This document shows, piece after piece, positions 1-53,830 of a stretch of DNA of 53,830 bases. How positions within the stretch are numbered: position 1 is the stretch's first letter; every line of letters starts with the position of its first letter. This DNA is from an uncultured virus (IMG/VR IMGVR_UViG_3300048135_000646) (taxonomy: Duplodnaviria; Heunggongvirae; Uroviricota; Caudoviricetes). Both the position numbers and the translations under genes were made by a program. The notes under the pieces were generated by a model, which saw only the letters and a list, made by a program, of their open reading frames with translations, made no database searches and had not been told where the DNA came from. The DNA lies in IMG/VR virus record IMGVR_UViG_3300048135_000646; one strand, 5' to 3'.

Positions 1-1
1 A

Positions 2-3000
2 CAAGCGGGATACCTAACATCATTACCGAGTCACAATCATGATGGTAGATATCTACTCATAGGTGGAAAAGCGGCCGATTCGGAAAAGTTAGACGGTATA
101 GATTCAACTCAATTCTTAAGAAGTGATACATCAGACACATTTACTGGTGATGTATTAGCATTCCCAACGTTAAGTCTTGGTATTTCAAATAATAATAGTG
201 ATAACGGTTATGACACTTACTTTAGAGGTAGTTCAACACATTTTGTGTTAGGATTAAAAGCGGGTAATACTTTATATCTAAATTATGGTAACGCTTCAGG
301 AACCATAAGATCATATGGATCATGGTTACATGGAGATACTCAAATCTTAACCAACGGTAGAGTGTTAACAAATGTAACTAATACAAATTGGGACACCGCA
401 TATGGATGGGGTGACCACTCACAAGAAGGTTACATAAAATCTTACACCGAAACTGATACGTTAGCGAGTGTTACATCTAGAGGTGCATCAACCTCAACAC
501 CAATAACATTACAAGGAGCACTAACATTAGCACAGTCAAATACAAGTACTGTAATCAGTGGTAATTCGTCAGGTAATCTTACTATAGATAACAATACGGG
601 TAGTATTGCTTTCCAAGCAAACGGTTCCACAGTAAACTCCATGACAATTACATCTTCATTAATAACATTAAATGAAAATGTTCAAGCCAATGGTAATATC
701 GACATGGGAACAAATGTCATTACCGACACTAAGGTTGGTCAATGGAATACCGCATATGGATGGGGTGACCACTCACAAGAAGGTTACATAAAATCATATG
801 TGAATACAAATGAATTTGTTACAGGTGCTACATTTAACACGGGTAATGGAATAATTACGTTTAAAAGAAATAATGGTGGGGACACCTTTAGTGTCGATTT
901 GGATGGTAGATATGCAGTTTCGGCACACAACCATAAATTCTTATTAGGTTCTACCGCGAATGAAGGTAGTGGTGGAATGCAAAATTGGAACTCTCAAGAG
1001 AGTACCCCGGATTTAAATCCTACAACGGATTGGTATACTTCTTTAAGAATTGGACATGGTAACCCTGTTTCATATTACAGTAATACCTTGGCCATTCAAA
1101 TGACAGGTGGTGATTCGGGTAGAATGTACATAAGAACCGTTGCTAATGGAACAAAACAAACTTGGAAGAAGTATTGGCATGATGGTGATTTTACCTCAAC
1201 CAACATATCTAATTGGAACACCGCTTATGGATGGGGAGACCATTCACTTGCTGGATACACGGGTGACCAAGATTTAAGTGGTTATGCTACTGAAACATAT
1301 GTCGGACAACAAATAGACGCCCTTATTGATTCCTCGCCAGGTACGTTAGATACACTTAATGAATTGGCGGCAGCACTTGGAGATGACCCAAATTTCGCAA
1401 CCACAATAACAGCTAGTATCGCGACTAAACTTCCTCTCGCGGGTGGAGTGATGTCAGGAAATATTGGAAGAAGTGCCCACAATAAAGGATACTTAGTAGG
1501 TGGTTATAATAATGTAGGTGCAAGTGCATCGGCAACAAACCCTATTTTCACTATTGGTACTAACTACCTTCCAGCGGTAACGAGTCTTGCTAATATGTAT
1601 GGTATTGGATATACAAGGGCCGATGCTTCATTTATGGGAGTCGCAAGTGGAAGTGGTTGGGGTATGTACGTAGCCGCTGATGGTGATGCAAGAATTTGGT
1701 TGGATGGTAGTACTGGAAATATTGCCGCAAGTGGTACGTTATCTGCATCAGGTTATAATGATGGTAATTGGAACACAGCATATGGATGGGGCGATCATTC
1801 ACAAGAAGGTTACCTTAAATCCTATAATAACGAATACACAACAGGTGCAACATTCAATACAGGTAATGGTGTTATAACTTTCACAAGAAATGACGGTGAC
1901 ACATACACGGTTGACATAGACAGTAGATATCTACAATTGTCAGGGGGATCTTTATCGGGTAATCTCAATATGACAGGTACTAACCCAATGATAAAGTTTG
2001 TTCCGACAGGAACTAATGATGGTGCGGGTATTAGATTTAATTACACCAATAATGATGGTGTAATGGAGTTTTGGACTTCTGATGATTATAGTGAACCATT
2101 TGTTTGGAGAGCGTATGATGTAGGTTTAGATGGTACTGGAAATTATCAAGAGTGGATGAAACTCCATCAAAAGAAACTTTACATTGACGGTGAGGAATTA
2201 AGTAAAATAAACATACAAAACTTTAAAACCGCGTATGGATGGGGTGATCATTCACAAGAAGGTTATCTAACATCATTACCTAGTCATAATCACGACGGTA
2301 GGTATCTACTCATAGGAGGAAAAGCGGCTGACTCAGATAAACTCGATGGTTTAGATTCCTCACGTTACTTATCTACTTCAAGTAGTGTTTTTAGTGGTGA
2401 TTGGGATACTCTTACAGATACTGATTATGAAATTCAACTGAGAGAAGTTCAGAATATAACTAATGGTTCTCATAGTAATTACCCTACAGGTGTATACACA
2501 TACGGTTCTGTTTTGGGTTGGCAATTGGCTAGTGGTACTTTTAAGTTGTACGCTTCTCACACAGGAGATTTAGTTTTCCAAACAGGATGGAATAATGATG
2601 GATACAGTGGTTGGCAAGAAATATACCATTCAGGTAATTTTAATCCCTCACAATATCTATCAACCTCAGGTAAAGCGGCTGATTCTGATAAACTTGATGG
2701 TTTAGATCTTCATACAGGACGTAACAATGAAGCTAATAAGGTTGTACGTACTGATGGTAATGGATACTTACAATCAGGTTGGATTAATACGACAAGTGGT
2801 AATAATGGAACAACAGGGATTAATAGAATATACGCATCCCAAGATGGTTACATTAGATATTATAGTCCATCTAATTTTATTAGTGTATTAGGTTTAGTTA
2901 CTACAAGTGGTTACAATAACTCAAATTGGGATACCGCATATGGATGGGGAGATCATTCACAAGAAGGTTATCTAACAAGTAGTTCAACACAATCAAAATA

Positions 3001-4627
3001 TCTAAGAACTGATGTTAGCGACTCTATAGAAAGTGGAAGTGTTATAACATTTAAAACCGCTGCTGGTAATGCGAGAGGATATTTACAATCGACAGACACA
3101 AATGATGAACATTTCATTATTGCCACATCGGGAGGTGAAGACATTGCATTTAAGGATGGTGGTGTAGGTGGTACCACTAACATGATAATTAGAGGTGACG
3201 GTAACGTTGTTGTGACAGGTAGTGTAACCGCATCAGGAGGAAACTCAGGTAATTGGAACACAGCATACGGATGGGGTAACCATGCAAGTGGTGGTTACGC
3301 AAGGTTATCGGCATCTAACAGTTTTACGAATTCATATAATGAATTTGGTAATGGAACGGGGAGTGTCTCTAACGATGGTAGTTGGAATGCGAGAGTTAAT
3401 GTCGCGGGATCTTCACACGCAAGACTTGATGTGAAATCTGTTAGTGATGGTATCATTACCACAATGTATTCCCATACAGGAAACAACCGTGGTAAGATTG
3501 GTACAATGTCTAATCACTCATTAGGTCTATTGGTTAATGGGACTGAAAAAGCAACATTACACAGTAGTGGACTGTTAGAAGTGAGTGGACCTATTGATGC
3601 GGTAAAAATCAACTTAACCGGAGAAGTAAATATTAGTAATAGTACATCTAATAAAATCAACTTTAATGACTCAAGCGCTTATTGGTTATCAACAGCAAAT
3701 AATTGGGGACTATATTGGAATACTAGTAACAATAGTTTAGGATTCCACGGTTCAGGAACAGAAAGAGGGTCAATCGATCTCGATAATGGTAACCTTCAAA
3801 TGGATGGTACTGGTAGATTTGGTTCTTATATTGCAACTAATACAGGACAAACAAGATCTAAAATTAGATTATGGGATACCGATTCCAATTACGCGATCGG
3901 GTTTAAGAGTGGGTATGATTTTGGACATTTAGGTAACTCATCAGGATCAGGTAATGAGTACGCAATATCATTCATGCAGAACAACAGTTCATCGAGAGGA
4001 TTTTGGTGGGGTCATTCTGACCATAGTGATGATCAAGGTGCAATGGCACTCACCGCTGATGGTAGATTAAACGTTGCTAAATCAGTATCTATAGGTGAAG
4101 GTGAAAATGTAATTAATCCAAGTGGTGCACCTCTTTATGTTGAAGGTACAACCTCAGGATCAACGGTATTTGAAATACAAGGAACACAAGGGCAGTTATT
4201 CTCAATTACAGACGATTTAACGGGAGATCTATTCACCGTGTCAGATATATCAGGAATACCAATTTTAAGTGTTAATTCGTTAGGTGTGGTAACTGTAGAT
4301 GACACATTACTCGTAACAGGTGATGTGATTGCATACCACGCATCAGATAAGAGGTTGAAGGATAATATTAAACCAATTGAAAATGCAATTGATAAGGTTA
4401 AAATGATTGGTGGTTATGAATTTGATTGGAATAAATTATCTAAGAATGAAGGACATGATGTCGGAGTTATAGCACAAGAAATTGAGGAGGTTTTACCTGA
4501 ATTAGTTGGAACAAGAGGTGATGGTTATAAGGGTGTTAAGTATGAAAAACTAACATCATTACTAATTGAAGCAATAAAAGACCAACAAATTCAGATTGAC
4601 GAATTAAAATCTAAACTTGAAAAATAA
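2..4627 (+). CDS. Giant modular tail fibre protein with C-terminal peptidase S74 intramolecular chaperone domain (5'-truncated by the window)
   Basis: The frame is open from position 2 (QAGYLTSLPSHNHDGRY...), so the true start lies upstream of the window. The protein is G/N/S/T-rich with repeated (N/Q)W(D/N)TAYGWGDHSQEGY linkers, has a LDTLNELAAALGDDPNFATT tail-fibre motif, and ends in SDKRLKDNIKPI...VGVIAQEIEEVLPELV...VKYEKLTSLLIEAIKDQ, typical of S74. Confidence 0.9.
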   Translation, partial: QAGYLTSLPSHNHDGRYLLIGGKAADSEKLDGIDSTQFLRSDTSDTFTGDVLAFPTLSLGISNNNSDNGYDTYFRGSSTHFVLGLKAGNTLYLNYGNASGTIRSYGSWLHGDTQILTNGRVLTNVTNTNWDTAYGWGDHSQEGYIKSYTETDTLASVTSRGASTSTPITLQGALTLAQSNTSTVISGNSSGNLTIDNNTGSIAFQANGSTVNSMTITSSLITLNENVQANGNIDMGTNVITDTKVGQWNTAYGWGDHSQEGYIKSYVNTNEFVTGATFNTGNGIITFKRNNGGDTFSVDLDGRYAVSAHNHKFLLGSTANEGSGGMQNWNSQESTPDLNPTTDWYTSLRIGHGNPVSYYSNTLAIQMTGGDSGRMYIRTVANGTKQTWKKYWHDGDFTSTNISNWNTAYGWGDHSLAGYTGDQDLSGYATETYVGQQIDALIDSSPGTLDTLNELAAALGDDPNFATTITASIATKLPLAGGVMSGNIGRSAHNKGYLVGGYNNVGASASATNPIFTIGTNYLPAVTSLANMYGIGYTRADASFMGVASGSGWGMYVAADGDARIWLDGSTGNIAASGTLSASGYNDGNWNTAYGWGDHSQEGYLKSYNNEYTTGATFNTGNGVITFTRNDGDTYTVDIDSRYLQLSGGSLSGNLNMTGTNPMIKFVPTGTNDGAGIRFNYTNNDGVMEFWTSDDYSEPFVWRAYDVGLDGTGNYQEWMKLHQKKLYIDGEELSKINIQNFKTAYGWGDHSQEGYLTSLPSHNHDGRYLLIGGKAADSDKLDGLDSSRYLSTSSSVFSGDWDTLTDTDYEIQLREVQNITNGSHSNYPTGVYTYGSVLGWQLASGTFKLYASHTGDLVFQTGWNNDGYSGWQEIYHSGNFNPSQYLSTSGKAADSDKLDGLDLHTGRNNEANKVVRTDGNGYLQSGWINTTSGNNGTTGINRIYASQDGYIRYYSPSNFISVLGLVTTSGYNNSNWDTAYGWGDHSQEGYLTSSSTQSKYLRTDVSDSIESGSVITFKTAAGNARGYLQSTDTNDEHFIIATSGGEDIAFKDGGVGGTTNMIIRGDGNVVVTGSVTASGGNSGNWNTAYGWGNHASGGYARLSASNSFTNSYNEFGNGTGSVSNDGSWNARVNVAGSSHARLDVKSVSDGIITTMYSHTGNNRGKIGTMSNHSLGLLVNGTEKATLHSSGLLEVSGPIDAVKINLTGEVNISNSTSNKINFNDSSAYWLSTANNWGLYWNTSNNSLGFHGSGTERGSIDLDNGNLQMDGTGRFGSYIATNTGQTRSKIRLWDTDSNYAIGFKSGYDFGHLGNSSGSGNEYAISFMQNNSSSRGFWWGHSDHSDDQGAMALTADGRLNVAKSVSIGEGENVINPSGAPLYVEGTTSGSTVFEIQGTQGQLFSITDDLTGDLFTVSDISGIPILSVNSLGVVTVDDTLLVTGDVIAYHASDKRLKDNIKPIENAIDKVKMIGGYEFDWNKLSKNEGHDVGVIAQEIEEVLPELVGTRGDGYKGVKYEKLTSLLIEAIKDQQIQIDELKSKLEK
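386..3298 (+). repeat. Dispersed in-frame repeat encoding xTAYGWG(D/N)HS (7 copies)
   Basis: Copies start near 386, 740, 1211, 1766, 2220, 2924 and 3251. Segments 395-441 and 749-795 are identical over 47 nt. Confidence 0.9.
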
Positions 4628-5362
4628 ATGTCATTTCAAAGAGGACCAACATATAATAGTGTAAGTGAAGTAAAGGGGCCGTCAGGTTTTTATAAAATTG
4701 TCACATCGATGGGACCAATAGTCGTATATATTGATCAAGATTACGATGGTGGTGGTTGGGTTTTAGCATTATCAAATAGAGAGTACACAGGTGGGATGAA
4801 TAATCTTAAGTACGATGATGCAATTAATAATTATAATTATCGAACAGGTGGTTCTGGACAAAATAGTTCCAACATAGTGGTTACAAGTGATAGGGTAATA
4901 AAAACTTTAGGTATAAGTGGTGTTAACTCTTGGTTGGGATTAAAGTTTTGGTCTGAGTTGACTGGAAGAAAAAGTGATAACAAAATTCATGTTACTCAAT
5001 TTGTTTCTAACTCTCCTGTTACACTTAATGCAACCTCATCCCACAATAAGAGATCAAGTTGGACTTCCACAGGATTCAACTCAAATTATGGATTTAATAG
5101 TGTAGGTAACCTATCCAATCAATTGGGTGGATCCACACCAGGTATGTATTCACACGCAAGTAGTGGTAATAGTTTAACCACTTATGATAATGATCAAGAT
5201 ACTAATGGTGGTAATTGTTCTACATATTATAATAATAATCCATGGTGGTATAGTAGCTGTTGGACAGGGAACTACTTTGCCGGTGGAGGTTATCAGGATA
5301 GACCTTATTGGGTTAGTTCTGGTGGTGATAACCACGCATATGGTGCTGTTTATATAAAATAG
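4628..5362 (+). CDS. Fibrinogen C-terminal (FReD)-like domain protein, probable virion adhesin
   Basis: VYIDQDYDGGGWVL and TTYDNDQDTNGGNCSTYYNNNPWWYSSC match fibrinogen C-terminal domain motifs. It abuts the tail fibre stop codon. Confidence 0.75.
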   Translation: MSFQRGPTYNSVSEVKGPSGFYKIVTSMGPIVVYIDQDYDGGGWVLALSNREYTGGMNNLKYDDAINNYNYRTGGSGQNSSNIVVTSDRVIKTLGISGVNSWLGLKFWSELTGRKSDNKIHVTQFVSNSPVTLNATSSHNKRSSWTSTGFNSNYGFNSVGNLSNQLGGSTPGMYSHASSGNSLTTYDNDQDTNGGNCSTYYNNNPWWYSSCWTGNYFAGGGYQDRPYWVSSGGDNHAYGAVYIK

Positions 5363-5366
5363 AAAT

Positions 5367-5579
5367 ATGGAAATAGAACTTAAAGATATGAAATTGATTT
5401 TCACTTTAAATGGTGAAACATACACTCGTACTGTTGAGGATTTGGAGGGAAATTTAATATGGACTAATGGTGAAGAACCATACGATGAAAATTATGGAAT
5501 TAAAATTTTTGATGAGTGGGAAACTCAAATGAAACAACTTCCTTTTTGGAAAATTGTGGAAGTAGAAAAAAATATATAA
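5367..5579 (+). CDS. Hypothetical protein
   Basis: 70-aa ORF packed in the operon. Confidence 0.6.
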   Translation: MEIELKDMKLIFTLNGETYTRTVEDLEGNLIWTNGEEPYDENYGIKIFDEWETQMKQLPFWKIVEVEKNI

Positions 5580-5582
5580 GAT

Positions 5583-5912
5583 ATGTTCGAAAACAGAAGA
5601 TGGTTGGTAATACCAACAGAAATTACAGGGTCGATTGATTTTAACGAGGTTTTAGAGTCTTCAGTGGAAGGTTTAAGGTTATCGTTAGACGGTACTCAAA
5701 CGTTCGTTAAATACGATGTTACTGAAGTGACATCATCTTTTGAAAGTGTGTTTATAAATGCAGAATCAGGAGAAGAAATAACTGAGACAGTTGAATCAGG
5801 TGTTTTTGGGAGACCCTCAATTTACTCAGAAGAATACAACGAATATAATTACCAAGAAATTTTATCTCTATTAAGTACTAATAAATGGAGTGTAAACAAT
5901 ATCAAAGAGTAA
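5583..5912 (+). CDS. Hypothetical tail-fibre-associated protein
   Basis: 109 aa, acidic, RLSLDGTQTFVKY motif, located between adhesin genes. Confidence 0.6.
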   Translation: MFENRRWLVIPTEITGSIDFNEVLESSVEGLRLSLDGTQTFVKYDVTEVTSSFESVFINAESGEEITETVESGVFGRPSIYSEEYNEYNYQEILSLLSTNKWSVNNIKE

Positions 5913-5913
5913 G

Positions 5914-7155
5914 ATGGCAACAAATGGTGGTGGTAAAATAATACGAGATGGATTAGTATTTGGATACGATAGTGGATATGGGGTTGCTAACAACAGTACA
6001 CCAACAAAATTTTATAAAGGTGAACCAACAACCAACCTAAAGTCAGGTACTCAAACAAGTGGTGCAATAAATGGGATGTCAGGTGTTGGGGTTACTTACG
6101 TTGGAGAAGAAGACGGATGGAAAAAATATTCACTTAGTGGTACTTTTAGTAATGGTACGTACCCTTATTGTATGTACTTAAGTCCACAACAATGTTTGGC
6201 AGGAATGAGATATTCCACCCAAGTAATAATTAAAACAAATGTTAGGGATAAGTTTAACTACTTTGGTTCAAATGGGGTGAGTTATGTAAATCAACCAAAG
6301 AACCATGAGGGTGTGAATAGTAGTACTCTTTTATCTGACGGTAGTCAACTCTTACAAAGACAAGGATTTGAATACACATCAACCACAACACAATCGGGTT
6401 ATTTGTGGACCAACCCAATAAACAACACAACATTTAATCCATCAACTGATTTTGTTTATATTAAAAATTTTCAAATTGAACAAAAAATTCATTGTACCCC
6501 ATTTGTGAGTGATGAACGTGTGGCAACAAAATCACTTATTGATTTAACTAAACCTACGGATGACTTTCCTATTTCTTCACTTATATATGTTGGAGATATG
6601 TCGTTTGATTCTATAGGTCAACCCACCTTCGATGGTACTAATGATGGTATTAATTTAGGAGACCAATCTAATTTTGACTTCACTAACGGTATATGTAGTA
6701 TCGAAGCAATAGTTAAATTTCCAAGTAGTTGGACTGGAGGTAGTCAATACCCCAACTTAATAAGTAAAGGAGCTTCTGCCGGTTGGGATACCGACGGGTG
6801 GTCATTATTTGGGTTTAGAGATTGGGGTGGTAAGAAATCATGGGGATTCGGAATACGTAATGGTAGTACAAACAGAATTGTTAGTAGAACCAATGTTGCG
6901 GAAGATGTCTTTTGGCATATTGTGGCTACTTTAGATGGAACAACTATGAGGTTATATGAGAATGGTGTGGAGGTATCAACGAATACCCAAACCATAAACC
7001 CCGCAGAAAACACAACTAATGTTTATATTGGGAGAGGACCTAACTCACAGTATTTTCCTGGCGACTTACCAGTGTCGAAAATATATAGTCGAACATTGTC
7101 ACCTGAACAGATAGAACAAAACTATAAAGTATATAAAAACAGATTTGATTTATAA
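5914..7155 (+). CDS. LamG/concanavalin A-like domain protein (virion)
   Basis: FDGTND...WHIVATLDGTTMRLYENG...KIYSRTLSPEQIEQNY is a LamG_3 pattern; the N-terminus carries IIRDGLVFGYD. Confidence 0.85.
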   Translation: MATNGGGKIIRDGLVFGYDSGYGVANNSTPTKFYKGEPTTNLKSGTQTSGAINGMSGVGVTYVGEEDGWKKYSLSGTFSNGTYPYCMYLSPQQCLAGMRYSTQVIIKTNVRDKFNYFGSNGVSYVNQPKNHEGVNSSTLLSDGSQLLQRQGFEYTSTTTQSGYLWTNPINNTTFNPSTDFVYIKNFQIEQKIHCTPFVSDERVATKSLIDLTKPTDDFPISSLIYVGDMSFDSIGQPTFDGTNDGINLGDQSNFDFTNGICSIEAIVKFPSSWTGGSQYPNLISKGASAGWDTDGWSLFGFRDWGGKKSWGFGIRNGSTNRIVSRTNVAEDVFWHIVATLDGTTMRLYENGVEVSTNTQTINPAENTTNVYIGRGPNSQYFPGDLPVSKIYSRTLSPEQIEQNYKVYKNRFDL

Positions 7156-8393
7156 TGCATACAGGACCAAACATAGAAAGAGACGGATTAATATTTGGAT
7201 ATGATACTCACGATAATAGTAGATTCTACAAAGGACCATCAACTACGAATCATCTAATTAAGTTAAACACATCATTCTCAAATACAATACGAACCAATGG
7301 AAAGGCGGTTGCCGGAGAAGAAGAGGTAAATATACCAACAATAGGGATCCGTAAGGTTAAATATGTTGAGTATTTTAATAACTATAACAACGGTAATGAC
7401 TTGGGGTGTTGTCCAAACTTATTTAATTATCACGGTGGTACTACAGTCCCATTAGTTGGTAACCAATCTTATACCTATTCAATTGTTTATAAACATACTG
7501 GTGGTTATACTCACCCTAATTTTATGTACAGGTATAGATATAAGGCAGATAATACATACATTGGTGAGGGTGGGTTACATAGTACTGCAAGAAGGACTCA
7601 TTTAGGTGATGGTTGGTATCATGCTTGGGGTTCGTGGACAACAAATTCAGATGCGAACTATGGTAGATTCTATTCTTTTTTGTATAACTATGGAACTACA
7701 GTACAAAGGTTTTATGTTGCAGCAATATCTTTAGTAAAAAACAATACTGGTAGTGAACATTTAATAATTCCACCAAACCTACTATTAGAACCAAACACAT
7801 CTGTTGGACCAACAGATTCTATAACCGACTTAAAAAAAGAACTTGAAATTGACGTATCTAACATGTCATTTGATTCAACGGGACAACCTGTGTTTGATGG
7901 TACGGATGATTATCTCACACCTTTTGATTTAAATTTAGAGGGGATGGGTAGTTCTACTTTAGAGGCTGTTATATATATGAACAATTTATCTGGCCCTCAT
8001 AATTCCTATTCTATTTTTGGTGGTATAGCCACAGGAAATAGACATGGTTATCATGAAATTAGGAATAGTGGAAGTGGGTGGAAAATGACGCATTGGACAT
8101 CTGCAAATGGTTGGAGATACGCTAACACAGCATTATCATCAAATACATGGTATCACGTGGTTTGGGTTTGGGACGGTTTGAACTTGACGTGGTATTTAAA
8201 CGGTGATCAAGACGGTACGTACACATTTTCAACATTTAGTCCATATAGTCTTGGAGTTAAAAATATAGGGAGTTTCCCTAACGAAAGATATATGAATGGT
8301 AATATACCTGTGGCTAAAATTTATAATCGTGCACTTACACCTGAAGAAGTGAAACAAAATTATAACTCACATAAAAATAGATTTGACATCTAA
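7155..8393 (+). CDS. LamG/concanavalin A-like domain protein, paralog of the previous gene
   Basis: Shares RDGLxFGYD, MSFDSxGQPxFDGTxD and NYxxxKNRFD with 5914-7155, and has WYHVVWVWDG...KIYNRALT. Confidence 0.85.
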   Translation: MHTGPNIERDGLIFGYDTHDNSRFYKGPSTTNHLIKLNTSFSNTIRTNGKAVAGEEEVNIPTIGIRKVKYVEYFNNYNNGNDLGCCPNLFNYHGGTTVPLVGNQSYTYSIVYKHTGGYTHPNFMYRYRYKADNTYIGEGGLHSTARRTHLGDGWYHAWGSWTTNSDANYGRFYSFLYNYGTTVQRFYVAAISLVKNNTGSEHLIIPPNLLLEPNTSVGPTDSITDLKKELEIDVSNMSFDSTGQPVFDGTDDYLTPFDLNLEGMGSSTLEAVIYMNNLSGPHNSYSIFGGIATGNRHGYHEIRNSGSGWKMTHWTSANGWRYANTALSSNTWYHVVWVWDGLNLTWYLNGDQDGTYTFSTFSPYSLGVKNIGSFPNERYMNGNIPVAKIYNRALTPEEVKQNYNSHKNRFDI

Positions 8394-8422
8394 ATAAACA
8401 TAAAAAAATCTATTTATAGAGT

Positions 8423-8650
8423 ATGGGAGTAATACCGTCAACAGGTTCAGAAGTTAGTATGGGGAGAATATCTAGAGCTCTCGGAACCACTAGTGCGTAT
8501 CCCCCACCCGCCGGTTCAAATATCAAACTCAACGGTACTTTAGGGATCAACAGAAGTAACGCAATTACAAACATATCGAATATTGTTTCAGGATCGTCAA
8601 CGGAGGAGTCGGGAGACTTTGGAGGATTGGATACTCCCAACACTTACTAG
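8423..8650 (+). CDS. Small hypothetical, likely structural protein
   Basis: 75 aa, IPSTGSEVSMG N-terminus, preceded by TATTTATA at 8411-8418. Confidence 0.6.
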   Translation: MGVIPSTGSEVSMGRISRALGTTSAYPPPAGSNIKLNGTLGINRSNAITNISNIVSGSSTEESGDFGGLDTPNTY

Positions 8651-8757
8651 ACTTGACAAAACTCTTTTTTTTTCATATATTATTTATATAAGTTTTTTTC
8701 AATTAGACTTGATATTTAAACACATAACACGTATATTATACTAAAATTAAAAACAAA

Positions 8758-9210
8758 ATGGCAGTAACAAATTTAACAATTGACCAAATTCTACAGTTAG
8801 ATGCAGAGATAAACGGATTTAGAAACCCACAAACTGATGAAGTTGTCTACGAGGGTTTCAGTAAACAACCCCTTTCTATTCTTTTAAAGTATGAGTTAGC
8901 TGAATTCACAGCTAAATTAACGGCTGAAAGAGAAAAGGTTGATGGGTTACGTAATGAATTAATCACAACTTATGGTGAAAAAACAGAAGAAGGTGGAATT
9001 CAAATCAGTCCAACAATAGAAAAGAAAAAAGGAAAAGGAACAGAAGAGGTTAAGAATCCTAAGTACGTTGAATTTCTTAGTGAATACCAAAAACTTTTAG
9101 AAAAGACTATTGAATTAGAACATCCTACAATCACAAAAGACGATTTAAAAGATGCTGGTAAAACAAAAGATCAATACAATATACTTTTTAAATTAATTTC
9201 GAAAGACTAA
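8758..9210 (+). CDS. Hypothetical protein
   Basis: 150-aa ORF with a TTG-N18-CGTATATT promoter-like element upstream. Confidence 0.7.
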   Translation: MAVTNLTIDQILQLDAEINGFRNPQTDEVVYEGFSKQPLSILLKYELAEFTAKLTAEREKVDGLRNELITTYGEKTEEGGIQISPTIEKKKGKGTEEVKNPKYVEFLSEYQKLLEKTIELEHPTITKDDLKDAGKTKDQYNILFKLISKD

Positions 9211-10307
9211 ACTTTCTTTTTAATCACAATTTTCAAATTTCCGATTTGATATTCCCCTACATCGTAGTGTGGAATTGATAATCGGATTTTGTTTATTACA
9301 TGAAGATCTTCTTCGTTCATTGGTTCGGTCTCGATTATCGTAACATCCACCACATCAGTTAATAGAAATTTAGATCTTAAATCGTAGTTGGTGTTAGGTT
9401 GTTCGTTTGCAATATATTCAATGGGTGTGGTACCACCTAAATACAATTTATCAAAATAAGGTTCCAACTTATATAGGTGTCTATCACTCCTTAATACAAT
9501 ACCCATATTAAAGGTGGGGTAATTAAAAATTTCGTCCTCCCAATAATACAATTCATTAAAAGTGGGTATGGTAATCCCCCATTTACGTATAAAGTTACGT
9601 ATGTTTCTGTGTTCACTTAATTTACTTTCTTCGGACCTTAATACTCTACTGGTTTTAGAAACAAAATGGTATACTACGGCACATTCAGTTGTTTTAAGTA
9701 GGTAACCCTTTAATTTGGCTCTAATAATGAAATCATCATCTTCACAGAAAAAAGGGTCAAAAGTAAAACCATCGAATAAACCAACATCAATAAATGTTTT
9801 CTTATAACCCGACATAAAAAATGTGGCCCCATTAACTAATTCCTTTCTTTCCTTAACTTTGTCAACGTATTGATCAAACAAGTGGTAATTAAAATCATTA
9901 AACCCTCTACCCAATTCTAATATAACTTTACCAGGTCTCTTATGTCCCTTAAAAATAGGGGGTTCAATAGTGGTATATGTGATGAGAGACTTTTCATCAA
10001 TTAGTTCTGATAAATTCTCTAAAAAATTCTTACCGATCACCATATCATTATGAATCAAGACCAATTTATCGGTATCAACTAACTTGATCGCCGAATTATA
10101 ATTGTCTGAGAAAGTTAATTGATCATCATCATGTATGTAGGAAAGATTATCATCATCCAAAGACTGTAACCAATCTAATGTACCATCCGTAGAACCACCA
10201 CTACTAATAACCATAGGAGCATCAGGATATATATCCCTAATCCTTTTATAGGTATTCTTAGTATAGTCTAAGTTATTAAAAACGGCAAGTACTAAAGAGA
10301 TATCCAT
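9207..10307 (-). CDS. Glycosyltransferase family 2
   Basis: ISLVLAVFNN...GGSTDGT...LIHNDM...FCEDDDFIIR, a GT-A fold pattern. Confidence 0.85.
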   Translation of the reverse strand: MDISLVLAVFNNLDYTKNTYKRIRDIYPDAPMVISSGGSTDGTLDWLQSLDDDNLSYIHDDDQLTFSDNYNSAIKLVDTDKLVLIHNDMVIGKNFLENLSELIDEKSLITYTTIEPPIFKGHKRPGKVILELGRGFNDFNYHLFDQYVDKVKERKELVNGATFFMSGYKKTFIDVGLFDGFTFDPFFCEDDDFIIRAKLKGYLLKTTECAVVYHFVSKTSRVLRSEESKLSEHRNIRNFIRKWGITIPTFNELYYWEDEIFNYPTFNMGIVLRSDRHLYKLEPYFDKLYLGGTTPIEYIANEQPNTNYDLRSKFLLTDVVDVTIIETEPMNEEDLHVINKIRLSIPHYDVGEYQIGNLKIVIKKKV

Positions 10308-10909
10308 TACTTATTGGTGTTATCGAATATTGAAATGAATAGTCGTTCGAAGATCCACGGACCTAATACTTTATTGACACATAATTCATTAGCCCTTTTA
10401 TAAAACTCCACACTTCTCATTCTGATAGTGTCTCTACTAACCGCAAATATTGCACCGGCGGTAAATGGATATAGTTCAAGAGGTGGGTCTTCAAATAGTT
10501 CTACCCAAACACCATTTATATCCATACCTCCGTGATGGGGAGTCCCGTTTGGTCTCGAATGTAAAACTCTTTTAAAGGGACCATCACTAAAAAATAGTAA
10601 CTCATTAGGTTTTTCAAAAACTACTGATTTGGTAGTATTTGGAAACTCTTTTAAAACCTCTTTGTAATTTCTAACGTGATCAAATGGGTGTCCTTGAGTA
10701 AAGAATACCCACTCACCTAAATTATCATAATTTTTTATTATGTGGGTTAGATAGGTGTTACCTTCTCGACCAACGTTAGGTAAATTAATTGAACCTTCGA
10801 TAGGTTCCCCTTTATTATATAAGAAAATTCTATAATCAGAAAACTCTGATAACCAAGATATGTCTTCTCTATATCTACTTACTATTAAATCACCTTTGTA
10901 GTTCATCAT
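10307..10909 (-). CDS. DUF3431-like glycosyltransferase-related protein
   Basis: VSRYRED..W, LPNVGREGNTYLTHIIKNYDNL, FTQGHPFDH, GAIFAVSRDTIR and FERL motifs. Confidence 0.75.
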   Translation of the reverse strand: MMNYKGDLIVSRYREDISWLSEFSDYRIFLYNKGEPIEGSINLPNVGREGNTYLTHIIKNYDNLGEWVFFTQGHPFDHVRNYKEVLKEFPNTTKSVVFEKPNELLFFSDGPFKRVLHSRPNGTPHHGGMDINGVWVELFEDPPLELYPFTAGAIFAVSRDTIRMRSVEFYKRANELCVNKVLGPWIFERLFISIFDNTNK

Positions 10910-11519
10910 AATAGTTATTTTGTTTTTCTTGTTTCTTAATGTCTTTATGATGTATTAATGAAAATGTTTCATCTTCAGGTAAGTTGGTATATGTTTTATA
11001 GTTTACTAACCTTTCATGTACCTTACCATACCATTTTATCCTATCCTCTTTTTTCCATATTCTTGTTTGTGTATCGGGAAAATTAACCCATCCTTTTGAG
11101 TTTACATTCCATCCCCACTTTTTAATGTGATCCTCTGTCAAACCTTCGACAGTGTTTACTCTTGAAATTAAGAATACTTCGTTTTCGGGGTTTGACTCAA
11201 GTATCGTTGGTAGGTAATTAATTAAATTAGTATGAGGCATTTCATCCGCATCTATTTGAAAAATATAATCACCGTTACAGTAATCTGAAAGTTTATTCTT
11301 CCACTCACCAAAATGACCTTCAAAGAAACCTCTCCACATTTGGAAGTTAGGTAACTTATTATGCTTAATTAACCATTCAGCAATCTCCTCGGAACCATTT
11401 TTATGGTCGTATAAAATGACTATCTCATCCTTAGGTCTTTTGATTCTAAGTAGAAATTCAACCAACCGTTTTATTTCCTCGAATTCATTACAGACAGTTA
11501 TGGCATAACTAATTTTCAT
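10890..11519 (-). CDS. Glycosyltransferase family 2
   Basis: ISYAITVCNE...YIFQIDADE...PDTQTRIW...GKVHE. Confidence 0.85.
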   Translation of the reverse strand: MKISYAITVCNEFEEIKRLVEFLLRIKRPKDEIVILYDHKNGSEEIAEWLIKHNKLPNFQMWRGFFEGHFGEWKNKLSDYCNGDYIFQIDADEMPHTNLINYLPTILESNPENEVFLISRVNTVEGLTEDHIKKWGWNVNSKGWVNFPDTQTRIWKKEDRIKWYGKVHERLVNYKTYTNLPEDETFSLIHHKDIKKQEKQNNYYDELQR

Positions 11520-12368
11520 CTATAAGGTTTTTATATAATCTTCCAATCTATCTTTAGGTGACCAACCTAATTTATTTAAGGTATCGTCATTCTCTCTTTT
11601 AGTGGATCTATAATTACCTGGTTGATCAGGTATATTAATTTTTGGGTGATCACCAAACCTTTCAGTAAACATATTGTAAACTTGATTTATTGAGTAATTC
11701 ATACCTGTTCCTAACTCCCACGCATCTTCATGTTTTTCATTCCCTGTACCCACTTTATAAAGTGCGTCAACGATGTCAATGACATGGGTGAAATCTCTTC
11801 TTTGTTCCCCATCACCAACTATCGTAATAGGTTCCCCTTTTGATACTTGGTGTCTCCATATACCTATCACTGCAGCCCATGTACCATCTACCAATTCATT
11901 AGGACCATACACGTTATAAAATCTACAGATCTCGAAGTCACAACCATAAGCGGTTCTGTACATTTTGAATATATCTTCACCTGTTCTCTTATAAGTTGCG
12001 TACGGAGATGTTTGAGGGTTGCACCATCTTGAGGAGGAACCCGCATAAACCACTTTAATATTGTTTTCCTTAGCCCAATCAGCAACATACTGACAACCAC
12101 CAGCATTAACTCTAAATGTTTCAGTAGGGTCATCAAACGAGGGTTGTATTCTTGACAACGCAGCTAAATGATAACATATATCAAAATTACCACCTATCGA
12201 ATTGATTTGTTCGATGTCATTGTAATGGTAATCACACCCATCTATTTCGTATTCTTTTAAACCCGTAGATAGGTCATCAATTGAGGATACTTCGTGACCC
12301 TCATCTATTAATCTACTAATTAAATTGGAACCAATAAACCCGTTCCCCCCTGTTACTAAAATTTTCAT
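11520..12368 (-). CDS. NAD-dependent nucleotide-sugar epimerase/dehydratase
   Basis: GGNGFIGS Rossmann motif, YATYK, RFYNVYGP and GDGEQRRDFTHV. Confidence 0.92.
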   Translation of the reverse strand: MKILVTGGNGFIGSNLISRLIDEGHEVSSIDDLSTGLKEYEIDGCDYHYNDIEQINSIGGNFDICYHLAALSRIQPSFDDPTETFRVNAGGCQYVADWAKENNIKVVYAGSSSRWCNPQTSPYATYKRTGEDIFKMYRTAYGCDFEICRFYNVYGPNELVDGTWAAVIGIWRHQVSKGEPITIVGDGEQRRDFTHVIDIVDALYKVGTGNEKHEDAWELGTGMNYSINQVYNMFTERFGDHPKINIPDQPGNYRSTKRENDDTLNKLGWSPKDRLEDYIKTL

Positions 12369-12372
12369 ACTA

Positions 12373-13635
12373 TTAATCTATTTTTTTTAATTCAGGTAAA
12401 ACCAATTTAGTTTTCTTTGGTTTAACCTCGTTTATTATTACTGTTTTCAAAATTTCTTCAAATTTAGTTGTTGTAGACTCTAATGAGAAGTTTTCATTAT
12501 TCTCATCTCTGAGTATCTTAGATTTATCTAAAAATTCATCGTACTTCTCTTCCACTATTTTAAAGACCTCAACAACCTCATTGTAATTACATGTAAACCA
12601 TTTTGATTCTTTAAGTATAAAATCATCGGCTGCACTCTCATGTACTTTAGTTAATCTACCTCCTAACATTATTGCCTTATCCATCGGTAAGAAATCCTTA
12701 TGTCCTGACCAGTTAGATGCAATAATTGGTTTACCCGTCATGGAAAATTCTAATAGGGGTCTACCAAAACCCTCACCCTTTGTTAGTGTTACCATAGATT
12801 TAACTTTGGGGTGATTATACAAATCGTTCATCTCATCATCAGTTAGTTGACCAAATAATAGATATATGTTAGGTGGGTTACTGTAGGTTGATGTAATTCT
12901 TTGTATTTTTTTTCTCATAACTTCCCTTTGTTTAATAGAGAAGTTAGCACTAGACGTCTTTAAAATCAATCCTGGTGAGTCTTCCACATCATTGAATGAT
13001 TCACAAAAACATTTAATTAACATACCCACATCTTTTCTATCTTGACCGAGATCGCCCTTCAACCAATGACCAACAAACAAATAATTAAAATCGTTTTCTA
13101 ATTCTAATTTTAAGTCGGATTCTTTTTCATAGTATATTGAAGTGTCCACACCTTCATGAAGAACGTCTAAATCTACGTTTACTTTATGTTGAGATATTAA
13201 TTTACCTGTGACCTTATCTGTTTCATTATAAACTGTTTGTAATAACACATCTCTCGAAAACGTCGATGTGGTTATAACTTTATCCATCCTATTTATCCCA
13301 TCTATCCACTCCTTAGGTGCTGCGGTGGTCTCTATCCCTGCGGTTATACCAATATTGTACTTACCTTTTCTTTGAAATTCATTAGGTACGGTGACTTGAA
13401 CATATATGTCAGGATGAAAATCTAAACTATCTATTATGTTCTCTTCGATCCAAGAATGAAATAGATTAACTTCAGGTTCTAATGCGGTCATAGGAGTCTT
13501 TCCCCAATTACAACTATCAATGTAGATATCGAATTTATCCATATCATATAAGGACTTCAATAAATCTCTTGAATGTGAACCGTAACCACTTAAAGTTTTG
13601 ACTGGTCCCCTAAATAATAGTTTCTGTTTAATCAT
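12373..13635 (-). CDS. Glycosyltransferase family 4 (GT-B)
   Basis: SGYGSHSR N-terminus and GEGFGRPLLEFSMTGKPIIASNWSG. Confidence 0.85.
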   Translation of the reverse strand: MIKQKLLFRGPVKTLSGYGSHSRDLLKSLYDMDKFDIYIDSCNWGKTPMTALEPEVNLFHSWIEENIIDSLDFHPDIYVQVTVPNEFQRKGKYNIGITAGIETTAAPKEWIDGINRMDKVITTSTFSRDVLLQTVYNETDKVTGKLISQHKVNVDLDVLHEGVDTSIYYEKESDLKLELENDFNYLFVGHWLKGDLGQDRKDVGMLIKCFCESFNDVEDSPGLILKTSSANFSIKQREVMRKKIQRITSTYSNPPNIYLLFGQLTDDEMNDLYNHPKVKSMVTLTKGEGFGRPLLEFSMTGKPIIASNWSGHKDFLPMDKAIMLGGRLTKVHESAADDFILKESKWFTCNYNEVVEVFKIVEEKYDEFLDKSKILRDENNENFSLESTTTKFEEILKTVIINEVKPKKTKLVLPELKKID

Positions 13636-13641
13636 GTTGAT

Positions 13642-13878
13642 TTAATCTTCGGTTTGTTTATTTATAAACTCTTGAGGAAAATATTTCTCTAAGGTTGATA
13701 ATCTATCATCAGCATCAACCAACATCGATAACGCCTCCTCTGCGTTTTTATAGAAGTCACCTGTTGAGTGATCCCCAATACCTGATCCTTTGTTACCTAA
13801 AAGATCTAAAGTTAATAACGCTTTTGATTTTTCTGCCAAGGCGTTAGTTCTTAGCATATCGATTAATTTAGTGTTCAT
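13642..13878 (-). CDS. Hypothetical protein (GIGDH motif)
   Basis: 78-aa ORF packed in the operon. Confidence 0.6.
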   Translation of the reverse strand: MNTKLIDMLRTNALAEKSKALLTLDLLGNKGSGIGDHSTGDFYKNAEEALSMLVDADDRLSTLEKYFPQEFINKQTED

Positions 13879-13880
13879 AG

Positions 13881-15257
13881 TTATGTTATTTTAAATAATT
13901 CAAAATTTTTCTTAGGTGTGAATTTAGTTAAGGCGTTCTCCATACCTTTAATTAATGATTCACACATAGTTTTAGTTGAAAAGTTCTTTATCATGTATTT
14001 TCTACCCACAAGACCTCTTCTTTTTCTTTCCTCTCTACCTAAATCGTACATCTTCTTTATTGATGAAACAACATCATAATGATTTATCCTATCATCAAAT
14101 ATGTAAGGCGTATTAATTGACCCGTTAAGAGTTGTAGATGCGGGCCACACAGGACTAACCCACTCACCGTGAGTAACTTTATCTTCCCATTTTTTAGGAT
14201 CATGAAGTGTACCTATATCGATGTAATCACCTGCGGTTAGTGGTTTACCATCTAATTTAAAACCACATTGATCTTGTAATCCACCAGTGACGTTTACTAT
14301 TATTGGGGTACCCGACATTACAGACTCTGCGGTGGTTAGACCAAAACCTTCATTGTTAGCAATGTTTATTGTACAATCTACTGTGTTGTATATTCTATTT
14401 AATTTATCCTGATCGAATTTATCATTGGTGAATTTAACATCATACTTAGGACATAATTCATTGACGACAGCAACCAAGTCAGTACCGTTTTTATCTATTG
14501 ACCTTGTATGCATCAGGAGTAAACACTTACTCGCATCCTCTTCTGAAAGAGTATCACAAAATGTTTTGTATGAATAAATTACATCAGATGGTTGTTTACG
14601 TTTGATGTTTCTGTTATTAAAGAATAATATGAAATCATAGTCTTTGTCACCATGAATAAATTTTTTCATCTCATCATCAACCTCTACGGGTTTGAATGTG
14701 TCTGGATTTATACCGTGAGGCACGTAACTTACCTGCCACTTTTTCAATGGGTTGTGAGTACTTTCCCTTTTAGACATACCAACTCTATTAACAATTCCAT
14801 AGGTTTGTTTGGAGATACACCCCAACCAATCACAAGATTCATAGTAATCTCTATTGTAATAAGGATCTGGTAAATCGTCCCATATATGATAAAAGAAAAT
14901 TGGTACTTGTTGTCTTATTTCATGTTCGTTATCGTACAACCATTGCCAGTAATGTGGATCAGTAAAATGTAATATTGCGTCAGGTTTCTCTATAGAGATT
15001 AATTCTCTTAACCTTTCGATATTACCATAACCATTAGATGGGTATATTTTTACATTTGCATCTTTGACACCAGTTTTATTTCTAACATCATTATTAAGAT
15101 CTACAATCTTACCGAATTCAGGGTGTTTTATTGCCGCACCTAATTGAACCCAATCAAATTTATCGACTGTACCGATAACCATCTCTTTTGACATGGTTGC
15201 CACACCTGAAGTCATTCTCATGTCGTCAGATAAAAGTAAAATCTTTTTCTTACTCAT
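13881..15257 (-). CDS. Glycosyltransferase family 4 (GT-B)
   Basis: VPHGI, NRNIKRK and NEGFGLTTAESVMSGTPIIVNVTGGLQDQ. Confidence 0.87.
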   Translation of the reverse strand: MSKKKILLLSDDMRMTSGVATMSKEMVIGTVDKFDWVQLGAAIKHPEFGKIVDLNNDVRNKTGVKDANVKIYPSNGYGNIERLRELISIEKPDAILHFTDPHYWQWLYDNEHEIRQQVPIFFYHIWDDLPDPYYNRDYYESCDWLGCISKQTYGIVNRVGMSKRESTHNPLKKWQVSYVPHGINPDTFKPVEVDDEMKKFIHGDKDYDFILFFNNRNIKRKQPSDVIYSYKTFCDTLSEEDASKCLLLMHTRSIDKNGTDLVAVVNELCPKYDVKFTNDKFDQDKLNRIYNTVDCTINIANNEGFGLTTAESVMSGTPIIVNVTGGLQDQCGFKLDGKPLTAGDYIDIGTLHDPKKWEDKVTHGEWVSPVWPASTTLNGSINTPYIFDDRINHYDVVSSIKKMYDLGREERKRRGLVGRKYMIKNFSTKTMCESLIKGMENALTKFTPKKNFELFKIT

Positions 15258-15260
15258 AAA

Positions 15261-15464
15261 TTAAAATCTTGAACCACTAACGGCTAAAACATTATGACTA
15301 TCAATTAGACCTCTAAATTCTTCATTGGTGTTATATAAATCTAAAGAACGATTCACCAATTTTTGAAAGTTAAGTCCATCAGTCTCTATCGTCTTGATTC
15401 TGAATTGTTTGTAAGTGTTTTCTATAACGTTAACAGTAGTTAACTTTGTCTTTGCTTTACTCAT
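15261..15464 (-). CDS. Small protein, possible ribbon-helix-helix DNA-binding protein
   Basis: LTTVNV...YKQFR...FQKLVNRSLDLY strand-helix-helix pattern; first gene of the GT cluster. Confidence 0.5.
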   Translation of the reverse strand: MSKAKTKLTTVNVIENTYKQFRIKTIETDGLNFQKLVNRSLDLYNTNEEFRGLIDSHNVLAVSGSRF

Positions 15465-15562
15465 ACTTGTATATATTTCTATATATATAGTTTATATCAA
15501 AAAAATACCACTGCAGAATAATACTGTGGTATTAATTAGATTCATAAATCCACGTACGTGGA

Positions 15563-15685
15563 CTACGAATTTTTCTTCGCCTCTTCTACCTTTACTATTA
15601 CAGGACTGTTCGGTTCCTGTTGAATAATTTTAGTTGTCTGACTGGTTGTCTGTTGTGTTTTCTTTTTTTTACATCCACATCCCAT
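15563..15685 (-). CDS. 40-aa MGCGCKKKK peptide (not in the ORF track)
   Basis: Translates MGCGCKKKKTQQTTSQTTKIIQQEPNSPVIVKVEEAKKNS*; TATTTATA element upstream on the minus strand (15748-15755). Confidence 0.55.
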   Translation of the reverse strand: MGCGCKKKKTQQTTSQTTKIIQQEPNSPVIVKVEEAKKNS

Positions 15686-15872
15686 AATATAAAGTGTTTT
15701 ATAATAATTATTTGGTTTATTAAAAAGTATCACTACTTCTTGTATAGTATAAATATTTTAAAATGATTTATCAATAGTTAACTCAAATAAAAAATCCCAC
15801 TTATTTTCTTTAGGGGGGTTTCTTTTCTAATTTATTTTATGTATATTTTATTATAATCAAACTCAGAATAGA

Positions 15873-16565
15873 ATGGAAGAAGTACAAAAAGATTTTAAAA
15901 TGGTGAAGAGTGTTTACAACTCTAACTTTGAAACCATAACCAACATAATGCATCTCTACGGTATTGAGAAGTTTGATTTAGATTGTACTTACTCTAAAGG
16001 TAATTTTTGGAAGGGGTTACCAGACCCCACACATAAGACGGATTTAATTCCACATTATGAACATGTCATTCAGTCGGATTCTGAGAATCTTCCATTTGAA
16101 AATGAATCAATGAGTGCGATTATGTACGATCCCCCATTTATTATTGTTGGTAGTGGTAAGGGTTATAAAAAGAATGGACCAAATAGTTCTATTATAGCAA
16201 AAAGATTCGAAGGTTATGGAACATATAATGACCTAAAAGAAAATTATTACAATACACTTAAAGAGTTGTATAGACTCACTAAGAAAGGTGGTTTTGTGGT
16301 TATGAAATGTCAAGATACGGTTTCTGGTGGTAAACAACATTTCAGTCACGTCATGGTAATGAATATGGCATATTCTTTAGGGTTTTACCCAAGAGATATG
16401 TTCGTATTGACATCCAACGTTAGAGTAAACGCATTTAACGGAACTAAGTGGAAGAAACAGCACCATGCCAGAAAATATCACTCTTATTTTTGGGTTTTTG
16501 AAAAACGTAAACCTAGAGTACCTTACGAGTTTAGTAATTTAGATTCACACGATCACCAACTTTAA
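15873..16565 (+). CDS. Amino (N6-A/N4-C) DNA methyltransferase-like protein
   Basis: LDCTYSKG SAM-binding motif, DPPF motif IV, and ELYRLTKKGG. Confidence 0.75.
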   Translation: MEEVQKDFKMVKSVYNSNFETITNIMHLYGIEKFDLDCTYSKGNFWKGLPDPTHKTDLIPHYEHVIQSDSENLPFENESMSAIMYDPPFIIVGSGKGYKKNGPNSSIIAKRFEGYGTYNDLKENYYNTLKELYRLTKKGGFVVMKCQDTVSGGKQHFSHVMVMNMAYSLGFYPRDMFVLTSNVRVNAFNGTKWKKQHHARKYHSYFWVFEKRKPRVPYEFSNLDSHDHQL

Positions 16566-16866
16566 GATTATTACAAGTACCTGAAGGGAATTCTACTACA
16601 TGATCCCCTATACCTGTATATCTCTTATCACATTCTAAATCACATGGTTGGCAATCTAAGTGTATGTTCGTTATTACATTTTTATTGACAAATATAATGT
16701 CCAAAGGAATTAGACATTTGTGCATCCAGAAACTGTGGTAACCCTTACCCATATCAAAAACCATACAACCCTTTAGTTCTTTACGACCCATCATACCCTG
16801 TTTTATTTGGTCGGGGGTTGTCATGTATTCTGCGTCAAATACTCGACCATCAATTATTACTGCCAT
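16531..16866 (-). CDS. DUF192 family protein
   Basis: GMMGR...MVF...FWMHKCLIPLDIIF...VVEFPSG. Confidence 0.85.
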   Translation of the reverse strand: MAVIIDGRVFDAEYMTTPDQIKQGMMGRKELKGCMVFDMGKGYHSFWMHKCLIPLDIIFVNKNVITNIHLDCQPCDLECDKRYTGIGDHVVEFPSGTCNNLKVGDRVNLNY

Positions 16867-16913
16867 ATCTATAATTAGTTGATATTTAAATTTAAATTAC
16901 GTATATTTTAAAC

Positions 16914-17264
16914 ATGACAAAGTACAACGACTTAATTCTCGGAATAGTATATTTTTTAATAGGACATATTATGGTGTTCTACCAATTAAACGGTCAGTTC
17001 ATTTGGAAGAGTTTCAAAGAGAATGAGGTGGTTGTTGCTGCAACAGGTATAATTATATCTTTTTTCTTTATATGGGGTACTAAGTACACTGTGGATGCGA
17101 TGGACGGATTACTATGGCCTGCTAGATTTATTGGTTTCAGTATTGGTATGTTACAATATGCAATATTTGTAAACATCTATTTTAAAGAAGGTATAGATTT
17201 AAAAACGATCATTAGTTTAGGACTATGTTTCGTTCTAATTTCAATTCAAGTGTTGTGGAAATGA
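16914..17264 (+). CDS. Small 4-TM membrane protein
   Basis: Four hydrophobic segments in 116 aa. Confidence 0.65.
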   Translation: MTKYNDLILGIVYFLIGHIMVFYQLNGQFIWKSFKENEVVVAATGIIISFFFIWGTKYTVDAMDGLLWPARFIGFSIGMLQYAIFVNIYFKEGIDLKTIISLGLCFVLISIQVLWK

Positions 17265-17836
17265 AAAAACATTTAATAGTAATAGGACATCCCGATAAAA
17301 AATCATTTTGTTACAATGGTATTTTCAAAACTATCGTAAGAGAGTTAACCAGATATAAAGAAGAGTTTGAGATTATTGATTTATATGATGATAAATTACA
17401 TCGTGATAGAACCGAGTTAATCAAGGGATATAAAAAATTAGTTAAGTGGTCAACTCACATCTATTTTGTTTCACCTGTTTGGTGGTTTAGACTTACCCCT
17501 AAAACTGAGACATTCTTCGATGAGGTACTCACACCAGGTTTTGCATATAAGTTCATACCATTGTTTGGTAAGTACGCTTACCCAAAACCATTTCTTAGTG
17601 ATAAGAAAGTTAGGACCTATATAACACATGGTGCACCTATGTTACCTGTTGTTACTTTATATCTTAATTCAGTTAAGTTAAGATTAGTAATGGGGGTTTA
17701 CACGTTTGTCTTTGGATGGAAATTGAGTAGGTGGAGAAAAACAAAACAATTTTGGTCTGTACCATTTGTAGATGCAAAGAAACGAGCAAAATATTTACGA
17801 GTGGTAAAAAACGATATTAGGAAAGATTTAAAGTGA
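17261..17836 (+). CDS. NAD(P)H dehydrogenase (quinone), flavodoxin-like fold
   Basis: LIVIGHPDKKSF, SPVWWF and FFDEVLTPGFAY. Start reassigned to the ATG at 17261, which overlaps the previous stop. Confidence 0.85.
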   Translation: MKKHLIVIGHPDKKSFCYNGIFKTIVRELTRYKEEFEIIDLYDDKLHRDRTELIKGYKKLVKWSTHIYFVSPVWWFRLTPKTETFFDEVLTPGFAYKFIPLFGKYAYPKPFLSDKKVRTYITHGAPMLPVVTLYLNSVKLRLVMGVYTFVFGWKLSRWRKTKQFWSVPFVDAKKRAKYLRVVKNDIRKDLK

Positions 17837-18063
17837 AGATAGAAGACTTAGATAGGATTATAGAAATGGCATGGGAAGATAGGACCCCCTTTGAAGCTAT
17901 AGAATTCCAATTCGGTATTAAAGAGAATGAGGTTCGTAAGATAATGAGAACTCATATGAAAGAGTCATCATTTAAGATGTGGAGAGAACGTGTAAAAGGT
18001 AGAAAAACTAAACATAGTAAAACATCAGAATCAAATAGATTTAAATCTAAAAATCAGAAATAG
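17833..18063 (+). CDS. TIGR03643/DUF2805 family protein
   Basis: DRIIEMAWEDRTPFEAI...SFKMWRERVKGRKTKH. Confidence 0.85.
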   Translation: MKIEDLDRIIEMAWEDRTPFEAIEFQFGIKENEVRKIMRTHMKESSFKMWRERVKGRKTKHSKTSESNRFKSKNQK

Positions 18064-18080
18064 TTGAACGATAACCTTTA

Positions 18081-18611
18081 ATGGTAGATGTAGATAAAAT
18101 AGTACAATACAGAATGGTCGATGGGGACCTAACGTCACGTAAGACTCCGTCATATTATTCTCTTCGATATGTTGATATAAATAATTACAAAACGTTTATT
18201 GATGACATCACTAAAATATCTAACTTAATTATAAAACAAATACCTGATTGGGATGATGCCCCTACGGTAGAAACAGTCATTAAAAGGTTTGAATCAAAAT
18301 CGTATACTTATTTATTTTATTATAAAGATAAGTGTATTGGGTGGAATTGGGGTAACCCTAATTTTACATATAATTGGATTGATGTTGATCAAGAATTAGA
18401 AGATGATGAAACTTACTTAGGTGGGTGTTTTGTCAATTTGGATAAGAAAGACAGACCTAATAACGCGGGTTATATAATGTGTTATATGTTTTTCGAGGAG
18501 GAGAGTAGAAGAGGTTTTAAATCTATGTACGGTGTTACCGACGATTGGAACAGAAGGGCGTCGTTATTGTATTATCGATTAGGTTGGAAAACGTACAATT
18601 TTATAAAATAA
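18081..18611 (+). CDS. GNAT-like acetyltransferase
   Basis: C-terminal WNRRASLLYYRLGW resembles the GNAT N..A..LY.KLGF motif. Confidence 0.55.
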   Translation: MVDVDKIVQYRMVDGDLTSRKTPSYYSLRYVDINNYKTFIDDITKISNLIIKQIPDWDDAPTVETVIKRFESKSYTYLFYYKDKCIGWNWGNPNFTYNWIDVDQELEDDETYLGGCFVNLDKKDRPNNAGYIMCYMFFEEESRRGFKSMYGVTDDWNRRASLLYYRLGWKTYNFIK

Positions 18612-18617
18612 TTAATT

Positions 18618-19640
18618 ATGAATAAGTTAGATGCACAGTACCAAGGATTATTGGATGATATATTAAATTTCGGAGTAAAGAAGAATGATCGTACAGGGAC
18701 AGGTACGTTATCTGTGTTTGGTAGACAGATAAGACATAACATGAACGATGGTTTCCCTCTACTAACAACTAAAAAAATGGCGGTCAAATCCGTAATGACC
18801 GAATTAAAATGGTTTTTAAAAGGAGATACCAATATCAAATACTTAGTGGACAATGGTTGTAAAATTTGGAATGGTGATGCATATAAAAATTACTTAAACA
18901 TTTACAACTATAATTTTAAAGATGACGATACCATCGAACCCCTCACTATGGATGAGTTCATGGAGGATTTCAATGAAGATCAAGAATTTAGAGATCAATG
19001 GGGTGAGTTAGGTCCTATCTACGGAAAACAATGGAGAAATTGGTTCGGATATGATAGTAATGTTAACCCATATTATGTAGACCAAATCTCAAATTTAATT
19101 AATGAACTTAAAGATAATCCTGATAGTAGAAGATTAATGGTGTCGGCATGGAATGTTGGAGAGTTAAGTCAAATGGTTTTACCTCCTTGTCATTATGGTT
19201 TCCAAGTGTATACTAGAGAATTAAATTTAGATGAAAGAATTGACTACCACAATAGAGGTTCTATAAACAAATCTTCAGATTATTTTAGTGAACATATGGA
19301 TGCGATGGGAGTACCAAATAGATCCATATCCTTATCTTGGAATCAGAGATCCGTTGATACATTTTTAGGTTTACCATTTAACATAGCGTCTTATGGAATG
19401 TTACTACATCTAATTGCTGAAGAAGTAAATATGGTACCTGAAGATCTTATAGGTAATTTAGGTGACACCCATTTATATTTGAATCATGTGGAACAAGCGG
19501 AAGAACAATTAAGTAGAGAACCTAAACCTCATTTACCAAAATTAAAGTTAATTAGTTCGGATATTTTAAATGGTGATTTTGATTATGAAATATTACATTA
19601 CCACTCACATCCATCAATAAAGGCACCACTTAGTAACTAA
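18618..19640 (+). CDS. thyA: Thymidylate synthase
   Basis: DRTGTGT, FPLLTTKK, SRR, LPPCH, QRSVDTFLGLPFNIASY and HLYLNH. Confidence 0.97.
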   Translation: MNKLDAQYQGLLDDILNFGVKKNDRTGTGTLSVFGRQIRHNMNDGFPLLTTKKMAVKSVMTELKWFLKGDTNIKYLVDNGCKIWNGDAYKNYLNIYNYNFKDDDTIEPLTMDEFMEDFNEDQEFRDQWGELGPIYGKQWRNWFGYDSNVNPYYVDQISNLINELKDNPDSRRLMVSAWNVGELSQMVLPPCHYGFQVYTRELNLDERIDYHNRGSINKSSDYFSEHMDAMGVPNRSISLSWNQRSVDTFLGLPFNIASYGMLLHLIAEEVNMVPEDLIGNLGDTHLYLNHVEQAEEQLSREPKPHLPKLKLISSDILNGDFDYEILHYHSHPSIKAPLSN

Positions 19641-20033
19641 ATGCAATTAATAACAACACACCCAATAAAGAAATCAGATTTAGGTTTTCACGCTAACTTG
19701 TTTGGTGGTAAACTACTAGCATGGTTAGACGCCGCTGGTGCGGCATATGCAATGGAGATATGTGACACACCAAGAATGGTTACTGTCATGATTGATAAAT
19801 GTATATTCAAAAAACCAGCTAAGGAAGGACAACTAATTAAGATTTATGGAAATGTAGTTCATGTTGGTAACACATCAATTACATTTTATTTGGAGGCGAG
19901 AGCCCATAATGTTTATTCAGGTAATCAAACCGTTATATTACAAACTAACATAAGATTTGTAAGGATAGACGAAAATGGGGACTCCGTTCCATTATCTGAC
20001 AAAATCAAAAACAAGTATGGGACAAAAGAATAA
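19641..20033 (+). CDS. Acyl-CoA thioesterase (hotdog fold, YciA-like)
   Basis: NLFGGKLLAWLDAAG...VTV...FKKP...VGNTS. Confidence 0.85.
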   Translation: MQLITTHPIKKSDLGFHANLFGGKLLAWLDAAGAAYAMEICDTPRMVTVMIDKCIFKKPAKEGQLIKIYGNVVHVGNTSITFYLEARAHNVYSGNQTVILQTNIRFVRIDENGDSVPLSDKIKNKYGTKE

Positions 20034-20280
20034 GTCCTACAATAATAAAAGAAGTAATGTTATTGATTTACATGGACTAAACAGGACGGAAGCATTTATT
20101 CTTGTCGAAGATGAGTTATTAATTAGATCTAATGGTGGGACATTCAGTCTAACAATAATCACTGGTAATAGCAAACCCATGAGAGATGGGGTTATCCGTA
20201 TATGTGAAACACACGGTTTTAGTTACGTGGTACCATCACACAATATGGGTGAAATAATAGTTAACTATTTTTCGTTTTAA
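20017..20280 (+). CDS. Smr/MutS2 domain protein
   Basis: IDLHGL...IITGNS...NMGEI; probable start at the ATG at 20017. Confidence 0.8.
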   Translation: MGQKNKSYNNKRSNVIDLHGLNRTEAFILVEDELLIRSNGGTFSLTIITGNSKPMRDGVIRICETHGFSYVVPSHNMGEIIVNYFSF

Positions 20281-20284
20281 AACC

Positions 20285-20488
20285 TTACAGAACTCCTCTT
20301 TTTATAAGTTCTTTCTTAATTATATTCTTTTTTTTGTTATATGAGGGAGATTCGTACAGTTTTTTCAATTCTTCAGTGGAAGTATTAGCAGTAGTATGGT
20401 GCTTGTAGTACCATTTACTGTTCATTATTTTACCTTTAGAATCTCTCATGTATTCTTTAGAAGAAGGTTTAATTTTATTTGATGCCAT
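20285..20488 (-). CDS. Small basic hypothetical protein
   Basis: MASNKIKP... start at 20488, with two TATTTATA elements upstream. Confidence 0.6.
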   Translation of the reverse strand: MASNKIKPSSKEYMRDSKGKIMNSKWYYKHHTTANTSTEELKKLYESPSYNKKKNIIKKELIKRGVL

Positions 20489-20573
20489 AATTTTATAAAT
20501 ATTATTATAAATACCTATATAAATTACTAAAATAACACTACACAATTATTTTTTTTTCACCTAAATTATTGGT

Positions 20574-22004
20574 GTGGAAAAGGTTTTCAATTACAAACAA
20601 AACAAGAAAACAGATAAAGGTAAATGTCAGGAGAAATGTTCTATTGATATATATCATTACGGTGATGTATTGATGGTGGAACTTTTTTACCTTTTTACCT
20701 ATATGAGGTTCAACGAAAACAATGAAAATGAGTTCGAGTTAAGAAGACGAGTTGAGACAGAACATAAACTAACGATTGATTTAAAAACCTCTGACTTCCA
20801 TGTGTTCTCACAAACAACAAATAAAGGATTTTTAGGGGATAAGAAATCCTCCAATGGAAGAACTGTCAAGAATAAGTTTTCACAGTTGGAGGACATAACG
20901 AGTGTTGGTTTTTTCGGAGGTTCCAAAAAAGGGTCAAGTTGGGGTAGTCGGTACAAAAAGAAGACTGAAGAGGCGTGGGAATTAATTAGAGGAATAATCC
21001 AACCCAGAATAAAAGATGACTACCTTTCAAAAAAGGGGTACAATAAAGTTGAGATAGATCCTTTATACGACCTTATAGTTGATTTTCACTTAGACAAAAA
21101 GAACATCAAAGGTCACGATTTGATTTACATAGATATACAGGAGGATTATCCTAAACAAAAGTATCTAAAAACCAATGATCGTAAGTTTGTACCTGCAGTA
21201 TTGGAACAATACGGTATTAAAAACAGACAATTTATTAGTTCCATAAATAATGATAGTGAGGGGATGCCCATTATAATCAAAACACTTAATTATTTTAGTA
21301 AGTTATTCGGTGACAACTACATTGATTATATGAATAAGATAGATTGGCATTTACATTGTTATAAGGCACCCCCCAACAGGAAAGTACACCCACTTAAAAA
21401 TGAAACAGAGAAAAGGAACATGGTTAAGTTGATACAAAGATGGGAAGAGGAGGGGTTAAGATTAAATACTGATCTTACATCTGATGGTACTTTGATTATG
21501 TCTTTATTTCGTTTGTTTGAATTAAGAAATAAGATTGAAAAAAGAGGTATTGAATTGAAATTTACCGCAACAAAGGATTCTGAATTAGATACGTTATTTG
21601 AAGAATGGGAATCCTTAAGAAAATATTTACAGAAGGGGTATAGAGTTAGATACCTTTTTCCCGACGAATTTGTGAAACATGTTGAACAACCAATAAAGAT
21701 CGGAGATGTAACCTACCAACCAAAATTACTATCTAAAGAAGAAGAGTTTAAAGTGGAGGGTCATATAATGAAAAATTGTATGGGTAATCAGTTTGTTCAC
21801 GGTGTCGCGTCGATATTTATATCTTTAAGGAAGGGTAAAAGATGGGTAGATGTACAGTATCGTAAAGGTAAAAAAACCATGTGTTACGGTAAGGCAAATT
21901 CCCCCACTCCTTCTGATTTTAAAAGTGCAATAAACACACTCAACAAACGTATGAAAATTTATGATCAAGTTAAGTGGACTAAAGAGAAATATGATTTGTT
22001 ATAA
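20574..22004 (+). CDS. PcfJ-like domain protein
   Basis: C-terminal EEFKVEGHIMKNCMG...IFISLR...GKANS. Confidence 0.65.
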   Translation: MEKVFNYKQNKKTDKGKCQEKCSIDIYHYGDVLMVELFYLFTYMRFNENNENEFELRRRVETEHKLTIDLKTSDFHVFSQTTNKGFLGDKKSSNGRTVKNKFSQLEDITSVGFFGGSKKGSSWGSRYKKKTEEAWELIRGIIQPRIKDDYLSKKGYNKVEIDPLYDLIVDFHLDKKNIKGHDLIYIDIQEDYPKQKYLKTNDRKFVPAVLEQYGIKNRQFISSINNDSEGMPIIIKTLNYFSKLFGDNYIDYMNKIDWHLHCYKAPPNRKVHPLKNETEKRNMVKLIQRWEEEGLRLNTDLTSDGTLIMSLFRLFELRNKIEKRGIELKFTATKDSELDTLFEEWESLRKYLQKGYRVRYLFPDEFVKHVEQPIKIGDVTYQPKLLSKEEEFKVEGHIMKNCMGNQFVHGVASIFISLRKGKRWVDVQYRKGKKTMCYGKANSPTPSDFKSAINTLNKRMKIYDQVKWTKEKYDLL

Positions 22005-22031
22005 ATTTTTATTTTTCGTATATTTTATAAT

Positions 22032-22361
22032 ATGGTAGACGTAACAGAAATAGCAATAGAAAAAATAGTGGGTCTAATGATGGATGAAGGTATAACCCCC
22101 GACACTCACAATCTCAGGGTTGGTGTAAGTGGTGGAGGTTGTAGTGGATTACAATACGAAATGGACTTTGATGATAAAATAAATGAGGGTGATAGTGTCT
22201 TTGAAGTGGACGCAATAAAGGTGATTGTTAATAAACCTTCACTACTTTATTTAGCGGGAACAGTGTTAGATTTCCAAGGTGGTTTAAACGGTAAAGGGTT
22301 TGAATGGATCAACCCAAACGCATCAAGAACCTGTGGATGTGGGGAAAGTTTTAGTTTGTAA
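22032..22361 (+). CDS. iscA: Iron-sulfur cluster assembly protein, HesB/IscA family
   Basis: LRVGVSGGGCSGLQY...NPNASRTCGCGESFS. Confidence 0.93.
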   Translation: MVDVTEIAIEKIVGLMMDEGITPDTHNLRVGVSGGGCSGLQYEMDFDDKINEGDSVFEVDAIKVIVNKPSLLYLAGTVLDFQGGLNGKGFEWINPNASRTCGCGESFSL

Positions 22362-22404
22362 GGTTTAAACTAATAAATAAAGTATTTATATATAAAACGA
22401 TCTA

Positions 22405-23982
22405 ATGGAAGAATTAAGTAAAAAAGATATTTTGACTCTTATTGGTGAGAATCTAACCACTATAAGACGACCTGGATATAAAGGTTTTGACGAATCTAAG
22501 GAGTTAGACGAAATGCCGTTAAGGCCAGACCAACTCCCAAAGAAAGAAATTGAACCAGGTAAACCCACAAAAAAATCTAAAAAAATTGTTTTAACTTTAG
22601 ATAATGGTGAGGAGATGACATTTAGTACATCACAATCAGTTATAAAAGTTGATGGAGAAAATAAGAACACTGTTAAGGTAACACAAATACAACCTGGTGA
22701 TGTTATTGTTGACGACAACAGAAGTGAACAAACCGTCTCTAGTGTGGATCAAAAGGAAGTAATTGCACCTTGGACAGCAATGTTCGAAACAGACAATGAC
22801 GGTAAACCGATTGAACATGTTGGTTGGTATAGATATGAAAACGGAGAGGTCACCCCAATTATTTTTACTTGTGAATGGGATGAACTGACAGAAAAACACC
22901 CTGATTTAGTACCTAAACTAAAAGAGAAATTTGGTAAGGTTAAGTTAAAAGAAGAGAACTGTCCATCATATAAACCAAGAGGTAGAGATATAGGGGGTGT
23001 AAAACCTATCCCTGGTGATGATGGGGAAGAGGTTACTTTTGATAATGCGGATCAAGTACCTGATGCAACAGGGAGTAAAACTACATATACTAGGGAGAAG
23101 ATAAATAGAACATTTAATTCTATCTTAAAAGATGAGTTAGTGGATGATGAAGATTTCGTAACTACATTAAAAAGAATAAGTTTACCTGAAATAGTTATCC
23201 TTAACCCAAAACACAGAAATAAATACAGTGAAGTAAACGATAAAGAGATTACATTTCAGTCACATAACATAAATTTATATAAAACACAGGAAGAGTTCCA
23301 AAATACCACAAGGAAAACGGTTATGAGGGGTAGAACACCTGAGTATTTTGAAAGTGATGAGTACAATCCAAAAAAATCCAATAGTTTAAGAAGACAATAC
23401 AACCAAGGATATTCTAATTGGTCTAAAACACGTTTTACTCAACAAGGGGGTGGATATGGTAAAACACCTGTATTCAAATTAGATAGAGGTGACTTTCCAA
23501 ATGAAGAGGATTTTTCAGTAATGGTATCGTCCGATTTAGAAATAAAAGGTATAGCTCAGGGTGAAGGTGAGATGACATCTGGATATAGATGGGAATTAGT
23601 CTATACCGTTGAATACGCAAAGAAATTACCTACTGATAGAGTAGCAAGAAAAATATTCAAGGATGAGGATGTATCGATAAATCTTTTTGTCGATGTTGAT
23701 TTAAGTGAAGAAAAGGATTTTGACGGTAAAGTAGATAAAGGACAAAAAGGTGAAATTGTCGGTGGGGACACAGGAGATAATCACCCATTAACAGATGTTA
23801 ACATTGTCCAAGGACTAAAAGAAATTTTAGATAACTTTAAGAAAGAAATGAGTAGTAAGAAACAATTCCAATTAGCGGCCAAGAGAGCTCAAATGACAAG
23901 ACAGGATGTTGATACTGCGGATATGAGATTAAATGAAGAAGAAATAAAAGATATTATAAAGAAAACAATAAACAAGAAGTAA
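22405..23982 (+). CDS. Hypothetical, probably virion-associated protein
   Basis: 525 aa with TATTTATA upstream; C-terminal LNEEEIKDIIKKTI motif; followed by a terminator. Confidence 0.7.
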   Translation: MEELSKKDILTLIGENLTTIRRPGYKGFDESKELDEMPLRPDQLPKKEIEPGKPTKKSKKIVLTLDNGEEMTFSTSQSVIKVDGENKNTVKVTQIQPGDVIVDDNRSEQTVSSVDQKEVIAPWTAMFETDNDGKPIEHVGWYRYENGEVTPIIFTCEWDELTEKHPDLVPKLKEKFGKVKLKEENCPSYKPRGRDIGGVKPIPGDDGEEVTFDNADQVPDATGSKTTYTREKINRTFNSILKDELVDDEDFVTTLKRISLPEIVILNPKHRNKYSEVNDKEITFQSHNINLYKTQEEFQNTTRKTVMRGRTPEYFESDEYNPKKSNSLRRQYNQGYSNWSKTRFTQQGGGYGKTPVFKLDRGDFPNEEDFSVMVSSDLEIKGIAQGEGEMTSGYRWELVYTVEYAKKLPTDRVARKIFKDEDVSINLFVDVDLSEEKDFDGKVDKGQKGEIVGGDTGDNHPLTDVNIVQGLKEILDNFKKEMSSKKQFQLAAKRAQMTRQDVDTADMRLNEEEIKDIIKKTINKK

Positions 23983-24011
23983 TATTAGTTTTGGTTCTAT
24001 TCAAATCTATT

Positions 24012-24045
24012 AGGGGATACAATTTAAATTGTATCCCTTTTTTTT
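24012..24045 (+). terminator. Intrinsic terminator (24-bp perfect palindrome plus T tract)
   Basis: GGGATACAATTT-AAATTGTATCCC (24014-24037) followed by T8. Confidence 0.8.
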
Positions 24046-24096
24046 ATTCTTGATATATTAAAAAAATATTCTTATATTAATAACAAAACATTAAGT

Positions 24097-24306
24097 ATGG
24101 TAAGTTTATTAAGACAAGAATGGTTATCCGATCCAAAACTTAAAAAATGGGATTCTGTGGGATGTACCGTAGAAGAAAATTGTACTTGTAAAACGGATAA
24201 ATATCATGTAGAATTGTGGGAACAAGATTCATGTGTTAGAGGTAGAATAGACACCGTTGTTTGTACTAAATGTGACACCATTAAATCATTTAATATTGTA
24301 AGATGA
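24097..24306 (+). CDS. Small Cys-rich hypothetical protein
   Basis: 69 aa with CTC and CTKC motifs. Confidence 0.6.
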   Translation: MVSLLRQEWLSDPKLKKWDSVGCTVEENCTCKTDKYHVELWEQDSCVRGRIDTVVCTKCDTIKSFNIVR

Positions 24307-24422
24307 TTAATAGTTATGTTGATTCCACTTGGAACTGTGGTTGTGGTGCATTAAATGCTGGTTACAGAGAGACGTGCGGCGCGTGTGGGAAACCTAAACC
24401 CACACCTAAAATTATTTATTAA
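24303..24422 (+). CDS. 39-aa RanBP2-type zinc-finger-like protein (not in the ORF track)
   Basis: MINSYVDSTWNCGCGALNAGYRETCGACGKPKPTPKIIY*, with an ATGA overlap to the previous gene. Confidence 0.6.
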   Translation: MINSYVDSTWNCGCGALNAGYRETCGACGKPKPTPKIIY

Positions 24423-24446
24423 AATTTTAAACAGATATTTATTGTT

Positions 24447-24722
24447 ATGAGAATTGATTTTAAAAAGATACTTGAGGCATATAAAGTAAAAATTAGTCCA
24501 ACCATAGAACAAAAAGATCTGGCACTAAAAAGATTAGAAATTTGTAAAGGATGTGAATTTCTTAAGGGTAGTGTTGAGGATAATTTTTGTAGTTGTGGTG
24601 TTTGTGGTTGTTTTATACATGGTAAGATATTTACTAATAAAGGGGATGAGTGTCCAAAAGGTAAATGGAGTGAAATAGACCGAGGACACTTTAAAACAAA
24701 AGTTAAAAACACATTAATATGA
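24447..24722 (+). CDS. Small Cys-rich protein (R..IC..C...C..CGC...K...CP.GKW family)
   Basis: Conserved Cys pattern; ORF overlaps the start of the next gene. Confidence 0.7.
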   Translation: MRIDFKKILEAYKVKISPTIEQKDLALKRLEICKGCEFLKGSVEDNFCSCGVCGCFIHGKIFTNKGDECPKGKWSEIDRGHFKTKVKNTLI

Positions 24723-26767
24723 GAGCAGTTTTGGTAGGTAATGATTACCTTAAAGATAATAACGGTAATTTTAAACACTTAGAAAGTAACACTTCTGTTT
24801 TACCTTCATTTGCAAGAGCCGAAGACTACTTCAACAAGTCTGTATTTGATCAGTTTCTTTTAGATAATAACATAACAAGTATTGTCATTATAGACGCTTT
24901 AGGTCCTAACTTATTACAAGATGGGTTAGACAAACAACATGACGGTAATTCTTCCCATCAAAAGATTAGTCATATGTTATCTAATGTGTATGGTGAAACT
25001 CACAATGTTAGTTTTATCACTCAAAATCAAGATGGATCTTTACCATTGATCGAGGATGCGGATGATAAACTAATCTTAAGAATTGCATATGACGACAATG
25101 CTTTAGTTGATGAATCATACTGTAAAGATAATTTTGGGTTTCTAAAATTGATATATGACAGTAATCCCAACTCATTACCTAATGTATTTTTTAATGATGG
25201 GGATGAGATTAGTGTAGATACCATAGGTACGACGATAACAGACAATGGTAACCACCCTAACTTTATTATTAAGGAAAGGTATCCTACGACCAACTATAAA
25301 AATTACCCTAAAGTATATAGAATTAATAGTGTTGAGGAATTAAACACACTTAAAAACGGATTAAATAGTAATGAATTACTTCAGGAATATATTTGTAACA
25401 CTAACGATTTAATTGACGGTAAATTAAAAACGTACAGACATATTACAATACTATACGGAAGTGACCTGTCAGTTTTAAATCCGTTCGACGTATTCTGTCA
25501 TTCTAATAGGTTACCAATAACAGATGCTGTGGATTACGATGGTACAACAAATGAACTATCTCCATGGGAGAGACCTAAGTACTTACAAAAAACAGGGTCA
25601 ACGGCAGCTTCGAAACTTTATACTGGATCTGAAAACGATAATGTTAAAAAAAGTGATGGTTCATTAGTTAAACTAAAAGACCTTAAAGTAGGTGATAACC
25701 TCTCAAGTATGATGTTATCGGGATTAGGACCTGATGACGGATCCCATGTTAATTTTTCTTCGAATATAGATGATTTAAATAGTAGCAATATAATATATTC
25801 ACCCGTATTTGATGGTGCATTTGGGGGTATGTCTTATACCAAAGAAGAAGGTTATGATCCAACATATAATAACCCAACTACATCTAACGAATGGGGTGGT
25901 TTTGCAAATACCAATACTGAATTGTCAAATGTTACCTTTCAAGAGGGTGGTAAATTAACATTTAATGCATCCTGTGAAGGGTCAATTGATGTTAAATTCA
26001 TATTTGAGAATAACCCATATAATCATAACGGAAATGGTGATGATGATACGTTACCTAGATATAATACTGATTTAATTACAGTTAGTGGTGATGGTGGTAA
26101 ATATTCTATTGAGATCCCATCTCAAGGTTCAAACACTTTTAGTTCTTTTGTATTAAAAGTTATTACTCAGGATTCAAATATTAAAATTACCAATTTTAAA
26201 ATTATTACCTACGTAAGTGGACTCACCGATACTTCAGTTAGTACTGATAGTATTATTTCCGAAGAGTCGGGATTTTTTGAACACATTATAACCTTAAGTG
26301 GGGGTAAAACATATAACTTTTTAGGTAGAAGTCAAATCCTATCATCAGGACCAAACGATGAGTTGTATCGATTCATGATTGCGGATAATTTATTGGTTGG
26401 GTGTAAAGTAATAACAAGAGAATTAAGTGGGGGGAACCTTATTCCCGAAACGATAGTTTCTATGGGTTATAGGTACGTCCATGAAGTTGCGTATAGTATA
26501 GATGTCGAAGAGGTAGATTACTATTTCAGAACAGATAGTTCTGAAACCCCTACACAAAGTGTTATTCATCACAATAAAGAACAGATTGGGTGTATGTGTT
26601 ATCATAAAGAACAAGAGTGGACCAGTTGTAGTTGCAATAGTCCATGTGTTTATGCCCCTGGTGAATGTATGGAAGATGGTGGGTTCATAGATTGTTGTTC
26701 TCAGCAACCATTCTGTTATGGAGGTGTATATGCATCGGGTCCTTGTAGTGGTGGTGGTAAAAGGTAA
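24719..26767 (+). CDS. Multidomain protein: permuted ATP-grasp-like, Hint-like domain with inserted beta-sandwich, and Cys-rich tail
   Basis: See findings: DYLKDNNGNFKHLESNT, PNFIIKERYP, LLQEYI, DGSLVKLKDLKVGD, YSIDVE...VIHHN and a 10-Cys tail. Confidence 0.6.
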   Translation: MRAVLVGNDYLKDNNGNFKHLESNTSVLPSFARAEDYFNKSVFDQFLLDNNITSIVIIDALGPNLLQDGLDKQHDGNSSHQKISHMLSNVYGETHNVSFITQNQDGSLPLIEDADDKLILRIAYDDNALVDESYCKDNFGFLKLIYDSNPNSLPNVFFNDGDEISVDTIGTTITDNGNHPNFIIKERYPTTNYKNYPKVYRINSVEELNTLKNGLNSNELLQEYICNTNDLIDGKLKTYRHITILYGSDLSVLNPFDVFCHSNRLPITDAVDYDGTTNELSPWERPKYLQKTGSTAASKLYTGSENDNVKKSDGSLVKLKDLKVGDNLSSMMLSGLGPDDGSHVNFSSNIDDLNSSNIIYSPVFDGAFGGMSYTKEEGYDPTYNNPTTSNEWGGFANTNTELSNVTFQEGGKLTFNASCEGSIDVKFIFENNPYNHNGNGDDDTLPRYNTDLITVSGDGGKYSIEIPSQGSNTFSSFVLKVITQDSNIKITNFKIITYVSGLTDTSVSTDSIISEESGFFEHIITLSGGKTYNFLGRSQILSSGPNDELYRFMIADNLLVGCKVITRELSGGNLIPETIVSMGYRYVHEVAYSIDVEEVDYYFRTDSSETPTQSVIHHNKEQIGCMCYHKEQEWTSCSCNSPCVYAPGECMEDGGFIDCCSQQPFCYGGVYASGPCSGGGKR

Positions 26768-26792
26768 AGAATAAATTAAAAACTAAGTTATT

Positions 26793-26936
26793 ATGTCAGA
26801 AGTAAATAAAAATACCCTTTATAACGATAAAAATCAAATTAGGCCAATTATTGATAAATCCTCTACGGAAGATAAAACAAGTATTGAGAACCTAACCAAT
26901 AGTTTTGTTCAACTAATAAAGGACAAACACCTTTAG
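26793..26936 (+). CDS. 47-aa hypothetical protein
   Basis: MSEVNKNTLY...IKDKHL*, with an A-rich start context. Confidence 0.5.
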   Translation: MSEVNKNTLYNDKNQIRPIIDKSSTEDKTSIENLTNSFVQLIKDKHL

Positions 26937-26974
26937 TATTTGATTTATTAAAATATTATTCGTATATTATTTAT

Positions 26975-27226
26975 ATGAGTAATATTGAAAAAATACATGA
27001 CCAATTCCCCGAACTTGAAGTTCTTCAGGCAGATGGGTTCGATGATGCAATTATTGGTTTAGAACCACTAAGTGGTAAATTAATCTATGACATCTCTAAA
27101 ATGATAGACGTACTTTTGGAAGAAGGTTTATCTCATGAAGATGCAATAGAGTACCTAGATTTTAATGTACTTAACGCATATGTGGGTGAAAATACACCAC
27201 TCTACATACACACCATAGAGGAATAA
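26975..27226 (+). CDS. Conserved phage hypothetical protein
   Basis: ADGFDDAIIG...AIEYLDFNVLNAYVGENTP is a motif common in phages. Confidence 0.75.
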   Translation: MSNIEKIHDQFPELEVLQADGFDDAIIGLEPLSGKLIYDISKMIDVLLEEGLSHEDAIEYLDFNVLNAYVGENTPLYIHTIEE

Positions 27227-27426
27227 TGGTATTCATAAGTCAAACATACAAGAAGGCAATTAAAGTTATTGATAGTTGTGAAAATGAAGAACAACTAAAG
27301 GGGGCATCAAATTATGTGACCCTATTTAAGAATTACTTTGAAAAATTGGGATCTGACGACCAACTAATAGAAATTTATTATTCAGAACTTAAAAATAAAA
27401 TACTAACTAGATTAGATGAAAATTAA
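27226..27426 (+). CDS. Hypothetical protein
   Basis: 66 aa, overlapping both neighbours. Confidence 0.6.
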   Translation: MVFISQTYKKAIKVIDSCENEEQLKGASNYVTLFKNYFEKLGSDDQLIEIYYSELKNKILTRLDEN

Positions 27427-27958
27427 AAGTACTGACATAAAAGACTGTTACATAATAGAGTCTGATAAATATGTAGATAATAGAGGACACTTCCAAGTAC
27501 CCTTTAATGTCGGTGAATTTAACCAAAAGACGGGAATCACGTTTAAGTTCATCCAAGAGAACGAGTCATTTTCGGAAAAAAATGTTATTAGAGGATTACA
27601 TTTTCAAAAACCCCCATTCGAACAATCTAAGTTGGTTAGGTGTATTTATGGTGGTGTAACTGATGTTATATTAGACATTAGAAAAGACTCTCCAACGTAT
27701 GGAAGGGTGGTAAAGGTAGAGTTAAAAGGGGGTGATTCACAATCTGTTTTTGTACCTAAAGGTTGTGCACATGGGTTCTCCACACAATCAAGAGCGGTTT
27801 TTAATTATAAAGTTGACAATGTCTATTCTAAAGATAGTGAGGGTGGTGTGATATATAATGACCCCGAGTTAAATATAGATTGGAATGTGGGTAAAAAACC
27901 TAAAATATCTGACAAGGATTTATTACTACCCTTTTTCAAAGATTTAGATATTTATTAG
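27416..27958 (+). CDS. rfbC: dTDP-4-dehydrorhamnose 3,5-epimerase
   Basis: DNRGHF, QENESFS, RGLHFQ, QSKLVRC, DIRKDSPTYG, VPKGCAHGF and YKVDN. Confidence 0.95.
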   Translation: MKIKSTDIKDCYIIESDKYVDNRGHFQVPFNVGEFNQKTGITFKFIQENESFSEKNVIRGLHFQKPPFEQSKLVRCIYGGVTDVILDIRKDSPTYGRVVKVELKGGDSQSVFVPKGCAHGFSTQSRAVFNYKVDNVYSKDSEGGVIYNDPELNIDWNVGKKPKISDKDLLLPFFKDLDIY

Positions 27959-27970
27959 TAAACAATTATT

Positions 27971-28240
27971 ATGTCAAAAGTCATTAAATTAAAACAAGAG
28001 GATCTTGAGAAGTTAGTTCAGGATGTAATTAACGAACAAGAAGAGTGGAAAGGTTCCACTGATCCTGAGATAATGCAAATGGGACAACAAGGACCTGAGG
28101 AAATGGGGGACGAACCAGAAAGTGTGGAAAGTGACGAAGATGGTGTTCCACTTAAATTAGGTAAAGACGATAAAGGTAATTATTTTGTCTTTAAAGACGA
28201 CGGATCGGAATCACCAACAGTATTCAAAATAAATAAGTAA
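27971..28240 (+). CDS. Small acidic protein with KVIKLKQEDLEKLV..VINEQ N-terminus
   Basis: TATTTAT element upstream and terminator downstream. Confidence 0.65.
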   Translation: MSKVIKLKQEDLEKLVQDVINEQEEWKGSTDPEIMQMGQQGPEEMGDEPESVESDEDGVPLKLGKDDKGNYFVFKDDGSESPTVFKINK

Positions 28241-28243
28241 TAT

Positions 28244-28266
28244 AAACCCCACACAGTGGGGTTTCT
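28244..28266 (+). terminator. Intrinsic terminator
   Basis: AAACCCCAC-ACA-GTGGGGTTT hairpin. Confidence 0.7.
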
Positions 28267-28292
28267 TATTTAAAATCAAACTATTTATCAAT

Positions 28293-29132
28293 ATGAAGTT
28301 ATCTTCTCTTTATGAGGAATTGAGCACTAGAAAAGTTCAAGCAATACTAAAACGTAATCCTGATTTTTTCCAAAACAGAGTTAGGTTTGTTTTGGGTGCA
28401 AATAATGGTGTGTTTGATTTTGAGATACATATAAGTCCTGAAGATATTGGTGACTATGTTGGTGGTGACTACAACATACGTAGTTACACAACTAAAGATA
28501 ATAGAAAAGTTGACATTGGACTTTTTGAGACCATATTAGATGGTGATACTTTCGATATTTATGAAAACTACTATTACGATGGGGATTGGGAATCAGTTTT
28601 GGATTATTATTTAAGTCCCGAAAATGAAGAGACAATTAAAGGTATTATCAATAAACTAATTAAGAGAGAAGGTAAGGAAATAGAGGACCATGAGGGTGAG
28701 TCTTTACAGGACCTAATTGAACAGTACGATACTGAAGACCACATAAAAAATGTTTTAAGGGATAGTTTGGGTAGTGCACAGGCTGACGATTATGTTAATT
28801 ACCTAAAAGACCAATTAAGAGAATGTTTGATGGAATATGGGGATATAAAAAGTTTTGACCATGAAGGGGTTACACTTAAAATAAAATTCTCAACAATGAT
28901 GGATATGTTAGGTCAAGATATTGATGATGTAGACGTAATAGATAAAATGGACGAAGATTGTGGTTACGACCCTAAATGTTATTTCGAGGAAATGTTTTAT
29001 AAAAACACTTACGACTCACCTAGGTTTAGTCCTGATGATAGATATCAAGGTGATGCTAGTAACGAGAACGTTAATGATATGATTAACGATAGATTGGGAG
29101 AGGTTGAGTACGATTATAAATTAGAGGGATGA
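28293..29132 (+). CDS. Acidic hypothetical protein
   Basis: 279-aa ORF with TATTTAT upstream. Confidence 0.7.
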   Translation: MKLSSLYEELSTRKVQAILKRNPDFFQNRVRFVLGANNGVFDFEIHISPEDIGDYVGGDYNIRSYTTKDNRKVDIGLFETILDGDTFDIYENYYYDGDWESVLDYYLSPENEETIKGIINKLIKREGKEIEDHEGESLQDLIEQYDTEDHIKNVLRDSLGSAQADDYVNYLKDQLRECLMEYGDIKSFDHEGVTLKIKFSTMMDMLGQDIDDVDVIDKMDEDCGYDPKCYFEEMFYKNTYDSPRFSPDDRYQGDASNENVNDMINDRLGEVEYDYKLEG

Positions 29133-30952
29133 AGTTAATAGAAACAATTTACGAACTTATTCTTGAGGCGAGACCAAAAGAAATATACAAAAAATACTAT
29201 TCAGATATAGAATGGAATGTGTTTCTTAACATAATAAGTTTAGATCCAAAAACAAAACTTAAACAAATACCAGAAGACTACGAAATACTAAAGATTGGTA
29301 AGTACGCTAAGTTACTTATTAAAATGTTTAAATCGAATAAACTAAAACCAGAGGATTATCCAAAGGCAAAAGAGTATCTTACGTTAGTCTACAAACATCA
29401 AGTACCTGTTGATGTGAACAAAGTAAAAGAATTAGGTGACCTATATACCCTCGTGGAGAAATACTATGTTAAGGATGGGGACCGTAATTACTTTGATGTA
29501 GTTAATACTTTAACTGATTCTGATCATAAACTATTAATGAGTGGTGAGAAATGGATCATATACACCCCAACAACTGAGAAAGGTGCCGCTTACTTAGGTC
29601 ACGGTACACAATGGTGTACTGCTTGGGGACCATATTCGACGAATGACCAATATAAAGGTCGTAGTAACCACTTCTCACAACATAATAACAAAGGAAGTCT
29701 ATATGTTATTGTGAAAAGGGACGAACCAACACAGAAATTCCAGTTCCATTTTGAAACTAAACAATTTATGAATCCCGCGGATAGAGGAATTTCCACTTCA
29801 GATTTCTTTAACAAACATAGGGAAGTTACAAAATACTTCTTCCCATCATTGTTTGATGATACACCAGTTGACAGTACTGAATTAGACAGAATGGATTTCT
29901 TAGGTTATGTGGATGTGGCTACATTAACTGAAAAAGAGATTGGGAACACCGACAATAAGTTGGTAGAAATACTAATTAATAACAATGGTGACGAACTTAT
30001 TGAAAAACTAAATGAGGGATCATTTATTAACGACGGTAATGTATTAGATGTGTCGTCGGACCAACGAGACAATAATAGAATAGTATTTACACTTAGTGAG
30101 ATAGGTGATGACGTTGAAACGACAAAATATGCGTTAGATGGGTATAAGTCCGCTTCAGGTCATTATTCAGATCACGGGGAATACCTTAGGAGTGACATAA
30201 CAGATACTGACGAAGATCAGCAAAAAGAAATATTAACACCAATACTCGAAGCATTCTACGATAAAAATTATATCCCTTATGCAAACAGTCGTGATGAATT
30301 TATTAAGAAAATAAGTTTTACGTATTTTGATGAACTTATTAATGATCTTGCGGATGAATACTCCCAATTAAATGAAGAGGGTGTTAGGTCTGCAAATGAA
30401 GTTAAAGAGAATGAGATAACGAAATATATAGACATTGATGAAGATCGTAATAGTCATGACATATACATACCGGTAATGAGGTTAGCTCTGTTTATATCCA
30501 AAGAAAACATTACACAAATAACCGATTGTGAGAGTTTATTTGATGCATATGTTGATAGTAAAGATCTTAACTATGAGTACGAGAACCCAATGTGGGAAAT
30601 TCCATTAGAACAAGTATCACTTAAAGATATGGAAACCCATATCGAGGGTTACTCATCTAAATTAGAAGAAGAGTTTGAATCACATCCCGAATGTGAAAAA
30701 TCAAGAAACGAGTTACAAGAAATACTAAATAAGTATTTTACAAAATATGGTGGTTATAATACAATATACCGTTTTAATAACGAACATGTACAGGTAACAA
30801 TACAAGATAAATTCGATTGTGAAAAGAATGGAGTACCTGTAGAGGTTATAATCGAAGAGAAAGGTGAACGAAAAAGAGAACGATACACAGGTACTATCTC
30901 AATTGAGAAAGTGAAAGAATACATTTCCATGGAACCCCTTATGGAAGAATAA
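29129..30952 (+). CDS. Hypothetical jumbo-phage protein with AAYLGHGTQWCTA motif
   Basis: 607 aa; PTTEKGAAYLGHGTQWCTA...LYVI...KFQFHF, resembling a PcfJ-related module. Confidence 0.65.
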   Translation: MKLIETIYELILEARPKEIYKKYYSDIEWNVFLNIISLDPKTKLKQIPEDYEILKIGKYAKLLIKMFKSNKLKPEDYPKAKEYLTLVYKHQVPVDVNKVKELGDLYTLVEKYYVKDGDRNYFDVVNTLTDSDHKLLMSGEKWIIYTPTTEKGAAYLGHGTQWCTAWGPYSTNDQYKGRSNHFSQHNNKGSLYVIVKRDEPTQKFQFHFETKQFMNPADRGISTSDFFNKHREVTKYFFPSLFDDTPVDSTELDRMDFLGYVDVATLTEKEIGNTDNKLVEILINNNGDELIEKLNEGSFINDGNVLDVSSDQRDNNRIVFTLSEIGDDVETTKYALDGYKSASGHYSDHGEYLRSDITDTDEDQQKEILTPILEAFYDKNYIPYANSRDEFIKKISFTYFDELINDLADEYSQLNEEGVRSANEVKENEITKYIDIDEDRNSHDIYIPVMRLALFISKENITQITDCESLFDAYVDSKDLNYEYENPMWEIPLEQVSLKDMETHIEGYSSKLEEEFESHPECEKSRNELQEILNKYFTKYGGYNTIYRFNNEHVQVTIQDKFDCEKNGVPVEVIIEEKGERKRERYTGTISIEKVKEYISMEPLMEE

Positions 30953-30985
30953 TTAGTATATTCTAAAAATATTCTTAGAATTTAG

Positions 30986-31015
30986 TTGTATATAATAAAA
31001 TAATTATTATCTTTG
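30986..31015 (+). promoter_or_regulatory. Bacteroidota sigma70-type promoter (TTG...TAnnTTTG)
   Basis: TTG at 30986 and TATCTTTG at 31008-31015. The same architecture appears at 33146, 34975, 36292, 39469, 41757, 44843 and 45417. Confidence 0.75.
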
Positions 31016-31042
31016 TCAGTATAAAGGTAAAAATTATATATC

Positions 31043-31330
31043 ATGACAATTAAAGAAATTCAATTCGAACCCCACCAAGTAGGTGGATTCAAATCCAAAA
31101 CAAACATTAAAGACAATATTGATATCTCCATTGTATGTGGTCAGTTTTTCTACTGTTCACCGAGAGCTAACCTATCACATCCACTTGAATACGATTCTTA
31201 TGAGATTGCCATTTTTAGAGATGGTGAGTTCACAAGGGAATTCTATGACGAGTTTCATGATGATGATGTAGTCGGATATATAAGTGAAGATGAAATTACA
31301 AGTTTAATTAATAAAATAAAAAAATCATGA
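31043..31330 (+). CDS. Hypothetical protein
   Basis: ISIVCG..FYCSP...YEIAI...DVVGY, a phage-type motif. Confidence 0.65.
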   Translation: MTIKEIQFEPHQVGGFKSKTNIKDNIDISIVCGQFFYCSPRANLSHPLEYDSYEIAIFRDGEFTREFYDEFHDDDVVGYISEDEITSLINKIKKS

Positions 31331-31438
31331 TACCAAAATTTGAAGATTTAAACCCAAAACTACAAGGGTTTGTAATAGGTGTGGGAGTTACACTACTTAC
31401 GGTTTTTACTACGGGAATATACTTAACACATTTTTAAA

Positions 31439-31924
31439 ATGACATTATTTAATAATCTTAGATACAAAATATTCTGTGATATGGATGGTGTTCTTGTCGA
31501 TTTCGAGAAGGGTTACTTTGAACTCACAGGTTTAGATATATCAGGTCAGTGGCACACCACACCTGAATTTTGGAACCCTATAAATGAAAAGGGTCAGGAG
31601 TTTTGGGACAATTTAGAATGGATGAAGGACGGTAAAAAGTTATGGTCGTATATTGAAGAATATTATCCCGTACTATTGTCCTCCCCATCTCGTAACGGAT
31701 ACGGATCGAGAAAAGGTAAAAACTCTTGGGTTAATAGAGAGTTGCCGGGAGTACCACTTCTATTGGAGTACTCAAACAATAAAAAGAAGTATGCAGGTGA
31801 AGACTGTATATTAATTGATGATAGGGATTCTAACATAGAACAGTGGATATCTAATGGTGGTATAGGTATTTTACATAAAGATTTTGATACTACCGTAATT
31901 GAATTAGAAAAATTAGGATTATGA
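31439..31924 (+). CDS. HAD-family 5'(3')-deoxyribonucleotidase-like protein
   Basis: CDMDGVLVDF, LSSP, GK..W and ILIDD. Confidence 0.85.
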   Translation: MTLFNNLRYKIFCDMDGVLVDFEKGYFELTGLDISGQWHTTPEFWNPINEKGQEFWDNLEWMKDGKKLWSYIEEYYPVLLSSPSRNGYGSRKGKNSWVNRELPGVPLLLEYSNNKKKYAGEDCILIDDRDSNIEQWISNGGIGILHKDFDTTVIELEKLGL

Positions 31925-32382
31925 TTAATAACACAAATAGTTTTCAAACAAATTTAAATGGATCGTCAGTCGATAAACCATCACAATGGATAAAAATACA
32001 TTGGTTTGTATTGGCCATAGGTGTAACATATTTCTCACCAGAATTTGGTTTAATCCCTTTGGTAATATGGTTATACCATGTAGTTGACCTATACTTTTGG
32101 TCATGGACATATACCTCAGATTCCATTATTGAGAGAAGGGGTATATTAAACGTGAATACAGAAGAGATACAATACTTTAGAATAAAAGACGTTCAATTGT
32201 ATGAACCATTTCTATATAGGTTAGTAGGGTTGTCTAAAATCATTTTAATCACCTCAGACGAAACAAAACCAATTATAGTACTCAATGGTATCGAAGATGG
32301 AAAAGGTAAGCGAGAGATGTTTAAAACGTTCGCTCTGAAGTCGAGAAGGTCTGAAGGTATACGTGAATTTGATATTAGATAA
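31921..32382 (+). CDS. Bacterial PH-domain (bPH_2) membrane protein
   Basis: Two TM segments followed by RRGILN..EEIQYFRIKDV....FLYRLVGL. Confidence 0.75.
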   Translation: MINNTNSFQTNLNGSSVDKPSQWIKIHWFVLAIGVTYFSPEFGLIPLVIWLYHVVDLYFWSWTYTSDSIIERRGILNVNTEEIQYFRIKDVQLYEPFLYRLVGLSKIILITSDETKPIIVLNGIEDGKGKREMFKTFALKSRRSEGIREFDIR

Positions 32383-32401
32383 AAAATTATGTATATTTAT
32401 T

Positions 32402-32605
32402 ATGAAACAGGTATTAACCATGATTTATTTAAGTTCGGTTGACTCGTACTATGATCAACAAACAGGTCTTGTTTATGTATGTAAATCAAAATCATGTAGG
32501 GACACCAATGAAGGTATAATACTAAAAGAGATGAAGGAGCAATGGTGGGAAAGTCTCACATCTTCAGATCTATCAAGGATCCACTCAAATGGGGGTTTGT
32601 ATTAA
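32402..32605 (+). CDS. Hypothetical protein
   Basis: Short ORF after TATTTAT; probable start at 32402. Confidence 0.5.
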   Translation: MKQVLTMIYLSSVDSYYDQQTGLVYVCKSKSCRDTNEGIILKEMKEQWWESLTSSDLSRIHSNGGLY

Positions 32606-32989
32606 ATGAAATTTGCACTTATAGCACACGATAACAAAAAGGCGGACATGGTCGCATTTGTGTCAAAAAGATTACCATTTTTTAATAGGGAAGATGTAGA
32701 TATAGTAACTACGGGAACAACAGGTAAACACTGTAAACATGCCGGTATTAAGAATTTAGAGACAGTAAATTCAGGACCACTTGGTGGAGACGCTGAGATT
32801 GCCACTAAAGTCGTTAATGGTGAAATAACGGGTGTCATATTTATGAGAGACCCTTTAGATAAACACCCACATGATGTTGATATCAGTATGTTGATGAGGT
32901 TATGTGATGTTCACAATGTCCCACTCGCAACAAACTACAAAACTGCGAGTATCCTTATTAAGTGGTTTAAGATGAACAACGTAAAATAA
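32606..32989 (+). CDS. mgsA: Methylglyoxal synthase
   Basis: ALIAHDNKK, TTGTTG, SGPLGGDAEI, RDPL..HPHDVDI and CDVHNVPLATN. Confidence 0.95.
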   Translation: MKFALIAHDNKKADMVAFVSKRLPFFNREDVDIVTTGTTGKHCKHAGIKNLETVNSGPLGGDAEIATKVVNGEITGVIFMRDPLDKHPHDVDISMLMRLCDVHNVPLATNYKTASILIKWFKMNNVK

Positions 32990-33177
32990 TTATATGTTTG
33001 AGTACCTCTTCAATTTGTTTTTGGGTGGAAGTTTTTTCCTAATCATTATATTCTTGATTAAGAGTATTAAGAGTGATAAGAAAAAATAATCACTAGTATA
33101 TATTAAAAATTTTTAGTATTTTGTTTGTATATTCAAAAATATTGTTATCTTTGTATAAGAATAAAAAATTAAATATT

Positions 33178-33462
33178 ATGAAAAAGTTAATTGTAATGAT
33201 GGTGTTAGGGGTATGTTTTACCTCTTGTGTTGAAACTAAAGAAGTACCTAAATGTCAAAGTACTGAGGTTGTGTCTGTGGAAGACCCGAACAAAGAATTA
33301 TTCGAGATATTTGAAAAAGAAAAGTCAGAGGGTGTACTATACCACAAATTTAATGGTAAGTTTTATACAGAAACCCAAATGGATTCTATAGATCAAGTTA
33401 TAAATGATCTAATCACAAAACAAATGATTGAAGAATTGGATTCTACTACCTCTTCGCAGTAA
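33178..33462 (+). CDS. Putative lipoprotein
   Basis: MKKLIVMMVLGVCFTSC lipobox; start reassigned to 33178. Confidence 0.65.
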   Translation: MKKLIVMMVLGVCFTSCVETKEVPKCQSTEVVSVEDPNKELFEIFEKEKSEGVLYHKFNGKFYTETQMDSIDQVINDLITKQMIEELDSTTSSQ

Positions 33463-34903
33463 TTGGGTTACCACATAGATCCGTTTCCAATAGAGTTACC
33501 TCTTTCAAACTACCTCTAGTAACTGTTACTGATGGGTATCCCCTATACTTAGGTTTACTCTCACCGTCTTTAGTTATCTTAACGAAGGGAACATCACTGT
33601 GGGATCCTTTACTGTAATAATGTGAGTATGGTCCTGATCGTGATACTAAAGGTACCATACTTAAAATTATTTTGTTATCTTTTATTTTACCCTGATCGAA
33701 TATCTCCTTAGCTTTGGCGGTGTCTATGGTAAATGTTTGAGCTCTTTTACCTCCAAATTTCTTATCGGAAGTTCTACCAGGTAGATTTGTTAATTTTTGG
33801 TGTAACGCTTTAACGGTCTTATTTTTTTGATCCTTATCAAATTTGAACGGTTTACCAACAGACCTTTTTAATGTATTCATATCATACTTTGAGAAAGGGG
33901 TCATCCCCTTACGGTCTTCGATCATTTTATTTAACATTTCTTTAGTAAAAACAGTTTCATCGTTGTAAGTTACCTTAAGTGGATTGTTCTTTCTATAAAA
34001 TGATTGCACGTATGTTTTATAGGAGGGTACATCACCTCTAGTTGTTAAATCCCCTATTCGTTTACCATCAAATACATACTCTTTATAAGAGGTTTCAGGG
34101 TTGGATGTTCTCCAGTTAGTATATTTTCTACGTTCCGCATTTATCATCTTAGAGTACATCTTGTCATTATGTGTTTTTATCAATTTCTTAACCGCAAGCA
34201 TAGGATCAGTTAAAACTATATTTTTTGTAAAACCTGAAGTATCGTACTTACCATTATTTAGATTTGCAATACCTAAGGATACTCCATTCATTTTCAATTC
34301 AAATAACGCCTCATCACATTTGTGACCTGTTGTACCTATGTAACCTATTAAGACCTTTAAACCGATTAGACATTCACTCTGACTTGATGCGGTTATTTTT
34401 AATCTAACAAATTGTTCTTCCTTATATCTTGGATCCTTTGGATCGTCTCCTTTCGTTCTATCGTAAGGTGTGGAACCTACAATAGTTTTAGGTTTTGGAA
34501 TTGATGGGTATGTAAATGAGACCCCCGCATTTTCTAATTTTTTAAAGAAATTATTTAAATAACCAACCAATGACTCACCTCTCTTGGTAGAAAGGTACCC
34601 CGGTGGTACTTTTTTACGTCCCATTTCGTTATCGTAATTTGTAACTCTAGACTCACCCGCTTCAACCTGAATAGTTAATTTAGTTTGAGGGTTTGATCTT
34701 AAGAATTTTTGAATAACCATCATTTGGTTATTTAAATTTTGAACCTGTTTGGATGTAATCTTATACATACCAGAATTCCACACTGATTTAAAATCAACTG
34801 TCTCCGTTTTTGTTATAGGATTAAACCCAACGGATTGTTCATTAATTGTTTTATAGTCACTAATTAATTTTTTAACCTGACTTTCAGAAAGATGTATTTT
34901 CAT
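33446..34903 (-). CDS. Virion-type protein with OmpA-like region
   Basis: MKIHLSESQVKKLI N-terminus; IQVEAGES...LSTKRGESLVGYL...QFVRL resembles the OmpA C-terminal domain. Confidence 0.55.
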   Translation of the reverse strand: MKIHLSESQVKKLISDYKTINEQSVGFNPITKTETVDFKSVWNSGMYKITSKQVQNLNNQMMVIQKFLRSNPQTKLTIQVEAGESRVTNYDNEMGRKKVPPGYLSTKRGESLVGYLNNFFKKLENAGVSFTYPSIPKPKTIVGSTPYDRTKGDDPKDPRYKEEQFVRLKITASSQSECLIGLKVLIGYIGTTGHKCDEALFELKMNGVSLGIANLNNGKYDTSGFTKNIVLTDPMLAVKKLIKTHNDKMYSKMINAERRKYTNWRTSNPETSYKEYVFDGKRIGDLTTRGDVPSYKTYVQSFYRKNNPLKVTYNDETVFTKEMLNKMIEDRKGMTPFSKYDMNTLKRSVGKPFKFDKDQKNKTVKALHQKLTNLPGRTSDKKFGGKRAQTFTIDTAKAKEIFDQGKIKDNKIILSMVPLVSRSGPYSHYYSKGSHSDVPFVKITKDGESKPKYRGYPSVTVTRGSLKEVTLLETDLCGNPITAKR

Positions 34904-35007
34904 AATATTACGATATTACTATAAATATCATAAAAAATATAAAATATTTATTTTGATATATCAACTAGTATTATTATATTTGTACCCTAAACCTTAAAAA
35001 AGTTATT

Positions 35008-36267
35008 ATGAAAACATATAATATTAGATTATTAATTTTATCAGTTCTTTTTATTATCCTTTCATGTCAAAAAGAAGAATTATTATTGGAGGATGAGATA
35101 GTAATTGAGGACACCATACAACCCACAGTATTTGAAGGTGGTGAATACTTAACAGTACCTGAGTATTTAACAACCCCAATAAGTGGTTCGGAGTTAATCA
35201 TACCTACTATCATAATAAATTACATACCATCTAATGATGGTACTACCATCACAAATGAGTTCGCCGAATTAGAGGCGGTAAGAGATTGGGGTAATAATGT
35301 GATTTATGGTTTGAGTGTTGAGTCAGTCTTGAACTATTTCAAGGGTAGTGATATTAGACAAAAATGGTCTATGGAGGAAGGTTCAAGGTACCATGGACAA
35401 GAAGATAATACCTCAACACCATACTTAGGTTTTGATGTAATTGAATATATTAATATATATGAAATGGATTTCAATGAACAAGGACAAATTGATTATTTTA
35501 AGTTATTTGATAAGTTGGACATCAAAACTAAAGTTGAGGATTTGGGGGTAAAAGAAATATGGTTTAATCACTTCCCTGATGGTTATAGTATACCTGAAAG
35601 TAACATGAGTAGTCCACATAAAATATTCACACATAACGGATCGTTAACTAGTGATGTATCAAATAGTTACCGTAATGATGATGATTTACCCATATATAAT
35701 AAAACATACGTAGTTTACGGACAAACGGGTTGGTATTCAAACAATCTACATAATAGGGGTCACCAAATCGAAGCTCAATTAAGTATATGGGAAACTTATA
35801 GGAACAATTACGATTTATCTTATTTGTTTTATCAGAAGTTTGGGGGTTATCCTGAAGGAGAACCACAACCTTATTATAGAGGTGGTAGGGTTGGTTTGGT
35901 ACACTATCCACCCAATGCGGATGGTGATTACCATTACGATAGTGATGTTCCTGTTGAGAGTGATATATTGGATTGGATACCTAATGGGGGTGGATCTACT
36001 AAAACAATTAGTAAAAGTGATTGGGCATACCCAAGAACGATGGAAATACCCACACCTACCATTAATGACCACGATAGGTTCGGTTCTTACGGAGGTAGTT
36101 ATGAGGTTGGTAATGACCCCCACGGTGGTTGGTTAATATATTGGATGCAGTCTATACCATCTACTAATAATGACATACCATACGGGGATCACACAATAAC
36201 AAATTGGTGGGATATCATCTATAAATGGGATGAAACAATAGTAAATAATCATAATTTATTCGAATAA
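35008..36267 (+). CDS. Lipoprotein, possible metallopeptidase-like
   Basis: Lipobox IILSC; HNRGHQIE resembles a variant zincin motif. Confidence 0.55.
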   Translation: MKTYNIRLLILSVLFIILSCQKEELLLEDEIVIEDTIQPTVFEGGEYLTVPEYLTTPISGSELIIPTIIINYIPSNDGTTITNEFAELEAVRDWGNNVIYGLSVESVLNYFKGSDIRQKWSMEEGSRYHGQEDNTSTPYLGFDVIEYINIYEMDFNEQGQIDYFKLFDKLDIKTKVEDLGVKEIWFNHFPDGYSIPESNMSSPHKIFTHNGSLTSDVSNSYRNDDDLPIYNKTYVVYGQTGWYSNNLHNRGHQIEAQLSIWETYRNNYDLSYLFYQKFGGYPEGEPQPYYRGGRVGLVHYPPNADGDYHYDSDVPVESDILDWIPNGGGSTKTISKSDWAYPRTMEIPTPTINDHDRFGSYGGSYEVGNDPHGGWLIYWMQSIPSTNNDIPYGDHTITNWWDIIYKWDETIVNNHNLFE

Positions 36268-36320
36268 TTTGTATATTCTAAAAAACATTAGTATATTTGT
36301 TTAAATAAAAAAAGTAAAAG

Positions 36321-36875
36321 ATGAAAACATTAGTAATTCACCCTAACGACAGAAGTACGTGGTTTTTAGAGAATGTTTATAAGAACATAGAAAACCTAAC
36401 ACTGGTTACGGGTAATGTAAGTAGAAATGAAGTGAAATCAATGATAAGAGATCACGATCGTGTTATGATGATGGGTCATGGGTCACCTGGAGGATTATTC
36501 AGTGTAGGTCAATTCCCTTCACAATCCAATAATGGATATATTATTGATAGTGAAATGGTTGAACTTTTAAAGGAGAAAGATAACTCTATTTTTATATGGT
36601 GTAATGCCGATCAATTCGTGGAAAGACACAACCTTAAAGGTTTTTATACGGGTATGTTTATTAGTGAGGTGGGTGAAGCGATGTATTGTGGACTACCTAA
36701 AACCAGACAACCCGAGGTAGATGAGTCTAACTTCTCCTTCGTCGATATTATGGGTGAGTGTATTGATCACGATCCAAAAACAATTCATTTCATCGCCACG
36801 GAAAGATATGGTAAGTTAACGGATCATAATCCCGTTGCTAAGTATAATCACGAACGTTTATATGTAAATCAATAA
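36321..36875 (+). CDS. Hypothetical protein (MMGHGSP...WCNAD)
   Basis: 184 aa; the GHG...WC spacing is reminiscent of a caspase/gingipain-fold dyad (weak). Confidence 0.6.
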   Translation: MKTLVIHPNDRSTWFLENVYKNIENLTLVTGNVSRNEVKSMIRDHDRVMMMGHGSPGGLFSVGQFPSQSNNGYIIDSEMVELLKEKDNSIFIWCNADQFVERHNLKGFYTGMFISEVGEAMYCGLPKTRQPEVDESNFSFVDIMGECIDHDPKTIHFIATERYGKLTDHNPVAKYNHERLYVNQ

Positions 36876-36878
36876 GTT

Positions 36879-36983
36879 ATGGTATCAGAATGTTGTGGGG
36901 CATCCCCATGGTTAGGAAATGAGGATTTAGGTAGGTGTGGTGACTGTAAAGAATGGTGTGAATTTATAGAGGAGGAGGAATAG
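36879..36983 (+). CDS. 34-aa zinc-binding peptide
   Basis: MVSECCGASPWLGNEDLGRCGDCKEWCEFIEEEE*. Confidence 0.55.
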   Translation: MVSECCGASPWLGNEDLGRCGDCKEWCEFIEEEE

Positions 36984-36985
36984 TT

Positions 36986-37516
36986 ATGGAGTGGTATTTA
37001 GAAACTGATATGTTGATTGCCTACTTAGTCGTGGGTGTCTCCACTATATTATTATTATTACGTAATCGATACGAATATAATCCGAAACTTAGAGATATGG
37101 AAGATCCTCACATTATGGATGCCATAGATAATTTTGGGAGAATGATGAGTAATATCTACTCATTACCACCAGTTAAAATAGTAATTGAAGACCTAAGTAA
37201 TGAAAGTGCGGTCTACGTTGATGGTCCTATTGAAGCATGTTTTATGCCTAAAGACAAAAATGGATCAAGAATAATTATTGACTTAGAGAGATTAAAAAGT
37301 GATGGTTGGGACCTAAGTACCTTATGTTCTGTTGTAATTCATGAGTATACCCATTACTATGACTGTTCCCTTTTCGACGATTACAAAGATTGGTTAAAGG
37401 ATTATGAATCCAATCCATGGCACTACGAATTACGTTCCAAACAATCTGAAAAAGATTATACAAAAACACTTATGAAAGAGTATTGTGCACTTACTGAACA
37501 AACTAATAGTTTGTAA
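36986..37516 (+). CDS. Membrane-anchored HExxH metallopeptidase-like protein
   Basis: N-terminal TM segment; VIHEYTHYYD...PWHYELRS. Confidence 0.65.
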   Translation: MEWYLETDMLIAYLVVGVSTILLLLRNRYEYNPKLRDMEDPHIMDAIDNFGRMMSNIYSLPPVKIVIEDLSNESAVYVDGPIEACFMPKDKNGSRIIIDLERLKSDGWDLSTLCSVVIHEYTHYYDCSLFDDYKDWLKDYESNPWHYELRSKQSEKDYTKTLMKEYCALTEQTNSL

Positions 37517-37537
37517 ACTCACTAAAAAATAAACTAT

Positions 37538-38164
37538 ATGGCAAAGTATAAATTAGAAATGTATGGATGGGAAGTTGAGTCAACAGGACATTCAATAACA
37601 GATGAACAGGTTAAGTCTATTGAAGATTTAATTAAAACTAAGGGTGTTAATGAATTATGGGAAGTCCGTTTCGACATTGAAGACGAGGGTATAATTGAGG
37701 ATCTTTATAATCCTGACTTATGGCATGTATCAAGAGCCTCAGATAATGGTGGGTTATGGTTTGTTGTAAATGATGAGAATGGAAAAGAGGTCTTGAGTTT
37801 CAATGGTGAGGACATGAATGATTTTTACGAAGTATTAGGTGATGCAGCTGATGATGTACCATATGAAGGGTACTTAGCAATACCTGGTGAAGGTGACAAA
37901 TCAAAATCAGAAAACATATTTGTAACCTTTGATGAGAGTAAGGGTGGTGTGGCGGAGTTCGAACCTTTTGAATCGGACACAGTACCAACGGCGAAAGATT
38001 TCTGTTATCAAAGTGGAGACATTGGAACACCTGAAGGTGATTGGGACTTTGTCTCTAAAGTATTTTTTAGGGGTGTGGAGTTAGAAGTTTATGATCATTT
38101 GGATAATCGTGGTAAATCATCCACAGTCGAAATTTACCGTAAAAACAAACCCACAATTTCATAA
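37538..38164 (+). CDS. Acidic hypothetical protein
   Basis: 208-aa ORF. Confidence 0.65.
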   Translation: MAKYKLEMYGWEVESTGHSITDEQVKSIEDLIKTKGVNELWEVRFDIEDEGIIEDLYNPDLWHVSRASDNGGLWFVVNDENGKEVLSFNGEDMNDFYEVLGDAADDVPYEGYLAIPGEGDKSKSENIFVTFDESKGGVAEFEPFESDTVPTAKDFCYQSGDIGTPEGDWDFVSKVFFRGVELEVYDHLDNRGKSSTVEIYRKNKPTIS

Positions 38165-38213
38165 ACGGTTGATTAATTCAAATTATTTATCTATATTTTA
38201 AAAAAAGTATAGT

Positions 38214-38462
38214 ATGGATAGTAATGAATTTGTAATATGGTTAAGAGGTTTCGTTGAAGCTTCAGGTACAGAATTAAGTGTCACTCAACTAAGTACCGTA
38301 AAAAATAAATTAGAAACCGTAACTGAGGTTGAATGTGGTTATAGTAATCCATTAATACCTCCAACTTATTCTCCACCTACCATTTCACCAAACACCCCTT
38401 TTGACACACCAGACAAAATATGGTGTTCCACAAATACAGGGGGAGTTGATTTTAACCAATAG
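38214..38462 (+). CDS. Hypothetical protein
   Basis: FVIWLRGFVE motif and Pro-rich tail. Confidence 0.6.
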   Translation: MDSNEFVIWLRGFVEASGTELSVTQLSTVKNKLETVTEVECGYSNPLIPPTYSPPTISPNTPFDTPDKIWCSTNTGGVDFNQ

Positions 38463-38476
38463 AAAATTTAAATTAT

Positions 38477-39445
38477 ATGATTAGAACCGCAGAATGTGTA
38501 TCCCCAATGCACCCAGATAAGATGTGTGACAGAATTTCGGACACATTATTAGACCTACATTTAGAACAAGATCCTAACTCACGATGTGCAATTGAAACTT
38601 GTGGTGGTATGGGAGAAGTTTACATTACAGGAGAAGTTACTTCAAATGCGGTAGTAACAAGAGAAAATATTGTAAAGGTAGTTCATGATGTAACTACCGA
38701 TAACACAATTAATGTTATTATTAATATCAATCAACAATCATCGGAGATTGCTCAAGGAGTTGATATTGGTGGTGCAGGTGACCAAGGAATTATGATTGGT
38801 TATGCTTGTAGAGATAACGATCAAAAATTACCACAGGAATATTTCTTGGCACGTGAATTAAACAAACTTGTATTCGAATTCTTTCCATATGATGGAAAAA
38901 CTCAAGTTACAATGAATGGTAACTCACTTAGAGTTGTATGTTCATTTCAAAACGCACCTCAACACAAATTAGAAGAGTTATGTGTTTTATTTTTTGAAGA
39001 AAATTATCCAATGTATAGGATAGAGTCACTTCATTGTAATCCTGCGGGTGATTGGAACATTGGTGGTTTTACCGCTGATGCGGGTTTAACGGGAAGAAAA
39101 CTAGCAGTGGATAACTACGGACCACGAATACCTATTGGTGGTGGTGCGTTTAGTGGTAAGGACGCAACTAAGGTTGATAGATCCGCAGCATATATGGGAA
39201 GAAGAATTGCAGTGGATATTTTAGAACAAAGACCAGAGGTAAAAGAAGTTATGGTTCAACTTGCGTATGCAATTGGATATGACCAACCACTCCAAGCAAC
39301 TGCAATCGTTGATGGGAAACATGAATTTATCAAAGGATATGATTTATCACCTAAAGGTATAATTGATTTCTTAGAATTAAGAAGACCGATATATAAAGAT
39401 ACCGCGTCATTTGGACACATGGGATGTGATTTTACGTGGAAATAG
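38477..39445 (+). CDS. metK: S-adenosylmethionine synthetase
   Basis: HPDKMCDRISD, GAGDQG, DGKTQV, GLTGRK and GGGAFSGKDATKVDRSAAY. Confidence 0.96.
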   Translation: MIRTAECVSPMHPDKMCDRISDTLLDLHLEQDPNSRCAIETCGGMGEVYITGEVTSNAVVTRENIVKVVHDVTTDNTINVIININQQSSEIAQGVDIGGAGDQGIMIGYACRDNDQKLPQEYFLARELNKLVFEFFPYDGKTQVTMNGNSLRVVCSFQNAPQHKLEELCVLFFEENYPMYRIESLHCNPAGDWNIGGFTADAGLTGRKLAVDNYGPRIPIGGGAFSGKDATKVDRSAAYMGRRIAVDILEQRPEVKEVMVQLAYAIGYDQPLQATAIVDGKHEFIKGYDLSPKGIIDFLELRRPIYKDTASFGHMGCDFTWK

Positions 39446-39506
39446 TTGATTATTAAAATTATTTGCGGTATATTTGTAATATCATAAAAATTAAATATTT
39501 AAAAAC

Positions 39507-39674
39507 ATGAGTAAGAAAGCAGAAATTTTCGAACAGATTCAAGAACACTTTATTGCGTTCACGGAGAATCACAATTCAACAACCAAGGCGGGAGCGACAA
39601 GAGCTCGTAAACACATTGGTGAAGTTAAAAAGTTAGTTACTGATTATAGAAAAGCGTCAGTTGCCGAATCTTAA
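39507..39674 (+). CDS. Histone H1-like Hc1-family nucleoid protein (Bacteroidota type; not in the ORF track)
   Basis: MSKKAEIFEQIQEHFIAFTENHNSTTKAGATRARKHIGEVKKLVTDYRKASVAES*, with the KAG.TRARK...YRKAS motif; own promoter (39469) and terminator. Confidence 0.8.
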   Translation: MSKKAEIFEQIQEHFIAFTENHNSTTKAGATRARKHIGEVKKLVTDYRKASVAES

Positions 39675-39702
39675 TATCGTATATCGAGATACACGATAAT
39701 AG

Positions 39703-39733
39703 AAAACCCCCACAGAAATGTGAGGGTTTTTTT
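39703..39733 (+). terminator. Intrinsic, probably bidirectional terminator
   Basis: AAAACCCCCACA-GAAA-TGTGAGGGTTTTTTT between convergent genes. Confidence 0.8.
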
Positions 39734-39756
39734 ATTTATACTAAGTAATGTGCCAA

Positions 39757-40158
39757 TTAGAATTTATTACCTTGTCGTAATTCGTCTATATCCTCTTGAA
39801 TTTCCTTTAGATCTTTAGGTAACATTAAATCTAAACCAGATTTAATTGACTTCTCCATAACACCATCAACAAAAATAAGTAATGTGGGTGCCATTCTGAT
39901 CCTATATTTCTTCTTCGCTTTAGGTGCTGACTCTATATTACATCTAAAGTAAGTCACTCCCTTTAAGGATTTCCATTCTTTAAATGAATTTGTTTTGTTA
40001 AAGTCTGCCCAAAATTCCACTACAGTTATTGTTACATCATCATCCCCAAATGGGTGACGTTGACTTACCTCAGATTCAAAGTTTGAATCACTAATCCATT
40101 GTTGTGAATATAACTGTGTAGATATCAATAGAGATAGTAATATGATTATACCTTTCAT
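39757..40158 (-). CDS. Secreted thioredoxin-fold protein lacking CxxC
   Basis: Signal peptide; VVEFWADFN...YRIRMAPTLLIFVDG. Confidence 0.75.
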   Translation of the reverse strand: MKGIIILLSLLISTQLYSQQWISDSNFESEVSQRHPFGDDDVTITVVEFWADFNKTNSFKEWKSLKGVTYFRCNIESAPKAKKKYRIRMAPTLLIFVDGVMEKSIKSGLDLMLPKDLKEIQEDIDELRQGNKF

Positions 40159-40159
40159 T

Positions 40160-40444
40160 TTAGTTTTGTTTTTGTAACTCATATAATCTCCCATCAATCT
40201 TCTCCAACTCTTTTAATATGGACTCTACATCTTCTTGAGTATCCATAATAGTTTGTCTAATCAGTTCATCCTTAAGATCATACTCTGTTCTAGTTATGTT
40301 TGGTTTAGGTAATTCCTTAGCTTCATTAATGTCGGACTGTAAGGTAAACCACATACCCACAACGGTTGCAACAAAAAATAAAATAATACCTATTGTTTTT
40401 AAATCTAATGTAATTTTCGTCTCTTCACTTAATTGTTTACTCAT
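40160..40444 (-). CDS. Single-TM coiled-coil protein
   Basis: TM segment followed by EYDLKDELIRQTI. Confidence 0.65.
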   Translation of the reverse strand: MSKQLSEETKITLDLKTIGIILFFVATVVGMWFTLQSDINEAKELPKPNITRTEYDLKDELIRQTIMDTQEDVESILKELEKIDGRLYELQKQN

Positions 40445-40451
40445 GGTTATA

Positions 40452-41681
40452 TTATCTAAATGTGTAGTTTAATCCGAATGTGCTATAGAAAAATTCCGAA
40501 TCCCACATCCTTGTATATTCTCCTTCAACAAACAAACCTAACTTTCTACCAACTTTCCAACCTATGTTGGCTCCGAATTGGAAGTCATCCCATTGTTTGA
40601 ATTGTGCGTCTTGAACTAGACCACCTTTACCCCAATTATCTCTATTACCATAATTAAAATCATCATCACCCATTACATAAGTGTGAAATGGTAAGAGGTA
40701 ATTACCGTAGACGTGTGCCCAAAATTTTGGTGTATAATGATAGAAATCAAAACCAACAACAGGTGAAACCAAACCAAATTGTCCTATTTCATCCCACGCA
40801 CCATTATTAAAATCATTAATTAAGTCCCTGAAAACACCATCTCTAAACTCCAAATCTGAATCGGCAACTCTATCACCATTCTCATTTAACCAAAACCAAT
40901 CACTTCTTTCAACTTCTTCACCAGTAACTGGATCTATATAAGTTTCAGTATAAAATTGATCGGTGTATCCATTATTGTAACCAAGAGTGTACCAAGGGTT
41001 TAATGGGTTACCATCCGCATCTTCCTCATTAACCCAAATTTCAAAAGGGTTATATCCGTAAGCCCTGTCATGAGTTCTGAAGATTGCACCTCCAGATAAA
41101 GAGAACTTTTTACCTATAGGTAGTCTTAATCTCGCTTCCGCTGATTGGTATTCGAAATCAAACGCCCCCTGTTTTCTACTTTCTAATTTTAATATGTGGT
41201 GTTTACCTGTATGTCTTATAAAATATCTACTATTGGTCCATACGTCACCTCTGTTACGTTCTTTTTCCCAATGGAATAGATATTCAAATCCCTTAACTGC
41301 TGATGTAGGTGCGGACAACGCTATTTGTCTTTCTCTATCAGCATTACCTGTCCAAAAGTTACCGGGTTTTCTTTCGTAATCAAATCTCGCTAATTTTCTA
41401 ATACCGAAACCGATTCTATAATCAAATGGGTTATAATCCGTACCATCCACCACTTGTGGAATACTATATATACTACCATTATCGTTTGTTCTTACAAAAT
41501 ATTCTTTTCTTGCTGGTTCATACGAGTTACGAATATCACCCGCACCATAGATTGTCCCATACTTTAAAAAATCATTGTAAAATTCCTTAATAAAAGAGTC
41601 TTTTTTCTCTTTTTTACTTTCTTGTGCAAGCGAAGGTACCGCCCATAAAATGCACATTAATAAAACCATTATGTTTTTCAT
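40452..41681 (-). CDS. Putative outer-membrane beta-barrel protein
   Basis: Signal peptide, aromatic-rich alternating strands, and C-terminal FGLNYTFR. Confidence 0.6.
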   Translation of the reverse strand: MKNIMVLLMCILWAVPSLAQESKKEKKDSFIKEFYNDFLKYGTIYGAGDIRNSYEPARKEYFVRTNDNGSIYSIPQVVDGTDYNPFDYRIGFGIRKLARFDYERKPGNFWTGNADRERQIALSAPTSAVKGFEYLFHWEKERNRGDVWTNSRYFIRHTGKHHILKLESRKQGAFDFEYQSAEARLRLPIGKKFSLSGGAIFRTHDRAYGYNPFEIWVNEEDADGNPLNPWYTLGYNNGYTDQFYTETYIDPVTGEEVERSDWFWLNENGDRVADSDLEFRDGVFRDLINDFNNGAWDEIGQFGLVSPVVGFDFYHYTPKFWAHVYGNYLLPFHTYVMGDDDFNYGNRDNWGKGGLVQDAQFKQWDDFQFGANIGWKVGRKLGLFVEGEYTRMWDSEFFYSTFGLNYTFR

Positions 41682-42057
41682 CTCTAAATAAAGTGTTTTT
41701 TAGTCATTATTTTTACTTTAATAATAAATATCTTGCGTTTATTAAAAAAATATTATTATATTTGTATAAATATTTTTTTATGAGCTACCAAGAAATAATT
41801 AAAAACTTAACACAGATAAAGGGTCTGTGTGATGATGATTGTCCAAGAATGGCGTCAGAAAGGATAAACTGGTTGATAAATGATATCAAAAAATACAAGG
41901 AAAAAGTATCTCTTTGGGATAGATTAACCTCATCTAATAAATAAAAAATGAAAAAAAGGTCTTCTTATAGTATCCTATTCACGATATTTTTATTTCTTTA
42001 TATACTCTCAAGAGTTATCAGATATATTGTAAACAATTAATAAATTAATATAAAATT

Positions 42058-42237
42058 ATGAAAAAAGTCAAAGATTTTATGATGGTGTGGTATCCCGTGG
42101 TATTTGCATTCATATGTTTACTCTACTCAGTGGGGTTGGGTTTACTTGGTAGAACCGAGGAGGCACAGTATTCGGCACATTGGCCGGGAACAATTTTATT
42201 ATTTGCATTAGTAATCAGACAAAGAAGAAACTCATGA
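42058..42237 (+). CDS. Small membrane protein (59 aa)
   Basis: MKKVKDFMMVWYPVVFAF...HWPGTILLFALVIRQRRNS*, with an ATGA overlap to the next ORF. Confidence 0.55.
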   Translation: MKKVKDFMMVWYPVVFAFICLLYSVGLGLLGRTEEAQYSAHWPGTILLFALVIRQRRNS

Positions 42238-42473
42238 GTGTAGCAATGTTTGTAATTGGGTTTGTGATATTCTCAGCGTATGTATATTTTCTGATTTGGA
42301 ATATATACTATGGATCCAAAAAACAAAGAGAAGAAAATTATCCTAATATCCCCGATGTTATGGATATGGATGGGATGGGGAACTTTAGTAGATTCCCAAC
42401 TGACGATATCAAAATAGAAGAACGTAAATTAAAAAGAAAAAAATATGAAACTTTACGACGTACCAAGAAATAG
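42234..42473 (+). CDS. Small membrane protein
   Basis: MSVAMFVIGF... and a DMDGMGNFSRFP motif. Confidence 0.55.
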   Translation: MSVAMFVIGFVIFSAYVYFLIWNIYYGSKKQREENYPNIPDVMDMDGMGNFSRFPTDDIKIEERKLKRKKYETLRRTKK

Positions 42474-42645
42474 TAGAATTAGAGTGATCAGTGATGTCAA
42501 GGTTCCACCAGCGGCACCACAGATTGAGGAACAGGAAGAACTAAACTTTAGATCTATAGATGGAATGTATAGTTATTGTACAAGAGACAATGGTGAAGTG
42601 GTTCATTTGGTGGCTTGGGCGGATGTTGAGATTGTAAATAAGTAA
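42445..42645 (+). CDS. Hypothetical protein
   Basis: MKLYDVPRNS...IDGMYSYC. Confidence 0.6.
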   Translation: MKLYDVPRNSRIRVISDVKVPPAAPQIEEQEELNFRSIDGMYSYCTRDNGEVVHLVAWADVEIVNK

Positions 42646-43134
42646 ATTAAACTATTTATAGTATTATGATAGAATTTTTTAGACATGTATTTGGGTTTTG
42701 TGGTGAACACTTTCACCCAAATGTGTGGACCGCAATGGCATCGGCTCCGATCATTGCAACAACAGTACACTACATAAAATGTAAATGTGGTGGTTGGTTC
42801 TTTCATAAGAAGAGTTGTGATGAGAAAAATAATTAAAATATCCCTATTATTCTTATTGGTATTAAGTTTTACTTCTTGCGCATGTTATCATTGTCCAAGA
42901 GTATATAAAGATCGTAGTGTTCCAACAGGAATTGCGGTCCCTCTCAAAAAGAATACAAAACAAAACAAGTACGGACCAAAAAAACCGTATTATGGTAAAC
43001 CTGAAAAAAGAAAAAGATTAAGATCTTGGTAATCACTTAAATTAATTGGTTTTAGGTCCCTAAAACTTGACTTTCCCGTTGTTTTTAGTTATATTTTTGT
43101 ATACTTATATTAATACAATAATAATATCTAAAAA

Positions 43135-43404
43135 TTGAGAAATAAATTGTTCGACAACTTCGATACACCTTCCGAATTTTATAATTTTGATGATGAATTT
43201 AGACAAAGTTTAGACAACTCGTACGATATATTTACGGGTAGAAGGACTTATGTTGAAATCATTTGCGATTCTGAAAAACCTCACTTCTTTTTCTTTGAAC
43301 CTACTGAGACACCTTCTAAAGAGGATATCGAGGATCTTATATACATATATGAAGACTATGAGGAATACGAAAGATGTGGAGAACTAATGAATTTAATAAA
43401 ATAG
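43135..43404 (+). CDS. Hypothetical protein with UVR-like motif
   Basis: YEEYERCGEL C-terminus. Confidence 0.5.
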   Translation: MRNKLFDNFDTPSEFYNFDDEFRQSLDNSYDIFTGRRTYVEIICDSEKPHFFFFEPTETPSKEDIEDLIYIYEDYEEYERCGELMNLIK

Positions 43405-43997
43405 TTAATTGAAAGATAAGATAATAGATAAATTAGTTACTGGTATCCTAATCGTATTAGTTATTTTAATTGTTGGGGACTATATGATCGCCTATAGCGA
43501 GAATAGACCAATAAACGAAAAAATAATTGATTTAATCCACATAACCATCGCAGGTTTAATTGGAATTATAGGTACTTATTATGGTATGAAAAACAAATAA
43601 AATGAGATCACAATTCCTACAAAAATTAATAGAAAAGTTTCCGAATGATTATCAGTTAGGTCAGGCAATTAGAAAGTATCACCGATTGAGGTCAGGGGGA
43701 AAAATAAAACCAGAATGTGAGAAGATTGTATTAAGATCAACCTTCGACGATAACTAAGTAAAAAAATGAGTCACGAACAACAAACTAATGGAACTCCTCA
43801 ACTACAAGGAGAAAGAAACTCTTTCAATCAGAAAGTAGGTTCTTATAGTATATTGGGTAGAACTAAGAAAGTTCTATGGTCTAATAGACGTAGGTGGAGA
43901 AACATATAGAATTGTCAAATGTCTCCTTTACTAATAGAGGGACATGGTTAGTACTCTTGAGTACATAATATTAGGATTAAATACATTTAAATATAAT

Positions 43998-44789
43998 ATG
44001 GGAAATTGGTTTAAAAAGGCGGGAAAAACTATTAAAAAGTCTGCCGATAAGGCCGCAGATAAGGTTAAGGATACAACCAACACCGTTGCGAAAGAAACTA
44101 CTAATACGGCGAACACCGTTGCGAAAGAAACTACTAAGGTAGCTAACACAGTTGCCAAAACAACTACAAATATTTATACTGACTCTAAAAAGGCAGTGGC
44201 GAAAACAACTAACGTAGTTGCTAAAAACACTGAAGAGGCTGCGAAACAAGGATTGGATGTTGCATCTGATACTTGGAAGGAAGGAAGTTCACAAGTAATT
44301 GAGTTTTCAAAAGATGGGTTAGAGTCAATCGAGGACGCTGCGGAGGCGGCAGTCGATTGGTTAGATGAGAATGCATGTTACATCGGATTAAATATGGCAT
44401 TAACAACAGGTTGTGTTACGTACTTCACACCTAAACCCGCACCTGCAGATCCAGGTACTGTGACATCAACTACTATTAGTGCAACCATGTTGGGTGCGAT
44501 CGCGTCAGTTGGTCAGAAAGTTGCGATAATGGTGGTCTCTAAAGAGGTTGGTAAACTTTTGGCGGATGGTATATTTTTAATACCTGGTGTGAAAGGAAAA
44601 TGTGATAAGGAATTATTGACAAGAGTTCTCACTAATGTGATTGCTAAGTCGAATCCTATATATACCACAGCCGCGTTATCAACACCAGCGGGAGTTGGTT
44701 TGTTTGTTGGGTCAGTAGTTTCACCGATAGTGGCAACACTAATTTGTGAGGGAGTGGTACCAAATGGGTTCTCTAAATTAGACGATTAA
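43998..44789 (+). CDS. Protein with 11-residue amphipathic repeats and a hydrophobic C-terminal domain
   Basis: MGNWFKKAGK...; NTVAKETT repeats with a 33-nt period; start reassigned to 43998. Confidence 0.7.
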   Translation: MGNWFKKAGKTIKKSADKAADKVKDTTNTVAKETTNTANTVAKETTKVANTVAKTTTNIYTDSKKAVAKTTNVVAKNTEEAAKQGLDVASDTWKEGSSQVIEFSKDGLESIEDAAEAAVDWLDENACYIGLNMALTTGCVTYFTPKPAPADPGTVTSTTISATMLGAIASVGQKVAIMVVSKEVGKLLADGIFLIPGVKGKCDKELLTRVLTNVIAKSNPIYTTAALSTPAGVGLFVGSVVSPIVATLICEGVVPNGFSKLDD

Positions 44790-44819
44790 AAAAAAAATAT
44801 AAATATTTTTATTATTTTA

Positions 44820-44850
44820 TTGATTTAATAAAAAATGTTTTATATATTTG
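44820..44850 (+). promoter_or_regulatory. Bacteroidota-type promoter driving the ncRNA
   Basis: TTG (44820)-N20-TATATTTG (44843-44850). Confidence 0.75.
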
Positions 44851-44916
44851 TACCAACAAAAGGGATAGGTTGAACAAAACGATACCGATTGACCCCTAAC
44901 GTTCTTTAAAATATTG

Positions 44917-45320
44917 AAAAGAGGCAGGATTAAGATTGATCATCAATATCCTGAGTGTATGGGAGAATAAATCTTTGTGAAAGGGGATTAATCCACACTG
45001 ACAGTAGACACGTTCTACTATTTTTGCTGAGGTTCGCAAGACTGATGTAAAGATATCTTGACAAAGAAGAAGTGGTAGACATTACACAAGCTAAACAGCT
45101 TACTTTCAAACTCATTGTGAGACGGTCGAAAGATCAAACTCATCTTGTGACTGAATAACCCTTCTGTTCGGGGGTAAGGTAAACTATAAGGGGTTGTACC
45201 CGCATCGTAGGATTAACACTCCGAAAATGAATCAATGTAAAAATTGGTATAGTTGTATGAGTATAAAACACGACAGAATGATCTTCCTTGGATAGCATAC
45301 CGAGGTATACATCCTCTTTT
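44917..45320 (+). ncRNA. Large structured non-coding RNA (~400 nt), class unassigned
   Basis: No plus-strand ORF; closing helix AAAAGAGG/CCTCTTTT; about 10 internal helices and three GNRA tetraloops; flanked by a promoter and a terminator. Confidence 0.75.
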
Positions 45321-45327
45321 TTATAAT

Positions 45328-45362
45328 AAACCCTTTTCCGGTAACGGTTAAGGGTTTTTTTA
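45328..45362 (+). terminator. Intrinsic terminator after the ncRNA
   Basis: AAACCCTT-TT-CCG-GTAA-CGG-TT-AAGGGTTT followed by a T tract. Confidence 0.8.
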
Positions 45363-45438
45363 TGTAATAATATTAAAGAATTTCAATTATAATTTTGTAT
45401 ATCCTAAAAAATATATTATATTTGGTGAAATTAAAAGT

Positions 45439-45630
45439 ATGAAAATTTTTGCAGTAAAAAACGGTATAAGATATTTCAGAGAACGATTAGAGTCTACGGA
45501 CAATAAAGACAGAAAGGTCTACTATAGAAACGAAATTTATAGGTTGGAAGAAAAACTGTATAATTTACAATTTAAAGAAGAAGAAAACCATTATGGTGAA
45601 ATTATTCAGGAACGAGAAGGGTCAGATTAA
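45439..45630 (+). CDS. Hypothetical protein
   Basis: 63 aa, following the promoter at 45417. Confidence 0.55.
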   Translation: MKIFAVKNGIRYFRERLESTDNKDRKVYYRNEIYRLEEKLYNLQFKEEENHYGEIIQEREGSD

Positions 45631-45784
45631 ATTATTAGAAGGTCAGGTAGAACTTGTGGGTTCAGACGGTAAAAAGATACGACACCACCCAACTAAATTC
45701 TCAATATGTGGGTGCGGAAAAAGTAAAACAATATTATGTGATGGTTCACACAAACCAAAAGAAGATGAAAGTAAAGAAAATTGA
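45593..45784 (+). CDS. CDGSH iron-sulfur domain protein
   Basis: SICGCGKSKTILCDGSH. Confidence 0.88.
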   Translation: MVKLFRNEKGQIKLLEGQVELVGSDGKKIRHHPTKFSICGCGKSKTILCDGSHKPKEDESKEN

Positions 45785-46046
45785 TACACCATTAGAGGTT
45801 GTTTCCAAAGAAGTACAACGATGGATAGACAAAACAGAAGATGAGAACGCAAAATTTCCCCTTCATGCGGTCTTAGAAATAATTAAAACCTTATCTGTGG
45901 AAGAAGAAAAGTTTGCGGGTAAAATGTACGATTATGGTGCAAGTGGTAGATATGGTTATACTACAGGTAGAAAGTTTTATAAATCTGAATTTTTGGGTCA
46001 TGGGAAAAAAGAAAACAGTAAAATTGAAGAGCTGGGAGTTTGTTAA
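45765..46046 (+). CDS. Hypothetical protein
   Basis: Probable start MKVKKID at 45765. Confidence 0.5.
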   Translation: MKVKKIDTPLEVVSKEVQRWIDKTEDENAKFPLHAVLEIIKTLSVEEEKFAGKMYDYGASGRYGYTTGRKFYKSEFLGHGKKENSKIEELGVC

Positions 46047-46460
46047 AGATAGAAAACACAATTTAACAACATTGAGTGAATGGGATGATCCCTCACACTT
46101 TTATTATCAATTTGATGGATATATGTACTATCCCTCAGTTTCTAAACATGATCTGGATATGTTATATAGGTCCCCAAACACATGACTTTACATCATCAAT
46201 TATTTTACTTAAGTTAAGGTAAGAATCTTAAATTGTATAAATTATGAATCACTGGTTAAATGAGGGAAGACAAATCCTCGACGAAAAACAAATAGATCAA
46301 TATAATAAAATAGAGAGGAAACCTACATTGGGTTGTTTGATCATAGTTGGAGGGACGATCATGTTTTGGTCATTTGTTTATTGGGTTTATCTATTATTCA
46401 CCACATAATTTGATTTATTATAAAATTTTATTTATATTTTAATAACAACACCAAAGAGAG

Positions 46461-46811
46461 ATGAGAAAATGGTATAGAAATATGAAAGATAAGGGTTATT
46501 TGGATTCGGCCTTCATATTGTTAAGTTTATCACTAATATTATCATTTGTCATGTTAGTTAGTTCATTAACAAATGGTTATGAATTTCGGCCAACCGAAAA
46601 TAGTCGACAAAATGACACAGTATTTATAACTGATACTGTATATATAGAGCAACTAATAAACTTAGATAGGTTAGATAGTATAGAAGAGATATTATACTAC
46701 GAAGTCATCGAGGATCAACTTTATCTATATACAAAGAAAGACTCTATTAGGGATGAGATTGAGAGATGGAACTACATAAGAAGTTTAGATCCTGAAGGGT
46801 GGGAACAATGA
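46461..46811 (+). CDS. Membrane-anchored hypothetical protein
   Basis: TM segment and a DTVFITDTVY motif common in Bacteroidota proteins. Confidence 0.6.
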   Translation: MRKWYRNMKDKGYLDSAFILLSLSLILSFVMLVSSLTNGYEFRPTENSRQNDTVFITDTVYIEQLINLDRLDSIEEILYYEVIEDQLYLYTKKDSIRDEIERWNYIRSLDPEGWEQ

Positions 46812-47095
46812 GTGAAAAGGTACCTTACGAACCAAAATGTAAGAAATGTGGTAAGATATTACCATTGGGTTTAGGTTTAACAGTAGTTTGTATAGAATGT
46901 ATAATAAAAAGACCAAAATAAATTAATGAACTATGGCAAAATTTAAATTCACTACAAAGAGCGGTACTCATGTTTCCGCATGTGAAACTAACACCGAAGA
47001 GAAAGCGTGGTTATGGATCTCTAAAGTTAAAGACCTAACCCTAAAACAATCGAAAGATTTGTATAATATTAAAAAATTAGATTAAATAAAAACAA

Positions 47096-47470
47096 ATGAG
47101 TGAAAAAATTTACGTCCGTAAAATAGAGACTTGGACAATCTCATCTGCAAGTGCACCTATTGAGATTAACGTAGACGCATTAAGAAAGTGTGTACCACCA
47201 TATGAAGGTGATTCAGAACAAGAATTGGTAAACTATCTACAAAACGAAGTGTGGAATGAGTACGAATTCTATGAGAATGAAACTAATAAAGAAGTTTATG
47301 GTGAGGATGAGGTCTATGAATTATGTATGGAGGAGGCCTATGTTGAGAATGAGTTCTTCGATTCTCGCACTAAAGGATGTGATGAATCTATTCAAGTGGG
47401 TGTACCAAATGAGGAGTGGACAAAACAAGGTGGTTTCCAACCATTAGCATATGGAGAAAACGAATATTAG
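47096..47470 (+). CDS. Acidic hypothetical protein
   Basis: 124-aa ORF. Confidence 0.6.
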   Translation: MSEKIYVRKIETWTISSASAPIEINVDALRKCVPPYEGDSEQELVNYLQNEVWNEYEFYENETNKEVYGEDEVYELCMEEAYVENEFFDSRTKGCDESIQVGVPNEEWTKQGGFQPLAYGENEY

Positions 47471-47475
47471 TATAG

Positions 47476-47658
47476 ATGGACAAAGGACAATTATACGAAC
47501 AGTTTCTATCTGAGTACACCAGATTAGAAAATCAGATAGGTCAGATTAAAATGAACAAGTTTGAATTAAATGCGGAGGATCAAAAGAAGGTGGACCTATT
47601 AGAAAGAAAGAAAACCTACATTATGGGTAGAGTAGAAGAATTACAAAGAAATATTTAA
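47476..47658 (+). CDS. Small coiled-coil protein
   Basis: 60-aa ORF. Confidence 0.55.
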   Translation: MDKGQLYEQFLSEYTRLENQIGQIKMNKFELNAEDQKKVDLLERKKTYIMGRVEELQRNI

Positions 47659-47678
47659 CTAATAATCCGTGGTAATCA

Positions 47679-49286
47679 ATGGAACTTGTACAGAAATTTA
47701 ATCAAGTAACTAAACAACAAAGTGTTTACGATGTTCAGGTTGGTGTAGAGGAGATCATTACGGATCAGGATGAGATCAAAAAATTATACGGAGATAAGAA
47801 TTACCGTATAGAATCACAGACCTTAGAGAGAAAGTTAAGTATAAAAGATAATGTACTAATTCTCAAGAAGAGTCTTCTTATAAAAATTCGTAGAGAGGGT
47901 AAACTGTACTTCTCAAAGAAGTTAGAAGTTAGGTATCTAAAAATAGACTTCAACACCGGTAATTTTCTAACTCTATATAGTTTCGGTGGGATTAAAAGGA
48001 AGAGACAACTAATCATAAGAAGAAATTGTTTTGATAAGTTAGAACCGTTCTTTAACTTCAGTAACAGTGATTTTTGGGATTCAGGTGTATTCAAAAATAT
48101 GCAGTATGGTGATAGACTATTTAGAATCCATAACGCAACCCTACAAAAACCAATTACCGATTTTCTAATGAGGAAATATTCATCCTCATGGTCAGGTAAA
48201 GATATTACGGGTCTATTCTCCCGTATTTTCATAGAAATAAAAGGAATAAAGGTACCAAATAATGATATTGACAGACTTATCACATGTTTTTATCCTACAC
48301 AGAAATTCTTAAAGAAAAATAATAATAAGTTAGTCCAATCTGCATTGGATTATATGGGTATGAACGAAAGTTACACTGTAAAATTAGTTCACAAATACCC
48401 TGAATTGGACTATAGGTTATTGAAAACTCTTCACCACATGTTAGGTGGATCAAAATATCTAAGTAATGTAGATCCAAGGTTTTTCACAGACATAAAAGAT
48501 TTTGTGGATCAGGGGGTAATAGTAAGTGACCCCAATATAAATAAATTCAGTTTACGAGTATTGGCGGAAAACCTAAAACAACTACCCGAGTTGTCTAATA
48601 AGGAAAAGGGTAACTTAGTCAAAGTTATAAATGATGTGGTTGATAATGAAACTATGTCAAAAATTGGTTTACCGTGGCATATGTTTATGGATCACCTCAA
48701 TATGATAGGAAAGATACGTCCTTATGATTCAAATGTAGGTTTACATTCAACAACATTCAGGACATTCAATATAGAACATACCGAACTTTCAAATCAAGTA
48801 AGTAAAATAGATAAAGGGTTTGTTATTTCATATAAGTTTAATCCTCAGATGGTTAAAGATGTAGAAACACCTTTAGGTCTTAATGGTGAGTATGTACCAT
48901 ACATACTTAAAGATGAGTCGGAATACACTGAAGAAGGTAAGTACATGAAACATTGTGTGGGGACCTATTACGATAAGGACAAATCAATTATTATCTCCTT
49001 AAGAAATAATAGTAATTTCACTGCCGGTGGAGGAAATGAAAGATGGACAATGGAGTTTGATACAAGGAGTGGTTACCTGATTCAATGTAAGGGTAAACAA
49101 AATAGTCCCGCACCACCACATATAATGGACATGGTAAAAAATGATCTTTTAAAGAAAACAATTACGTGGTCAAGTTCCAATAAGTTGAAGTCTATGAAGA
49201 AAGTGGTGATTCCATTGAAAATAAACGGTAAGGAGGTAGATGTATCAAATCGTATTATACATCATGATATGGATTTACCATTTTAA
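47679..49286 (+). CDS. PcfJ-like domain protein, paralog of 20574-22004
   Basis: EYTEEGKYMKHCVGTY...IISLR...QCKGKQNS; YPTQKFLKKNNNKLV compared with YPKQKYLKTNDRKFV in the paralog. Confidence 0.7.
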   Translation: MELVQKFNQVTKQQSVYDVQVGVEEIITDQDEIKKLYGDKNYRIESQTLERKLSIKDNVLILKKSLLIKIRREGKLYFSKKLEVRYLKIDFNTGNFLTLYSFGGIKRKRQLIIRRNCFDKLEPFFNFSNSDFWDSGVFKNMQYGDRLFRIHNATLQKPITDFLMRKYSSSWSGKDITGLFSRIFIEIKGIKVPNNDIDRLITCFYPTQKFLKKNNNKLVQSALDYMGMNESYTVKLVHKYPELDYRLLKTLHHMLGGSKYLSNVDPRFFTDIKDFVDQGVIVSDPNINKFSLRVLAENLKQLPELSNKEKGNLVKVINDVVDNETMSKIGLPWHMFMDHLNMIGKIRPYDSNVGLHSTTFRTFNIEHTELSNQVSKIDKGFVISYKFNPQMVKDVETPLGLNGEYVPYILKDESEYTEEGKYMKHCVGTYYDKDKSIIISLRNNSNFTAGGGNERWTMEFDTRSGYLIQCKGKQNSPAPPHIMDMVKNDLLKKTITWSSSNKLKSMKKVVIPLKINGKEVDVSNRIIHHDMDLPF

Positions 49287-49482
49287 AATAATGATATGAG
49301 TAAAGATGAAATTAAAGATTTAGAGTTTGATGTGGACAGCATCGATTCGTTGGAGGTAATTAGAGTTACCGATAAAAGTGAGTACCAGCTCGTTTTCAAA
49401 TTAGAAAAGGGGGAACACTACCAAGACATAGAGTTTAGTGTGGGTGAAGATGGTAAGTCACTAAGAATATTTGTTAAATAAT

Positions 49483-49791
49483 ATGGGAAAAGTTAAAGAT
49501 CATTTAAAAAAGTACATAGGTTATTACTTCTTGGTAATGGCCGCTTGGTTAATTTACGAAGGAGAAGGATTAGGGTGGTTCCTTATATTGGTAACCTTCC
49601 TAAAGGCACCACCATTTGACTGGATCGGTAGATTAGAGTCATGGGGTGGGGAACTATCTTATAAGTGGGGAATGAAACTAAGAAAGTGGAAAGAAAAACA
49701 GGTTAAACCGATCAGAATATTAGTCACGATAATCTGTATCATTATAATCATATTAATTTTTTGGTTCGCACCTGAATGTGAACTGTGTTAA
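49483..49791 (+). CDS. Small membrane protein
   Basis: Hydrophobic segments and C-terminal CELC. Confidence 0.55.
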   Translation: MGKVKDHLKKYIGYYFLVMAAWLIYEGEGLGWFLILVTFLKAPPFDWIGRLESWGGELSYKWGMKLRKWKEKQVKPIRILVTIICIIIIILIFWFAPECELC

Positions 49792-49851
49792 TCCCCCGAA
49801 GGGGTCCGTTTCGGTCTGAGGCGGTCGTTCGGGTAAAATGAGGGGTAAATT

Positions 49852-50103
49852 ATGACAAAAGAGTATACGTATAAAGACAATATGGAGGTTATGGATCACA
49901 TCATTAATGAGTTAATGATCGTTAGAACCACACAGGAAATCGAGGGATTCGATAAGGCAACCATGATAACGTTTCTAACTATGTTCCCATCAGTATCTGA
50001 AAAGGGGGATATTATAGAGAGAATGTTTAATGATTATTGTGATGATTACACAGTAAAAGAATGGTACGAGAGTCTATTCAAAGTAAAAATCACAAAGAGA
50101 TGA
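49852..50103 (+). CDS. Hypothetical protein
   Basis: 83-aa ORF. Confidence 0.55.
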   Translation: MTKEYTYKDNMEVMDHIINELMIVRTTQEIEGFDKATMITFLTMFPSVSEKGDIIERMFNDYCDDYTVKEWYESLFKVKITKR

Positions 50104-50280
50104 TGAGTCAAAAAACACTAATGGACAACATCAACAGAGATGATGTATGGGATAGTGCAAAACACGATTATGCCTCGATTCTATTAGAGACTTATGATTC
50201 AGAAGATACAAGGAAGTTCCTATGGGATAAATTCAAAACCACGGGGGATTATTACTATTGTTCAATACTAAAATGAAGTA

Positions 50281-51057
50281 ATGTTATGTAAGAAATGTAA
50301 TAAAGAATTCACACCAAAGAAGGGGGCAAGGAATTACTGTAGTGTCTCTTGTGCAAATTCAAGGACATTCTCAGTAGAGAGTAGGATAAAGAAATCCATA
50401 AAAACCAAGAGAGCTCGAAATCGGGGGGATTACGATCATCTAAATATGAAAGTCATTAATAATGATAAAGAAAAGATCGATAAGTCTACTCAAACGTGGG
50501 TAATCAATTATGAAAAGAAAAGGGGTGAGGGTTATTTACATTCTTGGGACACTATAAGGAAATATCATTTTATAAAACAAAACCATACCTGTCAAGTATG
50601 TGGGTTAAGTGAGTGGATGGGGAAACAGATTCCTTTAGAACTTCATCACATAGATGGTAGAAGAAATAACAACCATGACGATAATCTTCAGGTGATATGT
50701 CCTAACTGTCATTCTCAGACGGACAACTATTGTGGAAAGAACATTAATGATCGTCATCCTGTGGATATTAATGAGAGGGAAGAATTGGGGACAAAGATTG
50801 AACTATTCACTTATAAAGAGATTTTGGAGGATTGGAAAAATTGTGTGATAAAACCAAAAGGGTATCATAGAAAGAGAGATTATCTAAGTAACAAGTATAA
50901 ACTATCTGCCGGAACGATCGGTAAGTTAATTTATATTTACAAAAAGGGACCATTATACATAGAGATGTTGGATAGTGACAGTGATCTAAGTATAAACATG
51001 GTATACAAATTACTTCATGAAACCAATGAGGACCTTCACAAATATTTTGAGGAATAA
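50281..51057 (+). CDS. HNH endonuclease with zinc-finger N-terminus
   Basis: CKKC..YCSVSC; CQVCG...LELHHIDG...NNHDDNLQVICPNCHSQT. Confidence 0.9.
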   Translation: MLCKKCNKEFTPKKGARNYCSVSCANSRTFSVESRIKKSIKTKRARNRGDYDHLNMKVINNDKEKIDKSTQTWVINYEKKRGEGYLHSWDTIRKYHFIKQNHTCQVCGLSEWMGKQIPLELHHIDGRRNNNHDDNLQVICPNCHSQTDNYCGKNINDRHPVDINEREELGTKIELFTYKEILEDWKNCVIKPKGYHRKRDYLSNKYKLSAGTIGKLIYIYKKGPLYIEMLDSDSDLSINMVYKLLHETNEDLHKYFEE

Positions 51058-51081
51058 ACCAATATAACAAATAAATAAAAG

Positions 51082-51834
51082 ATGGAAACAAAACCAATAG
51101 AGTACGTTTATGTAGGAAGAATAATAGATCATTTAAATAGGTTTGTGGATGATTACCATAAGATAGGGGTATCAACCAAACTTATGGCAAGAGAAAAACA
51201 ATTAAGTCCCACTCATTATCCCCATGATGTTCAGTTAGTCAGAATATTTAAAACAGAAAATATGAGAAGGACTGAAGCGATACTACACACTTGTTTCACA
51301 GACTACAGGGTAAAGAAGACCTACAATAAGAAAAAGAAAAAAACGGAATGGTTCTATATAACAGAACCTGAGATATTGGACGCTAGGATTGATAAGTTGG
51401 TACGTAATCTGCCGGGGGTTGAAGAAGTAGATATTGAATTTGCAATTAATGCAGATAAGGACATACTGAAGAACGATAAGAAAGGAATGATCGATAACCA
51501 TAGGAAATCGAGAACAAGACTACAGTTAATATACAAGGGGGAAAATATAACTAAGAATACATCAACAGAAACATACCTCACTACTTTAGGTTTGATTGCA
51601 GAACAATCGGGGTGGGAAAAACTAATGAACAATGAAGTTAGGATAACAACCACTAAGACTGAATTGTGGGAGAGAAACCCAAGTTCAAGTGAGAGTCAGA
51701 TAAAACTATATAAGAAACATTGGTTTTTCACGGGGAATAACAATGAAGTAAAGACAAAGAATCTTAATAAACTAATAAAGAAACTTGATATAAAGGATAT
51801 AGAGGTTTCCATATTAGAGTATACACCAATATAA
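51082..51834 (+). CDS. GIY-YIG (T5orf172/MUG113-like) nuclease
   Basis: YVYVG...KIGVS...REKQLS...EAILH...EWF. Confidence 0.8.
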   Translation: METKPIEYVYVGRIIDHLNRFVDDYHKIGVSTKLMAREKQLSPTHYPHDVQLVRIFKTENMRRTEAILHTCFTDYRVKKTYNKKKKKTEWFYITEPEILDARIDKLVRNLPGVEEVDIEFAINADKDILKNDKKGMIDNHRKSRTRLQLIYKGENITKNTSTETYLTTLGLIAEQSGWEKLMNNEVRITTTKTELWERNPSSSESQIKLYKKHWFFTGNNNEVKTKNLNKLIKKLDIKDIEVSILEYTPI

Positions 51835-51948
51835 CAAAGAAATGAATAGTAAAACTAGATACAGAACGTTAATAATAGTATTGTATGTGTTATTCTGTGT
51901 GGCATATACCACAATACAATTAGTACGCATGATTATTAATTTAATATA

Positions 51949-52572
51949 GTGAATCCATTTAAGTTCAATTATAAGGTAGGTACTATTCTCACAGAACAGG
52001 AATGTAATGATATTCTTAAAGACATATCTTCACAAGATGATAGGTTTATAGTAACTCCTGATCATGGTGAGTTAGACATTTCAGTGTATGAGATTGCAAT
52101 AGATAACCTTAATACTTGTGTGGGTAAGAGTATTATAAAGAATAAGATTAAGGAATTAGAAAAAAGGTTAGGGGTTAAGTATGATGGTGATAGATTCATT
52201 ATCAGGTATAGTGATGATAAACTTGAGATGAAACCTCACTATGATGCATATGCGGATAGTACTCTTATTTATTTAACTACAGATTTTGAGGGTGGATCCA
52301 CTAACTTTCCTATTGCGGGGGTGGAACATAAACCACAAGATTATAAACCAGGTCACTACATACATTATAACTCGAGACACTTATTATCTTTTCACGGGGG
52401 AATGCCTGTAACAAAGGGTATTAAGATTGCAATTGTTCTAAGAGCTACGAAGAATAATATATGGACTTATGTATTGGGTATACCATGGATGTTCCTTTGC
52501 GTGGGGTTTCTACATGTAATAGAAAAGTTCTTTAATAAGGGTATAAGGAAGAATCCTAAAAGCGGGGGATAA
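51949..52572 (+). CDS. 2OG-Fe(II) oxygenase (prolyl/lysyl hydroxylase-like)
   Basis: RY...PHYD...IYLTTDFEGGST.F...HGGMPVTKGIK. Confidence 0.85.
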   Translation: MNPFKFNYKVGTILTEQECNDILKDISSQDDRFIVTPDHGELDISVYEIAIDNLNTCVGKSIIKNKIKELEKRLGVKYDGDRFIIRYSDDKLEMKPHYDAYADSTLIYLTTDFEGGSTNFPIAGVEHKPQDYKPGHYIHYNSRHLLSFHGGMPVTKGIKIAIVLRATKNNIWTYVLGIPWMFLCVGFLHVIEKFFNKGIRKNPKSGG

Positions 52573-52742
52573 TGAGAATAAAGAAGTTCATTAAACGTAT
52601 AAAAGAAAACCCTGATAAAGAAATTAGAAGGGCAACTAATATGTTAAAAAAGAAAGAATCTCTAAGAAAGGAAGTTAAGTCAAAACGTCCTGTAGGTATG
52701 GAATACCAAGACAGGTACGGTTATCGAAAATCGGGGGGATAA
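52572..52742 (+). CDS. 56-aa basic hypothetical protein
   Basis: MRIKKFIKRI...GYRKSGG*, with a TAATG overlap. Confidence 0.45.
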   Translation: MRIKKFIKRIKENPDKEIRRATNMLKKKESLRKEVKSKRPVGMEYQDRYGYRKSGG

Positions 52743-52955
52743 ACCAATATCAATATAGATAATACTATAGATGAAATAGATATAGTTATAGTATATGTTA
52801 TTCTTAAAACTCATAGGTACTCTAATAGTATTCTATATCATAATGAATAGATTCTTCAAATGGTTAGATAAGTAGATATACTCAATTACCATACGTACAA
52901 ATTAAAAAGTATTATACGTAACTACATATAGAATATAGATAAAGAACTATAGTAT

Positions 52956-53405
52956 ATGTATAAGAATATAATCCCAACTCTCATAGTAATAATCTCCCTA
53001 ATAGGTAATAGTCTATATAGTCAAATAGATTGTAGTCCCTATCATAAAATAAGAAACTATAGTATAGATGATAAAGGTAACTATGGTATCTCTTATGTAA
53101 CTTGTTTTCATGCACAAGGTGTAGTAGTAGATCTAAGTTATAAGAGTATAATGATAGGAACTCATATGATGGATAAAGGTCATAACAATACAGTATATGG
53201 ATTCATAAGTTATAGGTATTTCATAGGTAGAAAAACCATAGTTCATATGGGTCCTTTATATAAGATAAATAACGATTCAGGATTACTCATTTGTCAGTAT
53301 GGTTTGGACCATAATCTGTATGGTCCTGTATATTTGACAAGTAGATTCCTACAGGTAAAAAGAGATCTAAATTATCTAAATGTAGGTATTAAAATAACCC
53401 TATAG
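52956..53405 (+). CDS. Putative secreted small beta-barrel protein
   Basis: Signal peptide (SLYSQ), alternating strands, and C-terminal NVGIKITL. Confidence 0.5.
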   Translation: MYKNIIPTLIVIISLIGNSLYSQIDCSPYHKIRNYSIDDKGNYGISYVTCFHAQGVVVDLSYKSIMIGTHMMDKGHNNTVYGFISYRYFIGRKTIVHMGPLYKINNDSGLLICQYGLDHNLYGPVYLTSRFLQVKRDLNYLNVGIKITL

Positions 53406-53407
53406 TA

Positions 53408-53826
53408 GTCATACAAATTTACCCCCGAATAATCATTTCCAGACCCCCTAAGAACGTCATACATACTTTGTACCGTTAAGTGTCCATAAGTCATACAAAA
53501 GTGTCTTAAAACGTATGTATTACAGTCCTTTTTTGTCGTAGTTAATTTTTTAGGTCTCACTACCCCCGAATCGGTACTTTTCTTAGGTACGTATATATAG
53601 GACCTCGTTTTTCCCACTTTCTACCACTTTCCTGCACCACGTAGGGTATTGTGTCGTGTGCGACTCAAAGACACTTTTTCTAAAAATTTATAAATATGAT
53701 ACCGTTATATCGGTCATACACCCCTGAACCCCGTATAATAGTTAAGTCATTATACTATAATATGTCATACATTATACCCCCACAATATAAGTGTTATATC
53801 GTTATACTCGGATGAGATGTCATACA
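53408..53826 (+). repeat. Six direct copies of GTCATACA
   Basis: Copies at 53408, 53456, 53490, 53713, 53764 and 53819. Confidence 0.8.
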
Positions 53827-53830
53827 CCCG

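Follow-up and report, generated by a model that had tools for sequence, protein, structure and literature searches.

The longest stretch of the window without an open reading frame (ORF) of at least 80 aa runs from 44790 to 45653, and it raises the question of what a phage genome would keep in 864 nt of such DNA. The window is the whole 53,830-nt stretch analysed here, in which the runner-up gap measures 615 nt. ORFs of 31-61 aa occur in the gap, the largest inside 44790-45438 having 61 aa. An earlier note, made from the letters alone, had singled out this gap as the longest without a credible ORF and had read it as a transcription unit; both the gap and the proposed layout hold, and the positions given there for promoter-like block, leader hairpin, U-rich block, body and terminator are confirmed (Table 1). 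The gap contains a genuine gene for a folded RNA of some 400 nt, whose body spans 44916-45321 (~406 nt, + strand). Its relatives differ by indels of 1, 2 and 4 nt, which no reading frame would tolerate.

The source is an uncultured marine giant phage. Near-identical copies of the RNA are found on IMG/VR contigs, including the 59-kb contig G001, which is 100% identical over 601 nt. CheckV completeness is 22% for G001 and 43% for the 143-kb contig G002, and these figures lead to a genome near 270-330 kb. One RNA copy is present in G002 and none in G003, a more distant relative of 329 kb. A syntenic relative with the RNA included is seen on a 248-kb contig from a MAG that bears the label Flavobacteriaceae; together with the promoter type it hints at a Flavobacteriaceae host, binning being no proof of one. 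Genes of the window include those for a tail fibre, sugar metabolism, thymidylate synthase and SAM synthetase. In tblastn, the SAM synthetase found 40% matches in Streptococcus phages only, which is uninformative on the host, and the protein encoded upstream of the RNA had no match in phage records.

Table 1. Positions of the RNA gene, its parts and flanking signals, and of the matching RNA-library contigs (window numbering)
Feature	Position	Strand	Remarks
Promoter-like block TTG-N20-TATATTTG	44820-44850	+	-33 TTG, ~20 nt, -7 TAnnTTTG
Leader hairpin	44861-44897	+	Hairpin persists in relatives; letters and lengths differ
U-rich leader block (boxA-like element of the earlier note)	44898-44915	+	Nearly invariant across the window clade
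P1, outermost closing helix	44916-24/45313-21	+	2 pairs changed on both sides
P2 hairpin	44925-44953	+	1 both-side change; counterpart, in core 1, of the 5' hairpin known from manA
P3, shared closing stem	44955-59/45306-10	+	Paired in 13/13; G-U to G-C at 44957-45308
Core 1	44961-45076	+	Internal-loop hairpin with GAAUAA, then junction of three hairpins (45003-19, 45020-54, 45056-67)
Hairpin at P8 position of core 1	45088-45101	+	5 bp in 7/13, 3 bp in the other 6
Helix enclosing core 2	45110-15/45257-62	+	Invariant in the window clade; missed by the earlier note
GAAA-loop hairpin	45117-45143	+	Counterpart, in core 2, of the 5' hairpin known from manA
Core 2	45148-45254	+	Signature loop of manA beside a hairpin, followed by a four-way junction bearing three hairpins
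Linker	45263-45285	+	Invariant CAGAAUG
Last hairpin, P9 position	45286-91/45300-05 (45286-45305)	+	3 both-side changes; invariant 7-nt stretch in loop
3' strands of P3 (45306-10) and P1 (45313-21)	45306-45321	+	Pair with 44955-59 and 44916-24
Intrinsic terminator	45328-45364	+	8 bp, internal loop, 3 bp with GUAA loop, then U run
Second promoter-like block, next gene's	45394-45424	+	Between terminator and ORF 45439-45630 (63 aa)
X15 contig	44887-45305		Word depth 1127
X16 contig	44887-45315		Word depth 1083
X19 contig	44962-45282		Word depth 4.8
X20 contig	44921-45396		Word depth 12.6

Fold and conservation of the body

The core-2 pattern was found at 9 viral and 26 metagenome loci. Removal of duplicates left a window clade of 13 distinct full-length sequences, window included, which are 76-100% identical; on their alignment (A2), 23 helices with 116 pairs in all were drawn. 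L069, L197 and L230 form one distant clade and L188 and L249 another, both at 44-57% identity. A loose two-motif pattern matched at least 119 stretches, nearly all by chance, with only L069/L077 real; a later pattern gave 37 loci in 29 distinct sequences, four of the latter real, namely L226 (identical to L069), L230, L232 (identical to L188) and L249. Loci L214, L259 and L260 were rejected as chance matches in coding-looking DNA. In a blastn search, none of 50,697 phage records matched the region. Relatives of the upstream 281-aa protein occur at 34 loci and the RNA at the five closest only; downstream of the protein gene at the remaining 29 loci the core motif CTGAATAA is absent.

The earlier note had proposed covariation among homologues as a check on its fold, and such covariation is present. 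Pairs changed on both sides number 22 in the 13 sequences (12.5±1.8 in shuffles, 0/500 reaching the value; 0-5 with slid partners), 96.3% of cells are paired (92.4±0.4 in shuffles, 0/500; 39-48% with slid partners), the covariation score is 0.187 (0.113 in shuffles, 0/500; 0.045-0.059 with slid partners), and further pair types, one of five measures and the one equal to shuffles, number 52 (52.1 in shuffles, 314/500 reaching the value; 17-23 with slid partners); all these controls tilt toward the proposed structure, because the 13 sequences are closely related and two of them had served in part to derive it. Compensated pairs occur in 10 helices, the terminator counted. When L188 is aligned with L249 and L069 with L230, further compensated changes are seen, located in P2, the two junction stems and a number of hairpins. 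Helices 44973-84, 45117-43, 45158-75 and 45190-201 are invariant or changed on one side only and are neutral with respect to covariation.

The plus strand, which had been favoured in the note on account of G-U pairs, is indeed the better one: with 160 G-U cells, 56 cells are unpaired on the + strand and 196 would be on the - strand. Folding energy alone is not above chance (+ strand, -124 kcal/mol, z -1.56, with 6/100 shuffles doing as well; - strand, z -2.16). These unremarkable z-scores and the presence of ORFs of 31-61 aa are what would be expected of a gap that encodes no functional RNA and instead has hairpins by chance, an element acting at the DNA level or an overlooked gene for a small protein. 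Such a reading is nevertheless scarcely credible in view of compensatory changes in 10 helices, indels of 1, 2 and 4 nt in relatives, a significant Rfam match to manA, and identical contigs in the RNA libraries of four studies.

Most helices of the earlier note are recovered part by part. The outer closing helix, drawn there at 44917-24/45313-20, corresponds to P1 with its two compensated pairs, and the distant clades have a helix with different letters in its place. Both-side changes likewise back the helices drawn at 44925-53, 45003-19, 45019-55 and 45286-305 (1, 1, 2 and 3 pairs, respectively). The extension GTGTAT/ATACAT was mis-registered: it would put an A-C at 44959-45308 in 8/13 sequences, whereas the register of P3 is paired in all 13. 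Equivalents of P3, 5 bp long and in other letters, are seen in L069, L197 and L188. Alternative local partners of 44955-58 lie at 44995-98 (invariant) and 45083-87 (window subclade only). The tip of P2 is a self-complementary 6-mer that is invariant in the window clade; a self-complementary 6-mer is also found in the L188 clade, and the hairpin as a whole is entirely different in sequence and length in L069, L230, L188 and L249. A pseudoknot between the P2 tip and 45278-83 was dropped, the changes in L196 and L199 being uncompensated.

In core 1, both-side changes are found in 44962-64/44992-94 (1), 45003-08/45014-19 (1) and 45020-27/45047-54 (2), and the junction stem 44996-98/45072-74 is invariant in the 13 sequences. 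The hairpin AAGCT/AGCTT (45088-101) pairs as it had been drawn in only 7 of the 13, the other six keeping a 3-bp hairpin; at this P8 position, L069, L197 and L188 have a longer one. The helix enclosing core 2 has counterparts of 7 bp, in other letters, in L069/L197 and L188. Changes in the GAAA-loop hairpin are one-sided (G-U to A-U or G-C), and L069 and L188 keep the hairpin with other letters. Eight pairs of core 2 changed on both sides, located in 45182-88/45248-54 (3), 45203-12/45220-29 (2) and 45232-36/45243-47 (3). The first of these is the junction stem AACTATA/TATAGTT enclosing three hairpins (45182-254), so that this element of the earlier drawing is supported by three compensated pairs; in the L069 clade its placement is ambiguous. 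Supported pairing was sought for the linker 45263-45285 and none was found. Amid the covarying stems, the single-stranded runs and loops GAAUAAA, UGAAUA, GUUGUA and UAGCAUA are invariant.

Membership in the manA family

At Rfam gathering scores the window matches no family. In cmscan, the manA motif (RF01745) aligns over its full-length model with 45131-45315 at 47.3 bits (E 6.4e-11; gathering cut-off 55.2), and it is the sole significant match among the 10 obtained at E up to 10 for 44700-45500. The note had suggested a ROOL/GOLLD-like RNA, possibly of a new or minimal class. Neither suggestion survives: ROOL, GOLLD, OLE, HEARO, intron and RNase P models give no match at E up to 10, and manA is matched over its full model. 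The segment GTGACTGAATA, which the note had likened to ROOL/GOLLD, is the manA signature. The note was right to set tmRNA and RNase P aside, for neither gives an Rfam model match and ARAGORN reports no tRNA or tmRNA.

Both halves of the RNA resemble manA, the 5' half more weakly. Scores of core 2 and core 1 are 47.3 and 13.5 bits (E 0.2 for core 1) in the window, 67.6 and 29.5 bits in L188 (E 3.5e-6 for core 1, where the model overruns the 3' end), 61.6 and 23.9 bits in L249, and 38.6 and 19.7 bits in L197; core 2 scores 49.6 bits in L030, 48.1 in L199, 42 in L069 and 34.4 in L230. The cut-off of 55.2 bits is passed by core 2 of L188 and L249 and missed by that of the window, L030, L199, L069, L197 and L230. 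For every 5' half that matched, manA is the best Rfam family. Classical single-core manA RNAs yield one match apiece (L003, 122; L016, 65.7; L005, 63.5; L009, 62.5 bits).

The signature internal loop UGaCUGAAUAA ... UAAgGu is aligned with high posterior probability in core 2 (45148-45180), and a reduced form, GAAUAA ... UAA, is present in core 1 (44962-44994). In core 2 the 5' closing strand of its own is deleted or mispaired by cmscan, and the 3' strand pairs with 44955-59 ahead of core 1; no supported P8 is seen there, and P9 is present with 3 compensated pairs. Model R1, built from core 1 of 9 window-clade sequences (effective number 0.87), finds no core 1 in L069, L197, L188, L230 or L249 at E up to 10, and its weak core-2 matches in L230 (E 0.19) and L197 (E 0.43) are no better than chance matches elsewhere in the window. 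Because R1 fails across clades, the homology of the 5' halves rests on the Rfam matches, position and architecture.

Since Rfam matches both halves and the same anatomy recurs in each, the RNA can be described with high confidence as two manA-type cores inside one closing frame with an extra outer helix, a variant of a known family. In this arrangement, each core consists of a GAAUAA internal-loop hairpin and a three-hairpin junction; P3 serves as the closing stem common to both cores, and P1 clamps P3 from outside. The P8-position hairpin is kept by core 1 and the P9-position hairpin by core 2. The literature search met no description of a tandem or double manA RNA; it covered the supplements of PMC2864571 by name only and the main text of the preprint 10.64898/2026.07.01.735769, from which the words tandem and fused are absent.

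Transcription signals, neighbours and RNA libraries

The promoter placement of the earlier note agrees with the relatives, in which both boxes are kept and the spacer differs; promoter activity is predicted. The form TTG-N19-21-TAnnTTTG occurs at no fewer than nine intergenic + strand sites of the window, this one among them, and a consensus scan reports a promoter-like site at 44820-48. Motif counts are not above chance, either in one promoter motif count (5 vs. 2.39 expected, reached by 9/100 shuffles) or in another (10 vs. 7.44 expected, reached by 25/100 shuffles), and the -7 box shows no excess upstream of ORFs of at least 100 aa (2/49 vs. 2.0 expected). Distant clades have a block similar to the U-rich leader block ahead of P1. 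The terminator, which had been called strong, is present after the body and has 4 pairs with changes on both sides in the 13 distinct sequences, but the consensus terminator scan does not list 45328-45364. The block ahead of the next gene keeps its -7 box in those relatives that could be seen, within a different surrounding sequence.

A 63-aa ORF lies 3' of the RNA on the same strand in five of six window-clade loci examined, the sixth locus being too short to tell. No such linkage of RNA and small ORF exists in the clades of L069 and L188. The upstream gene is replaced in L198 and L199. The RNA of the L069 clade stands 3' of a tRNA-Gly gene, with the next ORF ~350 nt away; single manA RNAs adjoin tRNA genes in L016 and L008.

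The earlier note had proposed RNA-seq as a check on the transcript, and RNA libraries bear on this. Of the words sampled from a 1001-nt stretch, 42-47% are found in six RNA runs from six studies, approximately the share that the RNA makes of this stretch. Four RNA runs from four studies were compared as contigs (Table 1), and none differs from the window where it covers it. The case for the body being present in RNA pools is good on these data. Contigs of the upstream gene in X15 and X16 have a depth of 2-12, and high abundance of the body RNA is only a hint here, contig depth being a poor measure of expression and contigs showing no strand, ends or level. The contig start at 44887, to which no meaning is attached, fits a variant site at which the assembly graph breaks. 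Fragments end at 44869 and 45305, as adapter letters show, and these are not proven RNA ends. X15 and X16 have no cover past 45315; the X20 contig crosses the terminator.

This crossing is one of several observations that would suit a cis-acting leader, a tandem-aptamer riboswitch or attenuator in which the closing helix would set the choice between a stop at 45328-64 and read-through to the 63-aa ORF and the genes behind it. The manA motif was described in 2010 as a riboswitch candidate in 5' UTRs and filed as cis-regulatory (Weinberg et al., 2010; PMC2864571), and it has remained an orphan candidate since. In addition, the terminator follows the closing helix by 6 nt, the window clade has the same small ORF downstream in the same orientation, and two homologous domains ahead of a terminator recall tandem aptamers. 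A leader is nevertheless improbable. The 63-aa ORF has a conserved promoter-like block of its own between the terminator and its start, the terminator does not overlap P1, and the search for a conserved antiterminator pairing found purine/pyrimidine-tract complementarity only. Moreover, the RNA of the L069 clade follows a tRNA gene at a distance of ~350 nt from the next ORF, and the RNA unit stays in place while the upstream gene changes.

Mode of action and comparison with known systems

The observations on its own promoter-like block and terminator, the separate block for the next ORF, the exchange of upstream genes and the tRNA genes next to the RNA in the L069 clade and to single manA RNAs count toward a free-standing unit, and the RNA is probably free-standing and acting in trans. 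The promoter-like block at 44820-50 would start a + strand transcript with a short leader, the terminator at 45328-64 would end it, and the RNA would act in trans as a folded particle rather than as leader to the gene that follows.

A cryo-EM preprint reports that manA RNAs with a single core assemble in vitro into a 60-mer cage, decamers and an octamer by way of kissing loops and a GNRA contact (10.64898/2026.07.01.735769). A trans-acting and possibly self-assembling particle is favoured because of the analogy with these single manA RNAs. By this analogy, loop contacts would let the RNA self-assemble into a defined multimer with two protomers per chain. The invariant loops and runs amid covarying stems and the self-complementary P2 tip in the window and L188 clades count toward self-assembly. 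Against it, the pairings between loops through which classical manA RNAs contact one another are not preserved in this RNA. Complementarity of the P8 and P9 loops extends over 7 nt in L188/L249 and convinces there alone; other clades have 3-4 nt, and in the window these lie partly inside a stem.

Self-assembly is put forward tentatively, as possible and somewhat short of an even chance when taken by itself. The account as a whole, a free-standing trans-acting RNA that would most likely self-assemble as its single-core kin do, comes close to an even chance. Its most specific form is rather unlikely: a natural covalent pair of manA protomers that would assemble during infection, inside the cell, into a cage or ring made of RNA only and of half as many chains as usual. 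The single P8 loop (from core 1) and the single P9 loop (from core 2) of each chain would then determine the way in which chains connect.

The same free-standing and RNA-library evidence applies to a stand-alone monomer that would serve as a decoy, sponge or scaffold, its two cores binding a small molecule or a protein of host or phage, with no higher-order assembly. The invariant runs GAAUAAA, UGAAUA, GUUGUA and UAGCAUA fit any specific binding surface, and the small ORF after the RNA in the window clade could be the partner. The two are, however, not linked in the clades of L069 and L188, and the sole known experimental data on manA RNAs concern self-assembly without protein (10.64898/2026.07.01.735769). 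A monomer of this kind is judged unlikely.

The present RNA extends the manA family to giant phages probably infecting Flavobacteriaceae. It is a manA-type RNA that stands alone with its own start and stop signals, appears as a fused core pair and is found in RNA libraries of several ocean studies, which makes a case for re-reading at least part of the manA family as RNA genes and not as leaders. An assembling protomer pair, if true, would be the first sign of manA-type RNAs as free-standing particles in vivo and not gene leaders. To structural biology the RNA offers a natural tandem protomer, which might form a 30-chain cage, a ring or nothing.

Among known systems, tandem riboswitch aptamers such as the glycine riboswitch have two homologous folded domains per transcript. 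The present RNA shares with them the two homologous domains in one transcript and the terminator after them, and differs in that no expression platform was found here and the next gene has its own promoter-like block. ROOL, GOLLD and OLE are large ornate RNAs that form RNA-only multimers. They resemble the present RNA in being large, many-helix and stand-alone, and are often located in phages or prophages; the likeness would extend to the way of working if this RNA self-assembles. The present RNA is smaller, belongs to a different fold family and gives no match to their models at E up to 10.

The closest system is manA itself (RF01745). Common to both are the signature internal loop beside a hairpin, the four-way junction with three hairpins, the terminal hairpin before the closing strand, and the occurrence in marine phages. 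Unlike in manA, core 2 here has neither a 5' closing strand of its own nor a clear P8, the classical kissing-loop sequences are replaced, the window scores below the cut-off, and the host is probably not a cyanobacterium. The present RNA further departs from the 5' UTR position of manA by its own promoter-like block and terminator, and it combines two cores in one RNA of ~406 nt with a common closing stem, an extra outer helix and a separate helix for core 2.

Genes adjoining the RNA

A 63-aa ORF, for which no family match was found, follows the double-core RNA in all loci of the window clade that are of sufficient length, and it keeps this place even where the gene upstream of the RNA differs. 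Its product could be a partner of the double-core RNA. In loci of the distant clades (L188, L249 and the tRNA-Gly locus L185), a conserved block of ~20 nt is present ~60–90 nt downstream of the RNA and precedes a gene whose product has the N-terminus MD(I/L)NAI(K/R)KRLNQLQTTN. tRNA genes directly adjoin manA-type RNAs of both kinds: tRNA-Gly precedes the double-core RNA in the L069 clade (L185, 402–474), and tRNAs adjoin the single-core manA RNAs at L016 (558–631) and L008 (1–57).

Promoter-like sites and a syntenic contig in a MAG labelled Flavobacteriaceae

Intergenic sites of the form TTG-N19-21-TAnnTTTG are found on the plus strand of the window at 31008, 33146, 34975, 36292, 39469, 41757, 43092, 44843, and 45417, most of them just upstream of ORF starts, and three share a longer −33 block. 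This form is that of the promoter type familiar from Bacteroidota. Window positions 43900–53000 are syntenic, at 72–94% identity, with locus L261 (G004:C1:232277-243126), located on a 248-kb contig that also carries the double-core RNA. The contig is part of a MAG labelled Flavobacteriaceae, and is probably that of a giant phage binned with its host.

Other features of the window

Neither of two further ORF-poor stretches (see the table) gave an Rfam match at gathering score. An HNH endonuclease gene adjoins a T5orf172/MUG113 gene, and the two look like genes of homing-endonuclease type.

Coordinates of further features in the window
Feature	Position	Strand	Content or length
ORF-free stretch (no ORF of at least 80 aa)	15258–15872		615 nt
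ORF-free stretch (no ORF of at least 80 aa)	43405–43943		539 nt
63-aa ORF	45439–45630		
Cluster of sugar or exopolysaccharide type	9207–15257	−	GT2 (two), DUF3431, NAD epimerase/GDP-mannose-dehydratase-like gene, GT1, GT4
dTDP-4-dehydrorhamnose epimerase	27416–27958		
Thymidylate synthase	18618–19640		
SAM synthetase	38477–39445		
HNH and T5orf172/MUG113 genes	50281–51834		

The window also contains a cluster of sugar or exopolysaccharide type, with genes for a dTDP-4-dehydrorhamnose epimerase, a thymidylate synthase and a SAM synthetase elsewhere. In cyanophages, classical manA and wcaG RNAs are found near genes of this type; here, 30 kb separate the cluster from the double-core RNA.
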